Shown here in pieces: positions 1-64,000 of a stretch of DNA of 64,000 nucleotides (position 1 is the first letter of the stretch; each line of letters opens with the position of its first letter). The notes beneath the pieces are model-generated. The model saw nothing but the letters and a program-made list of their open reading frames with translations, had not been told where the DNA came from and made no database searches. The position numbers and the translations under genes are program-made. The DNA is from Amphiscolops sp. MND2022 (Eukaryota): the NCBI GenBank assembly GCA_964187785.1, contig OZ076409.1, positions 64,358,001-64,422,000 of the forward strand, written 5' to 3'.

Positions 1-2359
1 TTTATTGGCACTTTTAGAGGTTCAGACTTTGAACGCAGTGCGTCTCAAAACAGAAAAACAAGTACAGTGGTGACTGCCATAGTTGAAAAAGAACGCTTTT
101 TCTGATCGTGCTACAATCGTAAGGCAAGGGCAAGAAATCGCTTCAAACTCAGTGTCGTTTCTTCTGCTCACCCCCAAGGCCTATTCCCAGTCCCTGATTA
201 CATTTGCGTCTTTACTTGTGCTCTCCAGAAACCGGGCAGCATGAGTGACAGAAAGACGTTTCAGACAACCTAACGTCCGTAGCCTAGCAAGCTTCTCAAG
301 AATCAGTGTTCGTTGCTCAATTCATGCCTAAGGTGTTCCTTGATTCTCGCTACCACAGTTATGCGAACCATGTCGATGTGAAAACACCGGACAAGAAATT
401 GGCCCGGGGAGTAACTTGTACCCTCCCAAGAGAAATCAACACAGAGCATGATAAAACACCTGGAGCCTCGAAGCTCTGAATACTGCTTGGCCAACGGTCG
501 TGTTTTTAAATTTTAAATGACTGCTCTGAAACTTGTTTTCAATGCCAAAATATGTTTTAATGATCTATCATGCCTGATTCTTAACTTCCATGGGTCTTTG
601 TCTACCATAGCCATCGACATAACCATCATCTATAGAAGCAGTTTACTATCATCTCTTACATATACACTGGTGCTTATTCTACCTAGACAATACTTTTTTC
701 TGAGCGTACACTGCTAACACAATAGACTGAATGGGTCCTCATTTTTGGTGATATTTTTGAAATTTTGATCTCTGTTTTCCGATTGGTGCTATTTATTGTG
801 CAGTTTCTATTGGCCATGAACTACAACACTTTAGCAAGACCACAGCTGTTACTTTTATTTTTTGCTTTTCAAGTGCTATCGTGCATTTTGTAAAATGTAA
901 CCTATCAGGTGGGCCCCCGGCCAATGCCAAACCTGTTGTGATGAGTGCTTTTTATACAGATGCAGTAAAATAAAGTGCTAGGTATCTTAGTGCTTTTCTA
1001 GTGCTAGAACCCATTGTTGGTGTCGAGCCTAAGTAGGCCTGCTAGGCTAGCGCCAAAAACGCATCTTTTTGGGCAATGACCTTTCTCTGGGCAATGACTT
1101 CCATTTAGATTCCTGAAGTACTATGTTACAACAGCATCACTGGATGATGGCAACAAAGACGTGAACATCCACTCTCGTTTGTCGAGGACGACAAACTATG
1201 GCCCGGGGAGGATGTAACGTCCAGCAGTCAGCGAACGAAATTTACAAAAGTTCAATGAAAAATTCGAAATGTGCGATTTAAAATGGCCGACCTGACAGGT
1301 ACTGGAAATCAAAAAGGATGATGAAAAAGAGGACAAAGACACCCCATACCCCCCACCCAGGCCGAGAGAGAACACCCCGCCGTAGAAGTATCCCCGAAAT
1401 TGCCGTGTGGTGCCACCTCCCTTGGAAGACATCCCAGTTACCAGCGAAACCCGAAAATGGCCCAGAAGATGAAGAAACTCAGAAGTTTGCAAATTTTGCA
1501 TGTGCCACCTAGCAGGTCAAAGGTTAGCTGACACTGACGTCTGACGTTTCTTCACCGTATTTGTGGTTTTTGCGGATATTTGGTGATGTTTAACCCCTCT
1601 TTTTCTAATTTTAGACGTTATTTTCTAATTAAAATGTACTTTAGCTAAGACCCTGTTTTCGGACCTCGGAGGTATGTTGGAAGTCACAGGAACCTTTAGA
1701 TACGTTTTTACAGGCTTGTGGAACGTGTCCGGACTTTGAGTGCGCGGGCACGTCGCCACGGAGCTCTAGCTGAGGAGCCTCCTTTGACGTTTGAAAAAGT
1801 CCCTTTTTGGAGACCACTTCGTGATTAAGAACTAATGTCTAGGGCTGTAGTAAGACATAGGTCTCCTGTTTAAGCACCCTAGGCATTATCCCACTTCTAT
1901 GATGTACTCTGCTAGGTGGCTGACGTTACATTTCTTTTAGAGAACCGCTTTTATTTCTTCATAGAAAACTAATGGAGAACGAATTCTTGCCTTGTTGAAC
2001 GTTTTCAACATTCTAATTTACGATGTCTATCGAACAATTGACAAAAATTGCATAAAAACGTTTAAAAATGAGACATTTTGGATTTTCTTATTTTCGGGGC
2101 CATTTTGGGTTATTTTCGCCATTCCCAAAATTCCAAAATCGCTACAAATACATGTCGCGCGTAGCTAAACATATGAGTTGAATTTTATGGATAAGACTCT
2201 TAAAGTTGAATATATATATTTGGTGCTTGGCAAATTTTGTAAAAAAAAACGTTTGATTTAAATATTTTCCTTTTCATATGGAATTTGGGCGGAAAATAAT
2301 AGTCCAAACTAAAGTGGTATTAGTAACAGTACACTTGAATTCGAGAGTCAGAACTTATT

Positions 2360-2716
2360 CTTTTCCGACCCCACATTTTATAAATGGGGGAGGAAAATCA
2401 TGATCTGTGACGCGTTTTTTTCTCCAAATTTTGCCAAATCTCCGCAATCACCACCTTTTGATTACTTGACTATTTTATTTAGCTACCAGTAACTAAAATA
2501 GTCAAGTAACTAAAATACCATACAGCGGGAATAATATCTAAAGTCAAAAAAGGGAATAAGATCTAAAATTTCAGGGCGGGAATAAGATCTAAAAGGAATA
2601 AGATCTAAAATCACTAAATTTTTGATCCTATTCTTTAGATCCTATTCCTTTTGCTATGGCTCCGTTTGTGAAGGCGAACAGGGCGGAAAATATCCCGTGC
2701 TTAGCGGGCGTCTTGT
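2360..2716 (+). repeat. Short interspersed repeat family B (Helentron/HINE-like ends), interrupted by a GGAATAAGATCTAAAA tandem tract
   Basis: 5' part (ccccac...ggggg aggaaaatcatgatctgtg..gcgttt) and 3' end (gcggaaaatatcccgtgcttagcgggcgtcttgt) match 34665-34899; similar pieces occur at ~3360-3555 and ~4300-4330. Confidence 0.55.
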
Positions 2717-3477
2717 TACCACTTGATTGGCAAAAGTGTTTTGCCAAATTTTCCAACTCAGCTCAGCAAAGCTGAGCATGATCATTGGTTTGAACTGAGC
2801 TAACATGCCGCAGTAAAATATCCTATTGAGAAGGATTTGAAGATTAGTGCTTCAAAATCCCCCATGTATTTTACAAGTCGAACTTTTCAGAGCTGATCTA
2901 CACTGGAAAACGTTGTTAACAATGTCTCTTAGCCTTAAACAAGAATATCATAGCCTAGTTGATGAACGTAGCTACGAATTTTGTCGATGCAAGAGGTCTA
3001 AACAGTGAATCACTAACACAGTCAGTCAAACGACAAGGCATAATTTTTCAGTTAAAGAAAGACGAGGCAATTTGTTTCATCTCCTCTAAAGCTCCCACAA
3101 AATCAGTACAGCACGACCTGCTTGACAAACTGAATGGTTAACAATCAAGGGTTAAAACTGAGCACTTGCTTCTAAAAATAAGTTTTTTGATACGTGAAGA
3201 ACTTCGCTTAGAAAGAACAATTAAAAACAAATAGATGAATTTAAACTGTGGTCGGATGAAGATCGTTCACTGGGCAGGTATCTCCCAGCTCAACAAAATT
3301 AGGATATCACCAGGTTAGAGAAAAGATCATTCATAAAATCCGACCAAGTTCAAATCTTATTTGTGTGGAGTGAGGAACTCACCGTCTGTGTTGCGTTTTT
3401 TCCAAACTCTGTGAAAAGTCAGCTTAATGATATCATCCATTCAGTTATGATGTTACTTAAGTAATGTGGATAATTTA

Positions 3478-3555
3478 ATCACGATCTCCCAGTTGGTAGG
3501 GATTCCGCTTACCGGTCAGTAGGTGGTAGGAGTTCGAACCCGGGCTGAAGCCCGA
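3478..3555 (+). repeat. tRNA-derived (SINE-like) degenerate sequence
   Basis: A-box-like cccagttgg and B-box gagttcgaaccc at tRNA spacing; similar to 34781-34850; no intact cloverleaf. Confidence 0.5.
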
Positions 3556-3607
3556 AATTTGTTTCTGCTTTTCCAGGCAGTACCAAACTTTTTTGCTCAC
3601 TTGAGTA

Positions 3608-4245
3608 CCCTGGTTGGGAAAAACACAAATCTTGCAAGATTCTGGAAGACATTCTTGCGAGATCTTGCAGGTGAATGCATTAACCTGGCAGATTTCTTGC
3701 GAGAATCTTGCGAAATTTGTGTCATCTGGCAAGATTCTTGCAAGATTTCTGTCATCTTGCAAGAATCTTGCAAGTTTATAATTTTCTTGCAAGAATCTTT
3801 TTCATAGGCTCACAAGATATTTTGGCAATCCTCAAGATATTTTGGGAATTGAAACAGTCATTCCCTTCAAAACGGAAAATGGTTCAATGCTGAAAAATTT
3901 CTTTTCTGTTTGGAGTTCTTCCGATACAGTTAGATTCAACTCCATTGAGCATTGAACCAGAGCCATTGAAGAACTATTTTTTGTGCGATGTTTAAAATCT
4001 TAACTTGAAACAGGTGGTTTTGAGCTTTGTATCTATTTCATTGCTTTATGTTCACGGCCATAGAAACTCTTCAATTTGCAGCAGAAGTTTTGTCTGCATA
4101 GTGAAATAAATCTTATAAGAAATGTTTTTTGGTGATGCAGCATTCTGTCAGATTCTAGCAAGATATGCCTTTTCTGCCAGAATCATGCGAGATTTACATT
4201 TTTCATGATTGTCTTGCAAGATTCTTGTTTTTTTCTCGACCAGGG
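3608..4245. mobile_element. MITE with TIRs and TA target duplication (Tc1/mariner-type ends)
   Basis: TA|CCCTGGTTGGGAAAAA ... TTTTTCTCGACCAGGG|TA; many subterminal TCTTGCAAGA palindromic repeats; no ORF. Confidence 0.8.
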
Positions 4246-4689
4246 TAGTGTGGCAGGGTTTCGAGCCTTGTTTTCGCCAAACTTTCTAGCAATACGAGTG
4301 TGACGGAAAACATCCCGGTGCTTAGCGGTTGTTTTATTGAGCAATTGAAAGCGCAAAACCAGACCCTTCATAGAAAATCCTGGAAAGGACGCGGGTTAGA
4401 TACATTTGTATAACTGGGTGTTGAGAAGGAAGAAGGAGCTGGAAGTTTTTGTCCAAAATTCAATCAAAAAGGTCATCGGACACATGAATCAAATCATCAT
4501 TATCAAACTGACTGAGAAAGCAATGGACGGACTTTCAAATTTACGTATGCGCTTTTTCACAAAGACATAGTCTTTAACGAAGCGTTTGGACCCAAACTAA
4601 GTGCCAGAGCACACGTTCCAATTTTTGCAACTCTAAGCTGTCATAATTTCTGTTCTTTAAAAAAGTCTTAGGTTCGACAGATTTTCAAA

Positions 4690-6830
4690 ATGAGCTTTTG
4701 CACTTTGAGAAAATTACCTATCCTCTCTGCAACCATTCAAAAGGAGAAACTTTGTCGAAATTTCATCATAGTTTCTTCCATTTTTGGTCCTATTGGACCC
4801 CTCGCTCCTTCCGTGAAACAACTCAAAGTCATTCTTCGAAACATCTGGAAGCGAGGACGGACACGGGACCAGCCCGTTCCCGACGACCTCCATCTCGCAT
4901 GACCAAATCACATGACCTCCATCTCGCATGACGACCTCTATCTCGCTCGCCGTACCACGTCAAAGAGCGCTTCTTCTCACCTCTGCAGAACTTTTTATTT
5001 TCACCGACGCTTCCATCGCCGAATTACCCGCGTTATCTACGTCAACCACCGTCTGACACCACTGTCGCTCGTATCCTTTTCGTTCTTGGCAAGATCCGTG
5101 TTGCTCAAGCAAGTGTTCCAAAACTGGAACTGGAAGTCGCTATTTTCGGAATCCGTTTACATCGCACCGTTTTTAACGCTTTTGAATGTAACTTTCGCCA
5201 AGTTCATTTTTGGACTGATAGTTGAGTCGTCCTGGATTGGATCCAGAACCAACGAAACTTAAGACATTCGTTGCCGAACGAGTGAACGAAATCCCTCAAA
5301 ACACCAATCCGATGCAACGAAATTACGTTCCAACCGAACTGAACCCCGCTGATCACGGAATAATGAAACTTTCAGCCCTTTTCTCCAAATTGACACGAGG
5401 ACCCAATTTTCTTCCAAAGCCTGTAAAAGATTGGTCTTCAAGGTAGTCCGCAAACCCAAACATGTCCATCTGTGCCGCAATCGTCTTCAAGTCGCAAACA
5501 GTCTTCGATATTTCAAGAACTTCTCATTGAAATCGTGTACTCAGAAAAAATCGCAATTGTCCGCTACTTCATCCGCCGTCTCCGAGATCCGTCGTCCTCG
5601 CCAAACTTACAAGCTAATGATTTTCAGCTAGCCACAGAAACACTTATCCGTCAATCACAAGTACCGTCGTTTCCAGCTGTTCTAGGAAAACTTCTTCGTA
5701 AGCAACCACTGTTGTCCAAAGACAAACTTCCATCTCTGAACACTTTCAAAGAAGAAAGCTCAACTAAACGCTCTTCGGACGTCTAAAATGAAAACTGTTA
5801 CCCGCAGCTATCCGCATGCCCAAAACTGCAATGCCCAAAGCTGCAATGCCAAAGTCGCAATATCCCGCCTCGTCATGCTAAACTTCCACAAAATCAATCT
5901 GCTCCAACGCCCGAATCAATCAATCGGTCCCGAATACATCATATCGTTTCTGCAAAACGATATTTAATTTTTTGGCGTCCGTGGCGCTCTGCGCACCATC
6001 GGTTTTCGTTGCTTCCGATGCCGCCACTTCTGAGCAGAACACGTCGAGCCAGTGCTGGCTCCTTTACCCCGGTAAGGTTCTTCATTCTCAACAGAAAAAG
6101 ATCTGAGAAAGACTAGAGCAAGATCTTCGCCTGCATTGTCACCCGTGCTTGTCATTTGGACCATTATCCTTCCTTAACCACGGGCTCCTTCATCAACGCC
6201 TTCCCACGCTTCATTGCCAGAAGCGGACAGTCACAGACCATCGGTTCCGACAATGGAACAAGTTTCGTTGGTGCTTGTCAAGAACTTCAGGAAGTCTGAA
6301 ACGCAGGCATCCGCACAGCTCTGAAAACTCCTCCACTAGCACCTGAGATGGAATCAGATGGAAATGGCACCTCAACCCACCGTACTCTCCGCACTTTGGT
6401 GGGGCATGGGAAAGCCTCATTGAATCAGTCAAAAAGACGCTACCGAAAAAAAACTCACTCTGGAATTGTTTCACACAATTCTAGCTGAAACAGAGTTGAT
6501 GCTTAACTCATGCTTAATATCTGACCCATGTTGCAGACTACTCTGACAACGAAGAACCTCAGACTCCCAACCATTTCGTTCTCCACAGATCCTATGCAAA
6601 CCTGCGAACCGGAGCTTTCCAAGATTTCAGTTATCAGCTCACGCAGATTTCTTCGAAAGAAACGCAACAACTTGTCAACCATATTTGGAAGTGATTGCTA
6701 ACTGAATGCCTTCCAAATCTGCACCAACTTTCCAAGTGGAACCAAAAACTATCACTAATCAATGTTGGAGAATTTGTGTGGGTGCTAAGATTTCACTCCT
6801 TGTGGGATTTGACCTATTGGGCGAGTGGAA
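4690..6830 (+). mobile_element. Degenerate BEL/Pao LTR-retrotransposon pol (RNase H region + integrase)
   Basis: Broken frames with SSIFGPIG..P, KLKTFVAERVNEI...[53 protein letters not shown] - characteristic Pao motifs. Confidence 0.88.
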
Positions 6831-7765
6831 GCTGTTTTCTACTACTGTTCAAACTGTTGATCAGACTGGTGATCCAATGAATGAAGTATAATACGTTTCT
6901 TATACGAGCCTCTATAGTGCGTCATTCTCAAAAGTTTAAATTCAATTTCATAGCAGAGACTCGTGACCCTTCGTTTTTCTTGAAAACTACCAAGGAAGGG
7001 AACAGTTGAGTTACACGATTTCCCAACACTGGACAAATGGTTGGAGATGTGTCCACTATACGTAAATATTTGTGTTAAGTATTTGTGAAAAGCTTGTAGA
7101 AGGAGGCGCAAATGAATTTTCCTTAAACTGGGGTTCCATAATGTAAAAATCAAAAAAAAGCTAATAATGAATTGGTAGTCGTTGGGGAAACAAGACGTTG
7201 AGACCGCAGAACTATTTTAGGGAAATAGGGCCTACAGGTTCCTGGGCACTTAATGTTGAATTACGCCTTTCTTTGTTTGTTTTTGGTGAAAAGTTGTTTT
7301 AGATTTATTCTTTTGTTTGACAAACAGTGAGCATTTTTCTTTCCTGGTGATGAAATTAGACGAAGTTTTTAAATAGACAACATTCTTCACAATTTTGTGG
7401 GTAAAACATTCTTCATTGTCGAAATCAAAGCAACGAAAAATATCCAAACCATTAGCGGGCGTTTGACTCGGTTAACCACTCGTTCTTTTGGCATAATATC
7501 ATTTTCCCCATTAACTTCGAGGAAGGTCGAATAGGTTGAAAATTATACGCTCCGGTTAAACATGGATAAACATTGAGTCAGTTGCGTATGTCGAGATAAA
7601 AAAATTAGTATCACTGACATCCCAAATTGAATTACCTGCCCTCATAAATGTTTTGTTCATTATTAAACCCAGTTACTTTTCAAAGTTACGTAATGTATGG
7701 TTTGAAATGATGGAGTTTTCTTCATGTTGTTAATAAAATATTGCAGCCTTCTAAGGAGTATGTTA

Positions 7766-7959
7766 TCATGAGAAGACTTTCATTTCGCAAATAACAAGAC
7801 CACTGCCTTCGATGGACACCCGAATGAGGTTTCCGATCTTCGGATATCCTGTGAGCACTGTGCACCAATCATCGCCCAGCTTGTTGATTGTCCCAAAGTC
7901 CTCACACAAATACATATCGTTACGACAAACCTCCACTTTAGCTCCAACCAAACCATCGC
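7766..7959 (-). CDS. Gene A terminal coding exon: domain 4 C-half (GDGLVGAKVEVC...LVICEMKVFS*)
   Basis: ttttgtttcag|GC acceptor, TGA stop, 194 nt; same length as and clearly homologous to exon 61554-61747. Confidence 0.9.
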
Positions 7960-10900
7960 CTGAAACAAAAAACAAACAGTATTCGAAACTCCGCTAATAG
8001 CCTGGAATGTTTATGGTACAATTCAATTTATACAATTTTCCCCGTAATATGACATTATTAAAACTGTGAAACTATATGACTCAGAATGTTGTTAATGAAG
8101 GGTTGACAAAACTAATCGAGCTGATAACACTGTATTTCATTTAGACCTTGTGGCAATTGGTCACTCTCACTTTTTGGATTGATACACTTTTTGTTTGTAA
8201 ACAACATTATACTAAAATGTGTAACAGCCTGTTTTTTGACAACGTCTAGATTAGAAGGTGTGAGAGAGTGCACAGTTTACAGGTAAATCGAAACAAGTGT
8301 ACAGCTTGTTTATGAGTCAACTAAAATGTACACATTTTCTAACTGTAATGTACGTAATTAATGTAAATATGTAATCATGTAAGTATGAGCAACTGGAATG
8401 TAAATGTAGGTGACTTCGGTTTTGGCAAAACACATCTCAACGTAATAGTTTGTTGGCTAAATGTTGTTTCGAGTTTATGCCTTGCGGCTTAGTTTCAATG
8501 TTGGCAGAGTTGCCACTTTTTGGCTGGTTGACAGTTTCTATCTACGGCTAAGCTTCTGCAATTTTGGCAGCTTCCTTTTCGGGGATCTTCTCGATTTGCG
8601 TAATCATTACGTTGTGGCCATGAAACACAGTTTTGTGCATGCTTTTTCCCCCTTTTTGGTTCTGGTTTCGAGTTTTCTTCTTTGCTACTCGTTAGCGTTA
8701 TTTGTGGTTCTGTTTGTGATTGTTCTATTTTAATTGATGGCTCCGGATTGTTTCGTTGTTTTTGGGGCTCGAGCTTAGCGAGATGCCCATATGGTGACGT
8801 TTTTTTTTCGCAGATTTCGTGACATGTGCCAATTTTTCAAACTTGTGAGGCAAATTTCTCAAAACCCAGAACAGATACGGACACCATGTTTTCGCTAAAA
8901 GTTGCGCAAGATCCTAGGCTACATTTTCGCCGAAAAAAGTTTTCGAAAAAAATTCGGCTTCATGGGTTTTTTTCAAAAGAATTTTTGAAAAAACGCTTTT
9001 TTGCCTATTTTTCATTTTTGATCCCCTATATCTCAGAACTGAGACCGAATACAGGGTCCATTTTTTCGTAAATTGTACAAGCGTTTTATAGGCTACATTT
9101 TGGCCTAAAAATAACGTCAAAAATTTTTTTCATACTGGATGTTTTCGGGCAAAAAAGAAGACAAAATTTTTTTCGAAAAAATTTTTCTCATTCGTAGCTC
9201 AAATTTCTCAAAACTGATAAAAGATACAGAAACCGTTTTCTTTTGAGAAGAACAGCGTAGATATAGGGTACTTTTTGGACCAACAAAGTTACCGTCATCA
9301 AGTATGATGCCTTCGATTTTCTGCCAAAAAAACTTCGATTTTTTTCAAAAAAATTTCTTGGGTCTTTTTTACTTGAGCTCGTATATCTCACGACTGAGAC
9401 CAAATATGGTGTTCATGGTTTCGTTAATTTCACGAGGCTTATGTAGGCTTCGTTTTAGGCTAAAAGTGAGGTCGAATTTTTTTCGCTCTGTGTTTTTCTC
9501 AGCAAATAAAGTAATGAAAAAGTTTTTCTGAATTTTTTCCATTTTTTTTCAATTTGTAGCTGACTTTTCCAGGAACTGAAAGTAGATACGAAAACCATTC
9601 TCCCTCACAAAGTGAGGCAAGTATGTAGGCTACTTTTTGTACTATCAAAGTTTCCGTCAGGAGGTACGACGCCTTCGGGTTTCTGCCAAAAATACATTTT
9701 TTCATTTTTCTCATTAAAAAATTTCCTTCATCTTTTTAGCTTTTTCATCAAAATATCCTCATCTGAGACTGGATAAGTTCACAAGGTTGTGAGCCCTGGA
9801 ACACAAAGAATTTGTAACACCTTCTGCAGACCATTGAACGTTTCTGCTCGAGCCCAAGCGCGACATGCCGTCGCGCCTATGTTTTTTCTTCTTCGTCAGA
9901 TTCTATTTCGTCAATCTGTTCCCATATTGTGAGCTGTTTCGCTGCTCTCTTTGATTTTAGTTGTTGTCTCTTTCTGGCCTTTTGTAGCAGCTCCTTATTG
10001 GTTGGTGTTTTTAGTCGGCGTTTTCGAAGAAAATCCCGACTCTTACAGTGGCTAGTTTGTTTTTCGTCAGTTCAACGCGAACGTCCACTTTTTGTGCATT
10101 AAGGCAATTAATGCACATTTACCAATTTTTACCCTATGTACTTAGTACTTCATTTTCAACGCATCCAAAGCGTCTAACATGAGATGAAAAGCGCCCCCCT
10201 TCTACATTTTTCGGCACTATGCGACTTACCGGAAACTTCGAAAAAAAACTCAAAAGAAAAATCGGAAAATTTTTTCTCAATTTTTAGTTTTTTGAGAGCT
10301 ACTGTTGTCTCCAGTTGTAGAAAAAGTGGTTTTCGAGTCTTTTCGAGCCTTAGATATGGCGCCAACTTGGGCCGTTTCCGGCTCGTTTCTTTTGTTTTTG
10401 CCTAATTTTTGGCATTGTTGCTGACTGTGGATTTGGCGGGAAATAGGTTTTTCAGTAATAGGCGATTTGTGTGAACACATTTCAGTTATGGGTTTCATTC
10501 CTTCTGATGACAATGTATACCCAAGAGATTCGGTTTCGGGTTTTGCTATGACGCATTTCACGAGTTTTAACCTTATTCCTGCTTCGTCAAGCACTTGGAA
10601 TGTTTCTACCACCTTCTCTAAGTAATTTTCTTTCGTTCCTTTCGTTACAATTAGAATGTCGTCAGTAAATGTAAATGTGTTTTTCGGTTTATGCAAAATG
10701 TTATCCAAAATTTTCGGAAACCCCCGGGCATAGTAGTTAAACCGTATAACCCTGTGTTGAACGCATATGTGCCCGTCGTCTCCCCTCCCACAAACCGAAA
10801 ATTGCAGTGTTTGCTGTATCCGGTTGTAATTCTGTCTGCCCGTATGCGTACAGCATATCTAACGAAGTGAATAACACTTCATCTTCTTTCTTGTTGTTGA

Positions 10901-13900
10901 TTACCTCTGCAACGTTGTCCATCGAACGTTCCAAGTCTGGCATTTGTTATTTGTTTTTCAAAATAGCATTGTTGAGCGACCTGGCACCTAGAGCGATTTT
11001 GACGCTTCTGTCTTTCTCGACAGTGATCACCAATGGTCTATCTCATCCATAATTTTGTCGATCTTTCTAAGGTGGCCAGCCTCGAGTAGACTTTTTGTTT
11101 CTGCATCAACTGCTTGGTGAAGTTGCATGGGAACACGTCTCCTTTTCTGTTGTGTAAATTTCGCCCTTCTCTGAATTTAATATTGATATTATGTCCGACA
11201 ATCCTGCCTTTCCGTCTAAACACGGTAGGAAATTTTTTTCTGTTTTCCTTTTTATTCAGGAACCATTTCGTTTTTTACAATGTTATTTATTTTGGTTTTG
11301 CACTCAATTTCATTTTGAGCTTCTGTTAGTCTGTTAGACGATAGTTGAGTTTTGTTAGCCAGTCTCGACCAACTAGTAACTTCTTCCCATCTCTTGATAA
11401 CACAATTCTTTCACAACGCATCTTTTGTTTGCCCAATTCCTCGTCTACTGTAATATACCCGATCAGGTTGAGTGGTCGTTCATTGTAGTCCACGTACTCT
11501 TCATTTTTGAGGAACAGTCTCGCGAATTTCAAGTCTGCACTCAAGAGTTGGCACAGATCTTCTTCAGTGAATATTGTTATAGGGCATCTCTTGAATCGAT
11601 CATCGTTGAGAACTGCTGCTTGTTTGTTTTTCACTTCAGTACGAACGCCTTCACACCTACCCCATTCACATGTAGCAGAATGTTGTCATCGTCCCATTCT
11701 GAGCTTCCTCTTGATTGGTCGGCCTGTTGTTCAATCAAATTGACTCTTCTCATATTGCTTCTGTTAGTAGTTCTGCCAAACCCACGCGAGTTGGCAACTC
11801 TCGGCCGCTTACACATTCGTGCGAAATGTCCGGTAACTCCACAGTTTCTGCATTTCTCCGTTTTGGCCTTACACAATGCCAGATGAAATTGTGAAAAGTC
11901 CAATTCCACAACGGTTACATGTGTTTCTTGTTTGTCCTCTTTCCACTGCCAATACTGGTTCTTTGATCTCGCTGCCTCCCACGAATTTTTTCTGCTGGCT
12001 AATGCTTTTTTCAAACGCGATTGCAAACCGCAGCGCTTCTTGTGGTTGGGCTTTTGGATCTGTACAAAGACGTTCTTTTACTGGCTTGTTTAGCATGTTC
12101 TGGATAAACGCGTCCATGCTGAGTCCTTCTGCTTGCTCTCCAAACTCGCATTTTGCAGTCAGTCCAGTCCTGTGAGTTTGTTCCAAATCCGTCCCAATGA
12201 TTCATGATTCTGCTGTGCTTGAGCGAAAACTTTTTAACGCTCCAATGTTCTATTCCGTGGCTTGAAAAATGATTGATCACAATTTTCCTTGACTTCTGCT
12301 AACGTCGCTGTGAATACTGTCTTGTATGAGAATTTGTCTGTCAAGTTCTTTCTGCCGGCCATTATCAGTGATAGGAACAGTATGCTGACAACTTTCCGCT
12401 CTGCAGCCTGTTCATTTAAATTGTTCAGAAGTGCTGCCTGTCGCGGGTTGTTTTCTGTAGGCGTTCTGAGTAACTCCGGTACTGATATTGCATGTTTGAC
12501 ATTTGCTGCCGTTACGAAAATTCCCGCCAGTTTTCCTATTCTGCCTTTGCTGGTACTTCCGCGCAATCCCAATAAGCTGGCAGTCCCACCAGAGCTGACG
12601 AACTGCTTGTAGTTTGCTTCCCGCTGGCTTCAAAGGAATTGTCTCGCAGCGCCATGTTATAGCTATGCTGATGAAGAGTTGACAAAACTAATCGAGCTGA
12701 TAACACTGTATTTCATTTGTACCATATGGCAAATGGTCACTCTCACTTTCTGGATTGATACACCTTTTGTTTGCAAGCAACATTACAAAAAAGTGTTCAG
12801 CAACCTGTTTTTTTGACAAAGTCTAGATTAGAAAGTGTTGGAGAGTGCACTCTCTCACACAGAATATGGTCAGAACGGAAGCAAAAAATTTTTTGGTCCC
12901 CAAAGTTATCAGTGTGGAGGCATGAAATTACAGCGAATACCTTGACTTGCAAATTTTACAATTTAAAAAAAAGAAACATCACTTTTTGAAGGAAGAAACA
13001 GCGATCAAGCAACCTCTGATCGTAATCGTAATGAAAGTTCAATTGGCATCTAGAGCGATTTTGACGCTTCTATCTTTCTCGACAGTGATCACCAATGGTT
13101 GGATAAACATCTCATCCGTAATTTTGTCGATTTTTCTAAGGTGGCCATCCTCGAGTAGATTTTTGCATCAACTGCTTGGTGAAGCTGCAGGGGAACACGT
13201 CTCCTGTTCTGTTGTGTAAATTTCGCCCTTATCTGAATTTAATATTGATATTGTGTCCGACAATCCTGCCTTTCCTCTTTAAACACGTTAGGGAAATTTT
13301 TCTGTTTTTGTTTTTATTCAGGAACCATTTCGTTTTTTACAATGTTAGTTATTTTGGTTTTGTACTCAATTTCATTTTGAGCTTCTGTTAGTCTGTTAGA
13401 CGATAGTTGAGTTTTGTTAGCCAGTCTCGACCAACTAGTAACTTCTTCACATCTCTTGATAACACAATTCTTCCACAACGCATCTTTTGTTTGCCCAATT
13501 CCTCGTCTACTGTAATATACCCGACCAGGTTGAGTGGTCGTTCATTGTAGTCCACGTACTCTTCATTTTTGAGGAACAGTCTCGCGAATTTCAAGTCTGC
13601 ACTCAAGAGTTGGCACAGATCTTCTTCAGTGAATATTGTTATGGGGCATCTCTTGAATCGATCATCGTTGAGAACTGCTGCTTGTTTGTTTTTCACTTCA
13701 GTACGAACGCCTTTACACCTACCCCATTCACATGTAGCAGAATGTTGTCATCGTCCCATTCTGAGCTTCCTCTTGATTGGTCGGCCTGTTGTTCAATCAA
13801 ATTGACTCTTCTCATATTGCTTCTGTTAGTAGTTCTGCCAACCCCACGCGAGTTGGCAACTCTCGGCCGCTTACACATTCGTGCGAAATGTCCGGTAACT

Positions 13901-16900
13901 CCACAGTTTCTGCATTTCTCCGTTTTGGCCTTACACAATGCCAGATGAAATTGTGAAAAGTCCAATTCCACAACGGTTACATGGGTTTCTTGTTTGTCCT
14001 CTTTCCACTGCCAATACTGGTTCTTTGATCTCGCTGCCTCCCACGAATTTTTTCTGCTGGCTAATGCTTTTTTCAAACGCGATTGCAAACAGCAGCGCTT
14101 CTTGTGGTTGGGCTTTTGGATCTGTACAAAGACGTTCTTTTTCTGGCTTGTTTAGCATGTTCTGGATAAACGCGTCCATGCTGAGTCCTTCTGTTTGCTC
14201 TCCAAACTCGCATTTTGCAGTCAATCCAGTCCTGTGAGTTTGTTCCAAATCCGCCTCAATGATTCATGATTCTGCTTTGTTTGAGCAAAAAGTTTTTAAC
14301 GCTCCAATGTTCTATTCCGTGGCTTGTAAAATGATTCATCACAATTTTCCTTGACTTCTGCTAACGTCGCTGTGAATACTGTCTTGTATGAGAATTTGTC
14401 TGTCAAGTTCTTTCCGCCGGCCATTATCAGTGATAGGAACAGTATGTTGACAACTTTCCGCTCTGCGGCCTGTTCATTTAATTAGTTCAGAAGTGCTGCC
14501 TGTCGCGGGTTGTTTTCTGTAGGCGTTCTGAGTAACTCCGGTACTGATATTGCATGTTTGACATTTGCTGCCGTTACGAAAATTCCCGCCACTTTTCCTA
14601 TTCTGCCTTTGCTGGTACTTCCGCGCAATCCCAATAAGCTGGCAGTCCCACCAGAGCTGACGAACTGCTTGTAGTTTGCTTCCCGCTGGCTTCAAAGGAA
14701 TTGTCTCGCAGCGCCATGTTATAGCTCTGCTGATGAAGAGTTGACAAAACTAATCGAGCTGATATCACTGTATTTCATTTGTACCATATGGCAAATGGTC
14801 ACTCTCACTTTCTGGATTGATACACCTTTTGTTTGCAAGCAACATTACAAAAAAGTGTTCAACAACCTGTTTTTTTGACAAAGTCTAGATTAGAAAGTGT
14901 TGGAGAGTGCACTCTCTCACACAGAATATGGTCAGAACGGAAGCAAAAGTTTTTTTGGTCCCCAAAGTTATCAGTGTGGAGGCATGAAATTACAGCGAAT
15001 ACCTTGACTTGCAAATTTTACAATTTAAAAAAAAGAAACATCACTTTTTGAAGGAAGAAACAGCGATCAAGCAACCTCTGATCGTAATCGTAATGAAAGT
15101 TCAATTGGCATCTAGAGCGATTTTGACGCTTCTATCTTTCTCGGCAGTGATCACCAATGGTTGGATAAACATCTCATCCGTAATTTTGTCGATTTTTCTA
15201 AGGTGGCCATCCTCGAGTAGATTTTTGCATCAACTGCTTGGTGAAGCTGCAGGGGAACACGTCTCCTGTTCTGTTGTGTAAATTTCGCCCTTATCTGAAT
15301 TTAATATTGATATTGTGTCCGACAATCCTGCCTTTCCTGTTTAAACACGTTAGGGAAATTTTTCTGTTTTTGTTTTTATTCAGGAACCATTTCGTTTTTT
15401 ACAATGTTAGTTATTTTGGTTTTGTACTCAATTTCATTTTGAGCTTCTGTTAGTCTGTTAGACGATAGTTGAGTTTTGTTAGCCAGTCTCGACCAACTAG
15501 TAACTTCTTCCCATCTCTTGATAACACAATTCTTCCACAACGCATCTTTTGTTTGCCCAATTCCTCGTCTACTGTAATATATCCGACCAGGTTGAGTGGG
15601 CGTTCATTGTAGTCCACGTACTCTTCATTTTTGAGGAACAGTCTCGCGAATTTCAAGTCTGCACTCAAGAGTTGGCACAGATCTTCTTCAGTGAATATTG
15701 TTATGGGGCATCTCTTGAATCGATCATCGTTGAGAACTGCTGCTCGTTTGTTTTTCACTTCAGTACGAACGCCTTCACACCTACCCCATTCACATGTAGC
15801 AGAATGTTGTCATCGTCCCATTCTGAGCTTCCTCTTGATTGGTCGGCCTGTTGTTCAATCAAATTGACTCTTCTCATATTGCTTCTGTTAGTAGTTCTGC
15901 CAACCCCACGCGAGTTGGCAACTCTCGGCCGCTTACACATTCGTGCGAAATGTCCGGTAACTCCACAGTTTCTGCATTTCTCCGTTTTGGCCTTACACAA
16001 TGCCAGATGAAATTGTGAAAAGTCCAATTCCACAACGGTTACATGGGTTTCTTGTTTGTCCTCTTTCCACTGCCAATACTGGTTCTTTGATCTCGCTGCC
16101 TCCCACGAATTTTTTCTGCTGGCTAATGCTTTTTTCAAACGCGATTGCAAACCGCAGCGCTTCTTGTGGTTGGGCTTTTGGATCTGTACAAAGACGTTCT
16201 TTTACTGGCTTGTTTAGCATGTTCTGGATAAACGCGTCCATGCTGAGTCCTTCTGTTTGCTCTCCAAACTCGCATTTTGCAGTCAATCCAGTCTTGTGAG
16301 TTTGTTCCAAATCCGCCTCAATGATTCATGATTCTGCTTTGTTTGAGCAAAAAGTTTTTAACGCTCCAATGTTCTATTCCGTGGCTTGTAAAATGATTGA
16401 TCACAATTTTCCTTGACTTCTGCTAACGTCGCTGTGAATACTGTCTTGTATGAGAATTTGTCTGTCAAGTTCTTTCCGCCGGCCATTATCAGTGATAGGA
16501 ACAGTATGTTGACAACTTTCCGCTCTGCGGCCTGTTCATTTAATTAGTTCAGAAGTGCTGCCTGTCGCGGGTTGTTTTCTGTAGGCGTTCTGGGTAATTC
16601 CGGTACTGATAATGTATGTTTGACATTTACTGCCGTTACTAAAATTCCCGCCACTTTTCCTATTCTGCTTTCGGTGGCACTTCCGCGCAATCCCAATAAG
16701 CTGGCACTCCCGCCAGAGCTAACGAACTGCTTGTAGTTTGCTTCCCGCTGGCTTCAAAGGAATTGTCTCGCAGCGCCATGTTATAGCTATGCTGATGAAG
16801 AGTTGACAAAACTAATCGAGCTGATAACACTGTATTTCATTTGTACCATATGGCAAATGGTCACTCTCACTTTCTGGATTGATACACCTTTTGTTTGCAA

Positions 16901-19900
16901 GCAGCATTACAATAAAGTGTTCAACAGCCTGTTTTTTTTGACAAAGTCTAGATTAGCAAGTGTTGGAGAGTGCACTCTCTCACACAGAATATGGTCAAAA
17001 CGGAAGCAAAAGTTTTTATGGTCCCCAAAGTTATCAGTGTGGAGGCATGAAAACACAGCGAATACCTTGACCTGCTAATTTCACAATTTAAAAAAAAAAG
17101 AAACAACACTTTATGAAGGAAGAAACAACGATCAAGCAACCTCTGATCGTAATCGTCAATGAAAGTTCAATTATAACTCCGTAGCGAGAATGATTACAAA
17201 ACTGGTATTTTTGTGACGAAACCGCGGGCACTATATAAAAGTGTATTTGATGCAGTTTTTCTTTTCAAAGAAGATTTGACTAATCTTCTTCGAAATGAAA
17301 AACTATCAAATAAACTGTATCAGTGTGTTCCATTTGAGATCAATTACAGATAAATAAGCTAAGTATGCCAAAACAGGTAATCGTAAATGAGTTTCCCGTT
17401 TTGTGGTGAAAACACTCGAAAACTCCATCATTGTCTGAGATGTGAGATGACTACGATATGTTAACTTGCTGATTGGAGAACCAGATGGATCATAGACAGA
17501 ACCAAAAGTATCTTTCACAGAACCATAGATATCTTTCACCTTGTAAGCATAGAATGTGTCCCCAGCCTATGATTATCTTGTTTACCGTACACATATTTGA
17601 TTTTTTAAAATGGTTTTCCTAGAATCATACTGTGTTCGTTTTGATCAGCCAGTTTTTGTATGAGAGGGACACTCGGTTTGTTTTTCTCATGTGATTGAGT
17701 TTGTAAAAGTAGACGGATTAAGGTCAACAGAAACCAACTTGTTTGTGTCCGTGTCCTTTTGTAATCTTAACCGTTGCTATCATTAGATAGTTTATTAAGA
17801 CACATTTTCTCCCGCTTTTTTCAGTTTTTCTTGAATTTTTAAAAGTATTTTCTTTCAAAAATCATGGTCGGGGAAAATTAACGCTCGTAAAGCAAGCTCG
17901 AAATCAGGGATCTAAAACTAACACCAGAACTTTTCTTCAAACATAGATGTTTTTCTTCTAGAATATCAAAGAGCAACAGTTGTACCCGTGTATTCAGAAA
18001 TGAAGGAAAGCAAGAGGCAATCGGCTATACCCATGGACAAGTATTGAGAAAATCGACTCACCATTGCCTTTCGGGATGATTGCAACCTTTGACACTCTGG
18101 AAGTTTGGGTGAGCATCAATTCAATCCAACCTTTATTGCTGCTTTGAGAAACGAAACAGACATTGTCGCTAACTTTGCGACTCAAGGATCCGTCGAAAAC
18201 GTTTTCGCATTGTCGGGTTTCGTCTTTCACTTTAATTGCTTCGCATGACTGGAACTTCAACGCTTTACCAGCATCAACTACAAACAAGAAAAGGTTTCGA
18301 TGACGTCAAATGAGACAAATAATGACTTTCTTAGATGAAGAAAGAGTTTGTTGAAATTATTCATTTCAGTACTCACCTGTGAATTCGGGACAAACTGGTT
18401 CTGAAAAAGTGTTCAATTGAAACATAATGGAACAAAAGACGAAATTCTTGTGCGAAAAAGTTGAAACATTTTCAGGAAATTTGTCTCTTACTTGGAGTTG
18501 TTGTTGATGACGTTGTTGTTGTTGTTGATGTTGATTTTGTGGTCGTTGTCGTGGTGGTGGTTGTAGTTGTTGTTTTTGGAGCTAAAATTGTTCATAATTT
18601 AATCAAGCCTTTCCAACTGAAACCTACAACCAATGATCAAACTTCACATTTCAAACTTGCTTTGATGGTCAAGTGAGGAATTACAAGTGAGGAAAGTCAT
18701 ATATGCCTACTATATACAGTTGTATAAAAAGGAGTGGATTTTCACTCTAAAACGATTACGTATTGACTGCTTTGAAAATCCCGTCGTAATGTAACCGTTT
18801 GAGTTAATCATAAGTTAATTAATCTGCGGAAAGGTGAATCCAGAAGAAATCAGCGAACCAGAAGCTCACAAAAGATTTCACACGAGTTTTGATCATAGCA
18901 AAGCATGGATGAATCATTCTATTGGCATGGATCATTCTAGCAAGCATGGATGTCTATTGAACCAAAGTTTTGTATACAGAAATCTATTATAAGTAATGAA
19001 AATTCCTGAACAAGATAAGCTGGTAATTCAAACCTCTTCCACTTACCTGTTTGAGTGCGTCTTACCTTTGACGCCAAAAACTTGGACTTCACAGAATGCC
19101 AAAGGATTGCGATTTTGAACAATTTTGATTTCGTTGCCCGTGATGAGATTCTCACATGTGAAATAGACCCATTCGCCCTTCTGGGCCCCTTCCGCGTGTG
19201 TGTCACATTGACTGCAACTTCCACCTTTCTCGCAAATTTTTACAACAACACCCTTGATCTCATTCTCACCTGTTGAAAAAAAGCATTTCCCAGCTATGAT
19301 TTTGTGAGAAGACGGTATACTTGATTGGATATTATTCAACTAAAAAATGACACATTTGATTAAAGCTAACCATAGCTCAGCAGCTTAACTCTGGATACTT
19401 TGGACCTCGGAATATCGAGGAACGCTATCTGGCCAGAAGTTCCACTAGAGCAGTAACAGGTGCTTGGGGTCTCCTGGGCTCCTTCGATTGAATACCCGTT
19501 CTCTAATTTCAAGTCGCTACTTTTGGGCTTCGACGAAGATCCACCAGTTATATAAATTTGCCCTGAACAAAAAGTTTCACATGATGTCCTCCACAGATGT
19601 TTCAAAGACAAAATCGAATATCAGCTCAGTATATTTGTCGAAACTTTGCCTGCTCAATTTCAACATTTCTCAACCGAACGAAGCGTGAATTATTTTTTCT
19701 CAATTTCGAAAAAAAACTCATCCTTTTTTGTTCGATTAGTTTTCTAAATGCTCCATCTTCCAATCCGGGTTAACCCTCCATGCAAGTCGTAGAGCGACTG
19801 TAGTACAATCATGTCCCCATCACGCCCAAATTTCAGTCAAGATTAAGCTAGGATTAGTACTACGATAAGCGTGACGTCGTTGTGAAATCTTAGTTCGGAA

Positions 19901-22900
19901 CAAAACTTGAACTTAATTCTAGAGCGGAACGTACCCTGGTGCTAAGCGCGCTCATTGGTTTCAATTTTCACTGATAACTTTCCAGAATAGCAACTTACCA
20001 ATGACGTCATTGCCTGATTTCTGTTCTCCCCGAACTTCGATCTCGCAGAAACTGAGATGATTGGCGCTGTTTTGTTTTATGAAGATTTGGTTCCCTTCTA
20101 CACTTTGGGCGCAGTGGTAAATAACCCATTCGCCTTGTGTCACATCGTTTGATTGACCTTCGCAAGATTGGCAAGACTTCCCGTTTGTACAAATGCTCAC
20201 TGCCACATCGGTCATGTCAGGTGAACCTGGTAAATGGAACATGAATTCATTGGAAAAGCTGACTGGAAGCTGAAATATCTAGAACAATGGCCTTTTTTGT
20301 GATTCAAGATGCAGAGGTATCAACCCCGATGCTCTTAACTACTCAAATACTTTTAAAAACGTACAGAAACCGATTGTTGTCGTGAAGCATGGCGTTTATT
20401 CGAGTTTTATTCGGTTTATAAATCTTTGCGAATATGCCCCGAACCGATAAAAACCGAATGTGCCCCAAAATATTGGATAAACAGTCCTCACGAGAGCGAA
20501 TGAAATAGAAATTAAATTACATTCATTCATCATGATTTATTTTTTCACAGCGGAACAGATAGTGTAACGAGTGATATAGGGGAAGGGGGCATAGTGAAAG
20601 AGATCCCTGCCTCCTTCCAAGACGCTTTGCTTCCCTATACATCTACGTTCGTTAAAAACAAGCGCTAAATCAGCCGTGGCACATCGCTCTGCTCCGCTCC
20701 ATTCGCTCCGCTCGGCTCCATTGATCAATTGATCAAATATACGCAATGATGAGCTTTAGCCAATCAGATTGATTTCCATTTAAAGAAAATGAAAACTTGT
20801 GTTTAGTGAAGAAAACCAAGTTTTATTTTATTTGCTCTTATGGTGTTTGAGAATCCATCCGAAACACTTTGCTTCTACGCAAAAAACTTCTGCTGGCATT
20901 AATTTTGTGTTGTTGATGAGATCTTCGTTCTGATGTGAGCCTCTAACCTGTGTATGTTGTCTCGTATTGGCAGTTGTCGTACACCCATTGGTAAAATCTG
21001 TAAGCACAAACCCGTGTTTCCGTCGGTTCGCCAGCTGAAAAATTTAGAAATGCATGAAATAAACCAGAAATATACCAGACTAGATTTAAATCGATGCATA
21101 AAACCGCACCTGGGCAATATTATCCTTCAACAATTCTGTGATTAGCGTTTAATTTTTTTAAACGTTCGAATGTTTGAATGTGTATCCTCGTTCCTCGGAG
21201 CGCTTCCCTAACAGTCAATGTTCTAGAATTTCCCCCTGAACCGATTTTAATATTCATTAAATCTTCGTTTGAAATTGTGAAATTGAGCAATTATTTTTTT
21301 TCAATCATTCTGCTGCTACCCCCAAAATTCAACGGAAATCTCAAGTGAGCACGGTCCCTGGCTTACTCACCGGATGCCATAAGTTTGACTTGGCGAACTT
21401 CAGAATGAGGAATGTCGAGCATTGCATGAGGGTATTCAGTTGAACTTGACTCGTAGCAGGTGTTTGGAGTTTGACTTTCTCCTTCTTTCGTGTACCCTGC
21501 CCTCAATCTCTTGTCGTTTCCAGACGCAGGCGAGGCTATTCCGTCATATATAAAGATGCCTTGGCCTGGAAGCAATGATAATAGAGTTCTCAATGCGCTC
21601 ATAATTGGCATAATTGGGAATAATCAAAGCTTTCGGAATTGTTTTTGTTCTGAGCACGTAAAAACATACAGGTATTGATAGTTAATTTCAATTTAAGAAT
21701 CGTATCTCATGTATCGAGAAAGTTGGTCATATTTTGGCAGGCACTGGATATCTGTGACGGGTATTCAAAACGAATTATACAACTAAAACAACACAGAAAC
21801 AAATTCAAGTAATCTAGTTGCAACAAGTTCATAATCGATCAAAAGCATAGCGAAAATTCTGTTTTCCGGTCAATTCAAATTCCTCAAGCCAATATTTGTC
21901 AACCAAGTCGATAATCTTGTAATATCAGTTGAGGATCAAAGCAAAGAACTTCAAAACCCCAACGGTACCAGAGAACGTTGCTATTTTTAGGGCATCAGCC
22001 TTCATTCCACTTTTTTGACAATGTTTAATCTAATTTTTGTCCTGGATCTAAGTGCAAGTACTGTGCAATGTGAAATTGTTCATCTAGAATAGGGGAAATT
22101 AGCAAAATAGATACCGTATTGAGCATCTTCATCGCAAGCTATGTCAATTTCACAGAAGGCCAGGTTGTTGCTATCGTGGACCACCTTTATTTGGTTGCCC
22201 TTGATTGCGGTGCCACAGACGAAATATGCATACCCATCTTCCTCCACTTGGTTTGCGGGAGAACCACATTGGCTACATTTGCCTCCATTGGTGCACACTT
22301 GAACGACTGTTCCAATCATCTCGTTATCTGACATAAAATTATTCTCATTCACAAGTGCTAAACCGCAATGCATCTGTTCATTATTTCAGGAGCTCATACG
22401 CCCAAACATTGGCATTGAGCACGGAATTAGGTAAAACGCAAGATTCATATTGCACAAAGTATCCAAAAGCATCAATTCGCAATTCCTCTCAATAAACCCT
22501 GGAAAACATGTTAAATTATGTATTGCACTGCGAACCAAAGCTGAAAAATTATCACTGGTTATAATCAGTTAATTTAGTAGTTAAGAAAAGTTGAGTGTTT
22601 TCGACAAATCGAAAATTGTCGATCTACTTACCGATGACTAACTCTTAGGGCTCAAGAATATTATATTCACTGCGAACTGGCGGAAAAGATGCCAAAATTG
22701 AAAAGTTTGACCATTTTGTTCATTTCATCCTTTTTTTCCAACGAAAACAATGAATGCTTTCTCTAAACAAGAATATGCTTAGAACGATTGTTTTGATATT
22801 TAACTCCACGGAAACTCGTAACAACTACAGCGTCCAGAAATTGTAAACCAATTGCATAAAATTGTCGAAAAATTCAAAAAAAGAAAAAATTCATTTTCGT

Positions 22901-25900
22901 CATATCGGCGGGATGATTTTCAAACATTAAGTTTCTTTGGGCATCTTTCGGATGCTAAATCCCATCAAGAAGCTGTCAGAATCTGTTCGCAGCCAAGTGA
23001 TAAAATTTTTACCGACTTCAAGCTTGGCTCTCAATGTGATTTGCGGAATGTTATACAGGTCTGAGTTCTCACAATTGCTCTTTATATTTTGCGTTTTCTG
23101 CAAAATGTGTTTTTGTCACAATGAAGGAATAAGTACGTGCTCAAACAACAAGAGTGGTGAAATGTGGATGTTTGAACTTGATATCGCAGAAATAGAAGCC
23201 GAATCACTACTTTCATGTTCACACAAAGTTGAGAAATTGCGGGATTATTTATTGCTTGCAAAAAAAAGAAAATTTTCTTACAAAATTTTGATGGGAAATA
23301 GTTGTTTATTCGTTCAATTCTGGAAAGATTTATGCTCACAAAAAATCCAGGAAAATGTACAAAAAGCAACAATATTTGCTTCAAGTTTCTTTACGATATA
23401 CACCCTGGTGAAAATTTTGGGGCAAAATGATTTCAGTTATGCAGCGTGATCTGTTTAATCTGTAAAAAGACCATTTATTATTTGTCAGTCAAGGCTGTCG
23501 GTCTATTCTTTGGTGTAACTGTCTCAACGAGTGTAATGGGAAACAGTGTAAACTAATCAAGGGGCGTAGTTAGCATAAAATGGAAGTTGGTCCGAAAAAA
23601 AAACAACTTTCCGTATTCCAGACAAACTTTGATTATTTTCAAAGGATAGCGATCCCCAATTTGCAATAAGTGGAATTTTGTCAAAGCCTGACTAACTTAC
23701 ACGAGTTTATTCATTGAACATTCAACGTTCAATTCAATTCCAATTCAATCCATCACATCCTAGAACAGTCACGTTAAACAAGGATTCATTGAATAATTAG
23801 TCAATATTACGTTATTAGACGACTGCATTGCCCACGTGTATATTATCCATGCATCATACGTGCAATGTGTGCTAGGTATGCAACAAAAGGTTTGGATGAT
23901 CATACCCAAAACATTCGTGTTGTACAAAACATGCTTAACACGTTTGAGACTTGAAAAAAAAACATCCTAGATTTTCATCAGATGTTCCGACAAAGTTTCA
24001 AACACCAAGAGTCCTGAGTCCTATATTTCTTCTAAAAAGTGTGTTATGATGCTGTTTGTTTCACCGATGAATTCTGTAGAAATTCTAGCCTTTCGAATAC
24101 TTCAAAACATATACAAGAAGCACAAAAACTTTTCGGAAAGTAAAACAAGCCGAGAACGGCCAATGTCGGCGCAATATCTAAGGCTCAAAAAGTGCAAAAT
24201 TTTCAAAATATGCTCATGACGTTTTTTTTATAAAAAACTCACAAAAAAATTCACCCAAAAGAAGCCTTCCGTGCTGGGAAAACGCTTCAGAAGTTCGGAT
24301 ATAGCGGCTGGGACAAATGCGAGCACTTGATTTTGAACCTCCGCCTCCTCCTCAGTAAAACGGAATATACTTCGGAAATAACGTCAAAAATTCGGATAAA
24401 GCGGTTTACTCCGGATATTACGGTCAAATTTCGGATAGTATTTAAAAAAGTATTGGTGGATATGTATTGAGAAAACCTAATAACCGATGAAAAATGACAA
24501 TTTTGAACAGTCTCATAGTGCCGAAAAATCTGAAAGGGGGGACGCTTTGGGAATTTCAAACATCTATTATGTTCTAAAATATCAAAAACATTGAAGGGGG
24601 ACCCTTTGGTACAATCAAAAAGTTTTCGAAAAAGTCTCATAGTGCCGAAAAAAATCCAAGTTAAAATCACCCAGATAGCTAACGTGGGGATCCTTATTTG
24701 TTTTCGAGTTTCTGGACGTCGGTTTTATAATTTAGATGAGATTCTGGGGTTTGCGGTATGATTTGGTCAAGTTGAACAAATGAACAAAAAAGTGGACCTT
24801 ACGCGAGTAAAAAAAACTACCCACTGTAAGTGTCGAGCACGTTTTCTACTAAAAAGCGCCCACTAAAAACAGACTTTTGGGGGTCGTTTCGGAAACACCT
24901 CTTTCATATGAATGCCATGTTGTTGGTACGAACTTTTTCTATAGTACTTGAATTGTGCGTAGAAGGACGACCCTCTATCATTTGGATGAATTTTACCCCT
25001 GTGGAGCACAGTATCATAGTATTATATCTGCTTTTAACTTTCATGTTGAATAATAGCAGTCTATCTGGAATAACTATACACTTCTCTTTGATCATTATAT
25101 AGCGCACAAAACATCACAGTACCTGTTTACACCGCCTTTTATTCTTCTCGCACTAAAGGAAATATAACTACTGAGCGCATACGAGTTTCGCATTCGCATT
25201 TGAGGCGAAGCTCTCGGCGAACAAATAATTAACACTCATTCGCCTCATCCTGATGAATTCGGCGTACGGATGAATAATTAACACTCGCTCTCTTCATCGC
25301 ACAAGAATTGAATAAGCTAACTATCGTGGGCCTCTAGAAACATTTAAATCTCACACTTGTACTCACTGCCGAACAAATTATCTAAATCTTTTTCAGTACG
25401 CACTTAACTAACATACTCGACTGAAAACAAACAAAACTTCTCCTTCAGGTTTCTGTATTATTCTTGCTATCGCTGAAATAATAAAATTTGAACATGGCAA
25501 AATAAATAAAAAACGCGGCTCAGGTAATAATTTTCATTTTCCATATGAATGATTAATGGGCGAAAATCATTCAAGATCTCTGTTTTCGTTAATAATATAA
25601 TTATTACAAAATGCAGACATGCTTTTAATGAACCGAGTTGTTCAGTTTTGACTTTAAATAACACCAATCCTTAAACTGTTGTAATTTTGAGAGTCACATC
25701 TGCCCGGTAGAAACAATATCTTGGCCTTGTTTTCTTTTTGAATCACACTAGTTGTGCCAAATCAAGAGACGGAATGAATTCTTAATGAGCATACTTAGGA
25801 CATACCAATGGTGGTTGTTTCGTAGTGACAGTATTTGTAATCATAATCATAAGAACACACAAGTGTTTGTTCCGTTTTCGATTCACCAGCTAAAACAATT

Positions 25901-28900
25901 CAAAGATGAAAATAAACAAAACACAGGCTGATAAGCTAAAGAGCTCTTGAAAAATTTGGTTAGAAAAGTTTTTAAAAAATCAGCTTTCTGGGGTCTCAAG
26001 GACCATGTACAACTTCTCTGGCTCGAAGATCTCTCGAAATCAAGCTGAAGTGGTGAAGTATACGTGAATATCGAAGTCAATTAGCAAAATTTAATTCAAC
26101 GTCTTTAATTTATTTTGAAAAACTTCTCGAGTTTTCTGCATTTTTGCTAGCATTGTATTAACTAGCCAGAGCTTTCACGATGTAAATTAGGTTCTATCAC
26201 GGCAACAAAAAGAAAACAAAAAAGAAAAGGTTGCTTTCCGAATTTCAGTGCCGAAGCTAGCAAGCAAGGAACTATTTTTGCAATTTTTGCAAACAAGTGA
26301 TGAAGCACTAGTTGGATTGTTGCTGCGATTTCGAAATGGCTGGTTCAAAGAATTGAATGATCACCGCTGCTGTTTTCATTTTACATTTTCATCGAATGTT
26401 TTGCTTTGGGTTGAAGAAATCATTGAAAGCTCGACTAAGGGTTATATAAATTGAAGCCTACTTTTTGACAACACAAAGGGAAGTTTCTAAAAAACTCAAA
26501 CTTAATTCGCTGGAGAATGATCAACCGTGAGATCCACCAAAACATACCGCGAATTGGAAATTTGAAATATATTTTGAATAACAAAATGTCGATATTGCTT
26601 CCGTCGGTATTTTTCCATTAGGTGTAATGATGCCGACATCACCCTAGCTTTTGAACAAGCGGTACTTTAAATCGCTTTTAAACTTTTCGTTCGAGCTTTC
26701 AAAATAATATCTCTGAAAAACCCGTAACTTTAAATAGTTGATGAGTTTAAGTTTTTTAAAAAAATGCTAAGAGGCTGAAAAATATAGTATACCTGGGGAA
26801 ACAAGCAAAGATTCCAAAAAAAAGAAGACATAGCATGAACATGGAGATTTAAGTTTGATATTGAGTCAAACTCCGATAGAAGCTCTTTTCCTGCTTATTT
26901 TGTAGCACCCACTGAAGAGCGTGTTTCATCGTATATTGTCTGGTTTGTTTTTCGGAGAAGTTAACTAGACAGTGGCAAAAAAACAAAAAATTGAATTGCA
27001 ACCATGGTTGATAACTGAGTCTTCAATAATGATTTTATTAGTATCTTTATGAGATTTTAGAAAGGTTAGCTGATGACTTTCAATGCTTCGAACGGGGTCA
27101 GAACCTGGTCTTCGAACACTGTGTAGTAAAATTGATATCATACCTTGAAAGCCTAAAAGTGCTTACCGCCATAACTCAAAAGCCTGACTCGTTTGACATC
27201 AGTTACGGGGATGTCCAGATAAGCATACTGGTTAGAACTTCCTTCCGAGTAGTAGCAAGTATCAGGCGTCTGTTTTTCTCCCTCCTTCGTGAAAGCATTG
27301 TTCGCCAAGAAACTGTTACCCCATGCCTCCGACGCTCGTATACCAGTGGCATAGACCCGACAAGCTGAAGGATTTACATTATTCGATAAGGGTTTTTCCT
27401 CAGAGTTCATGCAGGTCTATCAAATGTTTATTGTTTGGGTAATGTATTTGAAGAAAAAAATCAAATTATTGAAAAAACCATCGTAATGCGACAGTTCTAG
27501 TAGGGGATAGCAGCAATAACTCATATCAATTGACAACTCATACCAATCGAAATTCGTACTACAAAACTAAAATCCCTAAGATCAAAAAGACAAGCAATTG
27601 CTCAAAATCATGACCACAAATCTAGATAAAATAGTTATTCGATAGGAAATTAGTAAAGTTTATGAAATACTAACATGATTTTGTGGTAATTACCGTTGCA
27701 TTAGAAATTAATTTAACTATCACACTTAGTTTGAAAGGTTTGCATAGAAGTAGAACGTAGGCGGAGCTCATAAAATCGTACAACAATTCCAAATAAGATT
27801 TAGAAGTTTCAATTGCAGCTATTTATTTCAAGTTTTTCAAGTAAACATTTCGTACTTGGAACTTTTCACGTGATATGAGTTGTCGCTTGATTTGAGCGTT
27901 TGATTGCTTTAAGTTGTCGCTAAACCGAAAAATTGTGTCTCTTCGGTTTACTTTCCAGATGAACTCTTTTTCCAGATGTAATTTTTTGCGTAATCATTTG
28001 TCTCCATTTGAAAACTCTCGCAAAAGTTGTAAGATAATGCATTGAATTGAAATTACCTGATTCCCACTGCTCAGTAGTTGAGTACTTGGTAGTAGTAGAA
28101 GTCGTAGTAGAGGTTGTGGGATCTAGAGAAAAAAGTTCATAATACGTTTTTTAGTTAATCTAAACTAGTTAAAAATGAGAATAGTAAACATTACAATCAA
28201 ACTTGATGATTCATTTGATTCTTCAAGTTCGAACGGAGTTTGCAAAAATTCCTCAGAATTCTTTCTTCTCTTTTCCTCAGAAATTTCTTCTACGCCAAAA
28301 GTGTCGTTCAGTTAAATTTTCAAACTCAAAGTGCTCAGCGATAAATGTCCTGTCGAAGTTCCGTTGTCAATGTTTACCTTTCAAGGAAACTGCTTTATTT
28401 CCACACAAACATAGTTGTTCAAAACAATTGGGTGAATCGAAGTAGTATCCCGATCCTGTCCAGTCAGACAGTTGCAAAAGGCATTTTTTCAATGTATATC
28501 ATCAAACGATAACCATTTTTCACTACTAAAGATTTACAATACAAACATCAAAAATAAATTTTTGTCATAGAGGGAAAAATCACTAATATGGTAATAATAA
28601 AGTTTCTGAACAAAATACGGAGCATGTGTAATACTTGAATTTCGCGCGTTCCTAAGTATATGCAAGTAGACGGGTGACTGACTCTGAGGTGCATATGGAC
28701 TGCATCAAAAGCATTTTTTCTCATTTTCTCTACATTCACAGCAAACGATACACCATTTAGAATGGCTGAATAGAAGAAACTAGCAAATAGACTCAGACTG
28801 TTCAAACAATTCGATGAAGCTACAATAGTTGAAGTATTCACAACAACAAGTACAATGGACCACAGAGATTGAGATTTGAAAGCAGCAAAAGGAGGTATGG

Positions 28901-29231
28901 ATCCCCTCTACAACATTTGCAAAGATATTCAGGAGAATGGACCCACAAAGACAGCAACACTAGCACCCAAACGGACCAAATACAAGTTTCAAAGTACCTA
29001 GCAAAACATGAACTTCGTCAGGACTTGGATCAATTTGAAATTGAAACTGGCAGCTACCTCTCTTTTTGAAAAGGTATGTTTATAGACAATAGTCAACTGC
29101 ACGACAAGTATTTAACAGAAATTTACATTTTTCAAAGGGGAATAAATCGAGTTGATCTCCTTCTTGAACACGACCGAGCATTAATTTGGAATCAAAAACA
29201 ATCAGCACACGACCCCAAGGTCGAAGGCAAT

Positions 29232-29272
<41 letters not shown>

Positions 29273-32200
29273 AGACAATGGGTTATTCTCATAGAACTCT
29301 ATCCAATTATAATAACTTGTCCCACCTCACCTAAACATGCCCTCGCATATTAGGATCCTCAGCATTTTCCAGTTAATGGTGCACATTTTTACCCAGACTC
29401 AAGGAGGAAATTAGGATGAAAAACCTTTCAACAATATGTTTCCAACCACTTATGAGGGAAAAGTTGGATGATATTCAATGGTTTCCATGTTTTGAGACTT
29501 GTAATATAAAAATTTTCAGAGTAACCCAACTTCACATGTTTAACAATCGGACTAACCATCTGGCCATGGTAATAGTCCGAGGTTGGCGGTCTTAGTTCCA
29601 ATCATTAGCCCATGTCCTAATTAACTTTACTCCCAAGCTTCAAGTTTCTACCTATCATTGGTTTCGAGAAATGTAATGTTAAAAGTGATCAAACAGCAAA
29701 ATGGCAATTGAAAAACACTCAAGTGAAAACTTCCTATATTTCGGCTTTCACTGTTGAACATGTAGAGATTACGAAAACTCAAGAAAAAAGACATAACGCA
29801 GCAACATATGAGCTACAACAAAGTATACATTACGATTAAAAAGGTCCTAATTTGGGCTATTTATCTGGATAAGTTTCGAAAACCTACACCGGAATTATAC
29901 CAACATGGAAAAACCTGAAACCCTTTAACATGCAGAAGCTATGAAAGAGTCAGAAACACCTACATGTGATACATCATTTGAAAGATCTTGAGTTGGAAAT
30001 GAAAACTTTTGAACATTTTCATGATCGGACACCTTCCGCTGAAACAAGACCATCTCAAAGCTGAAATCCTTGAACATGTAGAGATTAGAAAAGTTCCAGA
30101 TATTACTGTGTATGATATTTCATTGGAGAGGTCTTGAGTTGGTTATCACAGATTTCAAATAATTTCATAATCGGACATTCACAGCATGAACTATTCCATC
30201 TCAAACCAGAAACCTTGAACATAAAGAAACTATAAAAGTTCATGAGTACACAACTGTGTATTACACTTCATTGGAAGGTTCTTGAGTCGAAGATAACAGA
30301 TTTTGAATATTTCGATGATCGGACATTTTCAGCTGGAACTATACCATCTAAAACTTCAAACCCCTAAATATGTAAAAGTATAAAGTTAAGATTGTCGTAA
30401 GTATATCTTTGATAAAACAAAACATTTCCAAACAAAAACGTCAACAAAGTAGCCAGCTGAATCAACAAGGTGAACAACATAGTAACACATAGTAACAAGC
30501 TGAATCAACAATCTCAAGAAGTGGGAAGAACTGTGAATGAAAACACATGAACAAAACTAAAAATGAAACCGACTGATGAAATTAAAGAATGCATTGCAGA
30601 TGAATTGCTAAGTAAACGTTAGTTCCCCGATAAAACTTTCAATTGAGTTGTTTAGCTAATTGTTCAGTAAACGTTATTGGAGAAGAACAGTTGTTCCACA
30701 AATGATTAAAAAAAATTTGAATTACTATCGTAAGGATCAAATATTACTGATGGAGAAATTAATGATGAACAGTTGGAAGGTTCAGGTTTTGTTTTTCAAA
30801 AAAAGGAGTCAATGAAATTCAAGCTAATTCTTGGGTTGAGTTACGCATAAATATAAAAAATTTTAGTCATTATTATTCATCGAAATTAAAGATCATTTCT
30901 GTTTTCTGAGGTGAATATCAGTTCATCTTTACCCGGTTGAGACTCATCAAAATAAAACATCAAATTATTCCAAAATTTTGTCTGAACTAAATACAGCAAA
31001 GTTAGTACTCCCAATAAAACCTAAAGATTTACCCCGGTTTGAATAATTAAACAATTGGAAATTAAATGCTTTTGAGTTCATTAAAACAGTGCTAACATCA
31101 AACCATATCATTACAAACTATGACTAACCACAAATTGATATGCAGTTATATGAAAATCACTACTGTCTAGTAACAAAATTACACACTCTCCAAAAATAGG
31201 ATTCGCGTCAGAAACATGTATGTAGAAGATGTTTACCAGCATTTAGGTCAGCAGACACCCTGAATGATCATATTGAAAGATGTATAAAACAGCCGTAACT
31301 AAGATTGGTTTTAGTTAAAATGATCATCTCACATTTAACGACTACCAGATGAAATAACCAGTCCCAAGTTGAGGTATGTAGACTTTGAATGTATGAACCA
31401 ACCTCAAGATAACCCCAAAGTGAAATTCACACAACATCCGATTGCTGTTGGTTATTTTATATTATCATCATTTGGAAATCATTGTTACTAAAATTTTGAG
31501 AGACGGGCTTGTGTGAATTGATTTGTAAAGAGGATGTGTTACAGTGCTTGGATACAAAACAACTGTAATATGGATGAAGAATGTATTTTAAATGTGGCAA
31601 TGTTAAATGAATTGTAAGTAAATTATTGACGGAGTATTTTAGACAACAGCAGGGGTCCAATTGAACGTATGAATTCAACAATGCTTTTGATTGGTGTTTA
31701 CTAATACGTCTAGCATCAGATGACCTTTCAGCACATTATTACAGGATATTAGAATCAGAAAAACTCTCTAAAAGTATTTCAATCCAAACATTCCACTGCA
31801 ATTAACTGCCCAAAAAGAAACACAATTCCAAGAAACGAATTGGGGTTAGTTTCGGGAGACGTTTTTTTTCATTGGATTGTGATAGATAAAGCTCGAGATC
31901 ATGATCATCCAACAGAAAATACAGAGGAGCAGCTCATAATATTTGCAATCACAACTGTATGCAAAATGTTCATTTTTTGTTCCTAAATGTTTTCCTAACT
32001 TTTCTGGTTATGATAGTCACTTATTTTTGAACAACTCCTAACCGAATCAAAACTATAATTAAATGACAATACCTAAGAGTTTAGAACTTCATGCACCAAT
32101 CCAAGTAGTATTTTACCGTTTCCTGGACAATCATAGATTTCTTGATAATTTTAAGTACATGGAATCCGAGGGTTTAATTGATGGTTTGTTTAAGAAACCC

Positions 32201-35200
32201 TTATGAATACTTTCAGTTCGATTATTTTACCCAATCATTAGACCTCATCAAAAAACAATATTAGTCAACACTACTTCAACATATCTTTGTGAAGATGATA
32301 AAGCACTTACAAATGAAATAATTCAAAAATATAATTCGAAAGGTGGACAAAAACTACTATGCAACACCTAAAAATGGATGTTCTTCTGGTAACAGATATA
32401 ATTGGAAACATTGTGGAAACATCCACAGCAAAACGGTATAAATCCGTCGTACAGATACTCAACACCTGTTTATACGAGGAAACCAAGTCAAAACCCACAA
32501 ATATCAAGTTAGATTTTATTCACTCTAAAGAGTTATTACCGTTGGAAAACAATATCCCTGAATGAATGTCCAGTATTATTATCGATAGGTATACTGAATC
32601 GAATGCCAACAAAAAGTATTAAACCTTGATGCTGATAACTCGTATGGATGGACTGTCAGTCAACTTCTTCCTACTGACAATTTCGAAAAAATATCTTCTC
32701 TCAATTAGTTTAAACAAGAACAAAGAACGGACGATTTATTACAAAGTTCAAACAACAACGTAAATGGGTTCTTTATACATTGTGGTTTACAACATCCAAC
32801 TTATATCAAGAAAAGATTCAAAACATCCTTTTTGTCCTTATCAAACGAAGCAAACCGATCCGCAGTTGTTCAAAAACTATATGAATTTTGTTAAACAACC
32901 AAATTGTGAACCAACGCAGATGATTGTGTGTGACCTAAAAAACAAACAAAAACTTATGGTGCGTTAAAGAATTCCAAGTTTTATGACAAGATGGGGATGA
33001 AAGTTATTAAAATTCAATGTGGGTATAGATTCCGACAACCACCACGGTTAGCAAAACACGTTGATCGTAACACCGAAAACCAAAGCAAAGTAAAAGGAAA
33101 CCGAAGCAAAAACAAACTTTTATAAAGACTTACATATTACTTTCTTGAAAAAAAACTTTCGAACACAAAATAAAAGACGATGCTTTTTGAAAACACAATG
33201 AAAAACGTAAGAGATTGAACCAATCCACAGATCAAATTTGTTTCCCAATTGAAGCTAATCAAGAAAGACGATCAAATATCAGTTTCAAATGCATCGCCAA
33301 CTGGTATTCTACCTTCGGTTTTTACAAGTTTGAAAAAAAGGAAAAACCTGTTTTGATAAATTGTTATTTCATTTGGGGTTCTCTGTGTTAGAATTAGGTA
33401 AACAATCATTGTATGAAATTTTTTCAAATTTTCATAACCATATGGGAAAGAAAAAAGGCAACTACAGTATATGAATACTGACAATTTTGTTCTTAGTTTT
33501 TATAGTTTCAAAAAATTGTTATATTTGAAAAAAGATGAAGTTTATTATAGTGAACTAGATGAAAGCCATGAGTTATAAAAAATGTAATTGGAAGAAACGA
33601 AAATCGAAAAGTCACCTATATTAGTAATAGATAAAGTCACTGCTCCACAATCAAAGTCATACTGCTTCTTTTATAATTCTTAGGTTCAAAAAGCAAAACA
33701 AAAATGAATACAAAACGCCCTTGAATGTGAATACTACAATTTTTCAATAATTGTCCGAATCTCTCAAGTGCAAACTTACACATCAATTAACAGTACAAGG
33801 TCAGAACGGACCAGGTTTGAAGTTGTCAGACAACAAACGTATGTATATAAATCAGACAATCGGACAAACACACTCAAAAAGGTGATTGTCATTGTATTCT
33901 TTGAATAAAATTCAATTGGTTGTATTTCAAAAAAAACTGGAGAAAATAAAAAAAAATAGAGTGTGTGAGGTTGGAACGCAAAAGCAAGGCATGAAGCGCT
34001 CTTAAAACTGATGAGTCTTCGTGCACATGTTTGAAAATTTAACAATGAAAACAAAAGATTTTTTTCTTTATTTTGTTTTAAAGTTGAATTTAATTTGAAA
34101 TTCAACTTCATAAGAAATCAAATGATAATTTTTTTTTCTAATGTGCTTGTTTGAGCAGTTTTACATACCTTATATTTCATATTTTATATACCTTATACCT
34201 AAAAAATCAAACTGTCTTTGCACATATTTGGTAAAACATGTTAAATTTGAATTAGAACGAGAGCATATGCTATATAATTTGCAACACGAAATTCAACGAT
34301 AAAAATGAATTCTATTCTAATAGGTTGAGGTGTAATAATAACTTTTTGTTTGGATAGGTCAATTAATAACAATTATAATCAGTTCAAAGCTTCTGGCGTT
34401 CAGTAAATGTTTTGAGCAGGTTAGTTTTAGCGTGGAGTCTTTAAAAGTAACATTTTACACAATATGCTTGTTCATACTTATATCTACCTCATTTTCACTC
34501 TAGGCCATCAACAAGATCTTTTTCTGAGCCTTTGTTACCATTGTTCTGAACTGCATTAGACATAGGATGTCTATCGAATGTTGCATTTTTATGTGTTTCT
34601 GAATCAATTTTACTTCTAGCTTCAAACCCAATAAAAATAAAGGTGGTGTCGATTCTCCACCTTTTTGTTTTCCTCCCACATAAGTGGGGGAAGAAAATCA
34701 TGATCTGTGTTGCGTTTTGTTTACAAATTCTGCCAAATCTCCATTTTTAATTACTCCGTTTAGTAAAACGATGAACTAGTCACCGTGGCACAGTTGGTAG
34801 TGCGTCTGCCTGCCAGGCACGAGGTAATGGGTTCGAACCCGGGCTCGAGCGTTACTTTTTTATAGCTGAATATATCCCGATGCTTAGCGGGTATCTTGTC
34901 CTAACTCAAGCGTCCAATTTTTAGTAGTGTTAACATCTTTGCTGAAAACACTTCTTTCTATATAGCATAAATCCGTTGGACATTTATCCAATAACTATTT
35001 CATCGCATTTTGCTGATTTTCCATGAATGGGGTGTAGTGTATATCAAACCAACCAATATCTTTTATTTATATTTTTGTAGAATCTGCCACATTGTCACGA
35101 ATGACAGCATCTTTAATATTGTTACGTTGTAAAATGAAAGAATAACGTAATCAATAAGGAATTTTTTTTCTTGATCAGCTATACCAAACAAATGCCGCAT

Positions 35201-38200
35201 TTATATTCCAACAAAAATTTCATCTTTTTATGTTTTATTGTTCGATACTTCTAGTTTCTTGTGTTCTGCGATTCTTCAAATCTATATTTTAACTCCCCTG
35301 GTTGTTGATTGGACGTTAAACACTTGCACGTTATACTTACGGTGTGTAAGTTGTCGACTTTTTTCAAGTGTTTTCCTGACGAAGTTGTTAGTTTGGCTTC
35401 ACTAAACAGGAAGTGAATCTTGTGTTATGGTTTCGAAGAAGTTCAAACTCTAGATAAATAAAAGTGTTTTGTAAAGAAACATAGGCACAAAGGATATCCA
35501 CTTATATACAGCAAAAACATTCAATTAAAAGTTTTTATATAATAAAATAAAAGTTTTTAGTAAGTGTATAGATTGTTTATAAAAACTGAAATGTGAATAC
35601 TGTTTTTGTGAAGTCATTAGAACGTCTTTACCAACAAAACATATAAAATACATTCATGCAATTAAAATTGAAACAGACTAAACATACAATCAAAATTGAC
35701 ACAAATAGTATTGATACAAAAGATGCTGATCAAATTGATACGTTTGATGACACAATTAACAGTAATGCATTGACTAGAACATTGTTCGGTTGTTCCTTCA
35801 TACAAAAAAACTTTTTCAATCAAAATCTGTTTTTTAAGTTTTTAGAGAAATGGTTCTTCTGAAATTTATTCTAACAATGCAAGATAAGGTTAGCCTGAAA
35901 CATTAAGTTTAGAAGAACGCTTGGTACTAGTATTTTTGTGCAACCGTTTTTTTCAGTTTGTTGTATTCATTCAGATCAGATTCATAATCTTCTAATGTTT
36001 TTGAGTCTAATCTACAAAAGATATCTAGTCTTCTACCAGCAAACGTTTTGATTGTCTTCAGTGTCTTCTGATTGTAACAAACTTTTGACGAGTTTAATGG
36101 TTTACTTTTTTTTATTTTAGGGCCTCATGATACAAATATTGAGAATATCTTTTATATTTTGATTTGAGTTTTTGAACCTATTTAGTTCTTTCAATTGTAA
36201 ATTTAAATGTTGCTCCAAAAAATGGTTTTCTATAATAGGATCTAATTTTCAGGATCCAATAGTTTAATTAACAACTATGAAAGTATTTTCCGGGTCTGTC
36301 AATTCCATTCTACGTTGAGGATCAAATATGTCTTCGTTTTTGTAATTATTCAAGCTGAAAGATATCTTTTCTTGTTGAACAGACTAAATCTGATAGGTAG
36401 TATTCAACATCTGTTGTTTTTATTTTTGTTTCAAATTTCCCAACAGGTTATCATCATCAAAAATTGGATATGATCCAATGATTTGGTCTTTAATTTCAGA
36501 TGAGTCAAACAATCTTTTCTTGTATTGTAATTGTTCAACATCTTTTACTGCTGCGTTTTCAAAATATTTCAATTCCAGAATGAGGTTTGTTTCGAAATGA
36601 TTACGTTGTATCTTTCGTTGTTCCTCCACAAACTTGGCTGCTTCCTAAATAACTTTTCTCTTTCCTCAAAACGTTTTGTTTTCTCAACCTAACTTTTTCA
36701 ATGTAACTTTCGAAACTTCCAGATGTTTGTTTTTGTGTACGACCAACCTTGCTCTGACCAAAACCTTTGTTTCACGGTTGTTAAATGTAATGTCTTCTAG
36801 ATTATTTAGGTTTATCAAGTTTCCAATAAAACCATTTTAAAATATTCCAATGAACTGTTGAACAGTATCGTCTGTGATTTTTGTTTTTTTTTCCGATTCT
36901 CACATTTTTCTCTTTGTCAGCTTCAAGCACGTAAACCAAACATATTCATTGACAAATTTATTTCTTCAAAACACTCAATATGATGGAAAGCCTCCATTCT
37001 TTCTAAGGTTTTGTAAATAGATTTAAAGTTGAAGACACTTCCTAAATTTTTCCGCCTATTTGTTAGGTGTTTTTGATCTTCCAAATTGTAGGTTACTGGA
37101 CTTGTAATAAATAAGAAGTTTATAATTTTAAACAGTTCCCTTTTCCAATATGTTGTATAATTTTTACTAAAAAACTGCGTTTATCGGATTCTTTTACAAA
37201 GGTTCACTCTTGAAATTTGGGTTGTTTTGGATTATCAACACTATTCGGTGGAGCTTCTGGTTTATTATTGGTTGACATTTCAAATGAAGTCCTTAAAGTG
37301 TTCAACAAAACAACTTTAAATCCTGAGTTTGATAAATAAATTTGTATCTCATTTTGTTTAAGCAAACCCAAACTTGTTTTTTGATAAATTTTGTACATCT
37401 ATCAAACCACATCTTGTTGTGTTTTCTTTTTTCCTTTCCAATGAGATTTTTGAATGATTGCGTAGTTGTGGTACCACTTTTATTAGGAAGAGGAATCACC
37501 CATTCCAATTTAGTATGATTATCATATACTTTAAAAAATGAACATGTAGTTTTCGTTGTATTTTGTGAAGGGTGTTTTATCTGTCAGAGAAGTTGTTTAC
37601 ACAATCCAACACTCATTTGTTTTATTGAGTTTGTACTTAATTCTTGTTCGAATTGGGCTTTTTGTTACTGGAGAAAATAATTTTTCAGCGATTCCTTGTT
37701 TCATATCAATAAATAACTCAGAGAAAATTTATTATGAAACAAAACTATTGAATATTGGTTTTTCAGTAAATTTTTTCACTGAGTTAAAATTTTTTCTGAG
37801 TTAGTAATTTTGGTGAAGCAGTTTACTTTGTTAGTAAATTTTTCACAATGAGCTAATTCTCAGAAATCTTAGCGGATCCCTTTACCTTTTCACTAATGTA
37901 GTAACCTTAGTGATTCTAATATCACTAAATAAATTAACATTTTTATTTTGTGGTTGAAGATTTGAAAACTATAATTGTTTTGTCTGAGTTGATAAAAAGA
38001 GTTGTGAAGAACGTATTAACAATATAAAAGGACAATTTTAAAAATATAAAAAAGGGGTTTGTATAGTAACTATATGGATTGTTTTATTAAAAACTTAAAT
38101 TGTGAACACTGTAATTGTGAATTCAACAGAACTCGTTTATCAAAACATAAAATACATTACACGAACAAAAAAGAATCAATTAAAATTGATACAAACAAAA

Positions 38201-41200
38201 TTGATACTTATGATTTTGATAAAACTGAAACAATTGATGATATAATTGATATCCTTGCACTATATAGAACCGTATTAGTTGGTTGTTCAATTTGTGGTGA
38301 AATTTGTTTGTTTTTGAATAAATTAAAAGTATTAGGCTTGGGTAACCACCCTGAACAACAAATTGAAACAAAAACTAGTTCTTCGAATCAATACCGAACA
38401 GAATACTCCCCAGTGGAGGAAAAATGAGAAAAAAAACAAATCAAGATTTTCAAAATTTCTGTGTTATAATTCTTGATATGTTGGTGATTAACCAGAAATT
38501 ATTAGATCCATTTTTTACTGGAGGAAGACTTAATGATTTAGATGTTTTTTTATTACAAACGTATTTCGAAATACCTGAAAGAAACAACAAAAACATGGAA
38601 GTCTAATTCAACAAACAATGAAAGATGTAGAGCAAATAAATAGTGTTTTTGCAGGTCTTTATATGTCTTATGATGAGCTTAAAAGTTTGTGTAGAGATAC
38701 ATGGAAAAAACAACTAGAATAGAAGTTTTATTTAGTAAAAACTATTTGATAAAAACCAGGCTAGAAGATAAGAATAAAAGGAAATACTAAAAAAAGTAAT
38801 GATTCTAATGAATACTATATAAACTTCAACCCGCGAACGGATCCTTTTAGACTTGAAAAAATTCCATAAAAACGTCACCTTAAGATTTCATTATTTTCTT
38901 TTGAGTACATGATACTTTCACCTTTTATTTCTTCTTTTATTGCCTTTAACATTTTGTCTAAATTCACTCCTAGTTGTTCGAAACAGTACGAAAATAAATC
39001 TGGTAGTCTTCCCACCTTTGATTTAAATTGAAAACTTTCTTTGACTAATACATGAATTTGTTCTTTGAATTCCTTGGATAGATTATCCATTGTTTATCAA
39101 AATTTTTCAATTTCAAATTATCTTTTTTTATACGCTCCAACAGTTTTTAAAGCAGTTAAAAGCAAGTAAAGCAGTTAAAATTGATCCCTAAGCCCAACTG
39201 GATCTGATTTTGGGGATGTTGATACTATACTGCATGTCAACTACAATGGTAAAAAGTAAAACCACGTTTCGAATTTTTCTATCGATATGAGTATTAGTTA
39301 TAAAAGATGGAAGATCCGGATCACTTGGATTGTATGTGTTACCATTTTGAAAAGTCATTGTATAACCTTTTATTAGTACTTGTTGAGGATTAGTTAATTG
39401 TGTTAAGTTTCGTGATAAACTTTGTAAAATTGAGTTAATTGTTGTTAAATTTGAACTCCTTCCAACAGATTGTAAACTAAATTGACTTTTGTTTTTGTCA
39501 TCTAAAAGGCCGGAAACTGTTCCAACAAGTGAACTGACTACTTGGTAGAAGTAACAAGACTGGTGATGTGTTGATTATTTTGCGACTTTTAGCTTCACCA
39601 TACTCTTGTATTCCTTTTTAAATGATTTTTCCAAATAATCTTTCGAAGCGTTACTAGATTCGTCTATTGCTTTAGTCTGATTTTCTATTGCTTGTGTTGT
39701 AGTTTGAGAAGAATAACGTAGCGCTTGTTTTTGCGTTTCAGAAAGTTCTTGTTGTTCAATTTGGCTTCGATGCTTGTTTTAAGTAACGGGTTCAACAACT
39801 TCTTCCATATCATAATGCCTCCTTTTATATCTTACCTCCCAAGTTTTTCCTTCATTCTCTCGATGAAGATTTTGGTTCTTGGAAATTTTTCATTTACCCA
39901 AATCAACACGATTATGAATTGAGCACAATTAATAAGATTTAATTTTGACTTCAAAATTTGATTTTTTGAAATTCATGAAACTGTTTTATTTTGAATTGTT
40001 TACAGTTTCAAAGTTTGTATTTTACAGTTCCAGTATTTGCAGCAATTTTTAATGCTCTACCAGTATTGTTGAGTGCTTTCGTTCCAACATTCTTTGCAGC
40101 TTTTCTTAGATGTGTAGAAAAATCACCCAACATTTCTGCTTGTATAGGTTATTCTGAAACTAAAAGTGAATTTTTTTCTATTACTGGTTACAAAAATATC
40201 TAATAATTTGAGAGTTGCTCCAGTTTTTTCATTTTGAGTAAATTCTCCTTCAGTCCTGCTCGTGGCAGAATAGATTTTACAACCAAGACAAAATGAAAAG
40301 CCTTCAAATTTTTTGAAAATCTTTCATTTGAAAAAGTTCTTTTTTCTAAACTTTGCATAAAGGTTACGTTTTGATGACTTGTCTTGTGAATGTTAGAGAT
40401 ACATCGTTGAAATCTACTGGGTCATAGTTAGAGTCCTCGAGGAAAAATTGGATCTTGTTTAATCTTGTTTTGTTAATCTTTTCGTAAAAAAGAGTGGTCA
40501 GTTCCTGTACAATTATAAATCCTCGAGGAGCATCAAGAAACAAAACTAAACAGTATTCATTCTCTAATCGAGCCATCTACACAATCACACTTCAAATGAA
40601 CTTTGTCTGTCTACTAATGTAATCATATCTGATTTCTCTGATTTATGTTCATTCTGAGTCGTGTGTGTTTATAACTTCTAGGACCTTGTTTTGTTTTGAA
40701 TTAAACAGAATGGGGTTGGAGATTGCTAAAACAGTTTGACCTGATGCCGTCTCTGCTTCTACTTCAAATTCAAAACCAGAATTAGAACGTTTTTGTTTTC
40801 TAGTTCTGTTTGTATCAACTACTTCGTTTACTCCTATGTTAACTCTAATTCCAACAAAACTTTCCAAATTCAAAGGAAGGAATGTTATGGAAGATTGGTT
40901 TTGTTGTTGGTCTTTCTTAGTTGTTTATTGATTGAAAGCTTCAATTATTATCTTTAGTTGTTCAAGATCTTTCTAGCAAGTTTCTTTTTTAGGAATATTA
41001 TCAGCTGTTGATAAACTTGATTTTTCTACAATTTTTTCATTTTCTTTATCAATTTCTAAGGTATTGGTTTTTATACAAATATTCAACTTTCATTAATGAT
41101 TAACTATTCTTTGCAAGTTCAAACCGTTCCAAACGAAATATAGAGTTTCATCCTGTTGACGAATTTTTCGGAGACGTTATCCCTACAGCAAAAGTTTCTC

Positions 41201-44200
41201 ATTCAAACAAAAGTCTCGAAAACTGGACTTATACATAACTTTCAAATGAACAAAAATTGAGATTAAAGTTTCGAAATAAAATAGTTTCAAAGTTTTTGGT
41301 CCTATAACGCATGCGAAACTGAATGCTCTCCACATTTCTTTGAAAATTAACCTGATTGAATAAATTACGCGTGGTATTCATTTAAGCAGCAAATTTGTTG
41401 CATATTGCGTTAGAAACCACAACACAAAACGTTCTCAATCCCCGGCATTAGTCTGTATAAGAGCGAGCTGAGCAAACCCAGAGCAAAGTTGTTCATGATT
41501 CTTTTCCAAAGACTTTAAAGAGAAAAACAACATCGTTATTTGGCATGATGTTTTAAATTACCGCATTTCTCGATATGATAGCCACAGTATCCTTAGGTTA
41601 TCAGTAACAGAACCAATCGGAGTTTTAAAAACTCTTCGGGACAAACTAAACGCTCTGCTGTGTTGCCACGGTTATCGTACCCCGAACATTTTTGAACAGT
41701 CGAAAGTCTTGGAAACCGATCTTGATGTCAAAGTGTTCAACATTGTTAATGACTTCCTTTGGCTGAAAAAAAAACAAAAGAATACCGAACTTCCGTAAAA
41801 TTTCGAAGCATTACTCCAGAATCCTGAGCTTGAACTGAAAATTGTGAATTTCTTGCTCCGTAAGGAGTACGGTCTCTCTTCAATTGCCAAAAAAAGCCGT
41901 CCTGAGAGGCCCAATAAACGTGCTCGCAGCGCCACTTGGGAAGAAGCTGCGTCTTCCTAGTCTCAGTAAGCACACCTGTAGAAAAAGTGTTTGGACTTCA
42001 CTGTCTGGTTGAAGTCTCAACAGCCCTTCATTTGTTTCAGAGTTGTGCCCTGACTTAGTTGTCTGTAAGATACTCTGCAAACCTCCAAGTTCCTTTCATC
42101 TAATCGACTGTCAAGATAGTGTCCGGACTTCAATGACCAATTAAATTGGAGACAGTGCATTAAATGAGACTGAGTTTCCAACAAACAAGAAAGAGGGTCC
42201 ACAAGTATTTCCGAAATAGTACCTTTTAGGATTGAGTATCTTCTTCAGTTTTGTTTCTAGACTCAAGTTATCGGTTGTTGTTGTAGCGGTACCGAGACCC
42301 CTGTACACTTTTTTAGTTGACAATACACTGGCCAATACACCGTGCAAGATAAAGGTCAAAAGTAGTTCGACAGTCGCGCGAAAACCGACTTGAAGTATTA
42401 TCAAAAAGCTGTGACAGAAGCAGCTGCCAATGCTGATAGACGCATCCCTGTCGAACGGCTGGTTACTTGCTGCGTAGAGGCTAAGACTGAAGCTTTCGCT
42501 AAAAACGAACAGCTCCTCGAGCTTGCTTAGAAAACCAACAACCCGAAAACTGTCACAGCGACTTGGAAAAATGACTAAACGATACGACAGCACAAAACGA
42601 TGCGATTTTGAGAAGTTTAAGAGAAAATATCAGTGAATTTCCCAAAACGGATGAGTCAGGCTAAACTGCAACAGTGAAGACCAAGTCGAACAAAAATTCA
42701 GGTTGCAAAATGTCATAAACTCTGGCCAGAGACAACAAGATTTGCTTTTTGACGAGCACAGGCGGGAACAAGTTAAAAGGTAAAACGAAGCTGCGTTGCG
42801 GTTTGCTAAGCAAAAACAAAAACTCGAACTTGAGCAACTGCATGAAGAGAACTGCAAACGACTCACAGGAGCGCATCTAGTTAAACTTGAACTTCCAGGT
42901 AACTTTTCAGAAACCAATGAAGACGATTCCAGCGATTGGCTCAAAGGTAGGGTAGCAAAGCATGAGCGCTTCAAGACTAAAACTATCTCCGAAGTTTTTG
43001 GTTCGACAGCCTTGTCTAGCCAACAAAAATCGAATGCCAAGTGTAAAGTTGAACAAATGTCAAACTGTGCCGCCTGCAAAGTCAAACATCCGTTGTTGAG
43101 ATGTCCAGTTTTAACGAAAAAACACACACACAGATTGTGGCTGACAGCAAACTTTGTTGTTTATGCTTTCAATGCAATGAATCGTTCCGACAGTATCCAC
43201 AGCTCGCAAGTGAACAAAGGATGCAAGCGGAAGCTCACACAAGATTTTCTGCACGGAGCCGAGCGGATTGTTACAAATTTGACTGTCAGTTGCTGTGAAT
43301 GGATTGTCATAGATTTAAGTTATACCGTTAAAGGTCAATTGATCATACTTGACAGCTAAGTACCTATCAACATTTATGCTAGTTCTAAATGCTTGTACAT
43401 CTTAACAATACACTCAGATACATTGAAAATGAACTTCGATAAACAATACATTATTACAAGGTATCTATTCTCTTTGTTAACCTTACAACAATATAGAACA
43501 TTGCGGAGTAAGATGGAGAACAGCAAAAAAATTTTGAGAGCACAAGCTCCACAAATGGAGAAACCTCGGAACGAGGAGCCACAAAAAAACGAAAAAACAC
43601 ATGAAAAGATTACTCTACCCACCTTTGAGAAAGAGGCCAAGAGGCCAAACTGTGGTGGCTCAGATTCACACAGTACATAAAGATGACACAAAATACTGAT
43701 CTGAACATACTGACCACCGACAGAGAAATACTGCGGTAAAGAGAAATACCATATCGAGCAGAACTCGAAGAACGGATTAAAGACTTGTTCTTATGAGCAC
43801 CGATTGAATCTGCCTTACTGGCAATTTTCAGATTTCGTTTTATCCCAGAACGTAACAAGTTTCACAGTCGAGCCGATTCTTTTGGAATCTCAAGAGAGAA
43901 AAGTGGAACAGCAGAAGTCTGGACACAAATCTACAAGTAGAGAAGAGTAACCCCCGCAGAACTAATCGCCTCAAATCTTTTATCTCTGATCAGAAGATCA
44001 ACGGGCGATTGTGAATTGACGAAGAAAATACGGAAATACGACATGACCATCGAGACAATTACGGACCTGATACACGAGTGTATGAACGATTGACTCAATG
44101 AGTCAAACAATTCTAACGATTGTAGAAAGATACAAAACACATTCACGAACGACAATACAAACGAAAATGGTCTTCTAATAAATCCAGTTACGAAAGACCC

Positions 44201-47200
44201 AGGAAACACCGTCCATTCAGAAACCAAAATACAAAGATAACCGATGCGGACAATGCAAAGATTGAATTTATTGGTCAGACAAAAGCAATGTTTAAAACAA
44301 ATTAAGAAACACTGAAATTACCAATGCTAATAACCAGAAAGACAACAACACCGTTAATGGGACTAGATTGGATGAAAACGGCTGGGAATACACTTGAAAA
44401 CCAACAACAGCGAAATACAAATACACAACATACAAGCGGGCGGTATTAAAGAAAAAATCGCCGAACTGAAGAACGAATTCAAGGATTTATTCTACAACAA
44501 CAACGAAATGAAAGACCTATCGGTGAAAATCATTCTAAAAGAAGGAGCACAAGTTATCCAACAAAAAAGAAGACCAATACTGATATATCCACATGACCAA
44601 ATAGCAAGGGAACTGAAACGACTGATAGAAAACGGATACCTACAAAAAGCAACCGAAGTTTCTGAAGATTGTTTTGTAAGCCCGGCAGTAATTACAGTGA
44701 AAAAAGACAAATCAATAAAAATTGCATTAGACTCAAGAAACTTAAATGAAGTGACCATAAAAAGAAAAGCACAAATGCCGAACATGGAGGAACTAATTTA
44801 AAGAATATCGAGAAAAAGCTCTTAATGAGACGAATGAGAAATTTTGGCAACAATTTTAGACTTTGATTATGCGTACGAGCAGATAAACTTAGACGAGGAA
44901 ACGAGAAACCTATGCGATTTCACAGCTTCAGGAGGAGAATTCACAGGTTACTACCGGTTCTTGAAAGGATTCTACGGACTGGCAGATATCCCAACAATTT
45001 TTCAAGAACGAATGGACAAAACCCTGTAATACAAACACCCTGCATGGCTCGACGACATAATATTTCTAACGAAAGGGGACTTTAAGAAACACAAAACGGA
45101 AGTTCGAAAAACGATGAAAAAACTGGGAAAAGCAGAATATAGGCCAAATCCAAAGAAAGGGGAATTCTTCAAGAAAGAAATCGAATGGTTTGGACACAAA
45201 ATCGACCAACACGGATTACGGCCATTACAAGGCAAACTGAAAGCAATGACAAAATTAGATACACCAAAAAACGAAAAAAAACTAAGTTTATTTCTTGGGC
45301 AATACAATACCTTTCTAAATATATAAAGAACATATCAGCGAACACCAATTATCTGAGAAAAGTACAGCAGAATAACAACGAATGGAACCGGAAGGTTACA
45401 GAAGAACATACGAATGCATTCAACAAACTAAAAGAAAACATCACAATTATCCCATGTTTAGCACACTGCAATGCACAATTTGAAAATATACTAACAACGG
45501 TTGCCAGTACAAAAGGATTGGGAGCAACACTGTGACAAAGACAGAAGGATGGAAATTAAAAGTCGGTCGGATATGCAAGTAGATATTTATCGGACACTGA
45601 GAAGAAATACGCAATAAACGAACTGGAATTACTTGCTGTAGTATGGGGACTGGAACATTCCAGACTACACATATACGGAAGACAAATTGAACTATTAGCG
45701 GACCACCAAGCACTAGAACCATTAATAAAGAAAAACAGGTCAAATAAAAACTATAGTGCAAGACTAACGAGATGGCTAGACAGATTGGCACATTTTGATA
45801 TAAAATTAAAACACAATGGAGGTAAGCACCTGGGACTGATTGACTATCTGAGTAGAAATCAAGTGACAAAACCCTAACCAATCGAAAACTACGACAAAGA
45901 GTATGTAATCAATTGCATAATACCGCTGATGAAGTTCATTAACAGTCACGGCAGCAACGACAAATTAAGAAAAAAAAAAGAAGTTTAGAACGGGCAATTC
46001 AGAGAGGCGTGAACAAAAATACAACTAATCACAGGCGAGCTACCAAAACAAACCAAAGCCAAGTGAGAACAAAACGAACGATCGCAGTTTGCTATTATCG
46101 TATTTGCAACAACCGGTCTTACACGTTAACGTTCACAACCAAAAGAAGACAACGAAACAGTTACCAAAATGGACATCAAGAAACTCGAAAAATTAGAAAA
46201 ACTAGATCCAACAGCAGGAACTTCAGCATTGAAAAATCGATGGAAAAAAACTAGTAAATCTGAACGACTACAGGATGACAAATGGAGTATGCAAGAATTA
46301 TAATCTAAGTATGCAAGCTAATTTGGAAAAGAATGGAACAACAGAGCCAAGAAAACCCAGAGGAAAGAACAAGAAGTGAAGAACTATTTAAAGTGTTCAA
46401 AAAAATCAGAAATACATAAACGAACCATAACAACGAACAAGGAACAAACGGAGAAACACAAAAAGAAGAAACCGATCAACTGAGTGAAGAATTATGTCAT
46501 TCCATTCGAACGATTCAAAAGACGTACCAGCCATTAACTTCAAGAAATACCTCGGCGCCACCGGAGTACGATATATTCAGGTGGGACAGGCAAGTCATGT
46601 CCAAAACAATAACGAATGGACCTTGGAGGTAACAGTACGTCACGCAGAACAGAAGTTCGCAACAGGTATAACAACAATCAGTAACGGAAACCACCAATGA
46701 CGACAAACTTCTGAAACTCTGGTCAGCCGGGAACGGGAAACTTTTAACAAGATACCAGAAGAACACAAGCAGTACACAAAATATCTATCCACAAAATTCG
46801 GGGTTATGTTCTATGATGATAAAATCATAAAACCAAAAAATCTTCGAAACACCGTCATCACACTTTTGCTTAAAGGCCACCCATCAGTTAACAAGATGAC
46901 ACATACCGCAAGGTTATTTTGTTGACCGAAAGTAACCAAAGACATACAACAGATGTGCGAAGAATGTGTGCCATGCAAGATGACAGGTAAGAGTATTAAA
47001 CCACATCTACCTATGTCAGAAATACATTACCTACCACCGGCCGGAAAAAAACCAAGAACTCCAACTGGATTTCAACGGACCGACAAGATAAAAACAAATA
47101 CGATTTTTTATACTAGATTCGATAGACCGATACAACAGATGGCCAGCCGCATGCATCTGCGAGGCACCAACAAGAAAAACCTCAAAAAGCCTTCAGAACA

Positions 47201-50200
47201 ATATATTACACTCAATGGCATACCTCAAACAATCAGAACAGATAACGACACGGCCTTTACTGGGAAAGAATTCAGAGAATTCTGAAAAAGCTTGAACATC
47301 AAATTAATATACGGGACACCGTATATCCATACACTGACGGGTCTGGTTGATAAGGGAATTAAAACACTCAAAGATTATATGGAAAACAATTTCTGGCGGA
47401 TGCACTTTGAACGAAGCACTAAGCCGATCCTTGAATGAATGAGAACAACGGTCCATTCAAGTAATAAAGAAACACAATTTGAAAGACACTACGACAGAAA
47501 GCCAAGAGCGGAAAAAAATTACCTAAATGCATCACCGAATCATAAAACCAAAGTTGTTTCAGCCAAACCAGATACATTGCAAGTTTATTCGTTCTCCAAC
47601 AACGAGGGACACCAGGACCACTTGGTACTGAAAGCCCCAAGAAAATTGGAAGAATACATTAGTAACAAATTTCCGTGACTGTTTCTAGCAAAGAAAGTAA
47701 AAAAAAATTCGAAAGTGATTACGAAACCAAACCACAATTAGCTGTAGCGGGAACGAAACATACAATACCGAAAACGTGTGAGTAAACAGCTAACACATAC
47801 AGTTCAGAACCCATTCTCCAGACGAGGCGAAATTCCAAAGTGACTGGACGGCAGATTCGCGCAGATGAGAATCGACCAGTTAGACCAATCAGAAGAAATC
47901 GAACCGCCGGCAAGAGAAACTACACCAGTCTTAGAGGAAGGCATGCTGGAAACAGTACTCAACGAGGCGCCCACGGAAACAAGCCCGGTCTACAGAAGGG
48001 GGAATAAGAAGCTGATCAGAGATAGATCAGTACAATAACAATCACTAGGCCAAAGCAACCTACGCATGCACCTGGACAACATGACGGAAGAACAACTAGA
48101 AGAGGCACGTGAGACAGCAGAGGAAAACCCGGACACAATAACAGTGGTAGATAGAAACGGTAATACTGATGCAACAAAAATCGAACAAATAGAAAACATG
48201 AACACAAATTACAAAAACGAACCAGCAATACGAAAATGAACTAGAAAAAAAAACAGCAAAGCCTATATTGCGTAATTGTAACCCAATATCACATTGATTA
48301 TTATAGGGAACAGAGTAAACAAGTTGAACAGCTAGAAAGATCAGTCAAATGAATACCTCCTGATGAACGGAAAAGAAGAACACTGTTGGCGAAACTGACC
48401 AGCAAATAAGAAGCAAGAGGCAAGAAGCCGATGAAAGAGGAACTTAAATCACCAGCAACATTTGAGTTATTATTACCATTACTTGTGATATGTAAACTAG
48501 TAAATCAGTCATGTAAATTATTTATATTCTTATCACCCACATACGGGGGGGGGGGAATGTGACATGATGTCATAGATTTAGGTTAGACCGTTAAAGGTCA
48601 ATTGATAATACTTGACAGCCAAGTACCTGTCAACATTTATGTTAGTTCTAAATGCTTTTACATCTTCTATCTAAAAATACACTCAGTTACATTGAAGTTG
48701 AGCTACGATAAACTATACCCTATTACAAGCTATCTATTCTCTTCGTTAACCTTAGAACAATATAGAACAGTAGCAACAGAGGGAAACCCGAAATATCTGG
48801 TTCTATTTGCACACCGAGGAACAGCGAGAAAACAGAAGGAAGCTCAGGCATGCCTTCCGTCACAGACATTAGGCGATTTCTCCAAGTTTCGGAAGTCGAA
48901 CTTCAAGTACACGGTAAGTCGGAAAAGGTTCTAGCGGTATGTGATTCTGCCTGTAACCAATCCTGGATCGCCGCGAGTCACGCCAAAAGGTCGAACGTTA
49001 AAGGTAAACCAACACAACAAACCATTCCGGAATTAATTCTAACCAAGTAGCTAACACACAAATGATAGAGCTTAAGTTGACACCCGTTCCTTCGGGTGGC
49101 TCTTGCTCGCCCATTGCTGTAAAATCGTACGTCAGGGAAGACTTTATTGTTGGAACTGACTTCATGGACGTCGATATGATGAAAACAAAGTACACACACC
49201 TCAAAACAAATCTTTTGAAAAAGCGGTTACGTCGATGTTGAAATGATGCTTTGTCAGGATGTGAATCACTCGATCCGCCCGTTCGAGTATTTTGATTCTG
49301 ACCGCAAAAAAGGCTCCAATTGCCGTCCGTTTACCATTAGGCTGATTTTTGAGTGGTCCACTGCAGTCGACCTCTGGTTTTTATTCAACTTGTTTGAAAG
49401 CTGTTAGTTGTGACAAAGAAATGAATACTGAATTTGTTGACCGACTACCCAGCTGGTATGATATGGAATCGTACGGAATGTATGAACAAGTAGATTTGCG
49501 TTCATCAGCCGATGCGAGGGCGTAGCAAATACTTGAAGAAACAACGTGCCCCGATGGTACCCGGGACCAAGTGGGAAAGTTATGGTCAGACGACAGAAGT
49601 AGTTTGCCTGTTAACTATTTGTTTGCCCTCGTACTGCTGAAATCGTTACTGTGACGTTTCAAGGAAGACCCCGAGTTGAAAAAACACTACGAAAAAACAC
49701 TCCAAGACGACTTGGATAAAGCGTATTCTGACAAAATCAACAACGAAGACTTCTTCAGAATGGACAACCCCCGAGAGTGGTAACTATTGCACCACCCCGT
49801 TGTCCACCCACATAAACCTGGAACAGTCCACAGAAATTTATCCCTGTCGATGGAGAAGTGACATTTCTGCAAATTGAATTTATTTCACGCAATCGATCGT
49901 CCTTCGTTTCATGTGGAGAGGAGATCCAGCTTCTCAAATAGCTGTCCACGATTTTGCACAACATATGTTTGGCTCCAAAGACTTGTTTGAGTGCGCCAAC
50001 TACGCTGACACTTCTACATTGGTGACTACTTGGAGTCAAGACCTTCGGTGGAAGAAGCCAGCAGCAAAGCAAACGATTTAGTAAAACTATATGCAAGAGG
50101 TGGATTCAAGTTAACCAAGGTCGTTTCGGAAGTAAACCAGCTCAAACCAGAATTGACATCGAATCGAGAAAAAGCAATACCGAGTGCTGACGAAAATTCC

Positions 50201-53200
50201 CATGCGTTGGGCCCCAAATGGAATCACTAATCTGATACCCTTGTAGTGAGTCTAGGCAAAAGTCCTTCACCACAAAAAAGATAACACAAAGATTAGTGTT
50301 GAGCTAACTTCAGCGGTGAACGACCCAATTGGCCTCGTTGATCCCTAAGCAATTGGTCACGGTGCCTTGAATAAAAATGCCTTCAAAATGAAGATCGATA
50401 AATTTTCATGTACGAAGGCTTCACTCGTTAGAAGGGCAGCCAGTTTTCGTCGACAAGCGTGTACCTGAGATCCCTGAACCTGGGAGGCGACGCATTGATT
50501 TATGTGAAGTCAAGCGATAATCCGGCCGATTGTGGGACACGCACCGTTAATGCAAAATCACTTCGCGACAGCACTACCCTCATCTCATTTTGAAAATTTC
50601 CCATTGGCATTTCAACCACCAACAGACGTTAAATTCAAACTGAAAACTAAAATTCCACACCTGTGTGAACCGAACAATGTTTTTTTTGAAACTGAGACTG
50701 TATTAAGTGCAACAGTAGCCAGCATCGCATCAATTCCCGAGTGGCAGAAGTGCAGCTCCTACGAACGGAGATACCTGCGCGTTGTTGCCTACGCTTTGCG
50801 TTTACCGCCAAAAAAATACGAATTGTTCGATTTCAGATTTATCACTTTTTATCAGGGTTTTCCTAGAACACCAAACAGAGCGCCATCAAGGTGTTGACTG
50901 TTTGAGGGCGGTAGTACAGCAACAGTTCGCTATCGTCGAACTTCGAGCCGCCATGGGAACAGTGGTTTCGAGATGTGTTACATCTCGCAAACGACGTGCT
51001 GATACACTCAATCCGATAATAGCGGATTTTCCCCGGGAACGACTAGCTTACAGAGAACCTACTATCATTAACACTGGCATTGACTACTTTGGGCCTTTCT
51101 ACGTTTCTGTTGAAAGGTCCACAGAGAAACGATGGGGTTTCCTGCAATAGTTAAGACCTCAACTGGAAGGTTTGTCCGCCCGATTGTGGAACTTGATCCC
51201 GTTCTCTCACCTAATTTACTAGATCCAAAGTAACAGGAGTAACGTTTGAAGGAGGAGGAACGTTTAAAGAAGCTTGGACGAAACGCTTACGGCGATCAAG
51301 GTCCGCACGTTGGTTGGTTGGCAGAGTGGAACGCGCTGTTCCCAAAAGAAAGTGGTTAGAGGAGAAAGGGTCAGAGGATCCATTTCGGTGGTCTCTGAAC
51401 TTACAGGCACAAGTGGACGGGAGTTTAGAATCTGCTCGACAACATAGACATATTGCAATTGCATCCGTGAAAAGACTTTTCGCATGAAACACATAGTGAA
51501 AGCTACTTTACGAAAAATGCTCTTTTGCTATCTCGGAATCATATTCAGTTTTGTTCATGTCCGCTTATCCACGTCAGTTTGTGAACGTTTTTCACGTTTT
51601 CATCATGATTTTGATTTGAAAACTGAGGGATTGATTTGAATCCGCTTTTACGTTGCAACTGTTCTTTGAAAATTCAATTTTTCAATCTTTCCAAACAAGA
51701 TGTTTAGTTTTATTTTTATTCTTTATTCCCTTCAATGTGTCAATTAGATTCAGCAATACTTAAAGGAAGTGATTCTTTTCTATCAGAAGTTTGATAGCTC
51801 CGTTCCTAATGAAAAAAGTTCAGGTACTTTAGAAAAACCTTTAAATCCACTAGCAGCAGTTTTAACTATAAATTCTTGTCTATCTTTTGTTAATTTTGTT
51901 TTATTTTTGTTGCATTTTGATTGGCTTGTGTTTCCGGTTGTTTTGGAGATATGACTTTATATTGACTTGAATAAGTTTCATTTTTTCGCTTTCATTAATG
52001 GTAAAACTTCATGAATAAGTCTGATAGTATAAATTTGAAACTGCATTTTCAAAACCTATATTTCGATCAGATATAAAGATATAAAACATATAAACAAAAA
52101 TAAAGAGGTACAAAAACTATCTTTTTTCTAATTTTGATATTCTGGAGAAATACCCTGTTAATGTGATTCATGATATTTACTGGAGGTGGCCATTTACAGC
52201 CGTATGAATCAAATTGAAACTCATCAACGAACATAATCCATTGTGTTCATTTAGTTGAAAGTTAATATACGATCCCACTTTCTGTGGTAGAAGCATCATC
52301 TCTCATGTGTATCCCAGCTGGAAAATTTCGTTCATTAAAGATTTTTTTCTTTTCCACGCCAGAAGTTGCTTCATCTTTTAGATCAAACTTATCAACAAAT
52401 AAGTAATTCATTTATTAGTTTTTTCCACCGAAAAACACGTCGACGAAGATTTTCTGTCATTCCTATCTTCCATACTATAAAATTAATGATTTTGAAGTTG
52501 TGAAAAATAGCTAATTTCAGGTGAAATTCATTGAAAATATTCCTATTTTAAATGTCTGACTGGCCAAGTTCGGGATTCTATAACTACGGATCGTGGCTAT
52601 TGTTTAAATGATGAGGATGACTCTAACCTTTATTTGCGCAATAATCAGCATAGTAATCAGGGTAGTAATCACACTTCCAATTTGTCCCAGCAGCCGCTTG
52701 ACCTATAAATTTGGTGAAAGTCATTTTTTAAATTCCCCTGATGAATATCAACTTTGTAACTTTCGAAAATCAGCAATTTCATTTTTTATTGCTTGTTTCG
52801 GATTGTTTTTGTTTTAATGAATCAGAAATTTTGTTGGAGGACTATGAATTAGTAAAAAATTCACCACCGAAAAAGCTAAGTTGCAATGACTACTTTTGGC
52901 ACTTGAGCTTTTACAGATGGTTTAGAATTCACTTAAATTTTATTCCAGATTTAAACCGTGTTTTAGAGAGCTATGTCATTTTGAACAAACCGGGAACGGC
53001 TTCAAGTCGGCGCTATCTTCAAGGCTCTAAAATAGCAAAAGGGCTTCAAAGTGTCAAAGTATTCTCTTCTACAGTATCCGAAAAACCAAATGTTGGACAG
53101 GATTGGCGCGCCAGGCGCGGAAAGGGGGGACGCATTGAGATTTTTCATCCATTCTTTCTCAAATCATCAAAAAAATGACGGGGGACCCTTGGTGATAAAA

Positions 53201-53633
53201 AAATTTTTTTCTTGCAAAAAAGTCTCACCATGCCGAAAAAAACCTTTAGTCTCGCTCGGTGATGTATGTTACGCGGTAAAAAAGGAAAAACATTTTTGGT
53301 TCAGTTTTCTGGGCCAACAGGTACAATTTGGCGCCTTAAAATTCGTACAACTTTTGGTAGAAGTATTTTGGTCACTTCAGGTGTATCGAAAAAAAAACAC
53401 TGACGAAAAACCATGAGTTTATTTGACTCTTTTCTGAAGAAGAGCGCTGACTAAAAATTGAATCAAATCAGAAAAACTGCAACAAAAGTAAATAAAATGG
53501 GCGGATTAAGCACAGGACTATTGAAGTATTGTAACGCTGAACTTCACAACTATTAGATACTGATTTCCAAATACTACTAACTGATGCAGGAAACAAGGAT
53601 AACGATCTTGGCGATTCCTGAAACAGAGATCAT
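7766..53633 (-). CDS. Gene A (whole span): secreted multidomain protein with signal peptide, Cys-loop module, Thr-rich linkers and four F-type lectin/discoidin-like domains, ~677 aa, 14 coding exons
   Basis: Manual exon chain on minus strand: 53582-53633, 52628-52702, 28057-28122, 27167-27364, 22115-22327, 21371-21565, 20948-21034, 19999-20226, 19371-19562, 19066-19269, 18492-18581, 18377-18400, 18062-18277, 7766-7959. All introns are GT-AG and phase 1. Total 2034 nt, open to TGA at 7766-7768. Each domain ends in an L-x-x-C-E-h-x-h motif typical of F-type lectin domains. Linking the first two exons across the 24.5-kb intron is inference. Confidence 0.75.
8780..9870. repeat. Degenerate ~180-bp tandem repeat array inserted in the Gypsy element
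   Basis: ctc(a)..actga...ata....cc and taggctacatttt-like motifs recur near 8858, 9032, 9207, 9387, 9569 and 9758. Confidence 0.65.
10008..10387 (+). mobile_element. Short interspersed repeat family A (Helentron/DINE-1-like non-autonomous element)
   Basis: Begins tttttagtcggcg, ends ggcgccaactt + gggccg-tttc-cggctc hairpin + gtt; subterminal inverted repeat plus 3' hairpin; several copies in the window. Confidence 0.6.
10982..17172. repeat. Tandem triplication, period 2062 bp
   Basis: Units start at 10982, 13044 and 15106; equivalent ORFs recur at 11326/13388/15450 and 11631/13693/15755; the same junction gaaagttcaat-tggcatctagag occurs twice. Confidence 0.97.
18062..18277 (-). CDS. Gene A exon 13: domain 4 N-half (VDAGKALKF...VFDGSLSRKVSDNVCFVS...GWIELML...VSKVAIIPKGN)
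   Basis: tttgtag|TT acceptor, G|gtgagt donor, 216 nt; ungapped ~60% aa identity to exon 62149-62364. Confidence 0.9.
18377..18400 (-). CDS. Gene A exon 12: 24-nt microexon (K)PVCPEFT
   Basis: tttttcag|AA acceptor and consensus ACAG|gtgagt donor; phase 1-1. Confidence 0.7.
18492..18581 (-). CDS. Gene A exon 11: mucin-like poly-Thr linker (APKTTTTTTTTTTTTKSTSTTTTTSSTTTP)
   Basis: attttag|CT acceptor, A|gtaaga donor, 90 nt; ACN codon run with varied third positions. Confidence 0.8.
19066..19269 (-). CDS. Gene A exon 10: domain 3 C-half (GENEIKGVVVKICEKGGSCSQC...LAFCEVQV)
   Basis: ttttcaacag|GT acceptor, AAAG|gtaaga donor, 204 nt. Confidence 0.85.
19371..19562 (-). CDS. Gene A exon 9: domain 3 N-half (GQIYITGG...TPSTCYCS...FLDIPRSKVSRVKLLSY)
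   Basis: ttgttcag|GG acceptor, G|gttagc donor, 192 nt. Confidence 0.85.
19999..20226 (-). CDS. Gene A exon 8: domain 2 C-half (GSPDMTDVAVSICTNGKSCQSC...LSFCEIEV)
   Basis: ttaccag|GT acceptor, G|gtaagt donor, 228 nt. Confidence 0.85.
20948..21034 (-). CDS. Gene A exon 7: 29-aa Cys-loop insert in domain 2 (AGEPTETRVCAYRFYQWVYDNCQYETTYT), possible cassette exon
   Basis: Strong acceptor aatttttcag|CT, donor ACAG|gttaga, 87 nt, phase 1-1, open frame with a Cys pair; no counterpart between the halves of domain 3. Confidence 0.6.
21371..21565 (-). CDS. Gene A exon 6: domain 2 N-half (GQGIFIYDG...TPNTCYES...LDIPHSEVRQVKLMAS)
   Basis: cttccag|GC acceptor, G|gtgagt donor, 195 nt. Confidence 0.85.
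22115..22327 (-). CDS. Gene A exon 5: domain 1 C-half (NEMIGTVVQVCTNGGKCSQC...LAFCEIDI)
   Basis: tgtcag|AT acceptor, G|gtatct donor, 213 nt; homologous to exons at 19999-20226 and 19066-19269. Confidence 0.85.
24145..24870 (-). mobile_element. Repeat family A copy (reverse orientation)
   Basis: aacaagccgagaacggc..gtcggcgcaatatctaaggctc ... gcgcccactaaaaa; reverse complement of family A ends. Confidence 0.65.
27167..27364 (-). CDS. Gene A exon 4: domain 1 N-half (ACRVYATG...TPDTCYYS...YAYLDIP...VKRVRLLSYG)
   Basis: cttcag|CT acceptor, G|gtaagc donor, 198 nt; homologous to exons at 21371-21565 and 19371-19562. Confidence 0.85.
28057..28122 (-). CDS. Gene A exon 3: Thr/Ser-rich linker DPTTSTTTSTTTKYSTTEQWES
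   Basis: Acceptor ttttctctag|AT, donor G|gtaatt, 66 nt, phase 1-1. Confidence 0.75.
29236..29268. repeat. (GA)n microsatellite
   Basis: Run of ~16 GA units. Confidence 0.95.
29925..30375. repeat. ~147-bp degenerate tandem repeat, ~3 copies
   Basis: atcggaca at 30024, 30170 and 30318; tcttgagt and ccatct.aaa recur with the same period. Confidence 0.75.
30760..33670 (+). pseudogene. Protein-primed family-B DNA polymerase (pPolB) remnant
   Basis: Fragments across frames: EQLEGSGFVF, YENHYCLVTKL, HVCRRCL..F...TLNDHIERC, YVDFEC, ARDHDH..YRGAAHNICN, NFSGYDSHL, KMDVLLVTDI, LDADNSYGWTVSQLLP, QLQYMNTDNF (YxDTDS-like), QSKSY. Confidence 0.85.
34665..34899 (+). repeat. Repeat family B copy carrying a tRNA(Gly-GCC)-like pseudogene (34781-34850)
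   Basis: A box TGGCACAGTTGG, anticodon arm tgc-CTGCCAG-gca, B box GGTTCGAACCC; acceptor stem does not pair; 3' tail shared with 2681-2716. Confidence 0.65.
37230..37740 (-). pseudogene. Polinton-type retroviral-like (rve) integrase remnant
   Basis: AEKLFSPV...KYNENYMFIF, EWVIPLPNKSGTTTTQSF.NLI..KRKHNKMWFDRCTKF, LKQNEIQIY - resembles the W-x-x-PLKNK...KLWxDxGxEF pattern; disrupted. Confidence 0.75.
38240..38720 (+). pseudogene. A32/FtsK-like DNA packaging ATPase remnant
   Basis: Degenerate Walker A RTVLVGCSICGE, Walker B-like CVIILDML, FFTGGRLNDLDVFLLQTYFEIP, then MSYDELKSLCRDTW. Confidence 0.72.
40364..40630 (-). pseudogene. Polinton-like minor capsid (penton)-type C-terminal remnant
   Basis: KVHLKCDCVDGS...ILFSF...PRGF...LFYEKINKTRLNKIQFFLEDSNYDPVDFNDVSLTFT; identification from remembered motif shape only. 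Confidence 0.5.
42300..51210 (+). mobile_element. Degenerate BEL/Pao retrotransposon split by a nested Gypsy element
   Basis: gag with CAACKVKHPLLRC / LCCLC / HTRFLHG knuckles to ~43270; resumes at 48770 with protease VLAVCDSACNQSW, LPLG..LSGP, YLHHPVVHPHKPG, GGFKLTK, SSDNPAD, NTGIDYFGPFYV and terminal RPIVELDP. Confidence 0.87.
43294..48769 (+). mobile_element. Two-LTR Ty3/Gypsy element, degenerate, with 5-bp TSD
   Basis: LTRs 43294-43500 and 48558-48769 (TG...CA); PPT poly-G at 48545-48557; TSD GTTGC/GTAGC; LMGLDWM, RT ILDFDYAYEQ and WLDDII, RNase H YAINELELLAVVWGLEH, integrase GHP...CEECVPC and IRTDND. Confidence 0.92.
51211..51494 (-). mobile_element. Inverted BEL/Pao integrase fragment
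   Basis: VEQILNSRPLVPVS...DPLT / NHFLLG motifs on the minus strand abutting the plus-strand BEL end. Confidence 0.75.
52628..52702 (-). CDS. Gene A exon 2: (S)QAAAGTNWKCDYYPDYYADYCANK, aromatic-rich two-Cys loop
   Basis: Acceptor atttatag|GT, donor G|gttaga, 75 nt, phase 1-1, no stops; completes the signal peptide. Confidence 0.6.
52985..53457 (-). mobile_element. Repeat family A copy in intron 1 of gene A
   Basis: aacaaaccgggaacggcttcaagtcggcgc...tcaaggctc ... gcgctgactaaaaa ends. Confidence 0.62.
53582..53633 (-). CDS. Gene A exon 1: signal peptide MISVSGIAKIVILVSCI
   Basis: ATG at 53633 with an in-frame upstream TGA; hydrophobic stretch; donor A|gttagt. Joined to exon 2 it reads MISVSGIAKIVILVSCISQAAA-GT, a plausible signal-peptidase site. 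Confidence 0.6.
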
Positions 53634-53899
53634 TGGATGCAATCAGTATCCTAGTGAAAACCCCGATTCCATCGGTGGTCACTACCGTGGTTATTCCACA
53701 TTCGGTGGACTTTCGATGGGCTACCAACGGATTCATTTTTTGTACAGGATGTGGCAAAACTCGTGAATGTGAACGTGCAGTCCATCGCTTAACTGTCCAG
53801 CCTTTTATCCTGATCAATCTGATTATCTATCAACTTTGACTGCCCAGGATGACCCCCTCACTTGCATCTTGCCAAATTCTTACTACAGCTTGGCAACCG

Positions 53900-54565
53900 A
53901 AAGGTTTTAGTTCTTTCTCCAGTGGGTTTAGATCTAATTACAGTGAAAAAGAGAACCTACGAACAAGGTTTTTAGACCTTTTTAGAGGATTTCATGATGG
54001 AATCAGGATTGAAGTGGAGAAACTGTTTTCGTTCTAGGGAATTTTTGTTCTTGGGCTTCAGATCCAGTGCCAGTGCTTTTTAGATAATCGAGTGGTTTCA
54101 ATTCTCAATTCTCTGGTTTTAGGTTTTATTCCAGTACTTTTAGATCTTATTCCAGTAATTTTTAGACAAATTTAGCGATCTTTGGAGATAATTCCGATGG
54201 TGTTAGATCTTCTTTCAGTTTTCAAAAATGTTTCAGTGGTTTTTGATGTTTTTAGTGGTTATAAAGAGTATTCAGCACTTTTATAGTTTTGAATGAATTT
54301 CAGATTTTAAATATCTAATTAGTATTTTCAATAGTATATTTTTTCATGTTTTTTTCTCGATATCAAGCAGCTCGTGAGAAATTTTTGTTGCCATCTCGGG
54401 CTTCTCAATAAAATTTTTCTTGCCATCTTGTGCCTCTTTGTAAAATTTTTCTTGGAAATCTGTCTGTCTTGATAAGATTTTACCTTGGCAAAATGCATAC
54501 CATAGCAAGATGTTAGCCAAGATTGTATCAATCTTAGTAAGATATCTTCGAAGGGTCAACCCGGT
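53900..54565. repeat. Degenerate short-unit repeats (TTTTAGATCTTATTCC type; TCTTG/CAAGA MITE-like remnant)
   Basis: Reverse complement of the 2525-2650 unit at ~53925-54220; 54340-54565 resembles the subterminal repeats of the 3608-4245 MITE. Confidence 0.45.
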
Positions 54566-57215
54566 TGCTAGTGGGTTATCTTTTATCTACAACGCTACTT
54601 ACATGCCGGCTTCAAGATACGTGATGCCTATAAGTGTCCTCAAACACTTCCCAGGTTAGCGAAGTACTTCATAATAAAACTATGTGGATTTCACAGTTCG
54701 ATCATTGCAGTTTTCACCTATAAATCGAAGCTTCAAAATCCTGATAAAATTTTTGAATGCTAATTTTCCCCACCGATGACTACATATGGACCACCGGGGT
54801 GAAAGGCATAAAAGAGTGGTAAATTAGTTTCCACTGTTGGTCATTAGTTGTCCATGGATGTCCATCGACGGAGTGTCATTACGAGTAGCTTGATTATCTT
54901 GATTTTTTATCATCTCGCAAACAACTTATTTTTAGAAAACAACAATTGCTAGAAACAAAATAGTTGTTTAAATTCGTTGAAATAGATGCGCGTAAAAACA
55001 GCCGAATCAGTCTAACTTGAAAAAATTTTCTCTTCAGTTTGAATCAAAGAACAATTCGAAACACTTTGGCTTGGCGATTGACATTCAGATAGATACTCAA
55101 TTTACACTTTGACCGCTGGTGTAAATTAGTGTATTTATCAATGAAGTTTGAGCGGTTCTTTGAAGGAACAATTTCTAGTCTCCTGGTTTTCTTGATGAAT
55201 TTACAAAAAGAAGAAAGAACATTGAAAATCTTACCGCAGTATTTCTCCATTCTGTAGTGAATCTAAGAACTCCAAATGACAAAACATTCAAAACTTGCTA
55301 TTTATTTTGAGCCCTGAAACCATTTCTTTTGAAGATTGATGTGATTCAGTTACTTTTCGACAAATGCAGACAAGCAGTGGACCTGATACGAGATCTAAGA
55401 GTTTTCTCAGCATATTCGAGTAACAAAAGCGGAACACGGTGCGAACAAAATCATCAAGTGTGAAAATATGGTAGGTTTGGTCAAATCAAAACTCTTTTCA
55501 AGTTTATTGATGCACACAAGTGGGAGGAAAATTTTGGACCATCTCGAAAATAATCCACATGGTGTCCAAACCTACTTATAACTTTTTATAAGCAGAAATT
55601 CGAAAGACTGCTTTTAATCGGCCTTTTCTCCAAAAAAATTCAACCTTTTTTACAGCATCACACCGAAGATCCCACTTTATTGGCCATTTGTAAGCACTAT
55701 AAGGAGATCCATGTGCACTCTGTTTTTTTTAAAACAAAAATTTGTTTGGATCATTTTTGCACGAGCCTATAGTTGTTGAAAAGCCTAAGATATCAAGAAT
55801 GTTAGAATTTTTTAAACCGTGAATTTCTAATGACGATGCAATCAGACACCAATGAAGTACTCTGTCAAAATGAGTGAAGAAAAACCAAAGAATTTATCCG
55901 CTGGGAATTTTTCATAATTCAACATTGTCCCACGCTGCCGCCTGCGATTGCAAATTCTACTCCATCAGTGAGTTCTACGAAAGGGCCCTACTGGGAACAA
56001 TTCCCAAAAATTATGGATGAAATGGTAACGGCAAGCTGTTGTCGGTCGCTTGACACGCTAACAGAGGTGGAGGAACCTGCAGAAATGGGTAAATCGCTCG
56101 GGACGGGCGCCCATCGCCACAGATCCTTTTTGTCTCCCGGGGTGAAATACGTCCCGAGGCCGTGGGTGCTTCGACGAATACTGTCCAACCGGTCCTAGTC
56201 TTTGATTGCTAATAGCAACGGGCACTTTCCTGGCTCTCTAAAGACCACCGCTTAACTAGCATATGAAAACAAATCCAAAAAGAAGGTAAATTTCCAATTC
56301 CAGGGTGACATGGGTAACAAGTTCTAAAATGGGTAATAAGGTCTAAACTGCAAAAACTAGCGCTCGAGCTAGCTAAAACCAGTGAAAATACATCGGAACA
56401 GGCACGAATGTGGCAAACCACACAGCTAAAAGCTGGGGCGCAGGGACTCCAAGCACCAAACTAGCATAATCGAGCTACAGGACTCATTTTGCTGGTTTCC
56501 GCTACTTAAGGTAGCATAATGCTAAATTTAATGAAAACCAGCGTTAGCACCTGAAAAAGAGTCTTTTTCTAGAGTTTTTCTAAACCCTCAAGATGTTCCG
56601 TTCTCTGCGTTCTCGCTCGGTCGTGCTCGGTCGTGCTCGGTCCTCGTTTCGCATTGAAAATGGCGCATGCTCAGTGCCACGTCACACATCGAATTAGAAT
56701 TTTTGACAAAATTTCTGAACATTTCAACGTTGCAAAATCGATGTACCAGAGGTTCCCGTTACAAATTGTACTGAAGAATAAAGCAATGCATGGAATGAAG
56801 TAAATAAATTAATATGATGAGGTTAAATGTCAGTATCATTATTTCACCTGGCCTTCCCCTTCTTTCTTTTTTTATTCCTTCATACCCAAACGGACCAGTG
56901 GAAAGTCCGGACTTTCAGGCCAGAATATAATGTAACAAGAATCTGATGATTACATGCAAAGGAAAGACAAAGTTCACATGTACATTGTTATGTTTTAGAC
57001 TAACAGTTCTTTCTCCTATTTCTATAATATTTGTGAGTGATATGAACAAATGGGCTTGCGGCTACCTTTGAAAATTTATTTTAGTTACCTGATGTAATTT
57101 TGTTGCAATTATTAGAATAAATCTAGCAACAAAGCTGCTTGTATTTTCGGTGTCACTTTACTTGGAACCTCAAAGACCACGTTTGGGATAGTTTGACACA
57201 ATATAATTTGCGATT

Positions 57216-57963
57216 CCCGGGTTTCCCGACCAGGTCGATCGTCGATCATAATCTGACCATATTATGGCACCATAAAAATCATACAAATTTCCTTACTATG
57301 ATCTTGACATGATCGGCCTGGAATCATATATGGTCCAGAGTATGTTCAGCTTGAAATCATAAAATTTTGTTCCAAACGGGCGTTGGCGTAACATGCATGT
57401 AACAAACGTTTTCAAATATTGAGAACAGCCAACTTTATAGGCTGAGGGCAATAGAGCCACATTCGACCTTTTGTATCTGCGAACGATGAATTGTAGATCA
57501 GAACTCCGTTAAACTCTGAGCGGAGTTAAAGACAAACTATAGTCACTCAGTTTGTTCTAAGCCACTCTTTAGTTAATAACTAACTCTTTTGTTAGAGCAG
57601 TACCCACTCTCCAGTATGATTTTAATTTTTTTTCGAGAAAAATTACCAATAGTTCAGCAAAAGGTGCCAGAAATTGATGATTGCTACCTTGTTTTCAATT
57701 TGGTGATTGTATTGGACCTTTGGTTGAGGAATATCTTGTGATTTCATCAGTGTATGCGTTAATTGATTACATTATCCTAATTTTCTTTTATGGCTCCCGG
57801 CTATGGAACATAGCGTATCATAGACTGGACCATACATGTCCAGAGTATGGTCAGCCTGGAACAATAAACCTTTATGGTCCAGAGTATGATCAGCCTGGAA
57901 TTATACTGTGAGTATGATGGCAGAGTATGATTGACCTGTTTTCGTATGGGAGGGAAACCCGGG
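57216..57963. mobile_element. MITE with 12-bp perfect TIR
   Basis: CCCGGGTTTCCC (57216-57227) ... GGGAAACCCGGG (57952-57963); internal repeats gtccagagtatg.tcagc.tg.aa near both ends. Confidence 0.7.
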
Positions 57964-58459
57964 TTGTTATATTCATTATTGATATCATTGTTAAAACCTT
58001 ACAAAAGTTCAAAATATAATAACAAAAAATTATAAATCTTTTCGTGAAGTACACTTTTCAATGCTTCCAACCACGAGACAGAAAGCCCGAGCAAGATGCT
58101 CTAGAGAAAGGGACATACTGTCTGATTATGAAAACACTGTATGACTATGACATCTGATTACATTATGTTGTAAATCAGTTAGCTTTTTTCCAGAAGCTTG
58201 CTTTTTATGGAATGTGAACAACAAATCTCTGTTTGGGATTTCTTTCCTGTCATTGGGGTTTTCCAAGTTGACTCTTAGAGACTAACAAGTAGTTTTCAAA
58301 CACGTAAATCGATTACGAACGCAAAGACTTGAAGGCCGTTCATAACCCTTTCATCCTAGTTTGAAAGCTGATTAAAAGTTCACTTTTTATACTCATTGCT
58401 TTTTGTCAGCGGATTATGATATATCCAGATAATACTACTTTTTTCTCAATTGGTGGATT

Positions 58460-58997
58460 TTTAACATCCATTTTGTTGCAAAGTACCAAAACAAAAAAAT
58501 GAAGGGGGCCCTTTGCAGTCATTAAACAATTTTCGAAAAAAAGTCTCATAAAGACGAAAGAACAAGAAACGCAATATCCGGTATTTTTTATATTCGGTTT
58601 GGGTTAAATACGGTATGAGTTGTGTCGTTGTATCCAGTATACGTTATATCCGGAATTCGTTATATCCGCTTTGCATTGTATCCGGTTTGCGTTAAATGGG
58701 GTTTACGCCAAACAAATCCAAAGGGGGACCCTTTTGTAACATTGAAAAAGTCTCTAAAAACGTTATATCCGGAATATGTTATTCCCGGAATTCGTTATGT
58801 CCGGTTTGCGCTAAATCCGCTATTGATTGTGTTATTGTCGAAGGGGACTCCTTAGTTTTTTTGACTAACTTTGAAAAACTCTCCAGGAACGTTACAGCTT
58901 ATAAAGCTTATAAAATCTGTCACTTCGTTGGTCTTAAAAAACAAATAATAATATCCAGTACTATAGTCGTCTTTTTCTACGAATGCGCTGACTAAAA
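58460..58997 (-). repeat. Partial repeat family A copy with CGTTATATCCGG mini-repeats
   Basis: aagggggaccct and cgttatatccgg motifs, and a gcgctgactaaaaa end. Confidence 0.5.
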
Positions 58998-59549
58998 AAC
59001 AAGTCACAAGCAGCAAAACTCAGCAAAGAAGGAATTTCTTCGAACAGCCAAAACGATTTTGTCATATTCCTCAGTTCCCGACAACCGTTGCAAAAATTCT
59101 TAGTATAAAATGAATCAACTCAAACCACAAGATAAATTTACTTTAGTCAGTCCCCAGCCATCAATTTAGTGAGTAACTCAAAATAATTTTTGAGTTGCTC
59201 TCTCAAACCGTTTGCTACCGTTATGATCTCCCGCCAGGCATGATGGTTTTTCTCTAGCGTATCAGTGGTTTTCTTTTCGAATAATGTCGGAAGGTGAGAT
59301 AATCAATAAAATCTTTGGAAGAAACCTTGCAGATACCGACGAAGTTACCTGTGTTTACAGGAAATCTGCTCAGATCCTATCAGCCCTATTTGATTGTTGC
59401 AGCTGACCACATGTGTAATCCAAGTGGAAATTTGAAAATTCGAAGTTCATCTACGGATCCATCAACTATTTTCTTGAAAACTTCAGGCTAGCCTAAATAA
59501 AAAAAGTAAAATCTTCTTTCATAAAAGACGAAGATCTGAATTAACCGTA

Positions 59550-60649
59550 TTTTTAGTCGGCGCTTTTCAACAAAAAGTGCTCGACCCTTAAAGTGGCTAG
59601 TTTTTAGTCGGCGCGTTTTCCTTCAAGTCGGCGCGTTCCCAACTATTACAGACACTAGTTTGTTTTCGTCAGACAACAGAATGTATGCGTAGTGGACACT
59701 TTTTACAGAACTACTAAACTATTGAAATGCCAACCGGAAACGCACCTAAATTAGTGCAAAAGGTCTCCCCTATCATTTACTCCCTTTTTAACAGAGATAC
59801 GAAACCGGAGGAGACTATAGGGTCGAATTTTTTGTCTCCAAGGGTTCTCCCTTAAATTTTTTTGATATTTCGCAAAACGCTGGACTTTCAAAAAGCCCGA
59901 AGGGTTCCCCTTTCACGTTTAAAACTTTCCGGTTTTTGAGCCTGCGGTGTAGCGCCGACTTAAGACGTCCCCGCCTTGTTCTTCTTTGTCAGACAACAGA
60001 ACTCATCCTGCAAGTTTTAGTGCAGAGGTCAATCGGTTCGTGGCGAACCCAGCGGTTGCGGGTTCGAGTGCATGCTTCAGCCAGCAACTTTTTCGTGCAA
60101 TTTTTTCTTCTCAACTTTGCGAGACTTTTTTCCGAAAAAATTCTAATGTCTCCAAGGGGTCCTCCCTTCAATTTTTTGATGTTTTGAAAAAAATTGGATG
60201 CTCAAGAAGACCGAAGGGTCCCTTTTACATTTTTCAGCAATGAGAGATTTTTCGAAATGAAGATTTTTTGTCTAAAATTAACTTTTCTCAGTGGCCCGGC
60301 ACGCTGTATCCGAACTTTTGACGTTATATCCGAAGTAAGTTGCTGTTCATTAAATGAGTGGCCGAAGTTCAAAAGCATTGCGTTATAACCGAGTTTTTGA
60401 ACGAATCGTTTTGTGAGCATAGAGGACTTCTTAGTGTTTTCTGCACTATGCGACTTTTCCGAAATAAGGGTTGAATTTTTTCAAAGTCGGGGGAAAAGTG
60501 GTTTTCACGGCTTATTTGTATCCCTTCAGGTATTTTTTGGCTTTGTAAAATTGATGAAATTTTAACAACATTGCCCGTTTGCATATTTAAAAAACTTTAC
60601 TTTTTTGAACCTTGAGTGGGTGGTCGACTTGGGCCGTTCCCGGCTTGTT
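59550..60649 (+). mobile_element. Two adjacent or nested repeat family A copies; the second has a tRNA-like segment (~60020-60080)
   Basis: tttttagtcggcgc start; 3' ends gcgccgacttaagacgtccccgccttgtt (~59980) and gacttgggccgttcccggcttgtt (~60649); B-box-like gggttcgagt. Confidence 0.6.
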
Positions 60650-60905
60650 ATTTTTTATAGCCGCTATGCCAAGAAAAATTCATAAAAGTTTTCAATTTGA
60701 AAAGATACAACAAATGTTTGAAAACAGGTGAATTCTAAATTTAGAGGAACTATTTTTTTGAAACTCTTTATAAACATCACATCAGCAGGTAATATCATCA
60801 TTATTGTTCGTTTTCTTAAACGAAAGGTTTTAGTTTTAGGCGGGCTTTTTTCAATTCTTTTTCTCCCGAGTTGTTGTCAATAGACACAAGAAGCGTTGAT
60901 AGACA

Positions 60906-60967
60906 CAAGTGGAAAGTACTTAAGTTCAGTGCTGAATTCAGCACTGAACTTAAGTACATTCCACTTG
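60906..60967. repeat. 62-bp near-perfect palindrome
   Basis: caagtggaaagtacttaagttcagtgctgaa|ttcagcactgaacttaagtacattccacttg; 31-bp arms, one mismatch, no spacer. Confidence 0.95.
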
Positions 60968-61553
60968 GCTTACCGGTTAACGCGGATTTTTCAACCTGGT
61001 GAGTTTCTTTCCATGTACATATTTCAAGTGCCTCACAAAATTATAGAATGTTTATTTATTCGATTTTTGAATTAACTTGATGATGGAAGAACTTGGAACT
61101 ATTAGTTGGTCCAATCCTATTTTGCAAATAAATTTTCTGACACTTTTCTAAATTGCGTTAGCAATATGTGGAATTTTTTAGCAGAACCCAAAGTAGGACT
61201 ATAGCTTAATTGGGAGACCATTCAGTCTGCAGATTTGGATGCGTGGGTTCAAGGCTTGTCTGTCTTAAATGCTTGCTACGATGCCGTTATATCTAGCCTA
61301 CTAAAAATAGAAAGTGATATTTTGATTATGATGGAAATTGGAAACTCAATTTGATCCTGAGAAACACAGTGTACAAACCTTTAAGTTCTTTTTTTCGACT
61401 TTTGATGGTGCTTCACAAGCTTTCAAAAAGTGCTGTAAATCAAGTTCAATACCCTTTTTGTGAATGATAGAATAACCGTCTCCCGTCCCCAGTGTGATTA
61501 GATAAAAGGATTTGCTCATGAACGTTCTTCCCGTCACCGTTTCAAATCATGTA

Positions 61554-61747
61554 TCATTCAAAAACTGCGATTTCGCAGATGACCAGATTGCTGTGTTCGA
61601 TGGCAACGCGAACCATGTTTCCAGTCATAGGCTCTCCTGTAAGCACAGTGCACCAATCCTCGCCAAGTTTTTCAATAGTCCCAAACTTCTGACAGTCATA
61701 CTGATCGTTTGTGCAGACTTCCACATCAGCTCCTATCAAGCCCTCAC
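61554..61747 (-). CDS. Gene B terminal coding exon, F-type-lectin-like domain C-half (GEGLIGADVEVC...LVICEIAVFE*)
   Basis: tttgtag|GT acceptor, TGA at 61554-61556; 401-bp phase-1 intron to the previous exon. Confidence 0.88.
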
Positions 61748-62148
61748 CTACAAAACAGATCCAGTAAATAGTAATTGGTAACATTTATTGGCCTAAACCC
61801 ATACAAAGACTATATTTTTAAAATAATATCAAATATTCATAATTGGATCAACTTTTGTTAATTATTAAAGTTGAAATAAATAGTAATACTTCCCTTCCGG
61901 ATTATTTTCGATTTAAATATTTCCAAGACGCCTCGTCTTCTAGTGCGACAATTTTGTAATAATTTTTTGGGAAACTACTGTAAGTGTTAATTTTACAGGG
62001 TTTAAATTTCCTCTAAACCCGCCTTTATGAATGAACATTGAATTAGATGAACAGATGGATTATTTTTGTTAATCGTCGTCTAAAGCATCTTTAAATCCTA
62101 CGCATGTGCTTGAAGAAGAAAACAATGCAATTGTAAGAATCTGCTAAC

Positions 62149-62364
62149 CATTGCCCTTAGGTATGATTGCGACTTTGGAGATATCGGCTGTTTTTGCCAG
62201 CATGTACTCAACCCATCCCTTTTTGCTACTTTGGGACACGAAGCAGGAGTTGTCCTTGACCTTCCTACTTAGGTTTCCGTCGTAGGAGCTAACACATCCC
62301 ACAGTACCTTCTTTGATCTTGATGGATGTACACGATGCGAAGGGCACAGCTTTGTCGTTATCGG
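62149..62364 (-). CDS. Gene B (tandem paralogue) penultimate exon, F-type-lectin-like domain N-half
   Basis: ctttcag|CC acceptor, G|gttagc donor, 216 nt; DNDKAVPFASC...YDGNLSRKVKDNSCFVSQSSKKGWVEYML...ISKVAIIPKGN. Upstream exons probably lie beyond the window. Confidence 0.88.
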
Positions 62365-63366
62365 CTGAAAGATGTTAGTTGGAGGTGATATTTTTCCTCA
62401 ACAATGATAAACACCTCAACGACTTAGAAACAGTTACTGTAGGCTCCACCCTAGTAAAGAAGCTCCACCCTAGTATCATTGCAAATACTTATGTGTAACC
62501 ATTGAAAAACACCTCGGACTTCAAACACAAGACAAAAAGGTGCTGCATCATATGGCAGTTGGACTAAAAACTTTTGAAACTGTCAAACATAGGTTCCCGA
62601 CAGGAGTACTACTTACGCTTTTCCAAACACATGTAATGAGTCACCTGGAGTAATCCGTATCGTTTTGCTTCAAAACTAGTTCTTCTCTATTCCTATCACT
62701 AGAAAAACACATGAACAGGGCTTTGAAAAATGTGAGAAATGTCCAATTTGGTATCACAACTGAGTTATTGTATTCATTCAACACCTTTAATTAGGGTCTA
62801 TTAGACGCAAAAAAATGTGAACAGGCATTAGCTCGACGTTTTGCCTTGAGGCGCTTCTGGCTGTGCATGAGATAAACTTAAATTTCATTTGATTTTACTC
62901 AATCCATTTAAATTGATTGAACGTCAACAATTCATATCCGTCATTGATTTTTGGTTTGAAAGTAGTTGCGGTGCATTCTGATTCTGATCTCGATGTTTAT
63001 GATCCAAAAATCAAGGATGTCATTAAATTAGCAACAGTCCATTTTTATAAGTATTCTTTTTCCTCCTTTTGTTCAACTATATATCAACTTCACTTCGATT
63101 TTCTAAAAATGGATGCAAATTTGGTTTTTTTAAATGTGATGAGAATACCGCAAAATCCGCGCAGTCCATCTTTCGGACCATGTGTTCAATATTCCCTGCC
63201 GAGCGGCGACAGGGGGAAATAAGACACACGCAAGGTTCAAATACCATTATGTCGACATCGTTTGCGTTGAAATTTTCGTCCAATAAAATAATTGATGTCG
63301 ACATAATCTATCCATTACACTGACTGTCAGTTAAAAGTTGCTCATTGGATTTGATCACGGAGAAAC

Positions 63367-63865
63367 TGGGGTGTGGAATTTTCAGACCGTGGCCCGAAAG
63401 CCGTCGTGAAAAACCGTAACACGTAAACCGTAGTTGTGAAAAAAGCGAACCGTGCACATATCTCAAAAATACGAGCGAACTGTTTTATACATTTAACGAT
63501 TTAATTTTAAATGTTTTTGGAGCAAATTCCAACCAGTGAAGCGGCAGTCGAGCGAGTTTTCAGTCGCCATAAACTTGTTCAGTATCAAATACGAGCGTCC
63601 TTACGGGATGATATGGTTGAAAACATTATATTTTTACGCTATAATTCGCAGAGGGCGTTCCCTCATTTGCCATTTTGAGGGCAAGGAAGATGAATGCCGC
63701 GTACTTCTACTACTGATAGGCATTGATAACAAAGATTTTTGATGAAGAAATTTAATTATTTCTGAAGCAAACGTGTTTTTTTCAAACCGTACCTTGAAAC
63801 CGTAAACCGTAGACGATAACCCGTAAACCGTAATTTCAATTCAACCCGTACGGTTCCACACCCCA
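63367..63865 (+). mobile_element. Non-autonomous hAT transposon (499 bp) retaining the transposase C-terminal dimerisation motif
   Basis: TIR TGGGGTGTGGAA/TTCCACACCCCA; perfect 8-bp TSD GGAGAAAC; subterminal AACCGT repeats; QIPTSEAAVERVFSRHK...RASL at ~63523-63630. Confidence 0.92.
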
Positions 63866-64000
63866 GGAGAAACTTTGCGTTGAAATAGGGGCCTTTTTAT
63901 GCTACTTTATCTTGTTCCAAGCGTGATTTTTTGCTATTATGGACAATAATATCAAAAAGTTGGGCATTTTTTTGCCTGAAGTGTCGAAACAGTTGTAGAG

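Follow-up and report, generated by a model that had tools for sequence, protein, structure and literature searches.

The DNA analysed here, referred to as the window, is a stretch of 64,000 nucleotides (G000:C1:64358001-64422000) from an animal-type genome of 1.07 Gb, and positions below are those of the window unless they carry the G000:C1 prefix. Gene Y lies on the minus strand and reads, in order, as a threonine-rich exon, three related domains of two exons apiece (A and B), a threonine-rich linker and a divergent fourth domain with a stop, and its neighbours on the same strand are paralogue X upstream and paralogue Z downstream. The parts of gene Y are as follows.

53582..53617, minus strand: candidate hydrophobic signal-peptide micro-exon of gene Y (36 nt, putative)
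28057..28122, minus strand: threonine-rich exon 5' of domain 1 (66 nt)
27167..27364, minus strand: domain 1 first half, exon A1 (198 nt)
25806..25889, minus strand: homologous insert exon of domain 1 (84 nt, phase 1-1, peptide GESKTEQTLVCSYDYDYKYCHYETTTI, C-x8-C)
22115..22327, minus strand: domain 1 second half, exon B1 (213 nt)
21371..21565, minus strand: domain 2 first half, exon A2 (195 nt)
20948..21034, minus strand: insert exon of domain 2 (87 nt, phase 1-1, peptide GEPTETRVCAYRFYQWVYDNCQYETTYT, C-x11-C)
19999..20226, minus strand: domain 2 second half, exon B2 (228 nt)
19371..19562, minus strand: domain 3 first half (192 nt); the next intron, of 101 nt, is free of inserts
19066..19269, minus strand: domain 3 second half (204 nt)
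18492..18581, minus strand: threonine-rich linker exon (90 nt), with a 24-nt exon next at 18400-18377
18062..18277, minus strand: domain 4 first half, divergent terminal type (weak F5_F8_type_C_2 match, E 0.028)
7769..7959, minus strand: domain 4 second half, terminating in a stop, with no transmembrane segment following in the exon

The 10-kb last intron of gene Y holds approximately three tandem 2-kb copies (around 10200-17100) of a broken fragment, which we take to be retroelement-like from the zinc-knuckle and protease-like frames in its open reading frame text. The gap between the candidate signal exon and the first domain holds a degenerate AT-rich stretch (around 29500-41500, 29-34% GC) and, after it, broken retrotransposon-like frames (around 42500-51500). 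The terminal domain of gene X, paralogous to domain 4 of gene Y (second half 68% identical), also lies within the window (61557-62364, minus strand).

Paralogous domains were collected from 438 candidates, of which 150 were scored to give 129 matches and 113 half-pairs, 108 of these with full ends. The family is much expanded, with at least 128 two-exon F-type-lectin-like domains in the DNA examined, found on C1, C2, C3, C8, C9, C11 and others and forming tandem arrays on C3, C9 and C11. No single exon of gene Y reached the cut-off against Pfam, and the F-type jelly-roll fold was found through natural spliced homologues rather than through gene Y's own domains: homologue P0005 matches both 3CQO (striped bass MsaFBP32) and 1K12 (eel agglutinin AAA) and aligns its NRxDCC to eel agglutinin and MsaFBP32, the best PDB match of the P0031 model is 3CQO (E 9.8e-11), and the Atlas matches are FTL clusters. 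The homologues thus match both lectins by sequence and 3CQO by fold.

In 108/108 domain pairs an intron of phase 1 fits at one shared point, a check that sought phase-1 sites only, with low scores at a few sites and with many of the pairs being nearly identical tandem copies (78 distinct donors). NRxDCC stands immediately 5' of this intron in 28 of the 108 domains, although the residues adjoining it are otherwise highly variable across the family (NRxDCC, NYPSGY, SYS and others). In the lectins to which this motif aligns, R79 and D81 lie within CDR4, on the binding face (PMC5712786). The initial annotation had placed the intron of domain 2 in the R-x-D-CC-x-x-R sugar-binding loop, and this placement was correct, as follows from the NRxDCC before the intron in paralogues, the alignment of a homologue to eel agglutinin and the position of R79/D81 in CDR4.

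The sugar-binding motif itself has been lost from these domains. The fucose motif HX24RXDX4(R/K) is absent from domains 1-3 of gene Y, and in the domains of the X-Y-Z cluster the loop is shortened and lacks the R, D, CC and R, with no His, so that there would be no fucose site left for an insert to modify. Among the 108 paralogous domains, the R-x-D..R part was seen in 32 and the whole motif in 1. The cation motif h2DGx was not seen, as judged by eye, where it would be expected in the six cluster domains, which read G-Y/F-T/S-x-x-G at that point. On their sequences, the cluster domains would best be described as F-type lectin-like scaffolds that lack the fucose motif.

Within the domain 2 intron, the 87-nt phase 1-1 exon was confirmed in its coordinates, borders and phase as initially annotated (21034-20948, acceptor tttcag, donor gttaga), and domain 3 indeed has no equivalent, as its short intron holds neither insert nor remnant. 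Symmetric phase, a length that is a multiple of three and canonical splice sites are all present. With splice and coding models trained on the 108 paralogous domain pairs, this insert came top of the 52 phase 1-1 candidates that cleared the 10th percentile of splice scores across 156,657 nt in the 108 homologous introns. Its coding score was matched by 0.4% of 5,256 stop-free intronic windows and falls on the 25th percentile of real coding windows that had been held out. In these respects the domain 2 insert acts like a genuine exon. The initial annotation had also stressed that the reading frame is kept on both inclusion and skipping, which is true in both respects but not special, since 12/12 annotated internal exons of gene Y are phase 1-1 with lengths that are multiples of three, and frame preservation of the insert is therefore no sign of a cassette. 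A separate feature of this region is an in-frame alternative acceptor 36 nt 5' of exon B2 (20262, minus strand), which scores 7.6 compared to 5.1 for the annotated one and whose 12 extra residues look non-coding.

A local search with the domain 2 peptide found a relative of the insert in the domain 1 intron (25889-25806), which was absent from the initial annotation. This copy had fallen outside the general splice scan because its donor is slightly below the cut-off and its coding score is negative (-5.8). The two inserts match at the DNA level with a score of 67.5, compared to 13.0 +/- 6.4 in 1,000 shuffles (maximum 34.5), and their protein-level score was reached by 0/10,000 shuffles, whereas the 100 nt flanking them on each side are similar only at shuffle level. 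Amongst 3,468 open phase 1-1 frames (60-120 nt, 128 gaps) the domain 1 copy was the best match, scoring 41 compared to 19 for the next. Twelve residues are identical between the two inserts, with different codons at 6/12, and the divergence between the copies (40%) is similar to that between the host halves (45% and 31%). Both retain the two cysteines, an A-G-E opening and a Y-E-T-T closing. The domain 1 intron also contains a 60-nt phase 1-1 frame (25472-25413, minus strand) with very high splice scores of 11.0 and 9.0 and a negative coding score, possibly a pseudo-exon.

These observations bear on whether the inserts could be relics or pseudo-exons that are never spliced, with the domains made in their short ancestral form. 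Pseudo-exons with good splice scores are common here (52 in 157 kb) and the negative coding score of the domain 1 copy would fit such a reading, but conservation that is limited to the exon, goes no further than the splice sites, holds the frame over gaps and includes synonymous changes between decayed flanks is hard to obtain without selection on the peptide, and so we consider this very unlikely. Exon-confined conservation, synonymous change and decayed flanks point instead to selection on the peptide and are the main reason for calling the exon real; the homologous copy in domain 1 is the strongest proof that the domain 2 insert is an exon.

Gene X probably carries a two-cysteine exon in the same CDR4 intron (G000:C1:64431376-64431299, 78 nt, phase 1-1, C-x11-C with aromatics, coding score 14.8). 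It cannot be aligned with the Y copies, so its support consists of its splice and coding scores. In gene Z, the two mid-domain introns contain no insert and no remnant, and an 87-nt phase 1-1 exon with two cysteines, five Tyr/Trp and strong splice sites lies 5' of the first domain (G000:C1:64331748-64331662, minus strand). Neither this exon nor the gene X insert showed significant homology to the two Y inserts (protein p 0.12-0.79). The second-half exon of gene X is further split by an extra phase-0 intron of around 3.5 kb (G000:C1:64430978-64427265), and the first half in gene X is longer by 7 residues in the loop past a conserved C-Y.

In line with the initial annotation, the inserts could be cassettes, included independently in domains 1 and 2 to give up to four binding faces per gene. 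Joining exons A and B directly gives a normal short loop equal in length to that of the insert-free sister domains (those of gene Z and domain 3), related domains carry different exons in the same intron, and the intronic donor parts of the three inserts are weak (scores of 5.0-5.5 compared to a median of 8.3, near the 10th-13th percentile), all of which speaks for a cassette, the short loop and the weak donors also counting against routine inclusion. However, the donors are strong once exonic bases are included, with U1 matches at 7, 6 and 7.5 of 9 positions that equal or exceed those of 76-100% of the 78 constitutive donors (all from one homologous intron), so that the outcome reverses and the argument that a weak donor means a cassette was dropped. 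The phase 1-1 form is the default of every annotated internal exon, and each intron holds a single insert with no arrays of alternatives, in one cluster only, and thus we regard regulated inclusion as somewhat unlikely. Dscam-like mutually exclusive arrays have several alternative exons within one intron. No array of this type was seen in the three carriers, where a scan of exons of at least 12 nt found one two-cysteine insert per intron.

Alternatively, each insert could serve as a last exon, its donor left unused, so that an early stop would yield short products with the cysteine loop at their end. A stop does lie 1-8 codons past each of the three donors, but stops are expected after donors in AT-rich introns, gttag donors are frequent here, the product would stop halfway through a beta-barrel and all three retain a GT donor in phase 1, making this extremely improbable. 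Routine inclusion of the inserts is our preferred reading.

A filter of two cysteines plus three aromatics was run over 128 gaps (263,829 nt) and returned 4 candidates in the sense phase-1 frame, which were the three inserts (two in Y, one in X) together with one weak frame from a gap of 25 kb. In the five control frames the counts were 8, 1, 3, 3 and 12, and this range of 1-12 two-cysteine aromatic frames arising per control is a further point in favour of the relic explanation. As the filter was designed after the exons were known, it is no proof of the inserts and shows instead that such inserts are uncommon elsewhere in the sampled family. Inserts of a different composition would escape such a filter, but general splice and coding scans of the homologous introns likewise gave no other strong insert candidate. 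The suggestion that paralogues might hold other exons at the same intron was thus borne out insofar as further exons exist, but they are convincing in just 3/128 introns, all in one cluster.

DNA, peptide and intron searches for further genomic copies of the inserts returned only the inserts themselves or repeats, the short-peptide search being insensitive in that it missed the domain 1 copy. Genome peptide pattern 1 gave 7 matches compared to 6 for its control, and pattern 2 gave 3 (the two inserts and one C7 site) compared to 3. Three protein searches for longer (spliced) proteins from these genes found none, and a metagenome scan found a single unrelated bacterial-looking locus. P0157, the only protein these searches retrieved, was discarded as a product of these genes, since it is a domain-3-like frame without splicing for which this genome has no near match.

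The idea put forward in the initial annotation, that the insert diversifies the sugar-binding site, was not supported, as the host domains are without the fucose motif. Their confinement to one gene cluster argues against a family-wide CDR-like swapping system. A related and bolder proposal is that a pool of short phase 1-1 cysteine-loop exons (three in the CDR4 introns of three domains, the fourth 5' of the first domain of gene Z) acts as plug-in hairpins that have moved between introns and are splice-switched to give combinatorial, antibody-like faces on a lectin scaffold without its former sugar site; this we consider unlikely.

In a tree of 22 domains, the closest grouping of Y domain 1 was to Z domain 1 (91/82), while the X domain, Z domain 2 and Y domain 2 formed a group of their own (100/99). 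Monophyly of the two Y carriers was rejected (AU p 0.0003), as was that of all three carriers (p 0.002), and a quick 108-row tree agreed with the smaller one, from which 86 rows had been omitted. The insert was therefore either ancestral to the cluster and lost from the Z domains and domain 3, or copied between Y introns long ago. Derivation from a piece of exon A or B was also considered and was not established, as the copies match different parts (best p 0.007-0.08 in some of 16 pairwise tests; 0.018 and 0.036 in 12 profile tests).

With its insert, the loop of domain 2 would reach around 42 residues by count, compared to 11-31, mostly 16, in 220 domains of 46 homologous proteins. Both domains of P0031 (Logan), a natural two-domain homologue, have Tyr/Trp-rich extensions of the same loop, of 30 and 20 residues, and the Tyr-rich 30-residue loop indicates that aromatic extension of the CDR4-equivalent loop has occurred elsewhere. 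A structure model made for an isolated 31-residue peptide from a two-row alignment (one relative), and not for the domain, predicts strands at residues 5-12 and 22-29 joined by a 9-residue tip (mean pLDDT 71, pTM 0.29), and a symmetric register in this model would place C11 opposite C23. The initial annotation had foreseen a disulfide-closed aromatic loop, and a hairpin with its cysteines opposite one another is indeed what is predicted for the isolated peptide, while the disulfide itself is inferred. The tip differs between the two Y copies in length and sequence, and the conserved residues form the stalk.

Taken together, these results lead us to favour, with a probability of about 0.6, an old extra exon in the CDR4-loop intron of two F-type-lectin-like domains which is routinely included and adds a protruding binding hairpin. 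The exon would likely be spliced in routinely, adding 28-29 residues as a protruding beta-hairpin pinned by one putative disulfide and tipped with Tyr, Phe and Trp. This hairpin may rise from the former sugar pocket and offer its aromatics to a protein or glycan. As the host domains lack the His-Arg-Arg fucose triad, it would supply a replacement binding surface, on what is probably a secreted, Thr-stalked multidomain protein.

Known F-type lectins are reported to have tandem domains of two exons each with phase 1 introns (PMC12221842), and gene Y likewise has tandem two-exon domains with phase 1 introns. According to PMC5712786, F-type lectin indels fall mostly in CDR loops and the mid-domain intron of MsaFBP32 lies at the bottom of the barrel, whereas the gene Y intron interrupts CDR4, on the binding face, and carries an extra exon. 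Gene Y further differs from F-type lectins in lacking the fucose motif and in the length of its loop. Another parallel is the sperm bindin of the Pacific oyster, for which the same source describes F-type domains diversified by a mid-domain intron that varies, some isoforms without the His-Arg-Arg triad, recombination within the intron and splicing in or out of whole repeats (PMC5712786). The variable mid-domain intron and triad loss are shared with gene Y, but the extra exon inside the domain has no counterpart in the bindin description consulted.

In the bovine ultralong CDR H3, a beta-strand stalk holds a disulfide-bound tip off the binding face (PMC5994613, PMC12371982). The likeness to the gene Y insert is one of working principle, with a different fold and no homology, and the bovine loop is somatically diversified with several disulfides, whereas the insert is a fixed exon of the germline and has two cysteines. 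In the acoel Isodiametra pulchra, fucolectins are markers of epithelial and secretory cells (PMC8097308). No description of an extra exon in the CDR4 of an F-type domain was found in the literature covered, which was mostly open-access texts. What appears to be new, on sequence grounds, is thus an extra exon within the CDR4-equivalent loop of F-type-lectin-like domains.

The insert exon is a variation on known F-type lectin diversity and not a demonstrated diversification system, and its present reach is two genes in one genome with a putative binding role. It offers a natural example in which a recognition domain without the ancestral sugar site has gained a new exon in its binding loop, with insert-free sister domains adjacent to serve as controls for how exon gain may convert a lectin scaffold to a new class of ligand. 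If the exons proved skippable, they would add a further mechanism to the known invertebrate ways of diversifying F-type lectins.
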